63,726 bases of DNA, from the IMG/VR virus record IMGVR_UViG_3300027734_000066, positions 1 through 63,726 of that record. The stretch is one strand, 5' to 3'. The DNA is from a virus (lineage: Duplodnaviria; Caudoviricetes). The notes below the pieces were generated by a model. The model was not told the origin of the DNA and did no database searches. It saw only the letters and a program-made list of their open reading frames with translations. Below, in pieces: positions 1 through 63,726 of this stretch (position 1 is its first letter; each line of letters opens with the position of its first letter). The position numbers and the translations under genes were made by a program.

Positions 1-88
1 GACACGGCGTTCTGACCCACGATAGAGATGTTTTCACCCATAAGCTGCGCACCCCAGACAATTGGTGCACCTACGTACTGGAGCGAAT
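1..88. repeat. Terminal overlap (left copy); circularises the contig
   Basis: 80/88 identical to 63639-63726; mismatches at 12,15,18,24,69,72,78,84, all third codon positions of the minus-strand gene. Confidence 0.95.
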
Positions 89-1349
89 ACAGGGCAGCGT
101 CAGTCCACACCAAAACTTCTTGCCGTGACTGAGTGGCCGTAATGATTTCGGAGCCACGAGATAAGCGCAAGAAACCTGCTTGGTTGGTTGATGCGGGTGT
201 CCAGTTGTAGGGGTCTTCTTGGTCAGACCAGCGAATCAACATTGGGTCAACTGTGGCTGTGCCGTAATCGTTGCAACCAAACGCAAACACAAAACGGCTG
301 ATGTCAGACACCAACAAGTAGTTCTGCTGGATTGGTACGTCTGTTGCGCTTCCAAAGTCAGACAACATATATGCGTTTGACAAGATGCGCACGGTGCCTA
401 CAGCCGCAACGGTAACTATGATGAGTGCCCCTGTAGGGGTTGCTGAAATGTTAAACGAAGAACCCGACACGTTGCGTACGTAGTAAACCTTACCGGGGGT
501 GATGCCCACAGGCAAGGTAGAACCAGAGTCGGGTGCAAAACGCAGAGGCGTACCGTTAGCGTATTCGGCGGCAGCAGTGATGACTGTGGGGTTAGCTACC
601 GTAGCAGAGAACGTAATTGAGGTGTATCCAGAGGTGGCATCCCAGTAGTAGATTGCGCCTTCTCGGGGGCCAAAGATTAAATCCTCACCGTAGTTCTGTT
701 GACTCCACAAACGAATGGCGTCCGTAGATGCTTCGCCAATACCCCATGCGCCAGCACCCCAAGGGCCAGCACCCCACCCAACCAACGGCACTACGTAGGC
801 AGGGCCAACATTGATTTGATACAGCGCATACACAGTACCGCCACCTGCCGCCACATTTGACGTAGCGTTTGCGCTTGCCGTGATGGTGTATGTAGTGGCT
901 CCAGTGACCGTAATTTGGTACTGGCCAAAGATGGTTAAACCACCCACGGCTGTACCGCCGTAGAACGACACATAGTCACCATCAATGTAACCGCCATTGG
1001 CATCAGTCACCTGCACAATGGGGGAACCGACGTAAGTTCGAAACGGATTGGTCAAGGTGACCTGATTACGGAAGGGGGTGATGTCGTTGTAGATGCCGCC
1101 TGCTGCAAGATAAAACTTCAGGTTGGTGCCCACACCAATCAAGTTAATACCACCAAGGGTTACCCAGTTCCACAAGGAACGGCAGATGCCCAGAAAAGTG
1201 GATGCGGAGATACGTGCCCAGCCGCCGATCTTCTCGGGCGTGCCTTGACGAAAGCGAATCTTCTCGCTCTCGTACCAGCCTCCCTCGTTGGTGTATCGCG
1301 TGTTTTCGCGGTTCACCCCGGCTTTGAGCAGTATCTTCTTTAGTGGCAT
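1..1349 (-). CDS. Tail hub / packaged-DNA stabilisation protein (P22 gp10 / T7 gp12-like), 5' part; continues across the contig junction
   Basis: ATG at 1349 (MPLKKILLKAGVNRENTRYTNEGGWYESEKIRFRQGTPEKIGGW...), runs off the window edge in frame with 62882-63726; missing from the ORF track because it has no stop in the window; joined product ~701 aa. Confidence 0.75.
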   Translation of the reverse strand, partial: MPLKKILLKAGVNRENTRYTNEGGWYESEKIRFRQGTPEKIGGWARISASTFLGICRSLWNWVTLGGINLIGVGTNLKFYLAAGGIYNDITPFRNQVTLTNPFRTYVGSPIVQVTDANGGYIDGDYVSFYGGTAVGGLTIFGQYQITVTGATTYTITASANATSNVAAGGGTVYALYQINVGPAYVVPLVGWGAGPWGAGAWGIGEASTDAIRLWSQQNYGEDLIFGPREGAIYYWDATSGYTSITFSATVANPTVITAAAEYANGTPLRFAPDSGSTLPVGITPGKVYYVRNVSGSSFNISATPTGALIIVTVAAVGTVRILSNAYMLSDFGSATDVPIQQNYLLVSDISRFVFAFGCNDYGTATVDPMLIRWSDQEDPYNWTPASTNQAGFLRLSRGSEIITATQSRQEVLVWTDAALYSLQYVGAPIVWGAQLMGENISIVGQNAV

Positions 1350-1350
1350 A

Positions 1351-1716
1351 TCAGGTCACCCGTGTCCATTCAGGCTTTGTTGTCCCACGGCTAAAGTGCG
1401 GGCAATCTACCAACTTTCTACCATTTCCTCCCCATGAATTCAAGGGGTGCAACGACTCCCAGTATGCACCCAACGGAACAAGAACGGCCTTGTTGCCCAC
1501 AAGTTTGCCATCTTTAAAAATGTTGAAGTCCACCGCAAGGCGCTTCAGGTGCAGTGAATCCATGGTCTGGCTACGGCCAGTTTTCATGTAAATTTCTTGC
1601 TGTTCGGGGGTTCGATACAGTTCACCAGCGGTGAGTGTGAAGCCCTGCTCAGTGGCAAACTGCACCAGTTTGCACATGTCAAGGAGAAACGCGGCTTGGT
1701 CTGTGACGAGGCTCAT
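1351..1716 (-). CDS. Endolysin, M15-family Zn peptidase
   Basis: R..EQQ, SLHLKRLAVD (SxHxxxxAxD) and DCPHF motifs; next to holin. Confidence 0.85.
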   Translation of the reverse strand: MSLVTDQAAFLLDMCKLVQFATEQGFTLTAGELYRTPEQQEIYMKTGRSQTMDSLHLKRLAVDFNIFKDGKLVGNKAVLVPLGAYWESLHPLNSWGGNGRKLVDCPHFSRGTTKPEWTRVT

Positions 1717-2219
1717 CCTTTTCTCCCCTTCATCTCAGCAAGTTTTTCAATGGTGCGGCCACCGAAGTAGGCACCCATGATCAGCATACCCCACTGCCCA
1801 AGCAAGGACACGTAGGATTCGTTGGCGTTGTAGCCAAAGGCCGACATCATGGCAAATGTGGAATACGCCACCAAGATAAAGATCAGACTCATGGGGCGAA
1901 TGTTTTTAGACAGCCGGGAGTCAGACGACATATCCGCTTTCCAGCGGTCAGAGACGTTGTTGTTTTCATTCTGGATCGCGTTGGCAAAGGCTTGCAACTC
2001 GTCGATGCCGAGTTTTTTTTCCTCAATACGTAGGCGCAGGAGTTCCTCCTCGTGATCCATTTCGTACTGTTTGAGCTTCAGGGTGTCTTCAGCCGACAGC
2101 GGCTGATCGAGCTTTACGCCCGTCTTTTCCTCTACCCAGTCTTTGCCCTTGGCCATTACGGCGTTGCCGATAAGGCTGAGCCCTTGCGACAACAGCGGTG
2201 CAAGAAGTGCAGGAATCAT
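1713..2219 (-). CDS. Holin (3TM gene-transfer-agent holin-like)
   Basis: RWKADMSSDSRLSKNIRP followed by two hydrophobic helices and AYFGGRTIEK; overlaps endolysin start. Confidence 0.75.
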   Translation of the reverse strand: MIPALLAPLLSQGLSLIGNAVMAKGKDWVEEKTGVKLDQPLSAEDTLKLKQYEMDHEEELLRLRIEEKKLGIDELQAFANAIQNENNNVSDRWKADMSSDSRLSKNIRPMSLIFILVAYSTFAMMSAFGYNANESYVSLLGQWGMLIMGAYFGGRTIEKLAEMKGRKG

Positions 2220-2530
2220 TTTTTGCTCCCGAGTTTTTCATTGATGACCGCAATGTCTTGGCGGTTGTGCATGATGTCGTCACGGTTCTTTTGGATTTCT
2301 TTTTCCAAGTCCTGACGCAGTTTCTCACGCGCAAGTTCTGCACCGGTGTTGGTGGCTTGCTTGTTGTCTGAAGTCACTACAAGGCTGATCTTGTTGTTCA
2401 GAATGGTGACTTCGTGACTGAGGGAATTGAGCGCCGACATGAGATAGGTCACGCACGCAAACATAATTGGGAGGATAGCAAACGCAATCTTCTCGATGAA
2501 CTCGTGTTTGGCTTTGGACTCATCCGACAT
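2216..2530 (-). CDS. Membrane-anchored coiled-coil protein of the lysis cassette
   Basis: Likely start MSDESK at 2530; one TM helix followed by coiled coil. Confidence 0.6.
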   Translation of the reverse strand: MSDESKAKHEFIEKIAFAILPIMFACVTYLMSALNSLSHEVTILNNKISLVVTSDNKQATNTGAELAREKLRQDLEKEIQKNRDDIMHNRQDIAVINEKLGSKK

Positions 2531-2541
2531 GTCGGCCTCTC

Positions 2542-2754
2542 TTACATGACGCCACCGAACATCGGAGGCAGTGTTGTTACTTGGATGTTGACGCTCTGCT
2601 TCAACTCCAGCGGTTTGCCGCAATCGGAGCAAGTGTCGGCGGCAAGTTCCACCACATCCAAGTCGTAACCACAGTGGAGACACACGGACTCCACCTCGTG
2701 GGCTGCTTCTATCGTGCCGTCAGGCAACGTCTGAGGGGGCTTTTGAAACTTCAT
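2542..2754 (-). CDS. Small zinc-ribbon protein
   Basis: CLHCG...CSDCG; operon context. Confidence 0.6.
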   Translation of the reverse strand: MKFQKPPQTLPDGTIEAAHEVESVCLHCGYDLDVVELAADTCSDCGKPLELKQSVNIQVTTLPPMFGGVM

Positions 2755-2896
2755 CAGGGCTACTCAGTTGTGGCTGGACAGCTTGCTGGATAGCGCCGAC
2801 CAGTTGGTGTACTTCCTGAAATGGTTTGGTGCCAAGGTATTGAAACACGGCATTGATCAGATCAAGGGGAAGGACGACAGTTTTTTGCTCGTTCAT
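2720..2896 (-). CDS. Small tail-fibre-associated protein
   Basis: GGAG RBS then MNEQKTVVLPLDLINAVFQYLGTKPFQEV. Confidence 0.6.
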   Translation of the reverse strand: MNEQKTVVLPLDLINAVFQYLGTKPFQEVHQLVGAIQQAVQPQLSSPDEVSKAPSDVA

Positions 2897-2915
2897 ACGA
2901 ACTCCATTTTTGCAA

Positions 2916-2946
2916 CCGCTGAGATGGGGCAGCGGCGAGACCCCAT
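2916..2946 (-). promoter_or_regulatory. Putative H-type RNA pseudoknot upstream of the 2896 RBS
   Basis: Stem CCGCTG/CAGCGG (2916-21/2930-35) whose loop pairs via ATGGGG/CCCCAT (2924-29/2941-46). Confidence 0.4.
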
Positions 2947-2950
2947 ACAA

Positions 2951-3289
2951 TTATGCCGTAGGAATGGATGTTTGTGGTGCCCAAGGCAGTGGCGGTGTGA
3001 TAACAGGCGGGTTGATCAGGTTGTTGATTTGTCCTTGTACTCCAGCCTCGACATCAGCCTTGTTCAATCCGCTTGCCCAGACCCAGCCCAGCACTTGGTC
3101 TTGGGTCAAGTCGGCGTAGGGAGTGAACGAGCCTTCGGGCATAGGGAACGATGCTGAACCGCTGATGCCCGAGTTGTATGTCTCTTGAGAACCGCTACAC
3201 AGCCACTCAGCGGTAATTACAACATCAGTATATGAACCCTCTGTGGGTTTGCACTGCATCCATTGAATTGACCAAGCGAATGTACTCAT
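2951..3289 (-). CDS. Tail-fibre-associated protein (paralog 1)
   Basis: FTPYADLTQDQVLGWV...PLPW; downstream of tail fibre. Confidence 0.7.
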   Translation of the reverse strand: MSTFAWSIQWMQCKPTEGSYTDVVITAEWLCSGSQETYNSGISGSASFPMPEGSFTPYADLTQDQVLGWVWASGLNKADVEAGVQGQINNLINPPVITPPLPWAPQTSIPTA

Positions 3290-3636
3290 GCGTTACTCCA
3301 AGGTGCGTCTATGGACTTGATCACGGGTTCTGCTCTTTCAATTTCTTGCTCAATCATCGACTGCAACCCAAACTTCAATGCGTCAATTTCTTCTTGGCCT
3401 TGATGCTCAATGACCCATGCAAGAACTTGATCTTGGGTGAGGTCTTCAAATGCCGTGAAGCTGTTGAAATCAGGATCGGCAAACTCAATTGGTTTGAATG
3501 AGTTGCGAGTCTGACCCATGTGCTCACACACAATTTCAAACCTGACGCTCTTGACGATGTTTTGCGCCTGATCGGTTGAGCTAACTTTAAAGTCGCTGAG
3601 TTTGTATTTGAATGATGCTGTCATAGGTTTCTCCAT
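3286..3636 (-). CDS. Tail-fibre-associated protein (paralog 2)
   Basis: FTAFEDLTQDQVLAWV...APW; same motif as 2951-3289. Confidence 0.7.
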   Translation of the reverse strand: MEKPMTASFKYKLSDFKVSSTDQAQNIVKSVRFEIVCEHMGQTRNSFKPIEFADPDFNSFTAFEDLTQDQVLAWVIEHQGQEEIDALKFGLQSMIEQEIERAEPVIKSIDAPWSNA

Positions 3637-6600
3637 TAAGTACCAGCAAGGTATTGAACATACACTGTGTATGCATTAGCGCCAGCAGTGCGTTGAACCG
3701 TTAAAATACCACTGCCCCCATTAAGCGTGACCGTATAGCTGTTAGGACTACTGGTAAACTCAGTAAAACTCTGTGCTATGCCTTGACCAACAGCCCAAGT
3801 GCCATTTCCCGGATTTAACAAAGTCCAGCCGTAAGCAACACCCCCACCACCATTTGGGAAAAAGGGAAGCGATGAGAGTCCATTTTGACGAATATGAATA
3901 ACTCCCATCGTATTTTGCACTGACGAAACATTGTGGGAACTGCTGTCGTTGTAAGTTGCACTGGTAACAATTTGCAATCCTGCCGATCCGCTGGAAGCAA
4001 GCGATGGATCAGCGTAGGAGCCATAAGTTGCAACGAGCCTGCCTTCGGCTTCAATGGTGACACGATCAACGCCTCCAGAACCGTTTGCCGTCCCAAAAAC
4101 TAACTTTCCAGTTGCGGTAGTTGTACTGCTTGCGGTTGTAGAAGAATATATATATGCCGTTTGATTTAATGTGGTAGTGCTTGCACCACAACCAAAAATG
4201 ATTAAGCCAGTTATTTCCCCAGACGCTGTTGCCGAACTTCCTATTTGAAACTCTGATCTTGTGCCAGAATTAGTTCCTGTGCTAAAAAGCGTCAAAATTT
4301 TGGCAGATGCTGAGCCAACTGTGTTGAACTTTAAGGGGTTGGTTGTACCAATACCCACATTGCCGCCACTTGGATTAAGCAACAATGGGAATTGAAAACT
4401 GTTTGCCGCATTAGCCGCTTGTAATGCGAATCCATAAGGAGAACTTGATGTTTGTTGCATCAACAAACCAGCACCAAGAGAAAACAAATCACCAAATGCG
4501 CCAGCGGCATTTGCTCTTGTAATTGTGTTGTTTGCTGATTTATTTACATCTAATTTGGCGGTAGGCACAACATCAATGCCAAAATTACCGCTGGTGTCAA
4601 ATGTTGCAACCGTAGCATTATTGGTTCGCACAAGTAATGGCTTATTTGCATAAGCTGCCAAATAAACATTGGTTGCATCAGCCGCAAAATATGCCTGAGC
4701 CACACCGCCTATAGAAACTTCATAAGCGGCGTTTCCAGATGCCGTATTAAGCGTTATTGCCTTATTCCACGATAAAAGATTGGCAGAAGTTCCACCAACA
4801 ACCAAGTTACCGCTTGCATCAACAGTCGTTCTAACTGTGCCAGCGGTGTAAGTTTTTACGGTGTTTGGGTTGACAGCGGCACTGCCGCCAAAAGCCACAA
4901 TGCCTGATGTAAGTGCGCCAGAAGTGCCAGCGGATACCTCAACAATACTGTCGTCCAAGTATTGACCAATGTACGCTGTTCCGCTATTTGTATCTCCGGT
5001 TGTAAGCCGTCCAGCGGTCAAACCAGCACTAATTGTTAATCCAGCGGCGGCTGATGGTAATGTCCCACCATAGACTGCAAACTTCGCGCCGTAAGTAAGG
5101 CTTGTACCAATGCCCAAGGTGTTGGAAGTGGTAAGCCACATTGCGGCAGTATTGCCTGTACCAAACTTAACGGGATAACCGTCAAGCGTCATAATGTTCA
5201 AGCCATTGGTCAGGCCGCTGGTAAACACACCACCACTGTTTGCCTCAAGCATTCCGTTGGTCGTGTAACCTGTGCTACGAGCGCCAAATGATGCGTACCC
5301 AGAAAATGCCGCCGTAACGTCAGAATTGAAGTAAGCAGTAGCGGCAGTTCCTGTGCTGACGTTTCTGTTAACGATGTATGTGCCAGAATTACTATTTGTT
5401 GAATTGGTTAATTGAAGCCCGGTGTATGTAAGGTTGGCGGAATCAGTTAACAATCCACCCGTAGAAACGTAAGGAACACGACCCGAAGTCAAGCCAGAAA
5501 CAGTCAGCGACGGGGTAATAACAGAGGTCCCAAAATAACCTGTACGAGGACGAGTTGCGCCAGACGCACCAATGTCGTAAGTGTTGTCGGTGAAGATCAG
5601 GTTGCTGGTGATCGTGCTGTTGATGGTCAGCGTGTCGGTCGACGCATCGCCAACGGTCACGTTGCCATTTAGGTTTACGCCACCGGTCAAGGTCAACGTG
5701 CCGCCAACTGTCAGGTTGCGAGACAAGAACAGGTCGCGGGGGCGGTTAGCTCCCGTAGCGCCAATGTCGTACGTAGCGTCAGTAAACAACAGGTTGCTGC
5801 TCACGAGCGCAGCAACAGACAGTGTATTGGCAGAGGTAGCGCCCAGTGTGGTGTTACCAGACGAATACAGCTTGCTGATTGACACAGAACCCGTGCCGTT
5901 GGGAGTCAACGTGATGTTGCCGTTGATACCTTGGGCAATCTGAATCGTGCCAGAGTTTGTGCCGTCGTTGGTGGTCAGGTTTAAGCTACCCGTACCGTTG
6001 GTGGTCAACGTAGTATCAGTGTTTGAGTCACCCATCTGCACGCGATCAGCAGACAAAATTACATCACCTGTACCGTTAGGGGTCAGGGTGATGTTGCCGT
6101 TCACGCCGTTGGCGATCACAACAGTGCCGCTGTTTACGCCTGCATTGGTAGACAGGGTGAGGTCAGCAGTGCCACCGGTGGTTACCGTCAGAGCGCCTGC
6201 GCCATTAGATGTCAGGGTGGCTGCGGCAGCAGCGTCACCAACACGCACTGTGTCAGCGTCCAGTTGAACGTCGCCTGTACCGTTGGGGGCAATCACCACG
6301 TTGCCGTTGGTGTCGGTTGAGGACAGGGTGTTGCCATCAAGGCGCAGGTTATCTACGTTGATGATGGTGGCCGCAGTTGTTGAGCCAATCGACACACCGT
6401 CAATCGTGCCACCAGCAATCGCCACCAGCGCCATTGTTGCAGTGCCGTCAATCCACAAACTTCTCCATGAGTTTGCAGCAGAGCCTAAATCGCGGGCGTT
6501 GTCAGTCGAGGGCACCAGATCAGAAGCAAACCGTGCCGTAGCGGTGATAGTGTCTGATGTGGCGTTACCCAGCGTGGTGTTGCCATCGATTGTGGCGTTA

Positions 6601-7052
6601 CCGCCTACGGTTAGATTGCCAGTGATGTTGCCGTTGACAATGGTCGTCACACAGGAGTTGACGTTTGTGGCATCACAGAACAAGAACGCAGTATCACCGG
6701 CAGCGACTGCTACACCTGTACCAGCGGAGGTCTTCAAGGTAACAGCAAAGGACGTGTTGTTCTGCAACACGTAGAGCTTGGCTGCGGCTGGGCAAATAAT
6801 ATTAGCAGCAGCAGTCGGAGCGCCACCACCGGTAGCTGCGACCAACATGGCGCAACGTGACTCAGAGGTCGTACCGTTGGCTGTGGTCAGGGTGTGAGCG
6901 TTACCAGTCCAAGTATTGATTGTCGAGAGGCCAGCAATGGCCTGCTCAATCATCGAAGTGATGTTGTCATTGACAGTATCACCCCATGTACCAGAAAGCT
7001 CCCCAGTGACGGGAAGCGCCAATTTCAACGTTGGTGTGTATTGTGTGGTCAT
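3636..7052 (-). CDS. Tail fibre / receptor-binding protein, 1138 aa
   Basis: N-terminal LKLALPVTGELSGTWG anchor; Gly/Thr/Asn-rich beta repeats (NGNITLTPNGTG-like x3, GNVGIGTTNP). Confidence 0.85.
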   Translation of the reverse strand: MTTQYTPTLKLALPVTGELSGTWGDTVNDNITSMIEQAIAGLSTINTWTGNAHTLTTANGTTSESRCAMLVAATGGGAPTAAANIICPAAAKLYVLQNNTSFAVTLKTSAGTGVAVAAGDTAFLFCDATNVNSCVTTIVNGNITGNLTVGGNATIDGNTTLGNATSDTITATARFASDLVPSTDNARDLGSAANSWRSLWIDGTATMALVAIAGGTIDGVSIGSTTAATIINVDNLRLDGNTLSSTDTNGNVVIAPNGTGDVQLDADTVRVGDAAAAATLTSNGAGALTVTTGGTADLTLSTNAGVNSGTVVIANGVNGNITLTPNGTGDVILSADRVQMGDSNTDTTLTTNGTGSLNLTTNDGTNSGTIQIAQGINGNITLTPNGTGSVSISKLYSSGNTTLGATSANTLSVAALVSSNLLFTDATYDIGATGANRPRDLFLSRNLTVGGTLTLTGGVNLNGNVTVGDASTDTLTINSTITSNLIFTDNTYDIGASGATRPRTGYFGTSVITPSLTVSGLTSGRVPYVSTGGLLTDSANLTYTGLQLTNSTNSNSGTYIVNRNVSTGTAATAYFNSDVTAAFSGYASFGARSTGYTTNGMLEANSGGVFTSGLTNGLNIMTLDGYPVKFGTGNTAAMWLTTSNTLGIGTSLTYGAKFAVYGGTLPSAAAGLTISAGLTAGRLTTGDTNSGTAYIGQYLDDSIVEVSAGTSGALTSGIVAFGGSAAVNPNTVKTYTAGTVRTTVDASGNLVVGGTSANLLSWNKAITLNTASGNAAYEVSIGGVAQAYFAADATNVYLAAYANKPLLVRTNNATVATFDTSGNFGIDVVPTAKLDVNKSANNTITRANAAGAFGDLFSLGAGLLMQQTSSSPYGFALQAANAANSFQFPLLLNPSGGNVGIGTTNPLKFNTVGSASAKILTLFSTGTNSGTRSEFQIGSSATASGEITGLIIFGCGASTTTLNQTAYIYSSTTASSTTTATGKLVFGTANGSGGVDRVTIEAEGRLVATYGSYADPSLASSGSAGLQIVTSATYNDSSSHNVSSVQNTMGVIHIRQNGLSSLPFFPNGGGGVAYGWTLLNPGNGTWAVGQGIAQSFTEFTSSPNSYTVTLNGGSGILTVQRTAGANAYTVYVQYLAGT

Positions 7053-7064
7053 CTGCTTACCCTT

Positions 7065-7841
7065 TTATGTGACAACTTGTTGCCAGCCCGCAATTTGCGT
7101 ATCACTCACGGCAGTCCAACCGGACACCTGAGTATCATTGATATTTTGCCAGTTTGCTGACTGTCCGTCATCTATCTGGCCCCAAACATTTACTTGTCCT
7201 ATCTCTCCAGTGGCAGAAACCCCAGTTACCACAGCAGTTGCGCCTGCCGCAACCGTCACAGTCCCAACCTCCATCGTGCCAGAAACGCCCGTAACGGAGA
7301 CAACAATCGACAAGGCGAAGGATACCTGACCTATTGCGCCAGTGGCTTCTACGCCCGTCGGGAAAATATCGGCTGTACCGGTGGCAACTACCGTGCCAAG
7401 TTCACCGGTGGCGGACACGCCTGTGGCGTAAACAATGGCTTCACCAACAATGGTGACGGTACCCACCTCGCCGGTAGCAGACACGCCCGTGGGAAATACG
7501 TTGGCTGTGCCAGTAACAGTTACAGTGCCAAGCTGCGTTGTGCCATCTACCCCTGTGACTTGCACAATGGCGTCTGCCTGCACCGCCACAGTACCCACTT
7601 GGCCCGTGGCTTCCAACCCGGAAGGGTACACATTGGCGTCTGCCGTTACATCTACCGCCCCAACAAACCCAGTTGCTTCTACGCCCGTGACCTGTACAAC
7701 GGCCTCGGCCACTACTGTGACCGTGCCAATTGCGCCCGTGGCGCTGACCCCATCTACAAATACTTCAGTTAGGTTTTCTCCCCACGAGCCTCTACTCCAT
7801 GGGCCAGAACCCCAGCCTACGTATTCGATAGACGAAGCCAC
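7065..7841 (-). CDS. Virion structural protein with ~30-aa VTGVSATGxxG repeats
   Basis: Repeated V/PTGVxATGxVGTV units; GWGSGPWSRGSWG N-terminus. Confidence 0.7.
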   Translation of the reverse strand: MASSIEYVGWGSGPWSRGSWGENLTEVFVDGVSATGAIGTVTVVAEAVVQVTGVEATGFVGAVDVTADANVYPSGLEATGQVGTVAVQADAIVQVTGVDGTTQLGTVTVTGTANVFPTGVSATGEVGTVTIVGEAIVYATGVSATGELGTVVATGTADIFPTGVEATGAIGQVSFALSIVVSVTGVSGTMEVGTVTVAAGATAVVTGVSATGEIGQVNVWGQIDDGQSANWQNINDTQVSGWTAVSDTQIAGWQQVVT

Positions 7842-7851
7842 CTATTCACCG

Positions 7852-8286
7852 TCAGGCGATGCGCAAGATCGCGTTGGTTGCGTCTGCGGCAGGGAACTGA
7901 ATGGTGAAGTTGCCAGCAGTTGAAGTCTTATCGCCACCAAAGTCCAGCACAGCAACCGCAGGGTTGGTTGTGCCGTTGGCCAAGTAGATCAACGCGCCAC
8001 GCGCAGTGATCGTAGCCGTAGTCCATGTGGTGTCCGCAAAGTCAAGGAACGCTGTGGTGCCCGTAGACGTGGGTACTTGACTGACCGTTAAGATGTTGCC
8101 ACCCGCAGAGTAGCCGGTGCCAGAGACTTCGTTAGATGTGCTGTATGCGGTTGTAGCTGCGCTCAGCGTAGCCGCTGACGTAAACAACGCGATTTTAAAA
8201 ACTTGAGTTGTGCCTGTACCAAAATTAAAATTTGCATTGAGGATGCCAACTTTGAACGAGGTGCACATTGCTTGTGTGATTGCCAT
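7852..8286 (-). CDS. Virion structural protein
   Basis: MAITQAMCTSFK...VAVLDFGGDKTSTAGNFTIQFP; GGAG RBS; tail module. Confidence 0.7.
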   Translation of the reverse strand: MAITQAMCTSFKVGILNANFNFGTGTTQVFKIALFTSAATLSAATTAYSTSNEVSGTGYSAGGNILTVSQVPTSTGTTAFLDFADTTWTTATITARGALIYLANGTTNPAVAVLDFGGDKTSTAGNFTIQFPAADATNAILRIA

Positions 8287-8296
8287 TTCTTACTCC

Positions 8297-8932
8297 TTAA
8301 CTTACTGGATTGCGGACTTGAACAGTACGATACGTGTCTGTACGTAACTTACCATCACCCAAATTCTTCAAGAGGCCAATTGCCTGAACATACAGTTGTT
8401 GATACTGACCCACCAAGTCTTGCTCACCCTTCATGAAGCGAATAGCCTCAACCAGTGCGCCGTTCAGAAGAGCAGAATCAAACTCAGTGCCTAACCACGT
8501 AGTGCCCGCTGTGACAATGGACTCTGGGTAGTAGCCGTAGTGCAACTCGGCACTGTACGCCTGATCAGGTGTGGGGCCAACAATAAACGCAGAAGCATCA
8601 AAGATGGCGTAATACTTGGGGATTGTGCGCGTGGCGGTTACATCCCGTGGGTAGGCTTCACGAATGAAGTTCACATCCTTGTCAACCAAGTAGTGGTACT
8701 CACCACTGGATTCAATCACGGCCAACGAGTACACATAAAGGAAGTCAGACGGAATCTGGAGATACTTGTTACCAGTCGTCATTGCTCCTGTTACGTTCTT
8801 GCGAATAGCAGGAATCTGCACCGTGTTGTAAATCTTCTGCTCAGCCTGTTCGGTGAACATAGCCAACTCCTGCGCAGAAAACTCGTTCTCGCAGATGTTC
8901 TCAATGTTGGTGCACAACTCGGTGTAGTTCAT
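8297..8932 (-). CDS. Head-tail adaptor / tail tubular A-like protein
   Basis: MNYTEL...PKYYA...GPTPD...LLNGALVEA pattern typical of phage adaptors. Confidence 0.65.
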   Translation of the reverse strand: MNYTELCTNIENICENEFSAQELAMFTEQAEQKIYNTVQIPAIRKNVTGAMTTGNKYLQIPSDFLYVYSLAVIESSGEYHYLVDKDVNFIREAYPRDVTATRTIPKYYAIFDASAFIVGPTPDQAYSAELHYGYYPESIVTAGTTWLGTEFDSALLNGALVEAIRFMKGEQDLVGQYQQLYVQAIGLLKNLGDGKLRTDTYRTVQVRNPVS

Positions 8933-8942
8933 GCGTTACCTC

Positions 8943-9206
8943 TTAGGCCATTGGGCCGCGAGCCATTACGCCTTTGGTGGCTGCGCCAGTACCGCGAATT
9001 TTAATGCCGCTGGTTTTTGGGCCAGCATCATCACGCTTGTAGATGGTTCCAACAGACATGTTCACAGTATCAGCTTTGCTGTGATCTGGGCCACTGCCGG
9101 GGTTGCTTGACATCTTGACAGGCTTACCCTTCATTGTGTGCGGCTCAGCGTAAACGCTGGCAGCGCCAACTTCTTTACCCATCATTTTCTTGCTGTATGT
9201 AGCCAT
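8943..9206 (-). CDS. Small basic late protein
   Basis: C-terminal KTSGIKIRGTGAATKGVMARGPMA; GAGG RBS. Confidence 0.65.
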   Translation of the reverse strand: MATYSKKMMGKEVGAASVYAEPHTMKGKPVKMSSNPGSGPDHSKADTVNMSVGTIYKRDDAGPKTSGIKIRGTGAATKGVMARGPMA

Positions 9207-9208
9207 GA

Positions 9209-9397
9209 TTAACCTCGCTTTTGTGCTGCAATTTTTGCCAAGCCACGGCCCATCGACTTCATATCGGTGTTAGATTTGCCGCCACCTTTACCCGTACCGC
9301 CAGTTTGGATGCCAACCGCAGGGCCACTGTTACCAAGGTTTTTACCTTCGGTCTTGCCTTTTTTAGCGATGCCATCAGCAGATTTTGTATACGCCAT
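9209..9397 (-). CDS. Small basic late protein
   Basis: ADGIAKKGKT motif shared with 11311 and 11634 products. Confidence 0.65.
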   Translation of the reverse strand: MAYTKSADGIAKKGKTEGKNLGNSGPAVGIQTGGTGKGGGKSNTDMKSMGRGLAKIAAQKRG

Positions 9398-9407
9398 TTT
9401 GAACTCC

Positions 9408-9797
9408 TTATGTGATCACAACCGTTACTGTACCAACTTGTCCGATTCCCACCAAGTTATTTGGTGTGAGTTCAGAATCAAAATTACGGGACATTCCTAC
9501 TGGAGCCCAGCCCCATTGGATGTTCCGACTACCTTCACCAATCGACCCAGTTGCGGTCGTACCCGACTGGTAGTACGTATTATCCTTACGTGGGTTCCGC
9601 AATGCTTGCGGATCGTCCACCGGATACATACCCAGTTGCAACTGCGGCTGGTCAGGTTCCCAACAAGATTTGCAGACCAATATGTTGACCTGCTTTGTCT
9701 TGATGATCAGTTCGCGCAACTCACGCAAACGGAATTGAAATCCGCAACGGTCGCAGATTGCAATCGCAATCTTGCCGGAGGCAAAACGGTTACCCAT
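9408..9797 (-). CDS. Conserved late protein with Cys pairs
   Basis: ICDRCGF...VCKSCWEPDQPQL; coupled to upstream stop. Confidence 0.7.
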   Translation of the reverse strand: MGNRFASGKIAIAICDRCGFQFRLRELRELIIKTKQVNILVCKSCWEPDQPQLQLGMYPVDDPQALRNPRKDNTYYQSGTTATGSIGEGSRNIQWGWAPVGMSRNFDSELTPNNLVGIGQVGTVTVVIT

Positions 9798-10753
9798 TAG
9801 CCACCCCCAATGTAGGAGCGACGCGGCACAAACCGAATCGCAGCCTTTTCTCTATCCTCTCCTGCTGCCAAGTCAAACTGTTCGTCGTATGCGGCTTTTA
9901 ACATTGGGATGCGTGGCGCAAGTTCAGGCACCTTCATGGCAATGTGATAGGCCAAGCCAGCCGCTACGCAAGGCAAAAAGCGGAAATTCATGTCTGCGGT
10001 CTCAACACCCGCCCCAGCATCCTGAATACGGCGCATACGCCAGTAGGCAAGCTGGTAGTAGGGTTCGGCTGCGGTGCCCTGATCTGGGGTTGGCCAGACG
10101 GTTACAGCAGGCACTTGGGGCCAATAAACTGGGGCTCCAGCGGTATGCGCGGCAGGGAAGGTGTCTTGTTGGCCACGGCCACAGTTAGAGAGCGTTCCTT
10201 GCGTGCTGCCCACAACAGTCGTGATGTAGCCGTAGCTGATGACTTCACTGTCCAGACGGATGAAACCCGCCGCTGGCAACGCCGTCACGTCACTTAGGGT
10301 AATCGTAGTGGCAGTTGCGGTAATGGTAGAGGACAACAGGCCAGCAGTTAGGCTTTCTTGGCCCGACATACGCTGAATCCAGATTTGGATTGGGCGTGCC
10401 TGCTGTAACTTGTTTGGGATCGTTGCGTACGTAGAGACACTGATTCGCGTGATTGAGAGGTCAGCCTGCGTAGACACATTGCCCGCGCCCGTACGGATGA
10501 CATGTTCCAACAGGTCAATTGTGTCGTTTGGCAGCGCGTAAGTGTTAACACCTTGCACAAGGTTAATAGTCCCCTGATCAATCGTCCACATGTTGATGCC
10601 ACGGTTCTGCCACTCGATGGTCATCAGGTTCATTGAACGACGTGCAGTGCGTAGGTCATAGCCCGTACGCATCTCGCGGCCAGCACGCTCCCACGACTCC
10701 TCTGCAATCTCAGTGAATTCGAGGTTGAAGATGGATGTGCCTGAAGTGCTCAT
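9797..10753 (-). CDS. Head-tail connector (P22 gp4-like) with inserted beta domain
   Basis: MSTSGT..FNL...EESWERAG...ARRSMNL; C-terminal RFLPCVAAGLAY. Confidence 0.6.
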   Translation of the reverse strand: MSTSGTSIFNLEFTEIAEESWERAGREMRTGYDLRTARRSMNLMTIEWQNRGINMWTIDQGTINLVQGVNTYALPNDTIDLLEHVIRTGAGNVSTQADLSITRISVSTYATIPNKLQQARPIQIWIQRMSGQESLTAGLLSSTITATATTITLSDVTALPAAGFIRLDSEVISYGYITTVVGSTQGTLSNCGRGQQDTFPAAHTAGAPVYWPQVPAVTVWPTPDQGTAAEPYYQLAYWRMRRIQDAGAGVETADMNFRFLPCVAAGLAYHIAMKVPELAPRIPMLKAAYDEQFDLAAGEDREKAAIRFVPRRSYIGGG

Positions 10754-10986
10754 TACCTGTGCCTCGCTGTTTTCTTTGCAATTGTTTTAGGTTGCGCTAC
10801 GAATTGTTTACCGGCGGCTTTTCCTGCTCGCTTGGCTTTGGTCGTCGCAGCGTACTCAGCAGGGCTGAGACTTTTAATCGCAGCTTCTGGAAGGTATCTT
10901 TCACCAGTGTCAGAAGATTTTTTACCACTCTTGGTTCTCCATTTTTGGTCACCCCAATTTTTAAGGGATTGCTGCGGGGCTTTCAT
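10753..10986 (-). CDS. Small basic protein (DUF5872-like)
   Basis: MKAPQQSLKNWGDQKWRTKSGK...GERYLP. Confidence 0.6.
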   Translation of the reverse strand: MKAPQQSLKNWGDQKWRTKSGKKSSDTGERYLPEAAIKSLSPAEYAATTKAKRAGKAAGKQFVAQPKTIAKKTARHR

Positions 10987-10987
10987 G

Positions 10988-11308
10988 TCAATCCCTGTAC
11001 CCGCCACCGGCGGCTTTGTACTTCTTAGCCACAAGCTGCGCTTTGCGGGCTGACCACTGACCTGCCCCCGTGCCTTGAGTTGCTGCGGCTTTTACCTGAG
11101 ACACGATTCGCTTGCGCAAACTGGGTTTGGTGTAATTACCTGCGGCATTGACCTTACCACCTTCAGCGTACTCAAGGAAGTCCGTATCATCGCGGCGCTG
11201 GCGCACCTGCCCATCCTCGGTGAAGTCCGTGTTGTCACGGCGTTTCTTCACCTTGGCTTTGGGCATTTTATCTGGGTTGATGATCCCCATACCGCGACTT
11301 GCTCTCAT
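10988..11308 (-). CDS. Small basic protein (DUF5872-like)
   Basis: NYTKPSLRKRI...GQWSARKAQLVAKKYKAAGGGY. Confidence 0.65.
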   Translation of the reverse strand: MRASRGMGIINPDKMPKAKVKKRRDNTDFTEDGQVRQRRDDTDFLEYAEGGKVNAAGNYTKPSLRKRIVSQVKAAATQGTGAGQWSARKAQLVAKKYKAAGGGYRD

Positions 11309-11310
11309 GA

Positions 11311-11634
11311 TTAGCAGGCGTAGCCGCCGCCCTTCATGGCAATCATGGTGCCTTTGGTCTTGCCTTTTTTGGCAATGCCGTCAGCGCGACGGGATGCAGA
11401 GCCTACAGAGCCACCCTTTTTAAAGGCAGGGGCGGGCATCACAGACTCATCAGGCGGTGCGCTGCGGGGCTTAGGAGCCACTGGCATCATTGGCTTTTTG
11501 AGCATGGGTTTTTTCATGGCCATAGGGGGTTTTGGCATGGGCTTTTTCATGGGCGCAGATGCCCCGTCAATGTCTTGTGGTACCGGCATGCCCTCACGAA
11601 ACATACCGCCGTCGGCAAATTTACGTTTTTTCAT
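11311..11634 (-). CDS. Met/Lys/Pro-rich small late protein
   Basis: TAATG coupling; FADGG, FKKGG and RADGIAKKGKTKGT motifs. Confidence 0.65.
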   Translation of the reverse strand: MKKRKFADGGMFREGMPVPQDIDGASAPMKKPMPKPPMAMKKPMLKKPMMPVAPKPRSAPPDESVMPAPAFKKGGSVGSASRRADGIAKKGKTKGTMIAMKGGGYAC

Positions 11635-12077
11635 TAGCACTTCCCGCCTTTCTTCATTGCAATTTGAGTGCCTTTGGTTTTGCCTTTTGTGGCAATACCA
11701 TCAGCGGCTTTGCGGTACACAGCGCCGCCCTTTGCCAGCTTAGTCATGGGTTGACCCTTGTGCAAACGGCCTTCGTGTTTGTTCACGGCCTTCTGCATCA
11801 TGCCTTTATCTTGCTTCATGTCTGCTTTAGCCATGCCACCTTTGTTCAGAAAGGCGGGCACTTTTTTGCCGTCCTTCATTTTCATAGGCATGCCACCGTC
11901 TGCGTATCCGCCCATATTCATCTTTTTCATGTCACCACCTTTTGAAAATTTGCGACCTTTATCGGCCTCGTTAAAGTCTTTACCCACGGACTGTGGGACT
12001 CCTGCTTTCTTAGCAAACGATGGCGAGTTAGCTATCGCAGCCATGAAATTGTGTTGTTTTTTACTCGTGCTGGGCAT
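11634..12077 (-). CDS. Met/Lys/Gly-rich small late protein
   Basis: MPSTSKKQHNFMAA; six xxxGG motifs; ADGIATKGKTKGT. Confidence 0.7.
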   Translation of the reverse strand: MPSTSKKQHNFMAAIANSPSFAKKAGVPQSVGKDFNEADKGRKFSKGGDMKKMNMGGYADGGMPMKMKDGKKVPAFLNKGGMAKADMKQDKGMMQKAVNKHEGRLHKGQPMTKLAKGGAVYRKAADGIATKGKTKGTQIAMKKGGKC

Positions 12078-12306
12078 AGTTGCCTTTTAGATTGTCAATC
12101 TTGCGTTCGATGCGATCAAACCTGTCGAGCAACTGTTGCATGTCTGCACGAAACTCGGAACGAGTGATATGGTCACGAGCAACTTCTTCACGAGTACGGT
12201 TCAGCAAAATACTGAGCCTGTCCAACTCGTCAAATTTACCTTTGAGCAAAAAACCCATGACTGCAACGATTGCACTCAGGGCGGCGTTCCACAACATCAT
12301 TTCCAT
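12061..12306 (-). CDS. Small membrane/coiled-coil protein
   Basis: Hydrophobic N-terminus, LLNRTREEVARDHIT, coiled coil. Confidence 0.6.
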   Translation of the reverse strand: MEMMLWNAALSAIVAVMGFLLKGKFDELDRLSILLNRTREEVARDHITRSEFRADMQQLLDRFDRIERKIDNLKGNYAQHE

Positions 12307-12307
12307 A

Positions 12308-12565
12308 TCAGCACTTCCATCTTGCAAGTGAAGCTGCTTTACGAGTGGGCTTACCCTTCTCGTCTTTCATTGGCCCCGGCATACCACTCATGCGTGCGCA
12401 GAACGAGTCCTTGCGCTTGCCACCCTGCGGTTGCGGAGCTTTGAGGTTGCTGCCGGTTGCAGCGTTGTACTTGGCACGGCCTTTGGCAGTCAGACCCGCT
12501 CCCTTGGAAGCAGGCAGCTTTTCACCACGACCAATAGCAAGGGATGGGCCTTTATTTTTAGCCAT
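12308..12565 (-). CDS. Small basic protein (DUF6321-like)
   Basis: GAGLTAKGRAKYN...RKDSFCARMSG...RWKC. Confidence 0.65.
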   Translation of the reverse strand: MAKNKGPSLAIGRGEKLPASKGAGLTAKGRAKYNAATGSNLKAPQPQGGKRKDSFCARMSGMPGPMKDEKGKPTRKAASLARWKC

Positions 12566-12839
12566 AGAACACCGTGATTTTTGATGCTGTGGGCAAAGTT
12601 ACGTGTATATCAGTTAGATACAACACTCCCTCACCCGGCACTAAAACAGAAAACGCAGATTGGTTGGTAGACAAATTAAACTGAAGGCGAACTGTGCCGG
12701 AAGCGCCGCCATCCCTAAGAATAATGTCTCCCGCAGTACCGCCGGGCGTGACAATCAGACCTTTAAGTCTGTTGCGTCCCGACACCACCGTGCCTGTAGT
12801 TTCTTTGTGAACCGCCAGTACGTCATATTGCATGCCCAT
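12558..12839 (-). CDS. Small structural protein
   Basis: GGAG RBS; RLKGL...PGEGVL...TVFYG. Confidence 0.65.
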   Translation of the reverse strand: MGMQYDVLAVHKETTGTVVSGRNRLKGLIVTPGGTAGDIILRDGGASGTVRLQFNLSTNQSAFSVLVPGEGVLYLTDIHVTLPTASKITVFYG

Positions 12840-12882
12840 AATCAATCTCCTTCAGAACAGGGGCCGAAGCCCCTTGGGTTGA

Positions 12883-13407
12883 TTAAGCAGACGCTGGGAA
12901 CTGCGAACCGTTAGAGTCAGCAACCGTGTAGACGATGGTGTACTGCACCGTACCAGCAGTAACAGCGGCCACAGTGGGAGTCATTGTGGCAATCACTTTA
13001 ACGTCCGTTGCGCCAATACCAATCCCGCTGGGGGATGCAGTAGAGGCTGCGCCGCACCATGCGCCTAATTTGGCGGCTGCGTTGCTGATAGCCGCACGGC
13101 CAGCAGTAGTCACATCTGTAGCGGCCCAGTACAGGGCTGCGGTAGTGCCATCTCCAATGCTGACGTTGGCGGCAGTGGAGCCGGTAAACGCAACAATGGT
13201 GTCAATGTTGATGTCAAGGATTTGAGCGCCAGCAGGCAACACGCAGATGGTGTCAGTAGTCGCAGAAGCGGCTTGGCCTGTGTAGTTCTTCTTGAAGGTC
13301 TGAGAAACGACGGTTGCGCCGCAGTTTTCAATAGTACCGACAGTGGTGCCAGTTGTGTTGCGGACAGTGCCAAGCAGCCAAGGGCCAAGGTGAGTTGCGA
13401 ATCCCAT
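12883..13407 (-). CDS. Capsid-associated / decoration-like protein
   Basis: Immediately downstream of MCP; LPAGAQILDI beta-rich fold; AAGGA RBS. Confidence 0.65.
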   Translation of the reverse strand: MGFATHLGPWLLGTVRNTTGTTVGTIENCGATVVSQTFKKNYTGQAASATTDTICVLPAGAQILDINIDTIVAFTGSTAANVSIGDGTTAALYWAATDVTTAGRAAISNAAAKLGAWCGAASTASPSGIGIGATDVKVIATMTPTVAAVTAGTVQYTIVYTVADSNGSQFPASA

Positions 13408-13424
13408 GATATTTCCTTACATAC

Positions 13425-13490
13425 AAGTGAAGTGCATCAATCGGTATGTCGTCTGCCGGGACAGTTTGATGCACCGGAATTCCCGGAGTG
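13425..13490 (-). ncRNA. Structured RNA downstream of the gpT-like MCP, candidate Mu-gpT-DE motif
   Basis: 9-bp stem GTGCATCAA/TTGATGCAC (13432-40/13466-74) with CCGGGA/TCCCGG (13456-61/13481-86) pairing into its loop; position matches the described Mu-gpT downstream element; not verified by covariance model. Confidence 0.55.
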
Positions 13491-13510
13491 ATTCAAATAT
13501 ACACCAAATA

Positions 13511-13545
13511 ACAAAAAAGAAAAGCCCCCGAAGGAGCTTTTCTTT
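13511..13545 (-). terminator. Rho-independent terminator after major capsid gene
   Basis: AAAGAAAAGCTCC-TTCG-GGGGCTTTTCTTTTTT on minus strand. Confidence 0.85.
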
Positions 13546-13552
13546 ACGCCGT

Positions 13553-14461
13553 TTAAGCGCCGGGGGAACCGAAGATACCCAGAGGGTCGGAAACACCGAA
13601 GCTGTAACGCTCGCGGGCCTTGTAACGGCTGTTGCCGGTATCAAAGTCAGCGTCCATGCCATTTTGCAATGGGCTACGGACAAAGTGCTTTAAGCCATTA
13701 GGCACGTCAGTCATCAGGAACCATGCGTTGGTATCTGTCAAGTAGTGATTGACACAATAACCTTCGCGGATGGAACTGTTGTTCTTGAGCGCGTTAATGT
13801 CGTTGTCGGTGGTGCCGACGCGGAGTTCGGTTTCCAACAGACGGGTTGCAACGAATTGCAACGTTGGGGGCACGACCAGCTTCTTAGGCTGAGCAGCGAT
13901 CAACAGGCCACGTTCGTCTGTCCAACCAGCGATCTGAATGACAGCGGCTTCCAAAGAAGTCTCATTCAAGTCGGCAGCGACAGTAGGACGATTGCTGTTG
14001 GTACCACCAGACACCAGAGGGTGGGCTGTCGAGCACAGAACTTGACCGTCACCGTAGGTGGGGCCGCCAGTAAAGGCAGTGTTCAAGATCGAAGCAGCTT
14101 TAACTTGCTTGGTGTAAGCCATGGCGCGAGCCAAAGCCTTGGTGTATCGAGCGGACAACGAGTCATACAAGTTGTCTTCGATAGCCTCTTCGGTCAGAGA
14201 GAAACCCATCGCAATGGTTTCGTGCACGTAACGTGCAGTCCACGCTTCTTGCGCGTTGTCGTACGCCAATGCAGAACCTTCATTCTTCACTGGAGCGGCA
14301 CTGAAGCCAGACAACTTGGTTTCTTCTTCAAAAGAACGCTCAGAGGTTTCGGTCTCGAAAATCTCTTTGTGCTCTTCGCCGTACTTTTTGTACTCCAAAC
14401 CAAACAAGGCGTTTAGGCCGGGGAGCAGTTCTTTAAGTAGTTGTGCGCGTGAAATAGCCAT
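13553..14461 (-). CDS. Major capsid protein (Mu gpT-like, HK97 fold)
   Basis: MAISRAQLLKELLPGLNALFGLEY...DFDTGNSRYKARERYSFGVSDPLGIFGSPGA; strong RBS; followed by terminator. Confidence 0.9.
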   Translation of the reverse strand: MAISRAQLLKELLPGLNALFGLEYKKYGEEHKEIFETETSERSFEEETKLSGFSAAPVKNEGSALAYDNAQEAWTARYVHETIAMGFSLTEEAIEDNLYDSLSARYTKALARAMAYTKQVKAASILNTAFTGGPTYGDGQVLCSTAHPLVSGGTNSNRPTVAADLNETSLEAAVIQIAGWTDERGLLIAAQPKKLVVPPTLQFVATRLLETELRVGTTDNDINALKNNSSIREGYCVNHYLTDTNAWFLMTDVPNGLKHFVRSPLQNGMDADFDTGNSRYKARERYSFGVSDPLGIFGSPGA

Positions 14462-14472
14462 GATTTAGCTCC

Positions 14473-15081
14473 TTATACACCGGTTGAGTTGTTGTACTGG
14501 TGCATAGTTGCATTTATCTTGACGATAAACTCAACAAATGTATCAGAGCCTGTTGCTGTCTCACGAACCACATCAATGATGCGGATAGGCAGCGTATTGG
14601 TAGTAGCTTGAGTGCCTTCATCAATAGCCACTGCTGAGTTACCAGTGGTGGTAGAGCCAGCGTTTTGAATCAAAGCAATGTTATTACCAATAGCAGAAAT
14701 GCCCATTCCAGCCACAGTTGTGCTTGAAGAACAAGAGACTACTTGGAACAGCGTATCAGGATCATCAGCGACCACAGCGAAGATTTTTGTCCCCGAAGCA
14801 ATTGCTTGGCTGGCTGGATAGTACTGTTGTTGTTGGACTTGACCAGTTGACTGGTTAGTAAACTGAACGCCCAAAAACACACCGCAAGGCGTGGCAGTTG
14901 TGGTGCCAGTGTCCTTTTCGATAGTGCCATCAGAAATACGTTTAACCAAATCGCCGTAGAAAATGCTGGTGGCATAGCCACTTGCAATTTGCATCAAGCG
15001 GGTTGCACCCGCAAACACCTGTCCACCAATTAGGTTTACAGGTTTTAGCCCGTAGGGGGCGTCTACCGTGGGATAAGCCAT
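14473..15081 (-). CDS. Capsid cement/decoration protein
   Basis: MAYPTVDAPYGLKPV...IFYGDLV...DDPD; directly upstream of MCP. Confidence 0.65.
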   Translation of the reverse strand: MAYPTVDAPYGLKPVNLIGGQVFAGATRLMQIASGYATSIFYGDLVKRISDGTIEKDTGTTTATPCGVFLGVQFTNQSTGQVQQQQYYPASQAIASGTKIFAVVADDPDTLFQVVSCSSSTTVAGMGISAIGNNIALIQNAGSTTTGNSAVAIDEGTQATTNTLPIRIIDVVRETATGSDTFVEFIVKINATMHQYNNSTGV

Positions 15082-15098
15082 TTGTGACTCCAAAAAAG

Positions 15099-15551
15099 TT
15101 AAGTTCCATTACCAAAACGAGACACCGTAGTTTTGCGTTCGTTGTAGAGCGGCATACGGGGGTCGTTTTCGCGCATGAGATTGTTGTCAACTGATTTCAT
15201 CTGTGACGACGCTTGGTTGTTAAACCAATTGTTGCGGTCATGGACAAACTCAGTGGGGGTTTTGCATAGCATCAGACCACCAATCACGATATTGTCTTTG
15301 AAGCGTTCGTTTTCAACGCCAGCAACGAAAATTTCGGGGTGATCGGCAGCCTTAACGGGCTCCCAGCCTTCTTGTAGTTTCAAAGACACATTCATGGCAT
15401 CGGCTTCGCCGCGAGTGCTGATGCGAACCCAATGGAATTCATAGCCATCCTCCGGGAAAGGAGTTGGCAAGGTTTCGGGTCGAGACCACGATTTCTTGCG
15501 GGCCGTTTTTTCACGGGTTTCCAGTTCACGATTAAGTCTGTTCTCAGCCAT
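15099..15551 (-). CDS. Conserved head-module protein
   Basis: WVRIS...EGWEPV...IGGLMLCK. Confidence 0.7.
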   Translation of the reverse strand: MAENRLNRELETREKTARKKSWSRPETLPTPFPEDGYEFHWVRISTRGEADAMNVSLKLQEGWEPVKAADHPEIFVAGVENERFKDNIVIGGLMLCKTPTEFVHDRNNWFNNQASSQMKSVDNNLMRENDPRMPLYNERKTTVSRFGNGT

Positions 15552-16578
15552 TTTGTTTCCTCAATTCTATAGCAACCTGTTTGGCGTATTCGTTTAGTGG
15601 CACTCCGAGCCTGTTAGCCAGAGCAACCTGTGTACGGGAGAGAGTGATCTTTTTAGGGGCCACACTTCGAGTAGCAGATGCAACGACTGTCGTCTTGCGA
15701 CGACGCTCTTCGGTCACCTCCTCGTGGTCATCATCGTCCTCAAAGGACTCTGGGAACACTTGGCGCATACGAGAGTTGATTTTCTCGTAGTAATCGTCAG
15801 ATCGCGGGTTGACGCCCTGTTTGACCAGTTTTTGGTGCAACCCCAGCGCAAAACTGGTCATCTCATCGTCTTCTCCGAACCATTTATTGGCTTTTTGCCA
15901 ATCTACGGCGCGGTCATCAACAGACTGTGCTGGGGCGGTTGTTTGCGTTTGTACATCATACTCGTCTTCTTGTAAAGTGGGAAGTTTTAGGTTGTTTACT
16001 CGCTCAACCTTCATTTTTGCAGTAGTCAGTGCCTCTTGAGCCTCGACCACGGCGTCCGCTTCCCCAGACTCGTAGGCTTTCTTGTACTGGGCTTTGGCCT
16101 CGTCATGCTCGGCAGCGGCCATCTTTTTGGCCGATTCCAGCATCGCTTCTTGGTTCTTGGAGACAGTGCCCTTGAGCTTTTTGTTCTCCTCAGCGATCTG
16201 TTGCGCATAACGCAACGCTTCCTCACGTTCTTTGGCGGCAGATTCTGCTGCACGCCGCTGGTCGTGATAGCCCTTGCTAAAGTGTTGCAGGCGCTTGCGC
16301 ACCTTTTCGGAATACTCGTCCATTTCCTCTTCGGAAAGCTCCATAGGAGCCTTAGAACGCTTCTTCCCTTGATCTTCTTCGGGGCGGTCATCAACCACCT
16401 CAATGTCAAAATCGTCTTCCTTGGCTTTCGCCTTGGCCTTTTCGCGCTTGGCTTCTTCATCCGCAGCGCGTCCTTCGACTTTCAGCGCAAAGCTGCCGTC
16501 GCTATTTTCCACAAAGTCTGTTTTATCCGACACCTTATCGGGGTCGGGAAACTCAAACTCCACCTTTTGTATAGCCAT
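15544..16578 (-). CDS. Scaffolding protein
   Basis: Acidic coiled coil with C-terminal LSRTQVALANRLGVPLNEYAK; between portal and MCP. Confidence 0.7.
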   Translation of the reverse strand: MAIQKVEFEFPDPDKVSDKTDFVENSDGSFALKVEGRAADEEAKREKAKAKAKEDDFDIEVVDDRPEEDQGKKRSKAPMELSEEEMDEYSEKVRKRLQHFSKGYHDQRRAAESAAKEREEALRYAQQIAEENKKLKGTVSKNQEAMLESAKKMAAAEHDEAKAQYKKAYESGEADAVVEAQEALTTAKMKVERVNNLKLPTLQEDEYDVQTQTTAPAQSVDDRAVDWQKANKWFGEDDEMTSFALGLHQKLVKQGVNPRSDDYYEKINSRMRQVFPESFEDDDDHEEVTEERRRKTTVVASATRSVAPKKITLSRTQVALANRLGVPLNEYAKQVAIELRKQNG

Positions 16579-16588
16579 GTTCTACTCC

Positions 16589-16966
16589 TTATGCACGCGA
16601 TATGCCACGCGGGTCGGCTACGACAGCCTCAATTGAGTCGTCGTTCATGATCCGATACTCTACACCATTCACACTGACACGAGTGCCAGAATATGAGGGG
16701 AATACCACATAGTCACCTACCTTGCACCAAGGGCCATTTGGGAAACGGCTCTTGTCAGAGTAGGCTTGATCGCCCATGTCGAGCACAAGGCCCACAGTAG
16801 ACATGATGCGTTCTTCACGCATCGTTTGCTTTGCCTTGAGGATGCCCATTTCTCCAAGGGTTTCCTCAATTTGCGGTAAAGCAATCAGCAACCGATACCC
16901 AACAGGCTTTGGAAGCTGGGCTTCCACTTCTTCGTCAGTTACGGCGGTTTCGACTTGATCAGTCAT
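16589..16966 (-). CDS. groES: GroES-like co-chaperonin
   Basis: PKPVGYRLLI...GPWCKVGDYVVF...YRIMNDDSIEAVV (Cpn10 pattern). Confidence 0.8.
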   Translation of the reverse strand: MTDQVETAVTDEEVEAQLPKPVGYRLLIALPQIEETLGEMGILKAKQTMREERIMSTVGLVLDMGDQAYSDKSRFPNGPWCKVGDYVVFPSYSGTRVSVNGVEYRIMNDDSIEAVVADPRGISRA

Positions 16967-17159
16967 TGTCTTCTTCTTCCATTTGAGAACGCGAAAGGTC
17001 TTTCGTGGTTTGGGTAGCAAGCTGGAGACCCCGAATCCTGCCTACTACTTCCCGATATTCAGCAAAGTCTTTAGCTCCACCGTTTATCAAGAACTGGGTT
17101 GAGGAAGCTATATCTTCCTCGTGTTTCATAACGAGCACGTCAAAGACGGATTTGGCCAT
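16959..17159 (-). CDS. Small head-module protein
   Basis: GAKDFAEYREVVGRIRGL; GGAG RBS. Confidence 0.65.
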   Translation of the reverse strand: MAKSVFDVLVMKHEEDIASSTQFLINGGAKDFAEYREVVGRIRGLQLATQTTKDLSRSQMEEEDND

Positions 17160-17162
17160 GGA

Positions 17163-19574
17163 TTACTCCTTCTTCCCTTGGGGTTTCGGTGTGGCTAACA
17201 CCTTGAGTGCATCAAGTTTTAGACGTTGCTGAGCTTGGGATTCTTGTGCCTTGACACGATTGGCCTCCTTGTCGGCCTCGATCTTGACGCGCTCTTTCTC
17301 CATAACGAGTTTTGCTGCGGCAATCTCTGCGTCGGTCTGGTCTTTCTGGGCCTTGCGGGTGACCTCCATCTCCTGCACCTTGACCTTGGCCTGCTCCAAC
17401 TGGAACAGGGGGTCTGCGGCTTGCTGCTGGGCTTGTGTCTGCGCGGCTTGCTGCTGGTGCTGCTGGGCCAACTGCTTGCCACCATCGGCAATGAGCTTGG
17501 ACAACTGAACTTCCACGTCTTCTGGCAACTGCTCGTCTGGCGGTGGCAAGGTGACACCGAGGCGTTCCTCCATCTGTTTGCGGTAGCTGAAACCCAAGTG
17601 CTCGGCAATGTGTGCCTGCAACGAAGCCATGATCTGCTGGGCTTGTGGGTTCTGGCCAATGGTCTGCGCAATCATCGGGTCTTGCATAAACGACGTGTGG
17701 GTCGCAATGTGTGCCTCGTGATCTTGGTAGATAAACGCTTTCATCGGTTTGCCCACCAACGCTGACATGTTCTCAGACACTGGGTCACGTGGCTTCTGAT
17801 CCTCGCTCGTTGGCACAATCTTGTCGGCGTTCTTGATGCCCAGCACCTCAATCATCTGACGGTGTAGATATGGCAAGTCATAAATCTGCGGGGCAGACTG
17901 AGACATCTGAAACACAGCCTGATACTGCACCACGCGCTGAGCCATCGTGCTGCTGTTGGGGTCGCTGACAGGGATGACATCCACCATTGCGTAGTCAGAC
18001 TTGCGGGCCTTGGCCAGACCCGTCTCAGGCTGGTAGCCGTATTCCTCGGGTGCTTCTTCTGCAATGATCTTCTTTAAGAGCTTGAACTCTTGCTTCATCG
18101 CATAGTGCACACGGGCTTGCACAGCCGCCATGGGCTTGAGGGTGCGCTCCAGCAATGCCAGCGTGGTGCCCACAGGTGCGTTTGCGCTCATGTCCGACAC
18201 GTTCATGTCGCTGATTGCGCCAAGGCGACGGCCTTCTTCAGTAATCCGTTGGAGGAGGGCCAGAAGTGTTTGCGATGGCTCCTTGTACGGGAGCATCATG
18301 ATGTTGTCTTTGATCGAGCCGCTGGGCACGTCCACGTCGCGGAACTCACCGGGGTTGATCGGTGTGTCGTCACCCTTGACACGCAGGCCACGGGCCTTCA
18401 GACCACCCGGCAGGTTTGACAATGTGCCAGCATCAACAAGTTGACGAATGATTGAGGTGCCTGCGCGGGCGTAGCCGCCAATGATGTGGATGAGTCCCAG
18501 ACCATAGAAGCCAAAGCCGGGCACATATACATAGTGCACGAAGTGGTCATCCTTCAAACGCAGCGGGTCTTCTTCTTCCCAGTTGCGACGCACAGAAAGA
18601 ACTTCTCCTGTGCCACGGTCAATAGTCACCACGTAGGGCTTGGGTAAGTCATCTTCCTCGTCATCTACGCCGTCAATCAGCATGTCAACGCTGATCTCCA
18701 ACAGTGTGTATCGCTCGTCATTCTGGATTGTGTAGCCGCCTTCTTCAGCCTTTTTCTTTTCCACGTCTGTGGGGAACGACTGGGGGTCACCAAGGTCAAC
18801 CTCACGGTAGAACCCGCTGGCCATCAGCTTGTCCATCTCGTTCTTGGTTTTGCGCATCACGTGGGTGACACGCTCGGCCTGCTCAATGTGTGACGCACCG
18901 TAGGGCACTACAACATCTTCTGCTGGGAGGTAGATAGAGACTTGACGGCCAAGCAGCGGGTCAAAGTACACCTTCTTAAACGCGCTACCTGCCAGACCCA
19001 AGCTGTACAGCATGCGCTCATGCTCAGGCCGGTACTCGATCATGCGCTCTGTCAACTGATAGTTCATGTCGTTCTTGACGCGCTCAGCGGCTTCTTCCTT
19101 CTCCTTTGTGGTCTTGCCAAGAATCTTTGTCTTGACAGGGCCAGCGGCAGGGAATGTCTCGCTCATGGTCTCAGCTTGGAACCGGATTGCCGCCTCGGCC
19201 AACACTGTGGAATACACGCCACAGGCGTCGTCCCACGGCTCGGTGCGCTCCTCATACTTGAAGCCCAGCACCTCCAGACCCTTGACGAATGTGTCGGCCC
19301 AGTCTTTGCGGGCCACCATGTCGGCCTCAAACAACTCAATCAGGTCACTGGACAGGGTGTGCAGCACGCCCTCATCAACGTGTTCTGCAAGGTTGCACTC
19401 AAAGTCAGTCTCGTCCTTCTCATCCGTGGCCTCGCCCATGATGATCTCAGCGCCGCCGTCGGGCAACATGTTGACCGTGGACTCCTCGTCCATCGTGACC
19501 TCAATACTGTCACCCAAGCTCTCCAGCCCTTGTGGCGCGGAGTACAAGCTCTTGCCCATCGAATCTGTTGCCAT
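17163..19574 (-). CDS. Portal protein (P22-like, with C-terminal barrel)
   Basis: 803 aa after TerL; GSAFKKVYFD, PGFGFYGLGLIH, Gln-rich coiled C-terminus. Confidence 0.85.
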   Translation of the reverse strand: MATDSMGKSLYSAPQGLESLGDSIEVTMDEESTVNMLPDGGAEIIMGEATDEKDETDFECNLAEHVDEGVLHTLSSDLIELFEADMVARKDWADTFVKGLEVLGFKYEERTEPWDDACGVYSTVLAEAAIRFQAETMSETFPAAGPVKTKILGKTTKEKEEAAERVKNDMNYQLTERMIEYRPEHERMLYSLGLAGSAFKKVYFDPLLGRQVSIYLPAEDVVVPYGASHIEQAERVTHVMRKTKNEMDKLMASGFYREVDLGDPQSFPTDVEKKKAEEGGYTIQNDERYTLLEISVDMLIDGVDDEEDDLPKPYVVTIDRGTGEVLSVRRNWEEEDPLRLKDDHFVHYVYVPGFGFYGLGLIHIIGGYARAGTSIIRQLVDAGTLSNLPGGLKARGLRVKGDDTPINPGEFRDVDVPSGSIKDNIMMLPYKEPSQTLLALLQRITEEGRRLGAISDMNVSDMSANAPVGTTLALLERTLKPMAAVQARVHYAMKQEFKLLKKIIAEEAPEEYGYQPETGLAKARKSDYAMVDVIPVSDPNSSTMAQRVVQYQAVFQMSQSAPQIYDLPYLHRQMIEVLGIKNADKIVPTSEDQKPRDPVSENMSALVGKPMKAFIYQDHEAHIATHTSFMQDPMIAQTIGQNPQAQQIMASLQAHIAEHLGFSYRKQMEERLGVTLPPPDEQLPEDVEVQLSKLIADGGKQLAQQHQQQAAQTQAQQQAADPLFQLEQAKVKVQEMEVTRKAQKDQTDAEIAAAKLVMEKERVKIEADKEANRVKAQESQAQQRLKLDALKVLATPKPQGKKE

Positions 19575-19583
19575 GATCTATCC

Positions 19584-21146
19584 TTAGTAGTACCCGCCCT
19601 TGCGGGATTTGAAATATCGAATCTCATCCGGCTCATCAGAAGGCAATCGGATGAAGCCCCCTTGGCGAAACCGCATCAGTGCCATTACTGTCGAGTCCAC
19701 CAAGTCATCGTTACTCATGAATGGAAAACCTGCAATCTCCTCCACGACCTCTTCGGCCCAGCGAGTGTCAGGCACCCAACACAGACCAGAGCGCACGATG
19801 TCTGCCACAGAGTTTAACCGTGCCAGCTTATCTCCGCTACCTCTGTGTGGGGTGAACTCCCCTACAGGAATGCCGGTGCGCCGCATCTCTTGGTAGAGCT
19901 GCGTGCCTGCGGATTTCTTCTCCACGATGAACGCATCTGGCTCCCACTCTTTGTACTCAGAATACGCGAGTTCTTTTAACTCTGGGAACTCCAGACGCTT
20001 CTTGATTGAGTTCAGCAGGATGATGTTGTGGCACCCCTCCTCGTCGTTCATGAACACGCCCCAAGTTGTCAGGGCGGTAAAGTCAGCGCGGTTGTGGCTC
20101 TCAGCCGCCGCGTCCAAACTCATGATCACGTACTCACACACCGGTGGGTCTTCTTTCTCCCAGAGCTTCCACCAGTCGCGCTTGACAACTGACGCTTCTT
20201 CTGCGGTGGGATTTTGCTGGTACTGCGCGTTCCATTGGAACGTAGGCATTGACGCCTTGGTGCGCAGCAGTGCTTTCATGTCAAAGAACTCTGGCCACAA
20301 CGGCTTTTGCACAATGCTGCCGTCTGTCTGCTCCGTGTCTACGATGGCTGGAAACTCAATCACCTCGTACTGATCAGAGCCCTCGTTGGCCCGCATGTCG
20401 TTGGTGACGCGCCCAGTCAGGTCGTTTTGGTGCCAGCGTGTTTGAACAATGGCAACCCGTCCGCCCGGCATAAGACGAGTACGAGCACCGTATGTGAACC
20501 ACTCGTATGCTTTATCAAACACGTCAAAGTTGCCGTTGATGATGTCTTGCTCGTTATGAGGATCGTCAACAAGAAGCAAATCAGCGCCACGACCAGCCAA
20601 AGCAGAACCGACACCACAAGCAAAATACTCTCCACCTGCGCCGGTGCTCCATCGACCCGCACTCTTGGAATCCGACGCAAGACCGACGTTGGGGAAGATA
20701 AGTTTGTAGGCATCTGAGTCAATGATGTTCCTGACCTTGCGGCCAAAGTCCACGGCAAGGTCTGTGGTGTGGGAGACCATCAGCACCTTCTTATTAGGGT
20801 ATTTCCCAAGAAACCAAGCTGGGAAATAAATAGACACCATTTGCGACTTGCCATGACGTGGTGGCATGTTCACGCACACACGGTCTTTGTTTCCCGCAGC
20901 AATGTCCATGAGCAAGTTGGCCAACCTGCGGTGGTGCTTGCCCACCTTGTAGTCTGGCTGCATGTGCTTGCAAAACTCAACCAGATCATCAAAACACGCC
21001 TTGGCCGTCTTGCGGCTGTCAATGGTGTCTGCAATCTTCTCAATTTCGGCCTGTTCCTCGGGGGAATAAGCGTCAATGTTGTCCAGCATCAGCCGGATTT
21101 CTTCCTCTGTAAAGTCGTCTGCACTGAGGGAAGTGCTCTCAGTCAT
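19584..21146 (-). CDS. terL: Terminase large subunit
   Basis: Walker A MPPRHGKS, Walker B LLLVDDP, QTRWH coupling motif, nuclease acidic residues SLDAA / VEKK / NDDLVDS. Confidence 0.95.
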   Translation of the reverse strand: MTESTSLSADDFTEEEIRLMLDNIDAYSPEEQAEIEKIADTIDSRKTAKACFDDLVEFCKHMQPDYKVGKHHRRLANLLMDIAAGNKDRVCVNMPPRHGKSQMVSIYFPAWFLGKYPNKKVLMVSHTTDLAVDFGRKVRNIIDSDAYKLIFPNVGLASDSKSAGRWSTGAGGEYFACGVGSALAGRGADLLLVDDPHNEQDIINGNFDVFDKAYEWFTYGARTRLMPGGRVAIVQTRWHQNDLTGRVTNDMRANEGSDQYEVIEFPAIVDTEQTDGSIVQKPLWPEFFDMKALLRTKASMPTFQWNAQYQQNPTAEEASVVKRDWWKLWEKEDPPVCEYVIMSLDAAAESHNRADFTALTTWGVFMNDEEGCHNIILLNSIKKRLEFPELKELAYSEYKEWEPDAFIVEKKSAGTQLYQEMRRTGIPVGEFTPHRGSGDKLARLNSVADIVRSGLCWVPDTRWAEEVVEEIAGFPFMSNDDLVDSTVMALMRFRQGGFIRLPSDEPDEIRYFKSRKGGYY

Positions 21147-21807
21147 CAAAACTCTCGATTTCCGACTCAAATACAGCCGGTTTTTGCACGTTTTCTGCAA
21201 TTTCTTGTGAAATTTCGGGTTTGAGGCCCATTTCTGCATCCACGTCGATGACATCCCCACCAATTTCAACCGCATCGGTGGGCAGATCGGGTCTGTGAAT
21301 CAATCTTTGGAGCTTGGCACGCAGTCGGGCCTTCAATTCGTCCGTTGACTGGTGCGTGATTGTCACTTCTGACCTGTCTGTGAACAGCCCCACGTCCGAA
21401 TGCTTGCCCAAAAGCTCCAGTGCACGGATTCTGATGCGCGGGTCGGGGTTCTGGGACTCTTCCAGCAACCGGTTTGTCACCATGTGACGCACCTCAATGG
21501 CATGTGTGACCACAGCCCTGCCATATTCGTCCAAATACGACCGAATGTTCAGAAGGGAAGCAGGCGTCAGTGATGACGCACGTGCATGTGATACTGCGTT
21601 GCTGGTGTTGTGGGGGCTGTTGGCGTACGCCGTGGTGATTGCAGCCGCAGCTTGTGCATCTTCCTCGTTGGGTTCTTGCACCTCCAGTCCATGTTCCTCT
21701 AATAGAAGGATGGAACGGCAGGCGGCCTCAGCCCTTTCTCGCAAGTCGAGGTATGGAATGTCTGGGATGATCTCCACCCCGAATTCTGGCATGAGTTCAA
21801 TTGTCAT
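21139..21807 (-). CDS. Terminase small subunit (putative); start uncertain (21807 or 21858)
   Basis: Directly upstream of TerL; RIRALELLGKHSDVGLF helix motif. Confidence 0.65.
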   Translation of the reverse strand: MTIELMPEFGVEIIPDIPYLDLRERAEAACRSILLLEEHGLEVQEPNEEDAQAAAAITTAYANSPHNTSNAVSHARASSLTPASLLNIRSYLDEYGRAVVTHAIEVRHMVTNRLLEESQNPDPRIRIRALELLGKHSDVGLFTDRSEVTITHQSTDELKARLRAKLQRLIHRPDLPTDAVEIGGDVIDVDAEMGLKPEISQEIAENVQKPAVFESEIESFDD

Positions 21808-21944
21808 TGTGCGCAAGTCCGTGTAGACCGATGGTGTTGGTGTGGGTTTGGTTTTCATGGGTTTACCATTCTCCCGAACGGCGCAGACATAGCCCTGCAC
21901 CCGGCGTGTACCTTTGTCTATCGTCCTTGTACACCAACGCGCAC

Positions 21945-21974
21945 AGTGTAGTGTATTTTTTCAAAGGATGTCAA
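21945..21974 (-). promoter_or_regulatory. Leftward sigma70-like promoter for packaging/structural arm
   Basis: TTGACA-N18-TACACT on minus strand. Confidence 0.55.
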
Positions 21975-21981
21975 ACTTCCC

Positions 21982-22231
21982 TATGGGGGGTGTTCTACAT
22001 AAACGCAGAGTTAACGCTACGTAGGTATCCTAAAAGATGTTATGGGGGGTAGTCCTATGTAACCCGCCAAGACGTACCGGTGTGTTATGTATAAACAAGA
22101 TATAGTTTAATCTCTATATAGGGTTAGGGAAAATTTTTATGGGGTATAGGCACTTTTTGAAGGTGGGGGGTATTTGCGCGGAATAGTATACCTACGCAGC
22201 CACAGGGACTCCTAACCACACAGTGGGGGGT
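21982..22231 (+). repeat. Phased TGGGGGGT repeats
   Basis: Copies at 21984, 22043, 22164, 22224 (spacing 59, 121, 60). Confidence 0.6.
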
Positions 22232-22278
22232 GGCGTACGGGTGGGTCAGTCATAGGGCCAAATCCGATTCGGTGTGAT

Positions 22279-22295
22279 GTTATACGCGGTATAAC
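22279..22295. promoter_or_regulatory. 17-bp palindrome, copy 1
   Basis: GTTATAC-GCG-GTATAAC. Confidence 0.75.
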
Positions 22296-22328
22296 AACTA
22301 TCGGATTCTATCTAATCGTGCCTATTCC

Positions 22329-22357
22329 TTGACAATCACACTATACGCTGTTACAGT
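22329..22357 (+). promoter_or_regulatory. Early sigma70 promoter
   Basis: TTGACA-N17-TACAGT with extended -10 TG. Confidence 0.75.
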
Positions 22358-22418
22358 TCAGTCATCGGTTCAGACAACGCTTTGATTGTCTGCCGATTAA
22401 CCCTTGAAAGGGGATTGT

Positions 22419-22922
22419 ATGTCTACATTGAAATTGTCTGCTGAGACCATCAGCACTGTGGTGGAAACTCTGAAGGCTGACACGGCTGTGCAGAAACGCT
22501 GGTTGAAAGCGGCTGACGCTATGCGTGCTGAAGGTGTGACGTCTGAGACGTTGGACAACGACAAGGAATATCGAGACGCATTCAAGCGTGACGTTATCCT
22601 GCTGTCCTTCACCAAGACGGAGCAGGCCATCATGGCCAAGCCTACAACCTCACTTAGTGAGGAGGAGAAGGTCACCAAGCGTTGGATTATTCAGCAGACT
22701 GGTGCCAAACTGGTGAAGGTCACCAGTCACGTTCGCAAGGCTGAGCAGGAGGAAATGCTCACGGATGACGAACGTGGTGCAAAGAAGGTCAGCGACATGG
22801 CCACACGGCTGAAGCGTGATCTGACGGCATGGATTGACAAGGTGGAGAAGGCTGAAGCGGTGACGTTCTCAGCCACTGAGATGGTGAAATATCTGAAGTC
22901 TGCTTCAGCACTGATCAAGTAA
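22419..22922 (+). CDS. Monocistronic early protein, unknown function
   Basis: Own promoter, AAGGGGA RBS before ATG 22419, own terminator; helical 167 aa. Confidence 0.8.
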   Translation: MSTLKLSAETISTVVETLKADTAVQKRWLKAADAMRAEGVTSETLDNDKEYRDAFKRDVILLSFTKTEQAIMAKPTTSLSEEEKVTKRWIIQQTGAKLVKVTSHVRKAEQEEMLTDDERGAKKVSDMATRLKRDLTAWIDKVEKAEAVTFSATEMVKYLKSASALIK

Positions 22923-22934
22923 TTGATCAACCCC

Positions 22935-22968
22935 AAACCCCTGATCGAAAGGTCAGGGGTTTTTTTTT
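22935..22968 (+). terminator. Rho-independent terminator
   Basis: AAACCCCTGATC-GAAA-GGTCAGGGGTTT followed by T run. Confidence 0.9.
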
Positions 22969-22985
22969 CGTCTAAATTTTTTCGA

Positions 22986-23037
22986 TGTTATCCGCCGTAT
23001 AACAACTGATACCAGTTCCTGAAGCGGCGACGAGCAC
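22986..23037 (+). repeat. 52-bp direct repeat copy A (contains palindrome copy 2)
   Basis: 45/52 identical to 23151-23202. Confidence 0.85.
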
Positions 23038-23150
23038 GATAGCCAGCGGCACGCCACGCGCCCGATCCGTGAGCCTGAAGCTCATGACCACACACAAACA
23101 ACTCACCACGTGATACCCCACGCACCCGAATCGCTTGATTTTTTCCACCG

Positions 23151-23202
23151 TGTTATCTGCCGTATAACACCCGAAACCAGTTCCTAAAGCGGCGGCGAGT
23201 AC
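23151..23202 (+). repeat. 52-bp direct repeat copy B (contains palindrome copy 3)
   Basis: 45/52 identical to 22986-23037. Confidence 0.85.
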
Positions 23203-23204
23203 CA

Positions 23205-23690
23205 ACTGTTCGTTTTTGGCTTTGTTCTATTGTTCGTTTTTAGATGTTGTTCTACTGTTCGTTTTAATTAGTTTTACATTGTTCGATTCACTCAAATGGC
23301 TAACATGTTTTTTGTAACGGCTAATGTTCGTTTTTACCCCCTAATGTTCCGCAATGTTCCTGCAATGTTCGTTTTCGTAAGAACATTATAAAACTGCATT
23401 GGATGTCAATTGATGCACTGATATGAGAGACAGAATAAAATATCTTGTTTATTAGATAATAAGATAATAGATAGATAGATAGTTTGTTTGTAATGTTCTT
23501 TTTTAGGAAAAGAGTCCGAAGGTATAAATTGTCCAGCCAGCTTTTTTGCCCAAGAATTTAAAAAGTTGCGACGTGTTCCAAAAAGGTCGGGGTATGTTTA
23601 AAAACACGGTACTTCCAGAACATCGTGGTACATCAAGGACTTGCATAGCTACATTACAAGAACATTTACCTTTCTAAAGAACACTTCACA
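23205..23690. repeat. TGTTC/GAACA iteron-like cluster around an AT-rich core; candidate replication origin
   Basis: At least ten TGTTC in 23207-23370, inverted GAACA copies at ~23381 and 23618-23683, AT-rich (AGAT)n tract 23450-23485, no ORF. Confidence 0.55.
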
Positions 23691-23726
23691 ATACCTAATA
23701 ACACACCACAATCAAGCACCAAACAC

Positions 23727-23755
23727 TTGACTTAGACAGTTCATTATGTTATACT
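23727..23755 (+). promoter_or_regulatory. Early sigma70 promoter
   Basis: TTGACT-N17-TATACT with extended TG; shares AAACACTTGACTTAGA with the 24482 promoter. Confidence 0.8.
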
Positions 23756-23805
23756 ATAGTCTGTTGGTTGATAAAGTGTTCTGAGGGTTCAAAACCACCA
23801 ACAAT

Positions 23806-23822
23806 GTTATACGCCGTATAAC
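23806..23822. promoter_or_regulatory. 17-bp palindrome, copy 4
   Basis: GTTATAC-GCC-GTATAAC just before the RBS of 23845. Confidence 0.8.
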
Positions 23823-23844
23823 AACTTATCAGGAGATACATCAC

Positions 23845-24087
23845 ATGGCAAAGCCCCGTCGTACCCCCGACCGTGAACACCACGCCCATCAACTTGTTTG
23901 CACCTCATGCTACGCACAGCGCGTGGCCCCGATGCGTTCTCGCCTCGGCTACACCACATGCCTCGATTGCGGTGAGACTGCCGCCAAAAAGGTCAAGCAC
24001 ACAGTTGCGCCCATGAACAAGTCAAACTACATGCTGTTCACCGATGCGACCCTGCTCAAACAACTTAACCCCAAGCGCACTACGTGA
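23845..24087 (+). CDS. C4 zinc-finger protein (TraR/DksA-type finger)
   Basis: CTSC...R..LGYTTCLDCG; AGGAG RBS. Confidence 0.65.
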   Translation: MAKPRRTPDREHHAHQLVCTSCYAQRVAPMRSRLGYTTCLDCGETAAKKVKHTVAPMNKSNYMLFTDATLLKQLNPKRTT

Positions 24088-24111
24088 CGCTAACAACCAA
24101 GGAGATAGAAG

Positions 24112-24288
24112 ATGAACGTATTTATTGACCTCAACAAAGTTTTCACAGAAGCCATGAAACACATGCAAGAACCGAACGACCTGCGCTGGTCTATTGGTAT
24201 GGCACTTCAAGAACTGTATGGGGATGAGTGGGTGTATGAACTTCAACGAGCTATGACTTACGAGTTTGAAAAGGGGCAGACCAAATGA
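24112..24288 (+). CDS. Small hypothetical protein, 58 aa (below ORF-track cutoff)
   Basis: AAGGAG RBS; MNVFIDLNKVFTEAM...; ATGA overlap with next ORF. Confidence 0.6.
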   Translation: MNVFIDLNKVFTEAMKHMQEPNDLRWSIGMALQELYGDEWVYELQRAMTYEFEKGQTK

Positions 24289-24461
24289 AACGACTCATCA
24301 CACTTCTCGCCCAAGCCGTTCTTGGTGCGGCGTTCGTTGCGTTTATTGCGTTCATGCTCATCGAGTGGGCATCGGGGTGCGGTGAACACTACGTGGACTC
24401 CAAGGGCGTGACGCACATCAACGAGTGCACATTCACAACACAAAAGAAAGGTACAAACTGA
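24285..24461 (+). CDS. Small membrane protein, possible lipoprotein, 58 aa
   Basis: MKRLITLLAQAVLGAAFVAFIAFMLIEWASGCGEHYVDSKG: basic N-terminus, hydrophobic stretch, ASGC. Confidence 0.6.
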   Translation: MKRLITLLAQAVLGAAFVAFIAFMLIEWASGCGEHYVDSKGVTHINECTFTTQKKGTN

Positions 24462-24481
24462 TATAAAACACCACAAAACAC

Positions 24482-24510
24482 TTGACTTAGATACTTTGAC
24501 GTGATACAAT
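24482..24510 (+). promoter_or_regulatory. Early sigma70 promoter
   Basis: TTGACT-N17-TACAAT with extended TG. Confidence 0.8.
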
Positions 24511-24558
24511 AGACCCATCGACTCGGAGATCGCCTTGTCGGTAAACAAACCAAACCAA

Positions 24559-24575
24559 GTTATACGCCGTATAAC
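24559..24575. promoter_or_regulatory. 17-bp palindrome, copy 5
   Basis: GTTATAC-GCC-GTATAAC before the RBS of 24593. Confidence 0.8.
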
Positions 24576-24592
24576 AAACAAAGGAAACGAAG

Positions 24593-25492
24593 ATGACAAA
24601 CTCAATGACGGGCACCACGGTGCCATCCATCTCAACAGCGGCAATGCTCGTTGAATTATCCATCGGCACATGGACTGGCCGCAAACTCGACAAACGTGCA
24701 TCGCAGGATGTCACGTCACAGAACAACGCCGACAAGGGCGTGGCCAACGTGCACAAGAAACTTCTCGGCGACTGCGCCGAATTGGATGCGGTGCAGAAGT
24801 TCACAGCCAATGCACGTAACGTGCACTACGCTTGCACCATGCCGTGGTCTGACACAGGTCTGCGCTTGTTGCCAACGACCCAGTATTTTAAATACCATGC
24901 AGAGATGACCTCACTGCAAAGTGAGTACCAACGGCTTGTGCAAGCGTTCTTGGATGCGTACTCATGGGAGATACAGAACAGCCAACTCAAACTGGGCGCA
25001 CTGTTCAACGCTGACGAGTACCCGACCGCTGACTCGCTGACCTCGAAGTTTCGGTTCAAGATGAATTACATGCCGCTCCCCGACTCAAACGACTGGCGCG
25101 TGTCCATCGGTGACGAGACCGAGCAAGCATTGCGTTCTCAGTACGAGGGTTACTACGCGACCCAACTCCAAGCGGCCATGGGTGACGTGTGGCGCAGAGC
25201 GCACGATGCGCTGACAAAGATGTCAGAGCGCCTCGATTACGCTGACGACATGACCCGCAAGGTGTTCAGAGATTCACTCGTGTCAAACGTGACGGACATC
25301 ATCGAGTTACTCGGTGCATGCAACGTGACAGGCGACCCCGTGATGATGGCGGCACAGCGCGACTTGGACGAAGCCATGCGTGGTATCACACCTGATGCCC
25401 TGCGTGAAGACCCCTACCTCCGCGCTGAGACTCGCCGCAAGGTCAACGAGGTTCGCAAGACCATCGACAACCTGCCAAGCCTCGGCTTCTAA
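24593..25492 (+). CDS. DUF3150-like protein of the MoxR/vWA module
   Basis: AMLVELSIGTWTGRKLDK...TMPWSDTGLRLLP...FRDSLV; precedes AAA and vWA genes. Confidence 0.65.
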   Translation: MTNSMTGTTVPSISTAAMLVELSIGTWTGRKLDKRASQDVTSQNNADKGVANVHKKLLGDCAELDAVQKFTANARNVHYACTMPWSDTGLRLLPTTQYFKYHAEMTSLQSEYQRLVQAFLDAYSWEIQNSQLKLGALFNADEYPTADSLTSKFRFKMNYMPLPDSNDWRVSIGDETEQALRSQYEGYYATQLQAAMGDVWRRAHDALTKMSERLDYADDMTRKVFRDSLVSNVTDIIELLGACNVTGDPVMMAAQRDLDEAMRGITPDALREDPYLRAETRRKVNEVRKTIDNLPSLGF

Positions 25493-25509
25493 GTTATACG
25501 CCGTATAAC
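25493..25509. promoter_or_regulatory. 17-bp palindrome, copy 6
   Basis: GTTATAC-GCC-GTATAAC directly after the stop codon. Confidence 0.8.
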
Positions 25510-25548
25510 AACTCAACCCCAACCTAAACCTCAACAGGAAAATTTATC

Positions 25549-26643
25549 ATGGCTAACCAAGCAATCGCAATGTACTCTCTCGGCCTCGACCAAATCGAGA
25601 CTGCCATCCGTATCGGTGGTAACAAGCGCACCATCCTCGTGCAAGGTCACATGGGCACAGGCAAATCATCCCTGCTCAAGACCTTGGGCAAAGCCCTGCC
25701 GAATCACATCATGTGCTACTTTGACTGCACCACAAAAGACCTCGGGGACATCACCATCCCTCAGTTGCAAACCATTGACGATCAAGGGTACGTACGTTAC
25801 GTGACCAACGAAGAACTCGGTCTGCACTTGGGCAAGGACATCATCTTGATGGTGGACGAGTACGGCAAGGCCAACCCTGCCGTGAAGAACGCGATGCTCC
25901 GGCTCTTGCTCGAAGGCAAGATGGGTGGTTACACGTTAACAGACAAGTCTATTAGATTTGCCACGACCAACCTCGGTGCCGAAGGTGTGGGCGATCTGCT
26001 CCCTCCCCATGCACGTAACCGCATGACTGTGGTCACAGCGCGTAAGCCGTCTAACATGGAATGGATTGAGTGGGGTGTCAACAACGGTGTCGATCACACA
26101 TTGCTCGGATGGTGCAAGGACAACCCTCAGTTGTTCCACTCGTTCGAGGATGTCAAAGACCCCGAACAGAATCCGTACATCTATCACCCCAAGCAACAGC
26201 GCACAGCGTTCGTGACACCACGTTCACTCGAAGCCGCATCTGATTGGCTCAAGGGCCGCGATGGTGTAGACGATCAAACTATGACAGCTTTACTCATGGG
26301 CACTATTGGTGAACGCGGTGCCATGGACTTGATGGCGTTCGTCAAACTCGCCGATCAGTTGCCAAGCCTTGAGTCAATCAAGAAAGACCCGATGAACGCC
26401 AAGGTGCCTGACAGCGCGGCGGCGGTGTGCATGGTGGTGTATCGCTCGTTGTCTGTGATGGAACGCGATTGGGTGGACGCATGGATGGACTACATGGTGC
26501 GCCTTGACAAAGAAGCACAGGGTATGTTTGCCAACGGTGTGCGCAACCCGAAGTATGCCAAGCAGTCTGTGGTCATGACCAACAAGAAGTTCACGGCATG
26601 GGCTATGGCTAACAACTACATGTTTGCCGCTGACAAGAAATAA
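25549..26643 (+). CDS. MoxR-like AAA+ ATPase
   Basis: Walker A GHMGTGKS, Walker B ILMVDE, sensor ATTN, RNRM, TPRS. Confidence 0.85.
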   Translation: MANQAIAMYSLGLDQIETAIRIGGNKRTILVQGHMGTGKSSLLKTLGKALPNHIMCYFDCTTKDLGDITIPQLQTIDDQGYVRYVTNEELGLHLGKDIILMVDEYGKANPAVKNAMLRLLLEGKMGGYTLTDKSIRFATTNLGAEGVGDLLPPHARNRMTVVTARKPSNMEWIEWGVNNGVDHTLLGWCKDNPQLFHSFEDVKDPEQNPYIYHPKQQRTAFVTPRSLEAASDWLKGRDGVDDQTMTALLMGTIGERGAMDLMAFVKLADQLPSLESIKKDPMNAKVPDSAAAVCMVVYRSLSVMERDWVDAWMDYMVRLDKEAQGMFANGVRNPKYAKQSVVMTNKKFTAWAMANNYMFAADKK

Positions 26644-26654
26644 GGAGAAACAAA

Positions 26655-27854
26655 ATGTTAATGATTGGAAAACAATTGACTGCTGAACAACGCCTGAGCA
26701 AAGCGGTGGTGGACATCATGGGCTCACCCAAGTATGTCGCCCTCGCGGGTGTACTCATGATCGGCTCACGTACTGTGGACGATACGACAAAAACCGCATG
26801 TACCAACGGACGCGATGAGAAGTATGGACGTGCGTTCATCGAGACTCTGAGCGATGCGGAGTTGCGGTTCCTCGTGTTGCACGAGTGCTATCACAAGCTG
26901 TACAAGCATCTGATCACGTGGCGTCACCTCTACGATGACAACGCACAGCTTGCGAACATGGCATGCGACTACGTGATCAACATCAAGTTGACTGACGACA
27001 ACAGGGATGGGTTCGCCGTCATGCCCAAGGTTGGACTGCTCGATACCCAGTATCGTGACATGGACAGCGCACAGGTGTACAGGTTACTTAAAGATGACGA
27101 TGACGAATCCGGTGGCGGAGGTGGCGGCTCGGGCAATGGCGATGGCACGTCAGGAACTGGTCTCGATGAACACGACTGGGATGGCGCTGGCAAGCTGACC
27201 GACGAAGAAGGCAAACAACTGGCGCGTGATCTCGACGAAGCAATCCGTCAAGGCGCACTGGCCGCTGGCAAGTTAGGCAGTGGAGGGGAACGTATGTTCG
27301 AGGACTTGTTGCAGACCAAGATCGACTGGCGCGAAGCACTGCGCGAGTTCATCTCCACAACATGTCAGGGCAACGACTACTCCACGTGGCGGCGGCCCAA
27401 CCGCAGGTTTGTGTCGTCAGGCTATTACATGCCATCGGGTGTGAGCGAACAGGTGGGCGAGTTGGTGATCGCCATCGACACATCGGGTTCTATCGGTGGT
27501 CAGGAGTTGGCCAAGTTCTTGGGCGAAGTCAAGGGTATCTGTGATCAGGTGCGACCTGACGTAGTACGGCTCTTGTACTGGGACACCGAGGTGTGTGCTG
27601 ACGAGAAGTACGTGGGTGCCGAGGTGGAGAACATCATCGGCTCGACCAAGCCCGAGGGTGGTGGGGGTACGACCGTGGAGTGTGTGCCTGAGTACATGAC
27701 AGCGCATGGCGTCAAGCCGCAAGCTGTGGTGGTGTTGACTGACGGCTATCTTGGTGGCTCGTGGGGTCAGTGGGCATGCCCTGTGCTGTGGTGCATCGTG
27801 GGTAATGCGGGTGCTCGACCTGATGTCGGCAAGTATGTACACGTGGAGGACTGA
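26655..27854 (+). CDS. Metallopeptidase-like + vWA domain protein (DUF2201 type)
   Basis: TACTNG, HECYH (HExxH), MIDAS AIDTSGS, GGGT, LTDG. Confidence 0.85.
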   Translation: MLMIGKQLTAEQRLSKAVVDIMGSPKYVALAGVLMIGSRTVDDTTKTACTNGRDEKYGRAFIETLSDAELRFLVLHECYHKLYKHLITWRHLYDDNAQLANMACDYVINIKLTDDNRDGFAVMPKVGLLDTQYRDMDSAQVYRLLKDDDDESGGGGGGSGNGDGTSGTGLDEHDWDGAGKLTDEEGKQLARDLDEAIRQGALAAGKLGSGGERMFEDLLQTKIDWREALREFISTTCQGNDYSTWRRPNRRFVSSGYYMPSGVSEQVGELVIAIDTSGSIGGQELAKFLGEVKGICDQVRPDVVRLLYWDTEVCADEKYVGAEVENIIGSTKPEGGGGTTVECVPEYMTAHGVKPQAVVVLTDGYLGGSWGQWACPVLWCIVGNAGARPDVGKYVHVED

Positions 27855-27855
27855 G

Positions 27856-28053
27856 ATGAGTAATGAAATGAAACCGTGCCCATTCTGTGGTGGGCACGAA
27901 GTAGAAATACGTGAACGCAACTCGACAACGGGTGTGTTCTCTGTATCGGTACTGCACTGGTGCAAAGATGGGGGCAAGCCTGTGCTTAAACCTATCGAGT
28001 GCATGGGGCGTACACGTGACGAAGCAGTGCGTTTGTGGAACAGACGCGCTTAA
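27856..28053 (+). CDS. Lar-like restriction-alleviation zinc-finger protein
   Basis: MKPCPFCGG...EAVRLWNRRA; GGAGG RBS. Confidence 0.7.
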   Translation: MSNEMKPCPFCGGHEVEIRERNSTTGVFSVSVLHWCKDGGKPVLKPIECMGRTRDEAVRLWNRRA

Positions 28054-28081
28054 CCAAACCTAAACCTAAAAGGAAACGAAG

Positions 28082-29020
28082 ATGAGATTCGATACATTCA
28101 ATCAAGTGGTGGCATGGTACGACATGATCAAACCAACGGTCAGCAAGAACCACACACTGCAAGATGACATACGGCCTATCGGTAACCGCAAGCGCAAGTG
28201 GGAGCGCATCCGCAAGGTGGACGAGAACACCTACGTGTTGCTCGATGGCTTCTACTGCTCGACTCTGTTTGCCGCAGGGAACAATCCCGAGGCCGACTTG
28301 TACGAACAAGACATGGCACCCATCATGTGGAAACGCGAGGAAGATGGGGACTACATCTACGTACGCAATGGCAAGACAGACAACATGCTGTACTGCCGGT
28401 ATAACTTCTTACAAGCACACCTGCCTACCAACATGCGCTTTGGCTACAACCAACAAGGTAGGCATTGGGTACGTGCACAGACAGTTAATGGGTACGAGGA
28501 TTTCCCTTTGCCCAAGACCGCGCACCAGTACGACTCCACTACGAAAGAGCGTGGTGTGGATGACGGCAAGCGCCTAAAGTTTCGGGTCAACGAGGACGGC
28601 ACGTTCACACGTGTTGGTGAAGCATTCAAAGTGGAGAAAACAACTGTGGACAAAGAACTCAAGAAGCAATGGAAGACAAAGATCGAAGCGTTCTACACAC
28701 AAGCGGCGGCGTTGGCACCCATGCTCGACACCACGTGGAACGGACGCCATGAGTACCGCACTGTCATCACCGAGTGGTGCAAAGAGAACGGCTTGAATGT
28801 CCCGCAACACGGCGGCATCAACCAAATGCCAACCACACTGGTGCGACAGATCGTGGAGCAAGCCGACCATCCCCTGCGCATCCCCCTGATGGCGTTGGTC
28901 ATTGATGACATCGGTGGCAAGCGTGTCATTGAAACGAAGGACGACCTGATGAAGATCAGGTCAGCATACAACCGCCTGATGAACAAAGCATTGGGCATGT
29001 ACGAAACGAAGGAGGTGTGA
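28082..29020 (+). CDS. Hypothetical early protein, 312 aa
   Basis: Long ORF with AAGGAAACGAAG RBS. Confidence 0.8.
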   Translation: MRFDTFNQVVAWYDMIKPTVSKNHTLQDDIRPIGNRKRKWERIRKVDENTYVLLDGFYCSTLFAAGNNPEADLYEQDMAPIMWKREEDGDYIYVRNGKTDNMLYCRYNFLQAHLPTNMRFGYNQQGRHWVRAQTVNGYEDFPLPKTAHQYDSTTKERGVDDGKRLKFRVNEDGTFTRVGEAFKVEKTTVDKELKKQWKTKIEAFYTQAAALAPMLDTTWNGRHEYRTVITEWCKENGLNVPQHGGINQMPTTLVRQIVEQADHPLRIPLMALVIDDIGGKRVIETKDDLMKIRSAYNRLMNKALGMYETKEV

Positions 29021-29021
29021 G

Positions 29022-29309
29022 ATGGCCAAGTCAATACTGACAGCACCACAAATAACGAAAGAAGCATTGAGCATTCTTGAGAAAGAGATGTACAACGCTA
29101 CGCCGTATTGCCTTGTGCAAGTCACACTGAAAGATGGCAGTACGGAGGAAATCATCATCAAAATCAACCCGCGTGTTATCCACGATATAGGCACAGAACT
29201 AAAGGGGGGTCGAGCGTTGACTTTGGACAATGAGGATAGCGGCATCCTTGTGATGGCCGATCAGATCAAGCACATCACCATAATGAAAGTAACGAAGGAG
29301 CAATCATGA
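29022..29309 (+). CDS. Hypothetical early protein with coat-protein-like N-terminus
   Basis: GGAGG RBS; MAKSILTAPQITKEALSILEK. Confidence 0.7.
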   Translation: MAKSILTAPQITKEALSILEKEMYNATPYCLVQVTLKDGSTEEIIIKINPRVIHDIGTELKGGRALTLDNEDSGILVMADQIKHITIMKVTKEQS

Positions 29310-30247
29310 GTTTTGATCACGCACGAGTAGATGATATAGAGCGTAAGACCAAAGATGTCTTGGCCCGTCTATCCACGACTGTTAATACTGTGAACGAGGG
29401 CGACCCGCCCATTCACATGGTGGACGGTATCCCTGTGGAACCTGCGTTGGCGCAGTTCTGTGCTGAGATACGCAAGGTCAACCGCCATGTGAAGTTTGGC
29501 GTGGCTAAGCGCAGTAAGCACAGCTTTAACGGTAAGTTCAGCGAACTCCATGCGTACATGGATGGGCATACCTACGCCATGATGAAGATTGGGTACGGTG
29601 ACTACTCTACCAAGGGGGGTGGTGATGACAAGTACATGGTGTATGCACGGATGATCAACAACGAGAAGTTCCGTGAGGACAGCGATCAGTATCACATGGC
29701 AACAGCCGAGGGTATCGAACGCGCCATCAAGAACGTGAAGAAGTACATGCGCCCCTACTCGCCAGTTGAGTGCGCTACGATGTCCTTTGACTCAGTGCGC
29801 AATAAGTTCTCATCGGTTGTGCAGGGCGTGTCGTCCGAGTTGTACCACGCACGAAACCATGTGCTTGAATCAGCGCACCTGCGCAATGAGTTGTTCCACA
29901 TGCTTGATGTGGGCTACGAGTTCTTGTCCGAGGAGTTCCGCGAGAAGATTGCTGTATGGCGTGAGAAGTACAACGAAGATCAAGTCTCTCGTGGTCGTGC
30001 CCTACACGCTTACTACGTGAATGTCCGTATACACCGCGAAGAGATGGTGTGTGATGTCATCGAGGTATTGGATGCCAACAAGCGTTCACGTATGGATACC
30101 CACATGCCCGTGGTGACATACAAGATGGAGGACTTGCCCGAGGGTGTCGCGGGTAACCTCGCCGCTCTGAGTATGGTGGACGATGATCACTACGTGGATG
30201 GCGTAGGCTTACGTGTGGACAGCGCAACCTTTTGGGTGCAGAGATGA
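29306..30247 (+). CDS. Hypothetical early protein, 313 aa
   Basis: GGAG RBS, ATGA overlap; ends VDGVGLRVDSATFWV. Confidence 0.8.
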   Translation: MSFDHARVDDIERKTKDVLARLSTTVNTVNEGDPPIHMVDGIPVEPALAQFCAEIRKVNRHVKFGVAKRSKHSFNGKFSELHAYMDGHTYAMMKIGYGDYSTKGGGDDKYMVYARMINNEKFREDSDQYHMATAEGIERAIKNVKKYMRPYSPVECATMSFDSVRNKFSSVVQGVSSELYHARNHVLESAHLRNELFHMLDVGYEFLSEEFREKIAVWREKYNEDQVSRGRALHAYYVNVRIHREEMVCDVIEVLDANKRSRMDTHMPVVTYKMEDLPEGVAGNLAALSMVDDDHYVDGVGLRVDSATFWVQR

Positions 30248-30735
30248 GCACATTGAAATACAAAGCAACTGAGCGGTACAGCCTTGGTTGGACTGACCCA
30301 CGGGGGGTGTATTCCAACGACAGTTGGCAAACAGTCGAGCCGCCTGACGAGACAGTGCGTAGGATACTGGGTGGGGACATACGCCCCGAAGATCAATACG
30401 TTGCGATCAGGACGGTGATGCAGTATGACATCCAACATGCAAGCGCAGGGCGACTGCCTGAGATGCTGACAAGTGAATCAATGCACGATGACAACATATA
30501 CCGTGTGAGTGTCTTTCCCGATGGGATAGATATTATATGTTTCGGGTTATCGAGTATTGACTCAGACATCAACGGCCACTATGATCGGTCGGACGATCTA
30601 CCTAACTGGGTAAAGGAACGTCTTGCCGTGTTAATGATTACGAATGGTATACCGCCAACACAAGAAGTGGCGGGTGTCGGGCGTCGAATATCAAGTCATG
30701 TCTATTGGGTGTACGCACCCGAGACCACATCTTGA
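30244..30735 (+). CDS. Hypothetical early protein with MCP-like N-terminal peptide
   Basis: ATGA-coupled start MSTLKYKATERYSLGWTDPRG; C-terminal LPNWVKERLAVL...VAGVGRRISSHVYWV resembles the 29306 C-terminus. Confidence 0.75.
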   Translation: MSTLKYKATERYSLGWTDPRGVYSNDSWQTVEPPDETVRRILGGDIRPEDQYVAIRTVMQYDIQHASAGRLPEMLTSESMHDDNIYRVSVFPDGIDIICFGLSSIDSDINGHYDRSDDLPNWVKERLAVLMITNGIPPTQEVAGVGRRISSHVYWVYAPETTS

Positions 30736-30783
30736 TGCGTTGGTACGTGCGCTTCACGTACCTAACTTTAAAAGGAAACGAAG

Positions 30784-31191
30784 ATGAGAAAAAAACCAAG
30801 CGCATCACAGCGCATTCGCTCACTGATTGATAGCGGCTACAACAACAAAGCCATTATCGAAAAGTTAAAGTGCAAGCCGCAAGCTGTGTACAACATCCGA
30901 TATCAAATCAACAAGGCACGTGGCCTTGGCTCGATTGGTGAACTGCCCAACCCTGTTGACGGCATTGGTGCGCCCCCCAAGCGTACGCGCAAGATCAGAG
31001 CGGGAACTGGCATCGTTAACGTGCCTAAAGTGGGGGACAACGTAGGTGGGTTGGTTCTAACCGAAATGAATGATGGGGCTTTGCGATGGATGCCCCCTCC
31101 ACTTGTACCCATGCCCGAGCCCGTGCCCCCCGTCACCATGGTCGAGAAGCCTACCCTGTGGCAACGAGTCAAGGGGTGGTTCCGTGGCTGA
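30784..31191 (+). CDS. Putative HTH DNA-binding protein
   Basis: SQRIRSLIDSGYNNKAIIEKLKCKPQAVYNIR; AAGGAAACGAAG RBS. Confidence 0.6.
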   Translation: MRKKPSASQRIRSLIDSGYNNKAIIEKLKCKPQAVYNIRYQINKARGLGSIGELPNPVDGIGAPPKRTRKIRAGTGIVNVPKVGDNVGGLVLTEMNDGALRWMPPPLVPMPEPVPPVTMVEKPTLWQRVKGWFRG

Positions 31192-31489
31192 TACGCCCGA
31201 GGTCAAAGTCAAGAAGAAGGTTGTGGCAGTTCTCAAGGAACATCGCGCTTACTTCTTCTACCCCGTCACTGGCGGGTATGGCGGCAGTGGGGTGCCTGAC
31301 ATTGTTGGGTGCTACCACGGCAAGTTCTTTGGCATCGAGTGCAAGGCTGGCAAGAACAAGCCAACACCGTTGCAACAAAAGAACTTAGACAGCATCAAAG
31401 CTATGGGTGGTATTGCGATGGTGGTCAACGAGGACAACATCGAGGATGTGCACATCATGATGCAAGGCATTGAAAGGAATGACTGGTAA
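31184..31489 (+). CDS. VRR-NUC nuclease / Holliday-junction resolvase-like
   Basis: TPEVKVK, GVPDIVGC, GIECKAG, PTPLQ; likely GTG start. Confidence 0.85.
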   Translation: MADTPEVKVKKKVVAVLKEHRAYFFYPVTGGYGGSGVPDIVGCYHGKFFGIECKAGKNKPTPLQQKNLDSIKAMGGIAMVVNEDNIEDVHIMMQGIERNDW

Positions 31490-31968
31490 TGCGCAAGCGT
31501 AGCAAGTACCGACCCAAGGGGGTAATCATGAATCCGATGGCATACCTGATCGAAGGCATGACCCCTGTGGCGAGGCATGACAACTTCTTGATTGACCTGA
31601 AGATCAAGAACCACATGGCCATGGCCAACCTGACGCAAGGCAAGGCAACACGTGAGGACATGGACACGCTGATACCCATGGCCAACTTTGTGGAAGCGTT
31701 GTACCGCATGGGGTTTGGGCGTGACTATGCAACAGAGGTGAGTACGGGGCTTGATGCTCTACATGCAGTGGGTAAGCGCGGTGCACCGATAGGCCGCTTC
31801 ATCCTACGCTCGGAGGAGATGAGAGCCCTGAACACGCTGATGGAACTGCACGATGCACAGATGGACGTGATCACGGTCAAAGACATGGAACGTGCATTCA
31901 AGATCGTGGACGATGAATATAAACAGCGCAGGATGCGCCCTATTGTGGAGAGAAACCATGACAGATGA
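31489..31968 (+). CDS. Conserved hypothetical protein
   Basis: MRKRSKYRPK...LMELHDAQM; TAATG coupling. Confidence 0.75.
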   Translation: MRKRSKYRPKGVIMNPMAYLIEGMTPVARHDNFLIDLKIKNHMAMANLTQGKATREDMDTLIPMANFVEALYRMGFGRDYATEVSTGLDALHAVGKRGAPIGRFILRSEEMRALNTLMELHDAQMDVITVKDMERAFKIVDDEYKQRRMRPIVERNHDR

Positions 31969-32197
31969 TGAAAGAAACCTTGACCTTATGGTCGCTGAAT
32001 TAGAAAGTGAAAACAGATTGATGAGGGCACGTAATGAACGATTGCAACAAGAACTCGACCGAGCACTTGATGACAACGCACGATTCAAAGTCACACTGGA
32101 ACGCATCATTGCCGTATCCAAGTTGGCCTTTCGGGACGGTGTGCCCGAAAGAGTTGGCGAAGTGGGGACGCAAGCACAAGATACAAACATTGGATGA
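31958..32197 (+). CDS. Coiled-coil hypothetical protein
   Basis: GGAG RBS; ELESENRLMRARNERL. Confidence 0.6.
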   Translation: MTDDERNLDLMVAELESENRLMRARNERLQQELDRALDDNARFKVTLERIIAVSKLAFRDGVPERVGEVGTQAQDTNIG

Positions 32198-32215
32198 ATA
32201 CGAGGAGGCATTAAT

Positions 32216-32437
32216 ATGAACGCAGATGACATGCAAGCAGGTGGCGACCATTACAAAACTATGGAGGTACAACCATGGCATGTGATGGCGTCAGTGTTGA
32301 CCCGAGAGGAATTCATTGGGTTTCTCAAAGGCAACATCATTAAGTACAGCATGAGGCAGGGCAAGAAGGACAGCCCTGATGCTGACAAGTGCAGACACTA
32401 CATGCTGAAGTTGAATGAAGTGTTAGAAAACTCTTAA
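32216..32437 (+). CDS. DUF3310 (SaV / T7 gp1.7-like) protein
   Basis: QAGGDHYK...QPW...GFLKGNIIKYSMR..KK...DADKCRHY. Confidence 0.85.
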   Translation: MNADDMQAGGDHYKTMEVQPWHVMASVLTREEFIGFLKGNIIKYSMRQGKKDSPDADKCRHYMLKLNEVLENS

Positions 32438-32459
32438 CAACATAACAGGAGAAACGAAG

Positions 32460-32963
32460 ATGACAGAAGAAGCAACACTACGCCACAACTGGCGCAACGT
32501 AATAGAGACCGAGGGTGGGTACTGCCCCGTGTGTGATCGGTGGGGCAAGATCAACAAGGTCAAGCTGACTGGCGGCATGGCGCGTTCACTGGCATGGCTT
32601 GTGAGCATGTCAGCGGGGGCAGAGAACGGATGGGTCAACACACGTGACAACGTGCCACTGTTCATGTTGCGCTCAAACTCTATCGGGCACCTCAAGCATT
32701 GGGGCTTGGTGCAAGCACGTGAGCCCGAATCATCCAAGGTCAGGACAAGTGGCATTTGGAGAGCCACGTTAGATGGGCACGACTTTGTGCATGACCGACT
32801 GGTTGTGCCTACACATGTTTTTGTGTACAACGATGCCGTGGTGCGGCAGGGCACTGAGTTGGTGGGCATTGCGGATTGCTTCACCGAAGAATTTGATTAC
32901 CGCGAAGTGATGAATTCGTATTTCCCAACAACACAGGTGCAAGATGGACTTAATAACGATTGA
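32460..32963 (+). CDS. Hypothetical protein, CPVC + winged-helix-like
   Basis: GGYCPVCDRWGK, LKHWGLV, SGIWRAT. Confidence 0.7.
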   Translation: MTEEATLRHNWRNVIETEGGYCPVCDRWGKINKVKLTGGMARSLAWLVSMSAGAENGWVNTRDNVPLFMLRSNSIGHLKHWGLVQAREPESSKVRTSGIWRATLDGHDFVHDRLVVPTHVFVYNDAVVRQGTELVGIADCFTEEFDYREVMNSYFPTTQVQDGLNND

Positions 32964-34770
32964 CTTTGAAACGTACTACGACCGCGACTACTCGCTGTCG
33001 AAAATCACAACGGAAGAATACATACGCTCTGACATGTTTGAAGTCATCGGCGTAGGTGTGAAGATTAACAACCAAGAAACGGAGTGGGCAAGTGGAACAA
33101 ATAAACAAATCGGAGAGTGGCTTCAGAGCAATTTTGAATGGGAGCGGGGGTTTGTCTTGGCGCACAACACCCTTTTTGACGGGGCTATCCTGTCTTGGCG
33201 TTTCGGTATTAATCCTCGGGGTTGGCTTGACACTCTGTGCATGGGCCGTGCCCTTCACGGCGTGGAAGTTGGGGGTTCGCTTAAAGCTCTTACTGAGCGG
33301 TATGGGCTCGGGGAAAAAGGAACCGAAGTCGTTAACGCCCTCGGCAAAAGACGACTGAACTTCAGCGACGACGAACTCGCACGGTACGGTGACTACTGCA
33401 TCAACGATGTAGAACTCACCCACAAACTCTTTACCATCTTGGTAAAGGATTTTCCCAAGCAAGAACTGCGTGTGATTGATCAGACCCTGCGCATGTTCAT
33501 CGACCCCATACTCGAACTGGACGGCGACATGTTGCAACAACACCTCATCGGCATCAAGCAGATGAAGGAAGACCTGCTGACATCCTCGGGTGTGGACAAG
33601 GCTGAACTGATGAGCAATGAGAAGTTTGCTGAACTGCTCCGCTCGTTTGGTGTAGAGCCCCCGATGAAGACAAGCCCCGCCACGGGTAAGCAGACCTATG
33701 CGTTTGCCAAGAGTGACGAGGAGTTCAAAGCCCTTGCTGACCATGAAGATGTCAGGGTGCAGACACTTGTCGCCGCCCGCTTGGGCACCAAGTCAACGCT
33801 TGAAGAGACCCGCACCCAACGGTTCATTGACATCTCCAAGCGTGGCAAGTTGCCTGTACCGATTCGTTACTACGCCGCACACACTGGACGGTTCGGTGGG
33901 GACGACAAGATCAACATGCAGAACTTGCCAAGCCGTGGCGACAACGGCAACAAGCTCAAGAAGGCGATCATTGCGCCCGAGGGCTACACCATCATTGACG
34001 CTGACTCTGCACAGATCGAAGCGCGGGTGCTGGCGTGGCTGTCGGAACAGAATGACTTGGTAACAGCTTTTGCTGAGGGTAAGGACGTGTACAAGAAGAT
34101 GGCCTCGGCTATCTACGGCAAGCCCGAGTTTGAGATCAGCAAGGACGAGCGGTTCGTGGGTAAGACCACAATCCTTGGTGCAGGGTATGGCATGGGTGCC
34201 GTGAAGTTCCAAGCCCAACTCAAGACCTTTGGCGTGGAGGTGGACGTTGACGAAGCAAGACGCATCATTGACATTTATCGCCGCACCAACGATTCCGTGG
34301 TGAGGCTGTGGCGTCAGGCTCAGAACGCTCTTGTAAACATGTCACGTGGTGACCTCGCACCGCTTGGCCGGGCAGCCGTGCTTGAGGTGGTGCCCAGTGA
34401 GTCATCTATCCGCTTGCCCTCGGGTCTGCTGATGCGCTACGACGACTTGAAGTTTGACCAAACCGAGAAGGGTATCGAGTTCCATTACAAGACACGCAAG
34501 GGTCGCACCCGTATCTATGGCGGCAAGGTGATTGAGAACGTGTGCCAAGCCATTGCACGTTGCATCATTGCTGAGCAGATGCTAAAGATTGGTAAGCGAT
34601 ACAAGGTTGTGCTGACTGTGCATGACGCGATTGCTGTGTGCGTACCGGACGCGCAAGTTATACCCGCAACGCAGTACGTTGAGGAGTGCATGCGATGGGT
34701 GCCCGAGTGGGCAAAGGGTCTGCCTGTGAACTGTGAGTCAGGCAGTGGTAAATCTTATGGAGACTGCTAA
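32944..34770 (+). CDS. DNA polymerase family A with 3'-5' exonuclease
   Basis: Exo I IDFET, Exo II AHNTLFD, Exo III YCINDV; motif A DSAQIEAR, motif B RFVGKTTILGAGYGMG, motif C TVHD. Confidence 0.95.
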   Translation: MDLITIDFETYYDRDYSLSKITTEEYIRSDMFEVIGVGVKINNQETEWASGTNKQIGEWLQSNFEWERGFVLAHNTLFDGAILSWRFGINPRGWLDTLCMGRALHGVEVGGSLKALTERYGLGEKGTEVVNALGKRRLNFSDDELARYGDYCINDVELTHKLFTILVKDFPKQELRVIDQTLRMFIDPILELDGDMLQQHLIGIKQMKEDLLTSSGVDKAELMSNEKFAELLRSFGVEPPMKTSPATGKQTYAFAKSDEEFKALADHEDVRVQTLVAARLGTKSTLEETRTQRFIDISKRGKLPVPIRYYAAHTGRFGGDDKINMQNLPSRGDNGNKLKKAIIAPEGYTIIDADSAQIEARVLAWLSEQNDLVTAFAEGKDVYKKMASAIYGKPEFEISKDERFVGKTTILGAGYGMGAVKFQAQLKTFGVEVDVDEARRIIDIYRRTNDSVVRLWRQAQNALVNMSRGDLAPLGRAAVLEVVPSESSIRLPSGLLMRYDDLKFDQTEKGIEFHYKTRKGRTRIYGGKVIENVCQAIARCIIAEQMLKIGKRYKVVLTVHDAIAVCVPDAQVIPATQYVEECMRWVPEWAKGLPVNCESGSGKSYGDC

Positions 34771-35252
34771 TGAGTAACAACACATGGAGTCAGATTGGGG
34801 CTGTTGACCCCAACACATACCTTATCAACAACACGTCAACACAAACGCTGAATGCGGTGCAGATTGGAGCGCAGAAACAGAACCATAACATCTTATTCCA
34901 CGGGCCGAATGGTAAGGAAGTTGGGCGCTTTGACTTCAACGGCGAGGAGATGAAGTTTGACGGGCAAGCGGATGTGTCGGCGCAAGTGTTCATTGAGTGG
35001 GCGCGTAAGACGTTTACCGAACGGGTGATGGCCGACAAGCGTGACGTTCTCAAGGAAGTGATGGATGCGCTACTGCACGAGTCAACCGGCGCACTGTATG
35101 AGGACGCAGAGAAACTTGCCATCCTGACCTGCCTACAACGGGTACGAGAAATACAGGAGTCGGTTGAACCGATACAAAAAGAAATGTGGAGTAACGCGCA
35201 GGTAGCTCAGCAAGCCTTGCAACCCCTTGCACCTTGGAGTAATCAGCCATGA
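34770..35252 (+). CDS. Hypothetical protein
   Basis: TAATG coupling to polymerase; 160 aa. Confidence 0.65.
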   Translation: MSNNTWSQIGAVDPNTYLINNTSTQTLNAVQIGAQKQNHNILFHGPNGKEVGRFDFNGEEMKFDGQADVSAQVFIEWARKTFTERVMADKRDVLKEVMDALLHESTGALYEDAEKLAILTCLQRVREIQESVEPIQKEMWSNAQVAQQALQPLAPWSNQP

Positions 35253-35374
35253 CTGAAACAATTGCAACAACAATTATCTTGGGGTTCATAGGCGTGGTGG
35301 TTGCTGGCCTTGTGTTGGTAGCACTGATGCGCTTGTGGTTTTGGATGGACGAACAAGAAAGGAATGACAGATGA
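35249..35374 (+). CDS. Small single-TM protein, 41 aa
   Basis: GGAG RBS; MTETIATTIILGFIGVVVAGLVLVALMRLW; ATGA overlaps on both sides. Confidence 0.55.
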   Translation: MTETIATTIILGFIGVVVAGLVLVALMRLWFWMDEQERNDR

Positions 35375-35631
35375 ACAAGCTGATTAGAAGAGAAGACACC
35401 GTCAAGCACTTTATTCCCATTGGAAGCATTGAGTTGAAGTTGGTTGTGGCAAAGGCAGAGGGCTACGCCATTCGGGTTGAAGAAACAAGGTATCACCACG
35501 TTGTTGATGGGACAGTTGTTACCAGCGTAGATGAGAGCAAGCCAAAATACTATTTCTTCAACGACCGCCCCCTACCTGCGCTTGACCCATACCGCATTGC
35601 AATGGATTTTTATTTGAAGGAGAAGGTATGA
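35371..35631 (+). CDS. Hypothetical protein
   Basis: ATGA-coupled chain of small ORFs. Confidence 0.6.
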   Translation: MNKLIRREDTVKHFIPIGSIELKLVVAKAEGYAIRVEETRYHHVVDGTVVTSVDESKPKYYFFNDRPLPALDPYRIAMDFYLKEKV

Positions 35632-35912
35632 GCCAAAAGATGGTGGACTTTTACTTTGAAAAAACCCGCGACACTGTAGACCAAGACTGGCCCGAGAGTT
35701 TTACCCATGAAGATGTTGCCAAAACTTTGGGCGTGGAACAAGTGAGGTATAGGATTTATTACAGCAAAGATGATCTTACGTTGCGCCTGTTTGTGTTCCG
35801 TCCGCACTGTACCCATCACGAAGAGCAGAAAATGTTGGGCTTGGGGTTTGTGATTGCAAAGCCCGATGACGCAGACAACATCCCAGATAAACTTAAAGAG
35901 GTGAACGCATGA
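35628..35912 (+). CDS. Hypothetical protein
   Basis: AAGGAG RBS, ATGA overlap. Confidence 0.6.
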   Translation: MSQKMVDFYFEKTRDTVDQDWPESFTHEDVAKTLGVEQVRYRIYYSKDDLTLRLFVFRPHCTHHEEQKMLGLGFVIAKPDDADNIPDKLKEVNA

Positions 35913-36142
35913 CCCCGCAAAGCTTTGACATTGACACCTGCAAGGAAGTTGTGGGGGATGCACGGATGCGTGTCATCGAAGCCAAGGCCCGACAGGATGC
36001 CGACAACGGCGTTGTGGATGCACCAAAAGAAGCAAAAGGAACTTACTGGGATAAAGCGTATTCATACATGGAGTATGTCGTGTACATAACAGCGCACCAC
36101 AAGAGGCTGGAGCGGATTCAACGGATGAAGGAGAAAGCATGA
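35909..36142 (+). CDS. Hypothetical protein
   Basis: GAGGTG RBS, ATGA overlap. Confidence 0.6.
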   Translation: MTPQSFDIDTCKEVVGDARMRVIEAKARQDADNGVVDAPKEAKGTYWDKAYSYMEYVVYITAHHKRLERIQRMKEKA

Positions 36143-36342
36143 GATACCGAATCACGTACAGCAACGGCAACTACGCTGACTGGGATTCAATGCAGAAAGA
36201 ACTTGCATGGGCGTACAAGTGGGGCGTGTTCCTGTATGCCATCCGACTCAATATCGGTGCGTGGAGAGCGGGGCACAAGTCGTTTAAATACTGGCTGTAT
36301 GTTCTGCGTAGGAAACCAAAGATCACAAAGGAGAAGGCATGA
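36139..36342 (+). CDS. Hypothetical protein (aromatic/basic)
   Basis: AAGGAG RBS, ATGA overlap. Confidence 0.6.
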   Translation: MRYRITYSNGNYADWDSMQKELAWAYKWGVFLYAIRLNIGAWRAGHKSFKYWLYVLRRKPKITKEKA

Positions 36343-36527
36343 GCCCAAAAATTGAAGCCCTGATAAAAGCAACTGGGTGCGCTGATGTGGGTGAATTGTT
36401 TGATCGGTCGATTCGGCTGGGCAAAGTGTTTTACCAATTCAAACAGGAGCATGGCCGCCCCATGAACGCAACTGAAATGAAATACCTTGAAGCAGTGTTA
36501 CACGCTACACCACCGGAGGACACATGA
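36339..36527 (+). CDS. Hypothetical protein
   Basis: AAGGAG RBS, ATGA overlap. Confidence 0.6.
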   Translation: MSPKIEALIKATGCADVGELFDRSIRLGKVFYQFKQEHGRPMNATEMKYLEAVLHATPPEDT

Positions 36528-36796
36528 ACGGCAGATTCTTTGACGGTGCAGAGTTGTTCAAGCTGTATGCAGAGCAGGGCTTACCCCTTGAGATGGCGCT
36601 TATGCGAATAGACCAAGCAGGTAAGACTGTTAACTGGCCTTTGTTTGTGCAGGAAGCTGTGCGCAATGGATGGAACTTGAAAAAGACCTACACCACGATT
36701 GTTGCAGGTGTGCGGGACGCAGAGATTTACACCAAGGCGCAGATGGTGGAGTTTGAAAACATGGCTAAATTATTTTTCATAAGGGAGGCGACATGA
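36524..36796 (+). CDS. Small protein resembling an alanyl-tRNA synthetase helical segment
   Basis: FDGAELFKLYAEQGLPLEM...KTVNWPLF recalls AlaRS xDGxxAFKLYDTYGFPxDL...xVDxxGF. Confidence 0.55.
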   Translation: MNGRFFDGAELFKLYAEQGLPLEMALMRIDQAGKTVNWPLFVQEAVRNGWNLKKTYTTIVAGVRDAEIYTKAQMVEFENMAKLFFIREAT

Positions 36797-37041
36797 AAGA
36801 CGCAGAGGACGAAACATTTGAGGAACTTGCGATGAAACAAGTTCGAGCAACCGCAAGCGGCAACCGCAAGCGGCAGATTGCACACATGGACGTACACAGC
36901 CACCCCGCTGAGTTTGTACACCTGCACCGCAACGACACGCTGGAAGAAGTTGCAGTGGAGTTGGAGGCCAAATTCACCATGCCGTTCGGTCGTGACACTG
37001 TGCAGTCGTTCGCAACATTTGTGAGGGGGATGAAGCGATGA
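36793..37041 (+). CDS. Hypothetical protein
   Basis: RNDTLEEVA...FGRDTVQSFATFVRGMK; GGAGG RBS. Confidence 0.65.
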   Translation: MKDAEDETFEELAMKQVRATASGNRKRQIAHMDVHSHPAEFVHLHRNDTLEEVAVELEAKFTMPFGRDTVQSFATFVRGMKR

Positions 37042-37328
37042 AAGCAAAAGAAGAGTTGACAAAGCTGATCATGGAAAGCTACGACAGAGGCGTCAAAGAC
37101 ACAAAGCAAGCGGCGCTTACTGCGCTTGAGAAAATTGTTGCAGTTAACAACACCTGCGAAAAACACTGCGAAGCCACGGCGTTCAAGATCACGATTCGTG
37201 GTTTGGAGCACAGGGTTGCAGAGGAGCGTGAGGCGTGTGCAAAGCTGTGTGAAAGCCTATTAATGCAACAGGAAATTGATGTGCGTGACCAATGCGCCGC
37301 CGCCATCAGAGCAAGGGGGAACACATGA
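37038..37328 (+). CDS. Hypothetical protein
   Basis: EREACAKLCE...CAAAIRARG, a recurrent phage motif. Confidence 0.65.
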   Translation: MKAKEELTKLIMESYDRGVKDTKQAALTALEKIVAVNNTCEKHCEATAFKITIRGLEHRVAEEREACAKLCESLLMQQEIDVRDQCAAAIRARGNT

Positions 37329-38008
37329 CAGTCAAGATACCCGCATGGTCGTTCTCGTCCATCAAGACGTTTGATCAGTGTCCAAAGAAGTTCTACCACT
37401 TGAAGGTCGTCAAAGACTTCCAAGAAGATCAGGGTGCAGAGCACCTGCTGTACGGCACCGCCTTTCACGAGGCGGCTGAGTTCTACATACGTGATGACAC
37501 CCCCCTACCCCCTCAGTTCTCGTATGCTAAGAGTTCATTGGATAACCTCAAACGGCGTGAGGGCCAGAAGCTATGTGAGTACGAGATGGGGCTGACCGAA
37601 GACTTAGAGCCGTGCGGTTTTAAAGACCCGAACGTGTGGTGGCGAGGCATCGCTGACCTGATCATCCTTGAGGACGATGGCACTGCACGGGTGGTTGATT
37701 ACAAGACCGGAAAGAGTGCCAAGTACGCCGACACCGGACAGCTTGAGTTGATGGCGCTCGCCGTATTCAAGCACTTTCCTGAAGTCAAGCGTGTCAAGGG
37801 TGGCCTGTTGTTTGTCATAGCCAAACAGTTCCCCAAGGCAAGCTACGACCGAGCCGTGGACGAGCCCAAGCTGTGGGAGAAGTGGCTACGCGACCATGGT
37901 CGTATGAAAAGAGCTTACGAGACCAACGTATGGAACCCCCGTACGTCAGGGCTTTGCAAGAGACACTGTGTTGTTTTATCATGCCAACATAACGGAAGGA
38001 ACGATTAA
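37325..38008 (+). CDS. PD-(D/E)XK (Cas4/RecB-like) exonuclease
   Basis: WSFSSIKTFDQCP, GTAFH, GIADL, VVDYKTG, QLELMA, C-terminal Cys cluster. Confidence 0.85.
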   Translation: MTVKIPAWSFSSIKTFDQCPKKFYHLKVVKDFQEDQGAEHLLYGTAFHEAAEFYIRDDTPLPPQFSYAKSSLDNLKRREGQKLCEYEMGLTEDLEPCGFKDPNVWWRGIADLIILEDDGTARVVDYKTGKSAKYADTGQLELMALAVFKHFPEVKRVKGGLLFVIAKQFPKASYDRAVDEPKLWEKWLRDHGRMKRAYETNVWNPRTSGLCKRHCVVLSCQHNGRND

Positions 38009-38305
38009 ATGCCATACACCAAATCCCCCCGACCCTACAAGGCCGAGTACCAAAAGCAGAAGGAACGGGGCGAACACCCCGACCGCATGGAGCGCCAACG
38101 TGCGCGGCGAAAAGTTGATGCCAGTTCTCCCGATGAGAACGGCAACGGCAAGGCCGACAAGCGTGAAGGCAAGGACATCGACCACGTAAAGATGTTATCC
38201 AAAGGTGGCTCAAACAAGGACGGGCTGCGCATCGTTGCACCAGCCAAGAATCGTGCCCGTAATGGCCACAGCACAAAAGAAAAAGGCGGGAAAAAACCCG
38301 CTTGA
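38009..38305 (+). CDS. HNH endonuclease-like protein
   Basis: KDIDHVKMLSKGGSN...LRIV...NRARN. Confidence 0.8.
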   Translation: MPYTKSPRPYKAEYQKQKERGEHPDRMERQRARRKVDASSPDENGNGKADKREGKDIDHVKMLSKGGSNKDGLRIVAPAKNRARNGHSTKEKGGKKPA

Positions 38306-38330
38306 CGCGCACTGCGCGTTCGGTTAGATT
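38302..38330 (+). promoter_or_regulatory. Putative sigma70 promoter for helicase operon
   Basis: TTGACG-N17-TAGATT. Confidence 0.55.
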
Positions 38331-38405
38331 AGAAGTTCGACAACGACTGGAGCGAGTGGGACACCCACTTCGCTCCAAGTTTGTTCGTCTGCGCTGGAGA
38401 ACGAA

Positions 38406-39947
38406 TTGGAAATCATTGACAACAAGGCTCTGTTGTTGACGTTGCGTAACCCGCATCGCGTCACTACAGTTATCCCTAAAAGCAGGGAACTCCCAAACAA
38501 CCAAGTGCTCGTGCACTGGGGGTTGGATGAGGCGCAAGTCCTCAAGAATCTGCGCGTGAAAAACGTGCCATCCCCCATCATGGGACGCTACGATTGGCCC
38601 GGCCAGTACAAGCCGTTTGACCATCAGAAGACAACAGCCGCATTCCTCACGATGAACCGCCGTGCGTTCTGCTTGAACGAGCAGGGCACAGGCAAAACAG
38701 GGTCAGTCATTTGGGCGGCAGACTACCTGCTGAAACAGAAACGCATTCGCAGGGTGCTGGTGATTTGCCCTCTGTCAATCATGGATTCAGCGTGGAGAGC
38801 CGACCTGTTCAAGTTCGCCATGCACCGATCAGTTGACATAGCGTACGGCTCAAAAGAAAAACGCAAGGCCATCATCAACGGCATTGCCGAGTTTGTGATC
38901 ATCAACTATGACGGCGTGGAGATTGTTGCCGAGGACATTGCCAAGGGTGGCTTTGATCTGATTGTGATTGACGAGGCCAACGCATACAAGAACGTACAGA
39001 CCAAGCGATGGAAGGTGCTGAACTCACTGGTCAAGGCTGAGACATGGCTTTGGATGATGACAGGCACCCCCGCCGCTCAGTCCCCGCTCGATGCGTACGG
39101 GCTTGCAAAATTAGTCAATCCACAGGGTGTCCCCAAGTTCTACACAACCTTCCGCGACATGGTGATGATCAAGCTAAACAACTTTCGTTGGCTTGCCAAA
39201 GAGACCGCCACACAGACCGTGTTTGAGTGTTTACAACCCGCCATCCGATACACCAAGGATGAGTGCCTTGACTTGCCTGAGATGACGTACGTTAAGCGCC
39301 GAGTCGAGTTGACAAAGCAACAGGAACGCTACTACGGCATGCTCAAGAGTCGCATGGTGGTGCAGGCCGCAGGGGAAGAGATTACGTCAGTTAACGCTGC
39401 CGTGAACATGAGCAAACTCCTGCAAATATCTTGTGGTGCGGTGTACTCCGATTCAGGCGAGACCTTGGAGTTCGACATCAAGAACCGCTACAACGTGCTG
39501 ACCGAGGTGATTGACGAGTCCAGTCAGAAAGTGCTCGTGTTCGTGCCGTTCAAGCATGTGATTAGCATCCTGACCGACAAACTCAATGCTGACGGATACA
39601 CGACCGAGGTGATCAGTGGGGACGTGCCCGTGCACAAGCGCACCGACATCTTTAATCGCTTCCAGACCGAGCCCGAGGGCACCAAGGTGCTTGTCATCCA
39701 ACCCCAAGCCGCCGCCCACGGCGTGACCCTCACAGCGGCCAATACCGTGGTGTGGTGGGGGCCGACATCCTCCCTTGAGACCTACGCCCAAGCCAACGCC
39801 CGAGTCCACCGTTCGGGTCAGCGTCACCCCTCCACAGTGGTACAACTGGTAGGTTCAGGTGTAGAAAGACACGTTTACAACTTATTGGATAATAAAATCG
39901 ACGTTCACTCAAAAATAGTTGATCTTTACAAAGAAATACTTGAATAA
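38406..39947 (+). CDS. SNF2-family helicase
   Basis: EQGTGKT, VIDEAN, MTGTP, HGVTLTAA, QANARVHRSGQ; TTG start. Confidence 0.9.
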   Translation: MEIIDNKALLLTLRNPHRVTTVIPKSRELPNNQVLVHWGLDEAQVLKNLRVKNVPSPIMGRYDWPGQYKPFDHQKTTAAFLTMNRRAFCLNEQGTGKTGSVIWAADYLLKQKRIRRVLVICPLSIMDSAWRADLFKFAMHRSVDIAYGSKEKRKAIINGIAEFVIINYDGVEIVAEDIAKGGFDLIVIDEANAYKNVQTKRWKVLNSLVKAETWLWMMTGTPAAQSPLDAYGLAKLVNPQGVPKFYTTFRDMVMIKLNNFRWLAKETATQTVFECLQPAIRYTKDECLDLPEMTYVKRRVELTKQQERYYGMLKSRMVVQAAGEEITSVNAAVNMSKLLQISCGAVYSDSGETLEFDIKNRYNVLTEVIDESSQKVLVFVPFKHVISILTDKLNADGYTTEVISGDVPVHKRTDIFNRFQTEPEGTKVLVIQPQAAAHGVTLTAANTVVWWGPTSSLETYAQANARVHRSGQRHPSTVVQLVGSGVERHVYNLLDNKIDVHSKIVDLYKEILE

Positions 39948-39997
39948 GTGGCAAAACGCCACTATAATAAGAACCCCAACAACAACTGGAGAACGAA

Positions 39998-40414
39998 GTG
40001 ACAGACGAAGCAACCCCCGCAACCCCTGCCGTAGCCCCCGAGAAGCTGGTCAAGGTGTACCTCAAGATGAAGGCCAAGCACGATGAGATGCGTGTCGCCT
40101 ACGAGACTGAGGAGAAGCAACTTAAAGCGCAGATGGACAAAGTGAAGTCCGCCCTTTTGGAGTTCTGTAAAGAGCAAAACGTAGACAGCGTACGTACAGG
40201 CGAAGGCTTGTTTTACCGCACCACCAAGGTGGACTATTGGACAAACGACTGGGAGTCCATGCACAAGTTCATCATTGAACACAATGCGCCGCAGTTACTG
40301 CACCAGCGCCTTCACCAAACGAACCTCAAAGAGTTCCTTGAGGCCAACCCTGACACGCTACCACCGGGACTCAATGTGGATAGCGAATACACCATAACCG
40401 TACGGAGAAAATGA
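39998..40414 (+). CDS. Conserved replication-module coiled-coil protein
   Basis: GTG start; KLVKVYLKMK...DSVRT...PPGLN. Confidence 0.75.
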   Translation: MTDEATPATPAVAPEKLVKVYLKMKAKHDEMRVAYETEEKQLKAQMDKVKSALLEFCKEQNVDSVRTGEGLFYRTTKVDYWTNDWESMHKFIIEHNAPQLLHQRLHQTNLKEFLEANPDTLPPGLNVDSEYTITVRRK

Positions 40415-40677
40415 TGAGTGAACCTTTTGTGCCAATCGAAGACTTGGCCAAACAGTTTACGGTTTCGGTATCGACTGTTCGTGCATGGGTACGACAGGGC
40501 TACATCCCCAAAGACACGTATCTAAAGATCGGTAACACATACCGCTTTAACGTACCTGCGGTGGTGAAAGCCCTGTCAAGCGTACCCAAGGACGAACCGG
40601 AAGCACCAAAAGCCGTAGACCCCAAACTGCCTGTTCAACTTGAATTGGCATTCAATAACCCTGACGAAGATATTTAA
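40411..40677 (+). CDS. Excisionase/MerR-type HTH protein
   Basis: IEDLAKQFTVSVSTVRAWVRQGYIP...KIGNTYRF. Confidence 0.75.
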   Translation: MMSEPFVPIEDLAKQFTVSVSTVRAWVRQGYIPKDTYLKIGNTYRFNVPAVVKALSSVPKDEPEAPKAVDPKLPVQLELAFNNPDEDI

Positions 40678-40691
40678 CTGGAGAAACGAAG

Positions 40692-41636
40692 ATGAGTAAC
40701 GAAATGACCCTGTTTGGAAAACCCAACAACGCCGCCCTTGCTTTGCTGAGTGGTGTGGAGGACAGCCTGACAAGTACCCTTGCGGGTGGTGGCAGTGGCA
40801 ACAAACGCATCAGCATTGAAGGCGGTGCATTCCGCGAATACGTTGGCGGTAAAGAAGTTCGTGTGAGCGAGGAACGCTCCATGAAAGTCATCCTGATCAA
40901 CGCCGCACCTGTGTCGCGTATGTTTTTTGAGGGCACCTACGTCAAGGGTGCAAAGACCAAGCCCACATGCTGGTCGAGCGACACACAAAGCCCCGATACC
41001 GCTGTGCCCGAAGATCAGCGACAGGCAAAATTTTGCAAAGACTGCAAACAACACATCAAGGGTTCCGGTCAAGGCGACACCCGCGCATGCCGTTTTCAAC
41101 AACGTATTGCCGTGGCACTTGATGGCGAGTTGCACAAAGAAGCCGTGTACCAAGTCACACTGCCATCAACATCTGTGTTTGGCGATGCCGAGGGTAAGAA
41201 GATGCCATTGCAAGCCTATGGCCGTCACCTCAAGGCATACAACACTCCCGCGATTTCTATCGTGACCGAGATGCGTTTCGACATCGACAGCGCCACTCCC
41301 AAGTTGGTGTTCAGCCCTGTCCGTGCGCTTGAGGAAGAAGAACTCGCAACCGCAGTGAAGTTGCAAAATCATCCCGACACCATCAAGGCAATCACCTTGA
41401 ACGTATCTCAGATGGACGGCGTGATTCCTGCACCAAAGGGTACGTTGCCAATGGGTGAGTTGGCCAAGCAAGAAGATGGCCCTGCCTACGAGAAGATCGT
41501 TGCCAAGACTGCACCGAAAGCCGCAAAGGTTGAAGCTGAAGAAGTGGCTGAGCCGATCAAGGTTACCAAGAAGTCTGCACCTGCCGCTGAGTCGAAGTCT
41601 GAGTTGAGCGACATCGTTGGAGATTGGGACGACTGA
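40692..41636 (+). CDS. Single-stranded DNA-binding/annealing protein (putative)
   Basis: KRISIEGG, PTCWS, CKDC..GSG..RAC, acidic aromatic tail DIVGDWDD; followed by terminator. Confidence 0.65.
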   Translation: MSNEMTLFGKPNNAALALLSGVEDSLTSTLAGGGSGNKRISIEGGAFREYVGGKEVRVSEERSMKVILINAAPVSRMFFEGTYVKGAKTKPTCWSSDTQSPDTAVPEDQRQAKFCKDCKQHIKGSGQGDTRACRFQQRIAVALDGELHKEAVYQVTLPSTSVFGDAEGKKMPLQAYGRHLKAYNTPAISIVTEMRFDIDSATPKLVFSPVRALEEEELATAVKLQNHPDTIKAITLNVSQMDGVIPAPKGTLPMGELAKQEDGPAYEKIVAKTAPKAAKVEAEEVAEPIKVTKKSAPAAESKSELSDIVGDWDD

Positions 41637-41644
41637 TTTGTTTT

Positions 41645-41675
41645 AGGGTGGGGTCGCCCCCCACCCTTTCTTTTC
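41645..41675 (+). terminator. Rho-independent terminator
   Basis: AGGGTGGGG-TCGC-CCCCACCCT followed by TTCTTTT. Confidence 0.75.
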
Positions 41676-41707
41676 GGTTATCTCATTCACTCTAACAACT
41701 GGCGGCT

Positions 41708-44563
41708 ATGGAAACAAAAAAATTTCTGGAGTCGGTGCTGGGGGACGAAGGGTACTACTGCATATTTGCTTATCGGCTATCCGATGAACGCAAGGTGCAA
41801 AAGTTCTATGACAACCTTGATGCCGCAATCCATGCTGCTCACAATTTAGATGCTGAAGGGTATGACGCTTATTTTGCGTTGGGCACCTTTGACCAAGCTG
41901 GGTCGCGTAAGGCACCCAACGTAAAACAACTTAGATCATTCTTTCTTGACCTTGACTGTGGGCCAACAAAAGACTACGCGACACAGAGCGAAGCTCTTGC
42001 CGCATTACGCACGTTCTGTAAAGAACTCAAGCTACCGCGCCCGACCCTTGTAAATTCAGGACGTGGTATCCACGTGTATTGGCCGCTGACTGCTCCGGTT
42101 TCAAGGGAAGCATGGGTGCCTGTTGCCGAGCAATTCAAACGCCTGTGTACAAAGCATGGGATGCGCAATGACCCTGCCGTGCCAGCAGATGCGGCGCGTG
42201 TGTTGCGAGTGCCCAATACGCACAACCACAAGCCCGACCCCCCTGCCCCCGTGGTGATAGTGGGTGAAGCAGGTGCGGCAATTGAGTTTGATGTGTTCCG
42301 TGACTTGATGGGGGATGACTCATCAATCTTGGTGCCCCCAAAGAAGTACACACCAAGCCAGCAAGATGCCATGATGCAAGCCCTGTCGGGCAGTTTTGTG
42401 AGCCGCTTTAAGACTATCCTGATTAAGACCATGAGCGGCACTGGGTGCGAACAACTCAAAGAAGTTGTCAACAATCAGCCAAACATCTCCGAGCCTTTGT
42501 GGAGAGCAGGGTTGTCGATTGCCAAGTTCTGTGTTGACGGTGGTAAAGCAATCCACAAGATTTCTGCCAAGCACCCTGAGTACACACCCGAAGGGACTGA
42601 GCAGAAGGTTGACCTGATTAAAGGCCCATACCTGTGCACACGTTTTGATGAGTATCGTGCAGGTGTCTGCCGAGAGTGCAAGCACTGGGGCAAGATTAAG
42701 TCACCGATCTCCCTCGGGCGTGAGGTAGAGGAAGCTGACGAGTCCGACAACATTGTCATTCAAAAACCACTGGACGTGACTGCGGCTACGCCAATTCGAT
42801 ACGTCATCCCCAAGTACCCGCACCCGTACTTTAGGGGTAAGAGTGGTGGGGTGTTCAAGCATTCCAAGAACCAAGAGGGCGAAGACAAAGATGTGATGGT
42901 CTATTTCAATGATTTATACGTCATACGGCGCGTCAAAGACCCCGAAGCAGGTGAGTCGTTGGTGATGCGCTTGCACTTGCCCAAGGACGGCGTACGTGAA
43001 TTCACGTTGCCATTAACTGCTGTGGGTACGAAGGATGAGTTTCGCAAACAACTTGCGGCACAGGGTGTGGCAGTCCTGAACGTACAAGAACTGATGGAGT
43101 ACACGATGAGATGGGTAAACGAGTTACAGTTTAATTCTGAAGCCGACGAAGCATGTCGGCAATTTGGGTGGAAGGATGACTCACACGAGTCGTTCGTTGT
43201 CGGCAACATGGAAGTTTTCAAAGACCGTGTTGAGGTAAGTTCACCATCCGCCGCTACCGTGGGGCTGTTTCCAATCTTCAAAGCCAAAGGCACGTTGGAG
43301 AAGTGGAAGCAGACTATGGAGTTTTACAACCAACCGGACATGGAGTTGCACCAATTCATGTTTGGGCTATCGCTGGGCTCTGTCCTGATGGAGTTTCAAC
43401 CGATCAACGCCGCCGCCTTTCACGCATGGAGCAAGGGCTCCGGTTTGGGCAAAACCACAGCCATGTACGCAGGTGCATCTATTTGGGGTGACCCCGATCT
43501 GTTGGTGATGCAAGAGCGTGACACGTTCAACTCAAAGATGAACCGTGCCGAGGTGTACAAGAACATCGTCTGCTACATGGACGAGATGACCAACACCAAG
43601 CCGCAAGACTTGTCTGACTGGGCGTATCAACTGCCAAGCGGCCTACAACGCAACCGCATGGGGCCAAAAGGCAACGTGGAGCGCGTACGGGGTAAGCCTT
43701 GGAAGACTTTGTTTGGCACCACAGGCAACACATCAATGCTTGAGCGTATCGCACTGTTCAAGGCTCTGCCACAAGCAGAAGCCCAGCGTGTGTTGGAGTA
43801 CCGAGTCGAACCTGTGAAGTTTGCTACCAAGTCCGAGACCGATGTTTTTAGCACCGACATCAAGGACAACTTTGGGCATGCGGGGGTGCTCTACATCCAA
43901 TACATCTTGAACAACTTGGATGCGGTCAAAGAACTTGCCATGACGGTGCAACGCAAACTTGATGCGGCGTCGAGCCTGTCTGCTGAGAATCGCTACTGGT
44001 CTGCCTTGGCTTCACGCACCATCGCAGGTTTGATGTTGGCCAAGAAAGCTGGCTTAATTACTTGGCAGATTGCGCCGATTGTGCAGTGGATTGTCAAAGT
44101 GATGGCCGAGGCCAAAGCCATGGTGGGCGAGATGAACGTTAATGTAGAGGCTCAACTGACCGACTACATGGCGGAGAACTACAACAACATGCTCCGTATC
44201 AAGTCAACGGATGACGCACGTAATACCGCCGGGGTGCTTGACAAGATCATTGTGCCTGACGGCTCCCCCCGTGGGCAGTTTGTTGCGCGGTATGAGTACG
44301 ATGTGAAGAAGCTGTACCTGCTGATCAAGCCGCTGAAGTCATGGTGCGGCAAGCAACAGATCAACTACGCTGGGTTTGTTGACGGCTTGAAAACGGGAAG
44401 CACCAAGGCAATCAAAGCCAAGGTTCGACTCGGTAAGGGCACCCACATCAACATGCCCCCTACCGATGTTTTGGTTCTGGACTGCACAGGGTTTATGGAC
44501 GATGAAACTGAGCAAGCTCTGGCAACAACCGCCGCGCTGTTCGAGAAACAGAGTCAGGATTGA
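41708..44563 (+). CDS. Primase-helicase (AEP/RepB-like primase + DUF927 helicase)
   Basis: FFLDLDCG, VNSGRGIHVYW, RVLRVP; Walker A GSGLGKTT, Walker B YMDE. Confidence 0.9.
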   Translation: METKKFLESVLGDEGYYCIFAYRLSDERKVQKFYDNLDAAIHAAHNLDAEGYDAYFALGTFDQAGSRKAPNVKQLRSFFLDLDCGPTKDYATQSEALAALRTFCKELKLPRPTLVNSGRGIHVYWPLTAPVSREAWVPVAEQFKRLCTKHGMRNDPAVPADAARVLRVPNTHNHKPDPPAPVVIVGEAGAAIEFDVFRDLMGDDSSILVPPKKYTPSQQDAMMQALSGSFVSRFKTILIKTMSGTGCEQLKEVVNNQPNISEPLWRAGLSIAKFCVDGGKAIHKISAKHPEYTPEGTEQKVDLIKGPYLCTRFDEYRAGVCRECKHWGKIKSPISLGREVEEADESDNIVIQKPLDVTAATPIRYVIPKYPHPYFRGKSGGVFKHSKNQEGEDKDVMVYFNDLYVIRRVKDPEAGESLVMRLHLPKDGVREFTLPLTAVGTKDEFRKQLAAQGVAVLNVQELMEYTMRWVNELQFNSEADEACRQFGWKDDSHESFVVGNMEVFKDRVEVSSPSAATVGLFPIFKAKGTLEKWKQTMEFYNQPDMELHQFMFGLSLGSVLMEFQPINAAAFHAWSKGSGLGKTTAMYAGASIWGDPDLLVMQERDTFNSKMNRAEVYKNIVCYMDEMTNTKPQDLSDWAYQLPSGLQRNRMGPKGNVERVRGKPWKTLFGTTGNTSMLERIALFKALPQAEAQRVLEYRVEPVKFATKSETDVFSTDIKDNFGHAGVLYIQYILNNLDAVKELAMTVQRKLDAASSLSAENRYWSALASRTIAGLMLAKKAGLITWQIAPIVQWIVKVMAEAKAMVGEMNVNVEAQLTDYMAENYNNMLRIKSTDDARNTAGVLDKIIVPDGSPRGQFVARYEYDVKKLYLLIKPLKSWCGKQQINYAGFVDGLKTGSTKAIKAKVRLGKGTHINMPPTDVLVLDCTGFMDDETEQALATTAALFEKQSQD

Positions 44564-44765
44564 CGACCTTGCACCCGATGGGGTGCGTATCGTTGTTCGC
44601 TGGGACAAGTTCCCAGCGGGTGCCTCTGTGTTCATCCCTTGCGTGAATACGCTGGAGCTTGTACGTCAGATTCATCAGATAACAAGTCAGTGGGAGTGGG
44701 TTGTTCACTATCGTCCCGGCATTGAAGATGGGCGCTGGGGGGTTCGCATTTGGAGACGCTTGTGA
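44502..44765 (+). CDS. Small hypothetical protein after primase; start uncertain
   Basis: WDKFPAGASVFIPC...GVRIWR. Confidence 0.6.
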   Translation: MKLSKLWQQPPRCSRNRVRIDDLAPDGVRIVVRWDKFPAGASVFIPCVNTLELVRQIHQITSQWEWVVHYRPGIEDGRWGVRIWRRL

Positions 44766-44771
44766 TAGTAT
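44743..44771 (+). promoter_or_regulatory. Putative promoter for candidate sRNA
   Basis: TTCGCA-N17-TAGTAT with extended -10 TG. Confidence 0.45.
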
Positions 44772-44776
44772 TACCG

Positions 44777-44848
44777 CGACAGCTTGCCTGTCACTTCGTT
44801 CTCCTTTGAAAGAGTTTAACCCCCGCCGTAAAAAGCGGGGGTTTTTTT
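44777..44848 (+). ncRNA. Candidate trans-acting anti-RBS small RNA
   Basis: 5' hairpin GACAG/CTGTC, CTTCGTTCTCCTTT complementary to the early-gene RBS motif, then intrinsic terminator. Confidence 0.55.
44818..44848 (+). terminator. Rho-independent terminator at the convergence of the two arms
   Basis: AACCCCCGC-CGTAAAAA-GCGGGGGTT followed by T run on + strand. Confidence 0.85.
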
Positions 44849-44849
44849 A

Positions 44850-47800
44850 TCAGTCCAACAGCCCGTTGTCGTACTCGGACGCATTCTCTAACAACTCAGG
44901 ACGGAGCTTCTTGTTTAGAGTCACACCGTGATACATCTCTTGCGATGTTTTCATGTGTTGAGCCATCGAGTTCTGGATAGTCTCGGGCGTAATTGCCGCA
45001 GTGGGATGCGCTCTGTTGAACTTCATGATGTCCTCAATTGCATCACTCATGCCATCGGAGTCGCCGTTTCGTGCGGCAATGTAGTAATCGCGCAACATCT
45101 TGGTACGTTCCTTGGTGGCACGACGCTCAATGTTTTTGAGGGACGCATTGATCTCCAACTGGCGGGTGTACTCGGCAGGTGCAAACCCAAACGCTTGTGC
45201 AAATGCGTTGGCCGTGCTTATTTCCCCAACTATTGGGTCACCGCGCAGGGTGTTGGCACCCTCGGTTGCGAAGCGAATACCCTTAAACCCGTTGGCAATA
45301 CCTGCGGGGAGCATGCGCTCCAGACCACGTTCAGTCTCACCCTCACTGATCAGCTTGGCACCTTGTTGTAGTCGGTCGGCTACGCCGTAGACTGGGCCAC
45401 CCATGAGTTGCAAGAACGCCAGCACAGCGTTGTCTTGCTCACGGTATCCGGTGCTGTTGATCAGCAGGTCAGACAGGCCGATACGGTTGGCGATGGCCGT
45501 ACCAGTCAGGTAGTTGACCGCGCCATTGAACAGACCCTCGCCAAGATACTTACGTACGGCGGTCTCAGCGTCATCCTCATCATCACCCTTGAACAAGTTG
45601 TAGACAGCGGCCAAGATGCCAAACATGGGCAGACCCTGCACCCCAGCCATCATGCCAGCGGAGGCGTAGATACCAAGAATTTGGCGCATAGCGGCATCGC
45701 GGACTTTCTTGTCCTCGGACTTCATGGCTTCACGGGCCGTCTTGAACATCATGTAGTACATGGAAACACCGTACCGCTTGTACATAAACATGATCTTGCC
45801 AATTGAATTCTTGGCCAGCAAAGGTGCGCTACCTGCGGACGCGCCGCCGTTCATCAGTTCAGTGGTTTGGATTGCGCGTTTGGCCGCTTCGGTGCGTGAT
45901 GCACTGTCAATCTTCTCACCCTCCTTGGCCATCCGGTCAAGCTCAAGTTCGTAGGATGCGATCAGGGAAACTTGGCGGTTCATGCGCTCGCCATGGTGGA
46001 AGATGAAGCCAGACCATGCGTTCACACGGTTCAAAGGCGTGGACTTCTCGTCCATGTCCAAGATGTCATGCGTCATCGAGCGGCTGAGCAAACCGTAGTC
46101 CTCGGCGATCTGCGACAACTCCTTGAGGCGCTTGACGTTCTCTGGCACCCCTTTGGCGTCAAAGTCGTAGTTGTCCAGCGAGAAGCCAGCCCTGACCTCA
46201 ATCTTGGATTTGCCGTCAGCGGTGGGCACCGTCATCTCGGCGTTGCGCTTGAGGCCGCTACCAAAGAACAGACGGGTGGCCGAGCCAATGGCTTTCATAG
46301 TTTCGGGATAGCCGTACTTACCACCAAGGTAAGGCATCATCACCAGTGGCACCTGTGACATGTTTACCAGTGCAGAGGATACGTTGAACCCCAGCGTCCA
46401 GTTAAACGCAGTGGAGGTCATAATTTTTGACCATGGGGAAATGTTGGGGCTGACCAGCGTTTGGATGTGGCTGTTCAACTCATCGGCCAGACCACGGGCC
46501 GCCTCGGTGTTATTTGTTGTCTTAACGTGTTCGTTGATCTCATCACGCAGTTGGTACATTTTGCCGCTGTACTCAAGGTTGGCCAGTTGGTGCGACATAC
46601 CCATGGAGCGTGTGAAGAACGCAGAGGTTGCATCGAAGCTAAAGCCGGGTGTGTTTTTACGCTTGCGGAACGCTTGAGCAAACGATGACTCAGGTAGCGT
46701 TGACAAGAACGTACGCATGATCTCATCGGTGACTTCTGGATCAACTTTGTTGGCTTCAAGCGTACGCAAGATAGAGTTCACAAAGGATGTTGGAGGTGCA
46801 TCCTTGTACGTTTTATTGGAACTGCCAGTAAAGCGCGTAATGTTTTTTGCGCCCCCTTCTTTTTCCAACTCTTTGATGGCACGCTCCCGCTCAACCGAAG
46901 TCTCGTAGTGTTCAACAAAATGCTCTACGTTGCCATCGCGCCCTTTGCCGTCGTATGCCAAGCGATAGTCACCATTACGTGTCAGGGGGAAGTACGGCTC
47001 AATCTTGCCCTTGGTGGCAAGGCGTTGGTAGATTTCAGTCTTGAGCTTTTTGGCATCTTCCTTGTCTTTCACAGAGGAGTCGATGCGGTTAAACATCAGA
47101 TCAAGCAGGTCTTCGTAGGTCTTGGCGTACGTGTCGCGCATCTGTTTATAGACGCTCTGGCCCTCATCTTTGAGCGCGGCCCACTGAGGTTGCAACTCAT
47201 CCCACACCTGTTGTTTATCTTTACCGCTCTCGGACTGCTTGCCCTTGTAGTCGGCGCGGGGCTTGGACGGGTCAACCTGCTCCAGCGTGCTGGTGGCAAT
47301 GACATCGTTCAGGATGGCTTCTTTCTCAGGGTTGCCTTTGAGCCAGTTCTGGATGCGCTTCATGGTGGCTTCGGTAGCGCGTTTGCGCTTGTCAATTGAA
47401 CCGTTCCACAGCTTCTCCAACTCGTCAAGGCGCGGAGCCATTGGAATGTCTTTCTTGGCAACCTCAACCAGTGCATTGAGCGGTAGGCTACGGCGCACCA
47501 ACTTCTGGACAGCGGAAGGCACACCCTCGCGGAACAACTCATAGATGCCGCCAACGATCTTGTTATCCAGCGCAGGCATTGACAGGATTCGGTCGTCCAG
47601 AGTCTTGAAGACTGCGGAGCTTTTACCCAACAACGATGCCGAGAACAACGAGCCTGCCTCACGAGATTCAGGTGCAGGCGACAAGATGGTGTTGATCAAC
47701 GAATCAGAGGCGTCGAGTGCGGAGCCCATACCCTTGGTTTCTTTACCCATGATTGACCGCACAAAGTTGCGGATGGCGTGCATGAAGCGTTGCCATGCAG

Positions 47801-50800
47801 TGATTGCCTCACCCTTGGGATTGATTGCCGCCAACTGTTGCTGGAACTCGGGGTTGCTGAATGCCTCGGCAACGAACTCATCCAAAGACTGTGCGCCGTA
47901 CGCTGTGTCCAGCGAATCTTTGACGTTGTTGTAAAGCTCTGTAAGTTGTTTAGTTACAGGGTGTGACTTGTTGCCTATGACATGTGATGTAGCGGCATGT
48001 ACCGCTTCATGTAATAGCACGTGAAGGTTTAAACCTTCTTTCTCGTCCAGCTTGATGGTGTCTGTCTTGGGGTCGTATAGGCCGGGGACTGGGACATCTT
48101 CGGCGTTGAGAAGCATGGGTTCCAGATCGACTTTGGTTTTGCCAATTGCGCCAGCCAATTTTTTGGCAACTTCGGATGCACGGCCAAGGTTTTGTGAACC
48201 CAACATGGTCAGGGCTCCACGCAGATCACCAGCTTTTACCATCTTGCGGATAGCAGGGTGCAACGGAAGCGCCAGCACCACCGCATCGCGGGATAGTTCC
48301 AGTTCGTCGCCGTCCATTTGTTCCTTGATGGCAAAAGACAATTTTTGCTGGGTGTTGAACTGATTAACACCTCGGCGCACCTCTGCTTCGGAATTACCAA
48401 AGTAGTCCAGCATCTTTCTGGCCAGTGCCTTTTTGTCAGCCGCCGACAAGGATTCATAGAATGCTCTGGCGTACTCACCGCCGCTCAGCGGAACAATCGA
48501 GGTCGTGCCTGTACGCCCAAAAGCGATGTCGTCAACAGGGATGCCGGTGCGCAACTGTGTGGTGATGTCGTTGAGCTTGTCAACGCGCTTTAGCAACTTG
48601 TGCTTTTCAAACATGGCCACGTACATGTCATAGGCCAGATAGTCAAGCGCGTCAGACCGGCTCTCAACTTCCATCACTTGTCCGTATGCACCGAATGCGG
48701 TAGATGGCTTAGCCTTGTCCTTCTTAGCTTTAGTTTCGGGTTTACCCTTAGCTTCAACCTTTTTTGGCTCAGCTTTGGCCTCGGCCTTTGGTTCGGCTTT
48801 CTTCAGTGCACTGGGCTCCACGCCCGCTCGACTTCCAGCGTTATCAGCAGGTTTCCCACGATCTCCCAATCCAGTGGGCTTAGATGTTTCAGTTCGCTTG
48901 GTATTAGCAGGGGCTCCAGTGCGCTCGTCCTTTGCACCGCCCTCTTTGCGATCTTCAGCGCGAGTTCCAGTTCCTCCAGCGACATCTCCTGCGTCCTTAT
49001 CACGTCCTCGCTTAGCGGGTTTTGTGGCTGCGAGTTTTGTTGTGGGTTCATCTTTCTTACTTTCCTTGGTAGCCTTGGTTGGCTTCGCGGGTACAAACAT
49101 GTCACCTTGTTTGGCAAGACCACCAAACGCTTGCATTGCTAAGTTTTCAACCGCATCTTTAGTACCTGTGGATAAGTTAGGATTTTCCCTAATACGGCCA
49201 AAGATGTTTGCAACGACGGGTTGCTGGGCCGTGTCGGCCATGTCCATATTGAGCAACTGCTTGTAGAACCCAGACTGTTTGGGTAGGCCAGCTTTGGCCA
49301 ACACTTCCGGTGACAGCACAGTAGCAAACGGTTTTTCTTCCTGAGATGCAATCTCCTCCTCGGAGAAGGCTTGGGGTGCGGCACCCTTTGGTTTACCCAT
49401 GCCGGGGAAACCCATCTGTTCAGGTTCACGCTGTGACTTCTTCTCAGGTATGAGCGACTCGATGGATCGCAGTTCTTTCTTTTGCTCCTCGGGCTCTTGC
49501 ACGACAGGCTCAGCTTCAACCACAGGTGCTTCTGCCAAACGGATGTCATAGGCACGGTTGATGAGGTTGCGCTCACGCTCGGTAAGGTTGGTGTTGGTGA
49601 TGCCTTCACGCTTGAGTTCCAAAACAAATGCTTTGGGGATGTTTTTGACATCAGACTCAACAATTGGCAACAGCAACTGGAGGCGTGTGTCCTGAGATGT
49701 TTTTTCTTGCTTGCGTTCCATAGTGCCGGTCAATTCGGCAAGTTCGGATTCAAACTTCAGGCGCTCTTTCTCAGCGATTGCGCGGGCTTCTTCCCGAGTT
49801 CCACGAACCTTGGCTTCTTCGTCAGCCTTCTGCAACTGCTCAAGTTGTTGGCTTTCCAACTCGTCGATCATGTCGCGGGTTTGAGTATCTTTCCTACCCG
49901 GTCTTGTCTTTCGAGACTCTATTTCGTTCTTTACAAGTTGCCAGTCTTTATCTCGTAGATTGGTGTTGTAAATTTGTGCTTGCAGTTGCTCATCAGTCAT
50001 TTCTACGACTTGCTGAGCACTGAGTGTTTTGGGGTAGGTTGTAGGTTGTTTAGCTTCTGTGCCTTCTTCCGTTGTTTTAGGAGCGACACGGCCACGTCCG
50101 GGCACCTCTACGGTTCCGTCAGCACGCTCAACTCCCGGCAGGTCAAGTTGGCCCTTTTTAGGTTCTTGCCCAAAAGTCTCTGCAAGTGCGGCTTCTTTGC
50201 CACGGCGTGCAAGGTTGCGGTCAAACGACGACAAGCCAGCCAGCGGGTCGGAGGTGCGTAGGTCTTCTTCGCGTTGCCGTGCAGTGCCTTGTTTGGACTT
50301 GAGGTAGTCGTCGTATTCGGCTTTGGTTGTGATGACAGAGCCGTCAGGCAACGCCACAGGGGTAAACGGCTCGGCGGTGTAGCCCAGCAATTGTTGCTCG
50401 GGTGCCTTGGTCTCAGGTGCAGGTGCTTCTTTATCCAGCCCCAACGATGCGCGACGAGCCTTGCGGCCAATGGTCATGTCAATGATCAAGCTGGCCAATG
50501 CACCGACTCCAGCGCCATAGGCACCTTCTTCGCCAGAGCCGACAAGGATTTCCTGCTGGGGGTCGTACACGCCCTTCGCAATCAAGTTCTGGGCAACCTT
50601 TTGTGCGGCTTCAGTTACGCCCTCAACGCCGCCACGGGCGGCGGCGGTAACCATGAGGCTCTTGAACGGTTTGATCTGGGGTGCCAGTAAGTCGAGCAAA
50701 CCAGTAGGCGCACCAAGCTGGGTAGCCAGACGCCGTTCTTCACCTGTGGCACCTTTGGCTTCGGCAGACTCACGTGCTTCGCCAGCGCCAGCGGCAACAC

Positions 50801-51269
50801 CAAGACCACCAGCGGCAACACGGCCAGCCAGTCCAAGGGGGCCAGCGGCAAAGAACGGTAGGGTAGAGCCCAAGCCTTCACCCAGCTTGCGACCAACAGA
50901 GTCTTCATAGCCAGCACCAGCCTCAAATGGCTTCTTGGCAAGACCAGCAAGCTCTTTGATTTTTTCGCGTGCAGCCTTTTCCGTGTCATCGGGCAGCAGT
51001 GCGCTGATACCAGTACCTGCGGACTCAAGCAGGTTGATTGCACCGGGAACCAACCCCTTGCCAAACTCTTTAATGTTTCCACCGACAGTAGGTTTTGGCT
51101 TGAGCAATTCCTCACGTTCAGCGCGTAGCTTTTGTAGACGTGATTCAATATCGTCCTCTTGGGGGGCCGACTGCATGGATTGTGCAATCCGTGCTAACCG
51201 TTGGGCGGCTTGAGTATCACCCGCCGCATCCGCATTTCGCAGTGCGGTCAGCACATTCTGCAAGTCCAT
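44850..51269 (-). CDS. Giant internal virion / polyvalent protein (zincin metallopeptidase + PLxRFG-like region), 2139 aa
   Basis: GLYDP...LLHEAVHAAT...DEFVAEAFSNPEF; YFPLTRNGDY; hydrophobic helices near both ends. Confidence 0.75.
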   Translation of the reverse strand: MDLQNVLTALRNADAAGDTQAAQRLARIAQSMQSAPQEDDIESRLQKLRAEREELLKPKPTVGGNIKEFGKGLVPGAINLLESAGTGISALLPDDTEKAAREKIKELAGLAKKPFEAGAGYEDSVGRKLGEGLGSTLPFFAAGPLGLAGRVAAGGLGVAAGAGEARESAEAKGATGEERRLATQLGAPTGLLDLLAPQIKPFKSLMVTAAARGGVEGVTEAAQKVAQNLIAKGVYDPQQEILVGSGEEGAYGAGVGALASLIIDMTIGRKARRASLGLDKEAPAPETKAPEQQLLGYTAEPFTPVALPDGSVITTKAEYDDYLKSKQGTARQREEDLRTSDPLAGLSSFDRNLARRGKEAALAETFGQEPKKGQLDLPGVERADGTVEVPGRGRVAPKTTEEGTEAKQPTTYPKTLSAQQVVEMTDEQLQAQIYNTNLRDKDWQLVKNEIESRKTRPGRKDTQTRDMIDELESQQLEQLQKADEEAKVRGTREEARAIAEKERLKFESELAELTGTMERKQEKTSQDTRLQLLLPIVESDVKNIPKAFVLELKREGITNTNLTERERNLINRAYDIRLAEAPVVEAEPVVQEPEEQKKELRSIESLIPEKKSQREPEQMGFPGMGKPKGAAPQAFSEEEIASQEEKPFATVLSPEVLAKAGLPKQSGFYKQLLNMDMADTAQQPVVANIFGRIRENPNLSTGTKDAVENLAMQAFGGLAKQGDMFVPAKPTKATKESKKDEPTTKLAATKPAKRGRDKDAGDVAGGTGTRAEDRKEGGAKDERTGAPANTKRTETSKPTGLGDRGKPADNAGSRAGVEPSALKKAEPKAEAKAEPKKVEAKGKPETKAKKDKAKPSTAFGAYGQVMEVESRSDALDYLAYDMYVAMFEKHKLLKRVDKLNDITTQLRTGIPVDDIAFGRTGTTSIVPLSGGEYARAFYESLSAADKKALARKMLDYFGNSEAEVRRGVNQFNTQQKLSFAIKEQMDGDELELSRDAVVLALPLHPAIRKMVKAGDLRGALTMLGSQNLGRASEVAKKLAGAIGKTKVDLEPMLLNAEDVPVPGLYDPKTDTIKLDEKEGLNLHVLLHEAVHAATSHVIGNKSHPVTKQLTELYNNVKDSLDTAYGAQSLDEFVAEAFSNPEFQQQLAAINPKGEAITAWQRFMHAIRNFVRSIMGKETKGMGSALDASDSLINTILSPAPESREAGSLFSASLLGKSSAVFKTLDDRILSMPALDNKIVGGIYELFREGVPSAVQKLVRRSLPLNALVEVAKKDIPMAPRLDELEKLWNGSIDKRKRATEATMKRIQNWLKGNPEKEAILNDVIATSTLEQVDPSKPRADYKGKQSESGKDKQQVWDELQPQWAALKDEGQSVYKQMRDTYAKTYEDLLDLMFNRIDSSVKDKEDAKKLKTEIYQRLATKGKIEPYFPLTRNGDYRLAYDGKGRDGNVEHFVEHYETSVERERAIKELEKEGGAKNITRFTGSSNKTYKDAPPTSFVNSILRTLEANKVDPEVTDEIMRTFLSTLPESSFAQAFRKRKNTPGFSFDATSAFFTRSMGMSHQLANLEYSGKMYQLRDEINEHVKTTNNTEAARGLADELNSHIQTLVSPNISPWSKIMTSTAFNWTLGFNVSSALVNMSQVPLVMMPYLGGKYGYPETMKAIGSATRLFFGSGLKRNAEMTVPTADGKSKIEVRAGFSLDNYDFDAKGVPENVKRLKELSQIAEDYGLLSRSMTHDILDMDEKSTPLNRVNAWSGFIFHHGERMNRQVSLIASYELELDRMAKEGEKIDSASRTEAAKRAIQTTELMNGGASAGSAPLLAKNSIGKIMFMYKRYGVSMYYMMFKTAREAMKSEDKKVRDAAMRQILGIYASAGMMAGVQGLPMFGILAAVYNLFKGDDEDDAETAVRKYLGEGLFNGAVNYLTGTAIANRIGLSDLLINSTGYREQDNAVLAFLQLMGGPVYGVADRLQQGAKLISEGETERGLERMLPAGIANGFKGIRFATEGANTLRGDPIVGEISTANAFAQAFGFAPAEYTRQLEINASLKNIERRATKERTKMLRDYYIAARNGDSDGMSDAIEDIMKFNRAHPTAAITPETIQNSMAQHMKTSQEMYHGVTLNKKLRPELLENASEYDNGLLD

Positions 51270-51270
51270 G

Positions 51271-53238
51271 TCACTTACCTTTCGCGTATTTGTCCACCAA
51301 GGCTTTGTCGCTTGCGGATAAGTTACTACCTGTCACGCCAAGTTTCTGGCGTGCCGATTCAAGCACGGGCTCCAGTTCCTTGCGAATCTTGGCTTTCTTC
51401 TGCTCAAGTTCCAGTTTAGCGATATCCAGACGATTCTTGTCTTCGGGTTTCAACTTAGCAGGGTCTTGCATCATCAACATACCCAACGGGCCTGACGCAA
51501 AATCTTTTTCCAGATTGCGTTCCAACTGCTCCACTTTATTAAGAGTGGTTGCGTAGATGGTTCGTGCCTTATCAAACGACAAGTTTTCACTTGCAATCCG
51601 ATTGGACTCCGCTGTGGCTTGCACTTTGAGTTTGTCAATTTCGCGGTCGAGCGCCTTGTCCCGTGAAGTCACGTTGGTGCTGTACAAAGAGTCGCGGGAT
51701 CTAACATCCTCACCGTACAAGCCACGGCCAGAATCCAGACCCTGACGTTGGCTTATGCTGGATTGCTCGTAGGCTTTTTGGCCACCCTCAATGCCACCTT
51801 TGACGTTTGCGCGGTCAATACCGATGAGGCCGGTGCGAGCGTTCTGCACATCCCCAAACTCTTTGAGCTTGGCGGCGCGTTGCTTCTCGTCGTAGTTCAT
51901 GCCAGCCGTGGCTGCGCCAGCAAACTCACCATAACGGCGGCCACCCGCACCAATCAGGGCGCGTTTGAGACCTTCTTGGCGCTGACGCTCAGGGTCGTAC
52001 TGCTCGTTGTACATCTTCTGAAGACCGCCAATACCTTCCTCGTACACCTTGCGTTGCTCAGGCGTGAGGGCCATACGGTTTTCAATACGCTTTTCTTCTT
52101 CAAGCTGACGGGCAGCAGGGTCAATCTCTGCATTTTTAAGCGCAGCGGCTTCCAGCTTTCGACCAAAATCATTGGCAGGGCCAACGGTACCAAGTGGAAC
52201 CTGTGGGGGAGCACCAGCAGCACCAGCAGCACCAGCAGCACCGGGCAGGCCGGGCAGGCCGGGGGGTTTTGGAGCGGGAGGGGCACCGGGGGCGGGAGGG
52301 GGTCTTGGAGCGGGAGGGGCGGCGGGAGGCGGCACGGCGGCTTGGGGGCCAGCGGCGGCGGTTGCTTGTGCTTCAGATACCGAAGTGGGGCGAGCAGGAG
52401 GTGGAGGTTGGCCAGCCGCTTGTTCTTCACGGCGAACTTTGTCCATCATAGGAGTCATACTGGTGCGGTCGCCACCAAAAACTGCTTCGGGCAATTTGGG
52501 TATTGCATCTAAGCCCAACGCACGGCCTACACGGGAATCAGCCACACCACGGACAACAGATTCCGCTGCGCCCAACACCCCGCGAGGAAGTAATGTGGCA
52601 ACGTCATAACCAGCAGCGGCCAGTTTTTTGATGGTCATCATCATGGCGTTACGGTCGCCCGTACGCTGTGCTTCTTGGAGTTCAGCTTGTGCGTCTGCAT
52701 CCAGAGGTTTTTTACCCACTGACGAGCCTTCAGGGCCAGCGTAACCCACGATACCCCCAGCGGCCATAGCCTTGGGTTGTGCAGCCATAGCAGCACCGGG
52801 AGCACCGGCAATACCGCCCATCATCTTCTGCATTGCGGCTTGCTGATCGCCAGCTTGTTTCTGTGCCGTGTCACCGCGCTGTTGAGCAAGCTCGTTCTTG
52901 GTCAACGCATCAACCTCTTGCTCGCGTTGCTGTGCCACCGTCATGTTGGCTTGACCACCTTCAGCACTTTGCTGTGCCATCTGCAACTGCATTTGACGTG
53001 CGGCGGCGTCTTTTTCTGATTTGATCTTTTGGAGCGCCAGCAGATCAAGTAAGTCTTGCGTCATTGCATAGCGTTGTTCCAACGGCTTAGTGTTGCCTTT
53101 GTATGCGTCAACACGGTCGTCCACACTTCCCAGCCCAGCCATGGGGCTGGCTTTTCCGGGGGTAGGCATCTGGGGTGCCTGCGGACGCTGTTGCATGAGT
53201 CCCGCAAGCCCTTGAGGTGTAGCGTTTGGCATCTGCAT
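51271..53238 (-). CDS. Internal virion / ejection protein, 655 aa
   Basis: Gln/Ala/Pro-rich; MAAGGIVGYA; between ejection genes. Confidence 0.65.
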   Translation of the reverse strand: MQMPNATPQGLAGLMQQRPQAPQMPTPGKASPMAGLGSVDDRVDAYKGNTKPLEQRYAMTQDLLDLLALQKIKSEKDAAARQMQLQMAQQSAEGGQANMTVAQQREQEVDALTKNELAQQRGDTAQKQAGDQQAAMQKMMGGIAGAPGAAMAAQPKAMAAGGIVGYAGPEGSSVGKKPLDADAQAELQEAQRTGDRNAMMMTIKKLAAAGYDVATLLPRGVLGAAESVVRGVADSRVGRALGLDAIPKLPEAVFGGDRTSMTPMMDKVRREEQAAGQPPPPARPTSVSEAQATAAAGPQAAVPPPAAPPAPRPPPAPGAPPAPKPPGLPGLPGAAGAAGAAGAPPQVPLGTVGPANDFGRKLEAAALKNAEIDPAARQLEEEKRIENRMALTPEQRKVYEEGIGGLQKMYNEQYDPERQRQEGLKRALIGAGGRRYGEFAGAATAGMNYDEKQRAAKLKEFGDVQNARTGLIGIDRANVKGGIEGGQKAYEQSSISQRQGLDSGRGLYGEDVRSRDSLYSTNVTSRDKALDREIDKLKVQATAESNRIASENLSFDKARTIYATTLNKVEQLERNLEKDFASGPLGMLMMQDPAKLKPEDKNRLDIAKLELEQKKAKIRKELEPVLESARQKLGVTGSNLSASDKALVDKYAKGK

Positions 53239-53247
53239 GTTTTTTCC

Positions 53248-54156
53248 TTATGGCTTGGCAGGCGGAGTCGTAGTCGTAGTCGTAGTTGTGGCTGGCGTAG
53301 TCGTAGCTGGCGCAGCAGGAGCCGTACCAAAGATACGGTCGTACAAGTCCATGAGGCCACCGCCCTGACTGAGAATCTGCGACAGTGCACTGGGTTGTGA
53401 GTATGAGTAAGTTTGCGCAGCAAGGGGCAAACCTTGCAACAAGGACTGCTGATACTGCACTTGCTTGTACGGAAACTCGCGCTGGGTTTCAAATTCTTTG
53501 ACGTCGGCAGTGATGCCTTGCTGTTCAATGTCGCGTTGAACTTGACCAGCCTCGCCCTGTTTCTGAAGTGCGGCCAGACCGTAGGTGTTGGCGGCGTCTT
53601 GCGCCGTTTGGCCACGGCCTTGTTCAATGTTAAATTGGTTTGCTGCCTTGTCGTAGGCATCTGAGTAACCTTTGCCGGTAATGCCAGCAAGGTTTTGCAA
53701 CATGTTGCGCTGGTTTTCAGACTCCATCAAAGCACCGCGACCGCCACCAAATGCACCAGCCTTGGTTGCAGAGGTGCGGTTGGCCAAGTTTTGAATCTGT
53801 GCTTGGCGTTTGGCTTCCTCAATCTGCGGATTGAGCGCCGAAGTCAAGTAGGGGTTCATGTAGTTCTGGGCCTGCTCCGCACTGAATTGCTGAGGGGTAA
53901 ATGCACCCATCTTGTCAGTTGGAATAGTCAGGCCAGCAATACCTTGAAACGCTGTCTTTTGGAGATCAGACTCCCCCGCAGTCAGGGGGCCGCCATAGGC
54001 TTGGTAGTCTTGGTTGGCCAGTGCTTGGCCACGCCCAAGCATGTCCGTGACATACGGCCCCGCCCAGTTAGAGAGGGACGATTCAGTACCCGTTTGCTGC
54101 CCAACGCCGGTGTCAGCGCCGGTGCCCGTAGTTCCTGAAGATGCTGGTGTTGTCAT
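53248..54156 (-). CDS. DNA ejection (pilot) protein
   Basis: YMNPY, AGAFGGGRGA, Gln-rich helices. Confidence 0.65.
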   Translation of the reverse strand: MTTPASSGTTGTGADTGVGQQTGTESSLSNWAGPYVTDMLGRGQALANQDYQAYGGPLTAGESDLQKTAFQGIAGLTIPTDKMGAFTPQQFSAEQAQNYMNPYLTSALNPQIEEAKRQAQIQNLANRTSATKAGAFGGGRGALMESENQRNMLQNLAGITGKGYSDAYDKAANQFNIEQGRGQTAQDAANTYGLAALQKQGEAGQVQRDIEQQGITADVKEFETQREFPYKQVQYQQSLLQGLPLAAQTYSYSQPSALSQILSQGGGLMDLYDRIFGTAPAAPATTTPATTTTTTTTPPAKP

Positions 54157-54164
54157 GTCCTACC

Positions 54165-55133
54165 TCACGTGGGTAAAAATTTATTAGGGTTGACCTGCTT
54201 ACCTTGCTTGGTCGTGCCGGTGCGTGCTTGACGGATTCGATCCATCATCTCATACAGACGTTTTGCGCCAGCATCAGAATTTCCGTTGCCAAGGTGGCTA
54301 ACCACATCTGCGGGTACAACAAACTCACCATGACTTAATTTAGCTTCCTGTTTTCCACCAATCCGTGCTGGAATTTTATCAGCCATACCATCCGTTGCGC
54401 CACCTAAATATCGGCCTTTGGCCATTTCAGCAATACCGCCAGATGCGTATTTCGGCACAGGCAGCTTTTCTATGACAGACGATGCGGGTTTAACCTCAGT
54501 CTTCTCAACTTCTTTCTTCTCTGCACCGGCTTGCAAGACATTGCGCTCTTGACGGGCGGGGTTGGCCTTGTTGATAGCTTCCAGACCAGCGGCCTCTTCT
54601 TTGGCGGCGGTGCGAGCGGCGGCAGCGCCCTCGGGTGCAACAAACTTGGTACTTGAAAAGTATTTCTGGGCTGTACTTCCGGGGCGGCGGTCAGGGTCAT
54701 AGGTGTTAGCCACCTGCTCACGCACCGCTTCGTACTTGGGAATGCCGCCTTGGTAGCCCGTCTTCTCAGGAGCCTTCTGGCTTTGGTACAAACCGTACAG
54801 CCCACCTGCGGCACCGGCCACATTACGCCAGTTGACATTCCCAGTTTTGGGGTCAGTGAACGCGCTTTTGAGGGAATTGAACGCCGAAGTACCCAGTCTG
54901 GCCATCATGGAACCAATGTCTACGCCACCCGTGTACGAGGTATCCGTTGAGGGGGTTGAGCCAATGATGTTGCCGTCCTTGTCCATGATCAGCGTACTGC
55001 CGTCATCGAACGTCTGCACGTTGGTGTAGTCACCTACGTTGCCGGTGCCAGAGGTGTTGTCAAGCGGGGCTTGTATGCCGCCAGAGGAGTCTTCGACCCA
55101 CTCACCCGTTGCTTCGTTGTAATAACCTGACAT
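54165..55133 (-). CDS. Internal virion protein
   Basis: C-terminal DGMADKIPA...LSHGEFVVPADVVSHLGNGNSDAGAKRLYEMM. Confidence 0.65.
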   Translation of the reverse strand: MSGYYNEATGEWVEDSSGGIQAPLDNTSGTGNVGDYTNVQTFDDGSTLIMDKDGNIIGSTPSTDTSYTGGVDIGSMMARLGTSAFNSLKSAFTDPKTGNVNWRNVAGAAGGLYGLYQSQKAPEKTGYQGGIPKYEAVREQVANTYDPDRRPGSTAQKYFSSTKFVAPEGAAAARTAAKEEAAGLEAINKANPARQERNVLQAGAEKKEVEKTEVKPASSVIEKLPVPKYASGGIAEMAKGRYLGGATDGMADKIPARIGGKQEAKLSHGEFVVPADVVSHLGNGNSDAGAKRLYEMMDRIRQARTGTTKQGKQVNPNKFLPT

Positions 55134-55135
55134 GG

Positions 55136-58100
55136 CTAACCTTTCAGTATCTTGAGCAATTCGTCGTTTACATCTTTAGAACTGTCCACCATGCCACCTT
55201 TTGCAAAGGGGGATACAAACATATTAGCCTGTGATGGGTTAGCAAAGATGCTATTGAAGTCGTAAACATATCCAATCTTAGCCGGATCAGCAGCTTTTAC
55301 GGTAACTTGTTGTCCTTTGGTGTCTTCTGCCTGCCCCAGCATGTTCATCAGGTTGTTGAGGTTACCCATGCGCTGGGTCTTGGTCGCAGCCGCCGCTTGC
55401 GCTTGGCGGGTCTTTTCTGCCTCATCAGCTTGCGCTTTGCGGGTGGCCACAGCTTCGTCTGCCACAGTTTTAAACACGCCGGTAGGTGCCCACTTGCTGT
55501 CAGGTGCAGGTTCGTATTTGAACGGGTCGTTAGTGTCTGGTTTGTAATCAGGTTGCTGAGACTTGAGATAAGTCTCAATTGCAGTCTTGTCTTTCTGATC
55601 AATTACCTTATCGCCGTTGTAGTCGTACTGTGGGTCGTAGGCACCGGTTGTTTCCAACAGCTTGATCATTGCGTCCAGATCGGACTGCGTGGCTTGTTGT
55701 TGCCCACGGCCCAGAGTCTTGGCCATGTCCGCCTGCGCCATCTCAAGCGCCTTATCACGGGCAATACCTGCCTTCTCGTACTCAGCGGCCTTGTCCAGCA
55801 CCGCTTGTTTGGCGGTGTTGATGTCTGTCTTTAAGTCAGTTTTGGCGGTGCTAATGTCTGTCTTGAGTTCAGTCTTGGTGGCGGCTAATTCAGTCTTGAG
55901 GTTGGCCTCGGTCTTACCAATCTGCGTAAGGATGTCAGTACGTGTGGTGCCAAGATCAGCAGCTACATCGTCGATTGCCTTGCCCAGTGCCTCATCCCGA
56001 CCAATACCGGCTTTCTCATACGCAGCCGCCCGAGCCAAGATATTGCTCTCAGCATCGTCAATCTTGGTGGACAGGGTGTCCTTGACACCTGAGATTTCTT
56101 CGCTTAATTTTGTTTCGGTCAGGCCCAGTGCTTTGAGCACGGCGGCTTCTGAGTCAGCAATCTTGGCACCAAGGTTTGTTTCAACCGCACCAACGTCTGC
56201 CTTCAAGTTTGCTTCGGTCGTGCCAATCTGCTTGAGCAGAGCTTCCTTAGTAGTGCCAAGATTTTTTGCAACGTCTTCAATAGCTTTGGATAACGCCTCG
56301 TCGCGCCCAACACCAGCTTTTTCGTACTCGGCCATCTTGGTATAGATGTTGGCTTCAACATCACCGAGCTTTGTACTTAACGCGCCAACATCCTTACTCA
56401 AAGCATCAATTGTTTTGGTCAGGTTAGTTTCGGTAGTACCAATGCGTTTAAGGATGTCTTCTTTGGTAGTGCCAAGCTCAGTGGCAACATCGCCAATCGC
56501 TTTTTGTGTGGCCGCCTCCCGAGTCATGCCTGCTTTTTCGTTGTCGGCAATCTTGTTGAGGATGTTGGTTTCGGTCGTGGTAAGTGCATCGGTTAGCTTA
56601 CCGGTCTGATCATCCATCTTGTAGCCGAGGTCTTTGATCTGGCTGGCCAAATCTTTTTTGACCAGTGCAATTGCATCCAGTGCTTCCTTACTACCTCCAC
56701 CAGCAGCCATAGCGTCAAGCTGTGACATGATGGAATTTAATCGAGCCGTTGGTAAGTAGTCGGTTGCTTTGGCTGTAAGTCCAGTCTCCTCGTACTGACC
56801 CATCAGTTTCTTGATGTCGTCAGCAGTAGGCTTATCTAATCCCAGTGCAGCATACGCAGCCTTGACTTCACCCTCGTCAACAACACGTGGGTCAGTCCAC
56901 GTTGCAATATTTTTGGCTTGGTCGGCTTCATTAACCTGCCCAACAAATCGGTTGACATCTACATCGGTAGGGGTGTACCCCTGATCAACCAAGTATTTCT
57001 TGGCTTCGTCGAACGTCACCTGACGCGGGTTTACGTAGTCCGCAACAGCTTTTGTCTGTGTGGATTCGGCGGCGCTACCTACAAACTGCTTGATCTCCTC
57101 CGCAGAGGGTGTGTACCCTTTGCTGGTAAAGAACGTCTTAGCTTCCTCGTATGTTGTTGCTTTGGGGTCAAACTCGGAACGCGCCGCTGAAGTGGCAGCA
57201 GCTTCATCTTTTTGGCCAACCAACTTGGCGGCTTCTTCGTCTGTGAGCGTGTACCCCTCAGCGGCGGCGGCGGCTTTTACTTCAGCAAGGTCAAACACTC
57301 TGGGGTCAACATACGCCTCGGCGCGGCTGGCAAGCGTAATGTCGCTGCCTTGGCCTGTCAGTGCTTTGACATCGGCATCAGAATACGTGTAGTCATCCCG
57401 CTTGGCCAGCGCCGTAGCAGCCTCACTACTGCTGGTGTAGTTGGCGTTGTCGATGGTGTTCATCAAGTTGGACTTGATGGTGTTATCTGTGATACCAAAG
57501 TTGGCCAGTGCAGTAGCAGCGGCGGCAGGGTTATCCTTGTTGGTCTCCAAGATGTCGGCAATTACTGGGTTACCTTGGACAGCGTTGGATATGACATCCC
57601 CCGTGCGGCTTGCGCCATACGCACCCCCGGCAATCGGGCCACCGGCAATAACGCCAAACGCAGCCGCTTGTGTGATTTCTTTGGCAACGTCACGAGTCTT
57701 GTCGAGCTTGTACAGTTGGCCTTCCAGTGCGGCCTGAGTAACACCCTCTTCACCACCTTCGGACAAACCTTCTTTGATGGTGATCTTGGTGCCGGTCTTG
57801 GCAAAGTCACCGAGGGACTGCAACGCATCGCCCAGACCTGTGCCAGACCTGCCCAAAACTGCTTTCTCAAGGGCCGCGCCACCAATACCCATCGACACGG
57901 CAGTAGTAGCCGCAGCAACAAACGCTTGGCGCTGTGCAATCTCCATGGCAATCTTGTCTGCTTCCGCTGGAGACTTACCCACTTTGATTGCGGTTTTGTA
58001 CGCTTCATCGTACGCTCCAGAAGCTGCGCCGCCAGCGGATTCGGCAATGTCTGTGGCAATAGATGCAGTCATACCTGCGGCAGTACCCATCTTGGCGGCA

Positions 58101-60571
58101 ACCGCTTGGCCATACTTCAACGCAAGCGCAGCACCTTTGGCACCCGATGCGGCAACGCCGCCGATGAGGAGTGGCGCAACTTCTTGGATACCTTCAACGC
58201 CAACGTATTCGGCCAAGAATTGAAGTGGGGCAGATTTAAACGCGCCATAAATTGCTTGAAGCGTACCGCCAACACCCTTGGCATCGCCAATCATGGACTG
58301 CATGTTTTTGATAGCGGCTTGGTACTCCGCAGTATTACTTGCTTTGCCAAGATCATTTAGCGCATTGGAAAACTTACCCAGCGCGGTGTTTTTAGGCGCA
58401 GTACCAAACAACACAGAGATACCGTTGACCGATTCAAGGAACCCGCCGCCAGCCTTCAAGACGTTGGCAGTCGTATTGATCAATGTGGAGTTACCCGACT
58501 GCTGTGCCCAGCCAACAACCGTCTTGGCGGCGTTAATCATGGCATCACTTACAACATTGTTGACAGCAGCCGCACCTCCCAACTCGGCCATAGCAAGAAT
58601 CTTCTCTTGCTCAGTAGGCGCTTTGGCATAGACATACACTGTCGGTAGCATGGGCTCATAGTTGCCAGTAGCCGAGTTCCATGTTGATACAGCAGTTTTG
58701 GGGTCGGCCTCAATCCATACGGGTCTTCCTTTGGTGTCATAGACCATTGCAGCCTTGCCACTGTCGAAAGATTCAAATGACGCCAGCTTTGTGCCCACAG
58801 GGGGAGTAAAGTCAGCGGGTTTGTGCCACTCACCATAAGAATGACCGTTAACCTCAACTTTAAACGTACCGTTTTGCTGGTTACTAACCAACTGGCTAAG
58901 CGAGGTTGTATTACCGTTAACAATGTCTTGGATAGACGCAGCTTTCAACGCACCAATATTGTTACCGTAGTTAGCGTCAATGTTGTCCAGAATTTTTGAC
59001 ACCGTGGCGGGATCAGCCGTAGCTACCGTAACGCCCTTTTGCGCCAACGCAGCGTTTACCAGACGAGTGCGTTCTTGCGCAATGATCGGCTGCGCAGCTT
59101 TGTCGTTTGTTGGCGCGTTTTGGAATTGACCCGTGGACAAGAAGTGTTCGTATGGATCAACATTAGAAGCTAATCCGTTCAGCTTGCGGTATTGTTCAGC
59201 GTCAAACTTTTCGTCCATTGCCTCGACAAACGCACGGTTACTTGTGCGGTATATTGGGTCAAGCACATCGGATAAGGTATCTGTCTTGGTAGCAAACGCT
59301 TGGATGGCTTTTTCATAGTCACCACTCTTCACCGCATAATCTTGCTTCAGAGTATCTAACTCTGCGCCATATTTTGTCAGTGCGGGTTGGTACGTGTCGT
59401 TGTAATCTTTGTTCAGCGCCGTTACGTAGTTGTTGTACTCTGTTATCGCAGCATTTGCGGCAGCGGCGGTTGCGTCACTCGGGTTGGCGTTATGCGCTGC
59501 TACTGCGGCGTTGTATGCTTCGGAAAGTTTGTTTTGTTCCGCAATCCGTGTTTGTACGGTCTGGACAGTGCTGTTGTAGTTTTCTGCTGCAACTTTCTGC
59601 GCTGCAATGTTTGTATCTACTTTTGCTGCGGCGGTGTTTGCAGTTTTGTACGCTGTATCCGCCCCAGCAGTGGCCTTCTTGAATGGGTCAGTAGCCATGT
59701 CCCCCAGAGCTTTAGAGCCAGCTTTCATCATGGCGGCTTGAACAACATTGGATGCTTTGCCGCCGGTTAACGCAGCAGTAGCCGTACCCATAAGCACGTC
59801 GGTCAGGAGAGTGCGCTGAGTGTTGTCGAGCTTCGTACCATCAGGGTCGAACGACTTAATTGCATCAGTAACAATACCCGAGGCAGAGATGATGCTGCCC
59901 ATGATGGCAGCACTTGGGTTGGGGTTGTTTGTGATCTGTGCAGCAACCGCAGATTGAATGGCCGCCTGCGCGGTTTTTGGTAGGTTGGTAAATTTACCCC
60001 CTGTCATCTCATCAACTTTACCCAGCACTGCGCCGGTAGCCGCACCTACACCACCAGAAACAAACGCCTTAACGGGGTCTTGACCAGTAGCAACGGCAAC
60101 AGCCGCAGCGCCCGCGCCACTACCAAAAATCTGGCCTGCAAGTGCGCTGTCAGTGGCTTTGGCTACTGCGGTAGTGGCTTTACCCCCGACAAAAGAACCA
60201 ATCTCTTGGGCCACGTACGCTGTGGCGGTGGCCTTGAGGACATCTTCCACATTGCCACCCTTTGCAGCAACGTCAGCACCTTCAATGAGCGGCAACATCC
60301 ATACTTGCCCCGTGGCAACAGCAGCAACCTGCGCAATGGTTTTAATGGGGTTATCCAGCGCCGCCTGAATGACGTTGCTCACCGTAGCCATCACGGGGTC
60401 AATGATTTTGTTGATGACCCAATCTGTTGCTTTTACAACTGGCTTAACAAATACATCTTCAACTGCTTTAATAACAGGGTCGTACAGTTGAATTTTTCCA
60501 ACGGCGTTTTTTCTAAAAGCATCTGGGTGGCCCGGAATATATCCGGCCATTATTTCAGCACGGCCTCTCAT
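55136..60571 (-). CDS. Large repeat-containing internal virion protein, 1811 aa
   Basis: Ala/Thr-rich; YEKAG and DPR repeat families; EF-hand-like DYNGDKVIDQKD; ATGA overlap with upstream gene. Confidence 0.7.
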   Translation of the reverse strand: MRGRAEIMAGYIPGHPDAFRKNAVGKIQLYDPVIKAVEDVFVKPVVKATDWVINKIIDPVMATVSNVIQAALDNPIKTIAQVAAVATGQVWMLPLIEGADVAAKGGNVEDVLKATATAYVAQEIGSFVGGKATTAVAKATDSALAGQIFGSGAGAAAVAVATGQDPVKAFVSGGVGAATGAVLGKVDEMTGGKFTNLPKTAQAAIQSAVAAQITNNPNPSAAIMGSIISASGIVTDAIKSFDPDGTKLDNTQRTLLTDVLMGTATAALTGGKASNVVQAAMMKAGSKALGDMATDPFKKATAGADTAYKTANTAAAKVDTNIAAQKVAAENYNSTVQTVQTRIAEQNKLSEAYNAAVAAHNANPSDATAAAANAAITEYNNYVTALNKDYNDTYQPALTKYGAELDTLKQDYAVKSGDYEKAIQAFATKTDTLSDVLDPIYRTSNRAFVEAMDEKFDAEQYRKLNGLASNVDPYEHFLSTGQFQNAPTNDKAAQPIIAQERTRLVNAALAQKGVTVATADPATVSKILDNIDANYGNNIGALKAASIQDIVNGNTTSLSQLVSNQQNGTFKVEVNGHSYGEWHKPADFTPPVGTKLASFESFDSGKAAMVYDTKGRPVWIEADPKTAVSTWNSATGNYEPMLPTVYVYAKAPTEQEKILAMAELGGAAAVNNVVSDAMINAAKTVVGWAQQSGNSTLINTTANVLKAGGGFLESVNGISVLFGTAPKNTALGKFSNALNDLGKASNTAEYQAAIKNMQSMIGDAKGVGGTLQAIYGAFKSAPLQFLAEYVGVEGIQEVAPLLIGGVAASGAKGAALALKYGQAVAAKMGTAAGMTASIATDIAESAGGAASGAYDEAYKTAIKVGKSPAEADKIAMEIAQRQAFVAAATTAVSMGIGGAALEKAVLGRSGTGLGDALQSLGDFAKTGTKITIKEGLSEGGEEGVTQAALEGQLYKLDKTRDVAKEITQAAAFGVIAGGPIAGGAYGASRTGDVISNAVQGNPVIADILETNKDNPAAAATALANFGITDNTIKSNLMNTIDNANYTSSSEAATALAKRDDYTYSDADVKALTGQGSDITLASRAEAYVDPRVFDLAEVKAAAAAEGYTLTDEEAAKLVGQKDEAAATSAARSEFDPKATTYEEAKTFFTSKGYTPSAEEIKQFVGSAAESTQTKAVADYVNPRQVTFDEAKKYLVDQGYTPTDVDVNRFVGQVNEADQAKNIATWTDPRVVDEGEVKAAYAALGLDKPTADDIKKLMGQYEETGLTAKATDYLPTARLNSIMSQLDAMAAGGGSKEALDAIALVKKDLASQIKDLGYKMDDQTGKLTDALTTTETNILNKIADNEKAGMTREAATQKAIGDVATELGTTKEDILKRIGTTETNLTKTIDALSKDVGALSTKLGDVEANIYTKMAEYEKAGVGRDEALSKAIEDVAKNLGTTKEALLKQIGTTEANLKADVGAVETNLGAKIADSEAAVLKALGLTETKLSEEISGVKDTLSTKIDDAESNILARAAAYEKAGIGRDEALGKAIDDVAADLGTTRTDILTQIGKTEANLKTELAATKTELKTDISTAKTDLKTDINTAKQAVLDKAAEYEKAGIARDKALEMAQADMAKTLGRGQQQATQSDLDAMIKLLETTGAYDPQYDYNGDKVIDQKDKTAIETYLKSQQPDYKPDTNDPFKYEPAPDSKWAPTGVFKTVADEAVATRKAQADEAEKTRQAQAAAATKTQRMGNLNNLMNMLGQAEDTKGQQVTVKAADPAKIGYVYDFNSIFANPSQANMFVSPFAKGGMVDSSKDVNDELLKILKG

Positions 60572-61032
60572 TTTTTACGCCCCTCAATGAGTTCACCGTC
60601 TAAAGCAATTCGCACCTGCGTGTCACCTGAGGGGGTTTCTACCATCCACATTTCCATTTCGGTGGTAATAGGTTTCCGTTTAAATGCCATGAACGCCGTA
60701 GCAAATGATGCCTGCTTAAACTGGGCAACAAATTTTCTTGTGCCTCCACGATATAAATCGCGGAAATATTCTTCCCCGTTTACGATGAAGTTCTTGGCGG
60801 TGTCAATGCTCAATGCGCGGCCAATCGCCAAATCTTTATCTTCATCGAAGTGGGTAATGAACACGGTATTTCCATATTGTTTGACTTCCGTGTTTGGCAT
60901 TGCGCCTTCTTGAACAATGCTGAGGATGGCAGCATACGCAGGAACATCTTTAGACGGAGTGTTGTACACAGCCTGAGTGATGATCTCAGGTATGGATAAC
61001 TGATCCTTCTTGCTGTCCACCATTGTTGCCAT
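60568..61032 (-). CDS. Hypothetical protein, possibly GNAT-like
   Basis: 154 aa alpha/beta pattern at the position of T7 gp13-like genes, just before ejection proteins; fold is inference only. Confidence 0.55.
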   Translation of the reverse strand: MATMVDSKKDQLSIPEIITQAVYNTPSKDVPAYAAILSIVQEGAMPNTEVKQYGNTVFITHFDEDKDLAIGRALSIDTAKNFIVNGEEYFRDLYRGGTRKFVAQFKQASFATAFMAFKRKPITTEMEMWMVETPSGDTQVRIALDGELIEGRKK

Positions 61033-61059
61033 CAGATTCCACCTTTGTAAGCATACGCC

Positions 61060-61088
61060 ATTTTATGCTGGCATGTTATACCGCGCAA
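61060..61088 (-). promoter_or_regulatory. Putative promoter for ejection-protein operon
   Basis: TTGCGC-N17-TAAAAT; spacer contains half-site GTATAAC. Confidence 0.5.
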
Positions 61089-62185
61089 GGCTCAAATAGC
61101 GCGGCAGAAAACACGTTGCCCATACCTGCGGCCAGAACTGCAACTACCCCTTCACGGGCAGGTGCATCATAAGACAAGAATACATGGTCTTCCTCGGTGC
61201 GGTTGGGAATGCCGGGGATGACCCCCGTCTTGAGGTCGTTGAGCAGCAAGCTGGTCTCCATCAGTCCGCTGGCAGCAAGGGTGTGCCCCACGCGCTGCTT
61301 GTAGGAGGTGGCCACAAAGTCGGGGAACTGGGCCAGAATAGCGGCCTTCTCAGCCGTGTTGTTGGTCGGGGTGCCTGTACCATGCGTCTTGATGATTTTG
61401 ACGGCGCTGGCGTTGATTTTGGCCATGTGCAGGGCACCTTCAATGGCCTTCTGATACCCCTGACCGTCAGGGCGCTGACCCAACGGGTTGGAAAAGTCTT
61501 CAGCGGCGGTGTAAGTACCCAGCAGTTTGGCGGCAGGATCGACAGCCGGTTCGGTCTCGAAGATGGCCAGACCTGCACCTTGCCCAATGTTGAACCCTGC
61601 GTTTACAGAGTCAAACGCTGACGGTTTGATGATGGCCTCGTCCTTGAACATCAGGCTGGCTTTGGCTTGGCCAAAGAACTCCAACGTCGAATTGTTCACA
61701 GCGTCCTCAACACCCAACACAATCATACGGGTAAACCCGAAGTTGGCCATAAGGTTCTGCACCTCCAACAAGACTTTGATGCTGGACGCGCACGCGCTGG
61801 CGTCCGTGGATACGTAGTCCATGGGGCCGAACATGGATGCAACGCGCCCAGCGTAGATGTTGGTCAGGGTGACCAGCGGCAGCTTGAGTTTGAAGTGCAA
61901 ACGCCCAGTGTCTTGCTGATCATGCCTGCCACGGATGCCCGCCCAACCTTGGGAACCTGCGGCCAAGATGAAACCAGTTTTACCAGACGTAGGGTTTTCC
62001 CTAACGTAGTTGACCAACTTGGGGTCGATGACTTTGTTGGCCAGCACATGCGCTGGATAGACCAGCCCTGACTTGACGTTGTTGTAGGTTTCAGGGAACC
62101 AGTGGATGCGTTGGGGGTAAGGGTGATCGTCAATGACATCGGTGTGGGTTGACCCAGCACCGCGATGGTGTGTGAGGTAAATCAT
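61076..62185 (-). CDS. Beta-ketoacyl-ACP synthase (FabB/FabF-like)
   Basis: Catalytic triad motifs SACASS, KTHGTGT, GHTLAASG; GQGAG; C-terminal GMGN. Confidence 0.9.
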   Translation of the reverse strand: MIYLTHHRGAGSTHTDVIDDHPYPQRIHWFPETYNNVKSGLVYPAHVLANKVIDPKLVNYVRENPTSGKTGFILAAGSQGWAGIRGRHDQQDTGRLHFKLKLPLVTLTNIYAGRVASMFGPMDYVSTDASACASSIKVLLEVQNLMANFGFTRMIVLGVEDAVNNSTLEFFGQAKASLMFKDEAIIKPSAFDSVNAGFNIGQGAGLAIFETEPAVDPAAKLLGTYTAAEDFSNPLGQRPDGQGYQKAIEGALHMAKINASAVKIIKTHGTGTPTNNTAEKAAILAQFPDFVATSYKQRVGHTLAASGLMETSLLLNDLKTGVIPGIPNRTEEDHVFLSYDAPAREGVVAVLAAGMGNVFSAALFEPCAV

Positions 62186-62463
62186 TTGACCCTCGCCAGT
62201 TCAGCTTTGACATCTTCTGGTGTGCGCGTTTTGTTTGCGTCCAAAAAGGCTTGCAGGTCAGTAACGGTCACAGCCTGCATTTCTCGCATCACGTCTTCTT
62301 CAATACCGTAGATTTCTCCAAGGTACATGGCAAGCATGATGGTGTCGAGGCTGTCCAATCTCAGATCAGGCAACTGATCATCCATGGAGGTAGCGTGGCT
62401 ATCCCGCGCAGAGACGGGCTTGGCGAGTGTTACCACGCCATTAAAAAGTTCAAGAAAGTTCAT
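62182..62463 (-). CDS. Acyl carrier protein
   Basis: DLRLDSLDTIML phosphopantetheine Ser motif; acidic; TVTDL; ATGA overlap with KS. Confidence 0.85.
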   Translation of the reverse strand: MNFLELFNGVVTLAKPVSARDSHATSMDDQLPDLRLDSLDTIMLAMYLGEIYGIEEDVMREMQAVTVTDLQAFLDANKTRTPEDVKAELARVK

Positions 62464-62540
62464 GTTCGCACCTTGGTAAAGAGGGACGCATAGTATCTCT
62501 CACGGCGCAATCCAGATCAATGTCAAACAGTGCGTTGTTA

Positions 62541-62885
62541 CTACCCGACCTTCCAGTTAGTGCCGTCAGAATACACAGGTACCTTAGTGGCCCCGCCAGC
62601 AACCACAGTCGATCCAAAAGCGGGAGCAAGCGCATCAGACACAAAAGCCCGTGCGCTTATGCCAGAAGTTACAGCACTTGGCAGGGTTGCCACCGTGTAC
62701 ACAGTTGTTGGGGGGATGATGCCACCCGCAGTGTCTAACTGCCCCAAAATGCTTTGCAGCCGTACAAAGTACAGCCGAAGGACGCTGTTTAACTGATCTT
62801 GGTATGGGCGCTGATACTCCTCGGGCGCTTGCGGCAAAGCAGGCGGCGATATGCGTTGAAGCTCAAACTCGGAGATGACAATCAT
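62541..62885 (-). CDS. Small tail protein
   Basis: PPALPQAPEEY...LRLYF helix + TVATLPSA...VPVYSDGTNW tip domain. Confidence 0.6.
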   Translation of the reverse strand: MIVISEFELQRISPPALPQAPEEYQRPYQDQLNSVLRLYFVRLQSILGQLDTAGGIIPPTTVYTVATLPSAVTSGISARAFVSDALAPAFGSTVVAGGATKVPVYSDGTNWKVG

Positions 62886-63726
62886 CGACGGCCATCCGAA
62901 CGCATGTCAATACGGGGCGAGCCCAACTGCCAGTTCACGCCCAGTCCAGTGGACTCAAACTTGATGGACATCTGGCGACCACGCACCCGAGTAAAAATCT
63001 GCCCGGTGAACTCTTCTACCGGCAAGGTGGCAATCCGTGTGACGGTCGCAAAACTATCGTTGGCCACAGAGTGATTAGCGTTTGTCGCTGAGTTGACCGA
63101 ATACCCAGAGCCAGAATTTTTCAACGGCAGCAGGTACATAGTGGCGCTGGGCGGGGTTGCCGTAGAGCCTTCAAACGTAACGTCGGGCAATACGCGCCAC
63201 ACAAACATAAAGTTGTGACCATCATCCAAGTCAAACTGCGAGGAGATGATAGATGCTGTGATTGGCAATGTGGTGCCTGTGGCGTTGTCGTCCAGCCCTT
63301 GCTCGTGGTTCACAAGGTTATTGTAGTACGTAGCAGCCAGCGGGTAGTCACGCAAGCCAGAATCCAGCCATGCAGTGCGAGCCATATTGCCGTAGTACCA
63401 CACGTTTTCCACGTAGTTGTAGACCACGTATTTATCGATGTCAGTAGAGCCTTCGGAGCAATAGAACCACCAGACTTCGTTGAAACCTTCGTTGGTGCCC
63501 GAGCACACCTGCGCGTACTGCGAGGTGTTGATGTCCTCAAACACGTAGCGGCGCAGGTCGCAGTTCAGTGTCTGCGTGCGGCCATCGTATTTGTAGAACT
63601 TGTCTTTGCCCATCCAGTAAGCCACGCCCGTGGCGTACGACACGGCGTTTTGCCCGACGATGGAGATGTTTTCACCCATAAGCTGCGCACCCCAGACAAT
63701 TGGTGCGCCCACGTATTGGAGTGAAT
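62882..63726 (-). CDS. Tail hub / stabilisation protein, 3' part (continues from 1-1349)
   Basis: YWMGKDKFYKYDG, FNEVWWFY, RTAWLD, TRVRGRQ...DGRR; in frame across the junction. Confidence 0.8.
   Translation of the reverse strand, partial: SLQYVGAPIVWGAQLMGENISIVGQNAVSYATGVAYWMGKDKFYKYDGRTQTLNCDLRRYVFEDINTSQYAQVCSGTNEGFNEVWWFYCSEGSTDIDKYVVYNYVENVWYYGNMARTAWLDSGLRDYPLAATYYNNLVNHEQGLDDNATGTTLPITASIISSQFDLDDGHNFMFVWRVLPDVTFEGSTATPPSATMYLLPLKNSGSGYSVNSATNANHSVANDSFATVTRIATLPVEEFTGQIFTRVRGRQMSIKFESTGLGVNWQLGSPRIDMRSDGRR
63639..63726. repeat. Terminal overlap (right copy)
   Basis: Matches 1-88, with a 44-nt identical core GAGATGTTTTCACCCATAAGCTGCGCACCCCAGACAATTGGTGC. Confidence 0.95.

What the first reader, a model, noticed from the sequence alone, without database searches (positions are those of the whole stretch)
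44743..44848. Candidate phage sRNA antisense to a shared ribosome-binding motif: a one-RNA translational off-switch for early/replication genes
Seen: the short gap ending the early arm holds a promoter-like TTCGCA-N17-TAGTAT, a 5' hairpin, CTGTCACTTCGTTCTCCTTT (44788-44807) and a terminator whose U-tract is on the + strand. Bases 44788-44804 are the exact 17-nt reverse complement of the RBS+start of gene 39998 (GGAGAACGAAGTGACAG, 39988-40004). The same stretch matches 10 nt at the helicase RBS (GGAGAACGAA, 38396) and pairs with one bulge to AAAGGAAACGAAG (before 24593, 28082, 30784) and GGAGAAACGAAG (before 32460, 40692); at 32460 pairing extends over ATGACAG. Known: hairpin + seed + terminator is the usual layout of base-pairing sRNAs. 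Inference: the RNA builds up and silences early/middle translation. Caveats: one 17-nt inverted match in 64 kb is not improbable alone, so the case rests on location and multiple targets; on the minus strand the site reads as RBS + a 7-codon ORF (MTGKLSR).
Basis: partly seen in the sequence, partly recalled or inferred. Interest (0 to 1): 0.88.

Follow-up and report, generated by a model that had tools for sequence, protein, structure and literature searches.

The report
Conserved phage small RNA against start sites
At the end of this uncultivated phage's replication genes sits a small, conserved RNA-gene-like unit whose exposed stretch is the mirror image of the ribosome-landing sites of several of the phage's own early genes, so it probably acts as an RNA brake on their translation, though no transcript has been seen.

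Summary
Window 44761-44848 (+) holds an extended -10 promoter (TGTGATAGTAT), a 5' hairpin, the stretch CTGTCACTTCGTTCTCC and a strong U7 terminator. That stretch is the exact reverse complement of the SD+start of gene 39998.

A 17-nt inverted match alone is weak: 14% of simulated windows have one. Relatives carry the case. TRTGATAnnnT is kept in 45 of 47 related loci. Both hairpins covary. In 22 of 22 distinct close-clade operons the longest complement of the element lies on a start region.

The conserved core (CTTCGTTCTCC) matches the SD+spacer motif shared by several early genes. It exceeds CTCC-anchored shuffles in four genomes (P<=0.011). The gene-specific part is compensated in only one lineage. 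In the most distant clades only the anti-SD CTCC survives.

By folding energy three starts stand out: 39998, 32460 (just before the DNA polymerase) and 24593. The helicase and the other listed targets do not.

Best reading (0.55): a ~71-nt sRNA at the operon's 3' end that blocks these start sites. It works like OppZ/CarZ and phage P1 c4, but belongs to no Rfam family.

No expression data exist and the host is unknown. The scan noted the same element before in related genomes.

The parts
44743..44748 (+). -35-like hexamer TTCGCA, inside the 3' end of the small ORF; weak
   Evidence: Read. It matches 4 of 6 consensus positions and lies 17 nt upstream of TAGTAT. It is coding sequence, so its conservation says little.
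44761..44771 (+). Extended -10 promoter TGTGATAGTAT (TRTGn + TAnnnT); the TGA at 44763-44765 is the ORF's stop codon
   Evidence: TGTGATA and the last T are invariant in 28 of 28 aligned distinct relatives. TRTGATAnnnT is present in 45 of 47 loci and 34 of 36 distinct sequences. The motif is kept although the last codon differs, TTG/CTG/GTG versus GTA.
44778..44848 (+). Predicted ~71-nt small RNA, from the inferred start about 7 nt after the -10 to the U-tract
   Evidence: It folds at -25.2 kcal/mol with z = -3.0. It matches no Rfam family at gathering score. The 5' and 3' ends are inferred, not observed.
44778..44792 (+). 5' hairpin GACAG-CTTGC-CTGTC
   Evidence: All cells are paired in the relatives, with changes on both sides and G-U pairs that fit the + strand. 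The arms are 0.94-0.95 conserved and the loop 0.59. The hairpin is absent in L013 and L035.
44788..44804 (+). 17-nt exact complement of the start region of gene 39998; the conserved core seed CTTCGTTCTCC is 44794-44804
   Evidence: Searches confirm the match. The core is kept across the close clade, with a one-T insertion allele. In the predicted fold the anti-SD UCCUUU sits in a loop.
44818..44848 (+). Intrinsic terminator: 9-bp G+C-rich stem and T7, shared with the primase operon
   Evidence: Listed. Covariation was counted. A T-run of at least 6 is present in 38 of 47 loci. No T-tract follows the stem on the minus strand.
39940..39968 (+). Conserved sigma-70 promoter TTGAAT-N17-TATAAT at the helicase 3' end; it drives the operon whose first start region is the main predicted target
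   Evidence: It matches 10 of 12 consensus positions. TTGnnn-N17-TAnnnT is present in 56 of 58 loci.
39988..40004 (+). Predicted target 1: SD + spacer + GTG + 4 nt of gene 39998-40414 (138 aa)
   Evidence: Exact 17-nt complement. Cofold ddG is -27.7 against shuffles of -10.8 +/- 3.4. The same start region is kept in relatives even where the first gene differs.
32448..32466 (+). Predicted target 2: start region of the 167-aa gene that overlaps the DNA polymerase gene (32944-34770)
   Evidence: GGAGAAACGAAGATGACAG pairs as 12+6 nt with one bulge. ddG is -26.4. It ranks in the top two of all early start regions in three genomes.
24580..24599 (+). Predicted target 3 (weaker): start region of the 299-aa gene at 24593
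   Evidence: ddG is -20.7. AAAGGAAACGAAGATGACA is read.
38396..38408 (+). Helicase start region GGAGAACGAATTG: a 10-nt exact complement, but not favoured by energy
   Evidence: The match is. ddG is -4.7, within the background.

Best explanation
Window 44761-44848 (+) encodes a small base-pairing RNA of about 71 nt at the very end of the replication (primase) operon.

Shown by sequence and comparison:
- a conserved extended -10 promoter that overlaps the stop codon of the last ORF;
- a covarying 5' hairpin;
- a conserved pyrimidine-rich seed, CUUCGUUCUCC;
- a covarying intrinsic terminator with a U-tract on the + strand only.

The seed is the complement of the SD+spacer motif GGAGAA(A)CGAAG. 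A subset of the phage's early and replication genes use that motif, all on the same strand.

Inferred:
- The RNA is made from its own promoter, processed from the operon's 3' end, or both.
- It pairs with these start regions. The best fits are the first cistron behind promoter 39940, the cistron coupled to the DNA polymerase, and the gene at 24593.
- Pairing blocks ribosome loading and may bring polarity or decay of the downstream cistrons.

Because the RNA sits at the 3' end of one of its target operons, it would give negative feedback or timed shut-off of replication functions.
For: 1. Promoter. TGTGATA...T is invariant in 28 of 28 distinct aligned relatives with primase identity from 99% down to 60%. 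TRTGATAnnnT is in 45 of 47 loci, including the 51-53% clade, where a different last codon gives the same letters. Three of the five best early promoter-like sites of this phage also carry TG before the -10.

2. RNA structure. The two helices are 93.2% paired, with 26 double-change cells against 5.4 in shuffles (0 of 500 shuffles reach it). Slid controls give 39-54% paired. Arms, seed, stems and T-run are conserved (0.91-0.97). Loop, spacer and linker are not (0.59-0.72).

3. Targets in relatives. In 22 of 22 distinct close-clade operons of about 5 kb, the longest exact complement of the element lies on an SD-start region (10-18 nt; 9 of 22 reach 17 nt or more). L020/L021 carry a compensated change: the start region has GTG->ATG, the element has CAC->CAT, and the match is again 17 nt exact.

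4. Own versus foreign pairing. For 12 clade representatives the mean duplex energy is -19.4 for own pairs and -14.2 for foreign pairs (permutation p = 5e-5).

5. Shared motif. Start regions holding an exact complement of 9 nt or more number 3/35 (window), 5/29, 7/28 and 3/48 (69% clade). CTCC-anchored shuffles give means of 0.15-0.23 (P <= 0.011). The 69% clade has a different seed (GGUCUCUCUCC) and a different start-region flavour (GGAGAGACC).

6. Energy. Cofold ddG is -27.7, -26.4 and -20.7 for 39998, 32460 and 24593, against shuffles of -10.8 +/- 3.4. The same two genes rank top in three genomes.

7. Minus-strand mini-ORF. It is not conserved: there is no start codon in L029, L033 or L036.
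Against: - No transcript has been observed, and the host is unknown.
- The promoter scores only 8 of 12 on the simple consensus and was not listed. That call did list a minus-strand promoter-like site at 44794->44767.
- Among lineages with an ATG-type first start region, only L020/L021 are compensated. L024 and L223 carry an A-C mismatch. L199, L204 and L230 keep only the 10-nt core.
- The T-insertion allele does not track the A-insertion in the start regions.
- In 11 of 12 more distant combinations the longest exact complement is not on a start region.
- The 53% clade genome has 0 of 31 start regions with 8 nt or more and no favourable ddG. Its 3' hairpin lacks a U-tract.
- L049 and L050 lack the -10 motif.
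- At ddG <= -15 the number of start regions is not above shuffles: 7 of 60 shuffles reach it.
- The three close genomes are not independent samples, and my gene calls are crude.
- Two copies of a DNA motif evolving in concert would also give the compensated change.
Confidence: 0.55

Rival explanations
1. The unit is only the 3' untranslated end and terminator of the primase operon. The start-region-like stretch is an inverted relic of the phage's mobile promoter/start-site cassettes, or it acts only in cis by pairing the 3' end with the 5' start region of the same long mRNA. No separate small RNA is made.
For: - The element shares the operon's terminator.
- Near relatives carry three different first genes behind the same start region, and the motif is repeated at several genes. 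This suggests recombination at these cassettes.
- The -35 is weak, and the promoter was not listed.
- L049 and L050 keep CTCC but no -10 motif.
Against: - The letters TRTGnTAnnnT are conserved across clades whose surrounding non-coding sequence cannot be aligned, and with a different last codon.
- The hairpin starts about 7 nt after the -10 in several clades.
- Seed conservation against a variable linker argues against a relic.
- An internal terminator at 41645-41667 lies between the 5' start region and the 3' end.
- Cis and trans action are not exclusive.
Confidence: 0.2
2. The repeated about 17-bp sequence is a DNA site, such as an operator of a phage regulator (for example the 88-aa HTH protein at 40411) or a recombination boundary. 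It is present downstream of two promoters in opposite orientation, and the copies evolve in concert.
For: - Both exact copies lie 10-30 bp downstream of promoter-like sites.
- The L020/L021 double change is what concerted evolution of two copies of one site would give.
- No wobble-type (G-U) differences between seed and start region were seen.
Against: - The sequence is not a dyad.
- The third good copy (32448) has no promoter-like site nearby.
- All direct copies sit exactly at SD-to-start position.
- What is conserved across clades is the anti-SD core plus spacer, which tracks each clade's start-region flavour.
Confidence: 0.08
3. The functional strand is the minus strand. Late transcripts read through the hairpin, which has no U-tract in that direction, and carry a start-region mimic. 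The mimic would load ribosomes on a mini-ORF or titrate a factor that binds start regions.
For: - On the minus strand the site reads AAAGGAGAACGAAGTG, a perfect copy of this phage's early start region.
- No T-tract follows the stem on the minus strand.
- A minus-strand promoter-like site was listed.
Against: - The mini-ORF and its start codon are not conserved.
- The conserved -10 letters fit the + strand only.
- G-U pairs in the hairpins would be A-C on the minus strand.
Confidence: 0.07
4. The match is chance, sitting beside an ordinary bidirectional terminator.
For: 13.7% of simulated windows have an exact inverted 17-mer. Any anti-SD-like CTCC will pair with many ribosome-binding sites.
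Against: The element is conserved and covaries in relatives. The top match lies on a start region in 22 of 22 operons. The enrichment exceeds CTCC-anchored shuffles in four genomes.
Confidence: 0.05

Closest known systems
OppZ and CarZ of Vibrio cholerae: autoregulatory sRNAs from operon 3' ends (Hoyos et al. 2020, eLife, PMC7398697; abstract and outline read)
   Same: The RNA sits at the 3' end of an operon and shares its terminator. It is complementary to a start region inside the same operon, so it would give negative feedback. For OppZ the abstract reports that a translation block leads to Rho-dependent termination, a plausible route here too.
   Different: - Per the abstract, OppZ and CarZ are cut out by RNase E. 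Here a conserved extended -10 promoter suggests independent transcription; processing is not excluded.
- This one is phage-encoded.
- It is also complementary to start regions in other operons (32460, 24593).
- Nothing here has been tested experimentally.
c4 antisense RNA of phages P1 and P7 (as described in the review PMC12197685, section 7 read)
   Same: It is a phage-encoded RNA that pairs in trans with complementary sequences around a ribosome-binding site of a phage mRNA and blocks translation. Specificity comes from sequences that differ between related phages.
   Different: - c4 controls the antirepressor in temperate phages' immunity. Here the targets are replication-module genes, and no lysogeny genes were seen near the element.
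- No match to Rfam C4 or any other family at gathering score.
- The position is at the operon's 3' end.
Betaproteobacteria toxic small RNA, Rfam RF02278 (expression in Burkholderia cenocepacia noted in PMC4603805, one passage read)
   Same: Same size class (about 60-70 nt) and layout: a CUCCU-type anti-SD shown in the loop of a small hairpin, followed by a G+C-rich terminator with a long U-tail. The full-length alignment to the model covers positions 1-64 of 64.
   Different: - The score of 30.8 bits is below the gathering score of 50. Relatives score 31.7 and 25.8, so it is not a member.
- The match rests mostly on the terminator and CUCCU.
- According to that paper, the function of the Burkholderia RNAs in their own host is unknown.
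sar RNA of P22 and OOP RNA of lambda (review PMC12197685, section 2 read)
   Same: They are short phage RNAs that end at a terminator between convergent units and act by antisense pairing on a phage mRNA. sar blocks translation initiation of ant.
   Different: Those are cis-antisense RNAs transcribed from the strand opposite their target. Here the RNA and its targets are on the same strand, 4.8 to 20 kb apart.

Membership tests
Rfam RF02278 Betaproteobacteria toxic sRNA | Covariance-model score at or above the curated gathering score (50 bits) | tested here: not met
   The window scores 30.8 bits with E about 1e-4 over 201-301 nt searched, at 44789-44849 +. Nothing matched at gathering threshold over the whole window. 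Relatives L026 and L030 score 31.7 and 25.8 bits.
Rfam RF02837 anti-hemB (Burkholderia RNA 7) | Score at or above the gathering score (49.5 bits) | tested here: not met
   23.2 bits.
Rfam C4 antisense RNA (P1/P7 type) | Match to the family model | tested here: not met
   There was no match at gathering score in the window. C4 is not among the 17 matches with E <= 10 over 44650-44950.
Autoregulatory 3'-end-derived sRNA (OppZ/CarZ kind) | Lies at the 3' end of an operon and shares its terminator | tested here: met
   The element starts 1 nt after the stop of the last + strand ORF and ends at the only strong + strand terminator.
Autoregulatory 3'-end-derived sRNA (OppZ/CarZ kind) | Base-pairs with a start region of its own operon | tested here: met
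   Prediction only. There is a 17-nt exact complement and ddG of -27.7. The top match lies on a start region in 22 of 22 close-clade operons.
Autoregulatory 3'-end-derived sRNA (OppZ/CarZ kind) | Released from the mRNA by RNase E; Hfq-dependent; represses its operon | not testable with these tools
   No RNA data are available and the host is unknown. A conserved promoter suggests a different way of making the RNA.
Sigma-70 extended -10 promoter | TGn directly upstream of a TAnnnT hexamer, conserved in relatives | tested here: met
   TGTGATAGTAT is read. The key letters are invariant in 28 of 28 aligned relatives and present in 45 of 47 loci. Promoter activity itself was not tested.
Intrinsic (Rho-independent) terminator | G+C-rich stem-loop followed by a U-tract on the transcribed strand | tested here: met
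   One search lists 9 pairs, 7 of them G-C, followed by T7. Covariation was counted.

The most novel reading that the evidence does not exclude
The phage marks a regulon of early and replication genes with a dedicated SD+spacer 'address', GGAGAA(A)CGAAG. One small RNA carrying the exact complement acts as a global translational off-switch, an RNA counterpart of a RegA-type repressor.

Two natural alleles of the seed exist, with and without one U. They would shift the RNA's preference between the two classes of address.

Late transcripts may read through the one-directional terminator. If so, they would form a perfect 71-nt sponge for the RNA and couple the early-late switch to RNA-RNA titration.
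Probability: 0.22. Interest if true: 0.82.

Novelty: new variant of a known kind. Interest (0 to 1): 0.62.

Why it matters
Few base-pairing RNAs are known that control a phage's own genes. Those covered by the one review read here (PMC12197685, sections 2 and 7) mostly concern the lysis-lysogeny choices of temperate phages.

This is a conserved RNA at the end of a replication operon that targets that operon's first start site and the start site coupled to the DNA polymerase. It would be a post-transcriptional feedback or timing device for phage DNA replication, in a widespread uncultivated phage group.

The case is also directly testable. The natural allele pairs (GTG/CAC against ATG/CAT; with and without the extra U) are ready-made compensatory mutants for reporter assays.

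Tried and rejected
- RNA evidence. The look-up of sequencing runs (kind rna, window 39800-45300) listed no RNA holder.
- Metagenome scan. I scanned metagenome contigs for the seed pattern, hoping for contigs that begin or end at the RNA's borders. There were 117 or more stretches and 80 loci returned. Only 5 of the 80 had the element's context, and none was informative about ends.
- Cultured relatives. blastn of 43500-46000 against the phage collection found no match. tblastn with the primase found Pseudomonas phage Rollin as best, at 29% identity. Rollin has no gap at the equivalent place. The genome-contig scan with the primase found no relative, so no host clue.
- Function of the 138-aa product of 39998. 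Pfam gave only sub-threshold Mu Gam / Gp157-like hits (E 0.011, 16 bits, cut-off 28). PDB sequence search found nothing. The AlphaFold model has pLDDT 73. Foldseek against the PDB gave nothing at E <= 0.001. The function stays unknown.
- Simple duplex-energy scan of the early arm. Many non-start sites scored as well as start sites, so it does not discriminate. I replaced it with exact-match counts and cofold with controls.
- Distant clade G003 (53%). No start region pairs with its element beyond the SD. The 7-nt GTGCAAG match that I first took for covariation is at chance level.
- int-alpA RNA. It was found before the primase of L036 but is not detectable in the window.
- Supplements of the papers were not opened, and no claim here rests on them.
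- I ran no search aimed at showing that such an RNA is unpublished. Searches returned no paper on this phage group.

Full report
**Setting**

The window is a whole virus record of 63,726 bases, estimated complete. Its genes form two arms. Plus-strand early and replication genes run from about 22.4 kb to 44,765. Minus-strand genes fill the rest.

The finding lies in the 84-nt gap where the arms converge.
- On the + strand, a PrimPol/DUF927 primase (41708-44563) and a small ORF end with TGA at 44763-44765.
- On the minus strand, a 2139-aa DarB-like/LPD39 protein ends at 44850.

**The observation**

The 17-mer is exact, at 39988 (+) and 44788 (-). The window has 5 exact inverted 17-mer pairs, four of them from a CAG-type repeat. 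In 300 simulated sequences 13.7% have at least one.

The simple promoter scan did not list the + strand promoter, which matches 8 of 12 positions. It listed a minus-strand look-alike instead.

**Relatives**

A scan of viral contigs with the primase gave 61 loci, from 99% down to 47% identity. The gap has the same layout in nearly all of them:
- stop codon,
- TAnnnT,
- a few bases,
- a hairpin,
- a pyrimidine stretch containing CTCC,
- a strong hairpin, usually with a T-run.

Counts:
- TRTGATAnnnT is in 45 of 47 loci that hold the gap (34 of 36 distinct sequences). L049 and L050 are the misses.
- CTCC is in 46 of 47.
- A T-run of at least 6 is in 38 of 47. The 51-53% clade has none.

In an alignment of 28 distinct sequences, TGTGATA and the last T of the hexamer are invariant. 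In the 51-53% clade the same letters arise from a different last codon (GTA TGA instead of TTG TGA). The nucleotides are therefore conserved, not the protein. These positions are exactly the ones that define an extended -10 promoter on the + strand.

The two hairpins are 93.2% paired. They show 26 double-change cells against 5.4 in shuffles (0 of 500 shuffles reach that). Slid controls are 39-54% paired. The few G-U pairs fit the + strand.

Within the 22 close-clade sequences the conservation is patchy in the expected way:

| Segment | Mean majority fraction |
|---|---|
| -10 | 0.93 |
| hairpin arms | 0.94-0.95 |
| seed | 0.91 |
| terminator stems | 0.95-0.97 |
| hairpin loop | 0.59 |
| spacer after the -10 | 0.67 |
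| linker | 0.72 |

The predicted RNA 44778-44848 folds at -25.2 kcal/mol with z = -3.0. UCCUUU sits in the loop of a weak middle hairpin.

**The target side**

A sigma-70 promoter, TTGAAT-N17-TATAAT at 39940-39968, overlaps the helicase 3' end. The pattern is kept in 56 of 58 loci. The first start region behind it is GGAGAACGAAGTGACAG.

Near relatives carry three different first genes behind this same start region.

In 22 of 22 distinct close-clade operons of about 5 kb, the longest exact complement of the gap element falls on an SD-start region:
- 17-18 nt in 9 operons,
- 13 nt in 7,
- 10-11 nt in 6.

In L007 and L011 the match is on the third gene's start. L029 (69% clade) also hits the third gene's start, with 11 nt. 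In the other 11 distant combinations the top match (7-12 nt) is not on an SD-start region.

**Covariation between element and start region**

- L020/L021 have GTG->ATG in the start region and CAC->CAT in the element. This restores a 17-nt exact match.
- The other ATG-type lineages are not compensated. L024 and L223 have one A-C mismatch. L199, L204 and L230 keep only the 10-nt core GGAGAACGAA, which matches both the first and the third gene's start.
- The one-T insertion allele of the element does not track the one-A insertion in the start regions.
- For 12 clade representatives, own pairs are more stable than foreign pairs: -19.4 against -14.2 kcal/mol, permutation p = 5e-5.
- Selection, if any, therefore acts mainly on the SD+spacer core, not on the gene-specific part.

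**One target or many**

AACGAAG occurs 13 times on the + strand, and 6 of those directly precede a start codon.

Exact complements of 9 nt or more to the single-stranded seed occur in these start regions:

| Genome | Start regions with >= 9 nt | Shuffle test |
|---|---|---|
| window | 3 of 35 | P <= 0.011 |
| G002 | 5 of 29 | P <= 0.011 |
| G001 | 7 of 28 | P <= 0.011 |
| G005 (69% clade) | 3 of 48 | P <= 0.011 |
| G003 (53% clade) | 0 of 31 | not shuffled |

The shuffles keep CTCC in place and give means of 0.15-0.23.

G005 has a different seed (GGUCUCUCUCC) and a different start-region flavour (GGAGAGACC). Foreign seeds fit worse across the two clades.

The window's own allele fits fewer of its start regions than the +T allele of relatives would: 3 against 10 of 35.

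By cofold energy with intramolecular structure counted, three of 35 start regions stand out:
- 39998 at -27.7,
- 32460 at -26.4,
- 24593 at -20.7.

Shuffles give -10.8 +/- 3.4. With CUCC fixed, 1 of 60 shuffles gives three or more sites at <= -20, and 7 of 60 match the count at <= -15.

The helicase (-4.7), 28082, 30784 and 40692 (-12 to -13) lie within the background.

The same two genes, the promoter-proximal cistron and the 167-aa gene that overlaps the DNA polymerase gene, rank first and second in three close genomes. These genomes are not independent.

**Other strands and other readings**

- The minus-strand mini-ORF is not conserved.
- A DNA-operator reading fits the double change. It does not fit the constant SD-to-start position of all direct copies, nor the lack of a promoter-like site near 32448.
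- A pure 3' UTR or relic reading does not explain the conserved promoter letters or the patchy conservation.
- Cis pairing within a long mRNA cannot be separated from trans action here.

**Comparison with known families**

Nothing reaches an Rfam gathering score. With a permissive threshold the best matches are:
- the Betaproteobacteria toxic sRNA: 30.8 bits against a cut-off of 50, full-length alignment, CUCCU in a hairpin loop plus terminator;
- anti-hemB: 23.2 bits.

Relatives give similar sub-threshold scores. This is a likeness of layout, not membership.

In mechanism the closest are the autoregulatory 3'-end sRNAs OppZ and CarZ (PMC7398697; abstract read) and the phage RNAs c4, sar and OOP (PMC12197685; sections 2 and 7 read). 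An earlier follow-up in this scan, on a related genome, reached a similar reading and named OppZ/CarZ. I took that as a lead and read the abstract myself.

**Verdict**

This is probably a real, conserved, phage-encoded base-pairing RNA against the phage's own start regions (0.55). Its best targets are the first cistron of its own operon and the cistron coupled to the DNA polymerase.

Existence of the RNA, the direction of its effect and the breadth of the regulon remain inferences.

Noticed in passing
L036:3915-3987 (+); window 41637-41707: In a 60%-identity relative, the gap before the primase matches Rfam RF02996 (int-alpA RNA) at 47.5 bits, above its gathering score of 35.8. The window's equivalent gap gives no Rfam match at E <= 1. 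It does hold a conserved terminator-like hairpin at 41645-41667.
   Followed up: partly
window 44466-44765 (+): The conserved small ORF after the primase overlaps the primase 3' end by 98 nt if it starts at ATG 44466. No ATG, GTG or TTG lies in frame near the primase stop. In about 50%-identity relatives an ATG sits right at the primase stop. The true start is unclear, and a frameshift fusion is possible.
   Followed up: no
window 39988-40414 and loci L001, L002, L010, L020: Near relatives carry three different first genes behind the same promoter and the same start region, GGAGAACGAA[G/A]TGAC. In L020 the start region is present twice, before two successive genes. This looks like gene exchange at a conserved start-site cassette.
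   Followed up: partly
window 1-88 and 63639-63726: The two ends of the record are a direct repeat of 88 nt at 91% identity (family D2). This may be an assembly overlap of a circular or permuted genome built from mixed variants.
   Followed up: no
window 22277-25516: Six copies of a palindrome-bearing 26-nt repeat (GTTATAC-N3-GTATAAC) lie in the early control region (family D1). Tandem TGTTCGTTT repeats lie at 23205-23288 (family D8).
   Followed up: no
loci L041-L047, L051, L057: In the 51-53% clade the 3' hairpin of the gap element has no T-run on either strand. No start region pairs with the element beyond the SD. The element may work differently there.
   Followed up: partly
window 39998-40414 (+): The 138-aa product of the main predicted target has only sub-threshold Pfam likeness to Mu Gam / Gp157-type proteins. 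PHROGs labels its family 'minor head protein'. The model (pLDDT 73) found no fold match at E <= 0.001.
   Followed up: yes
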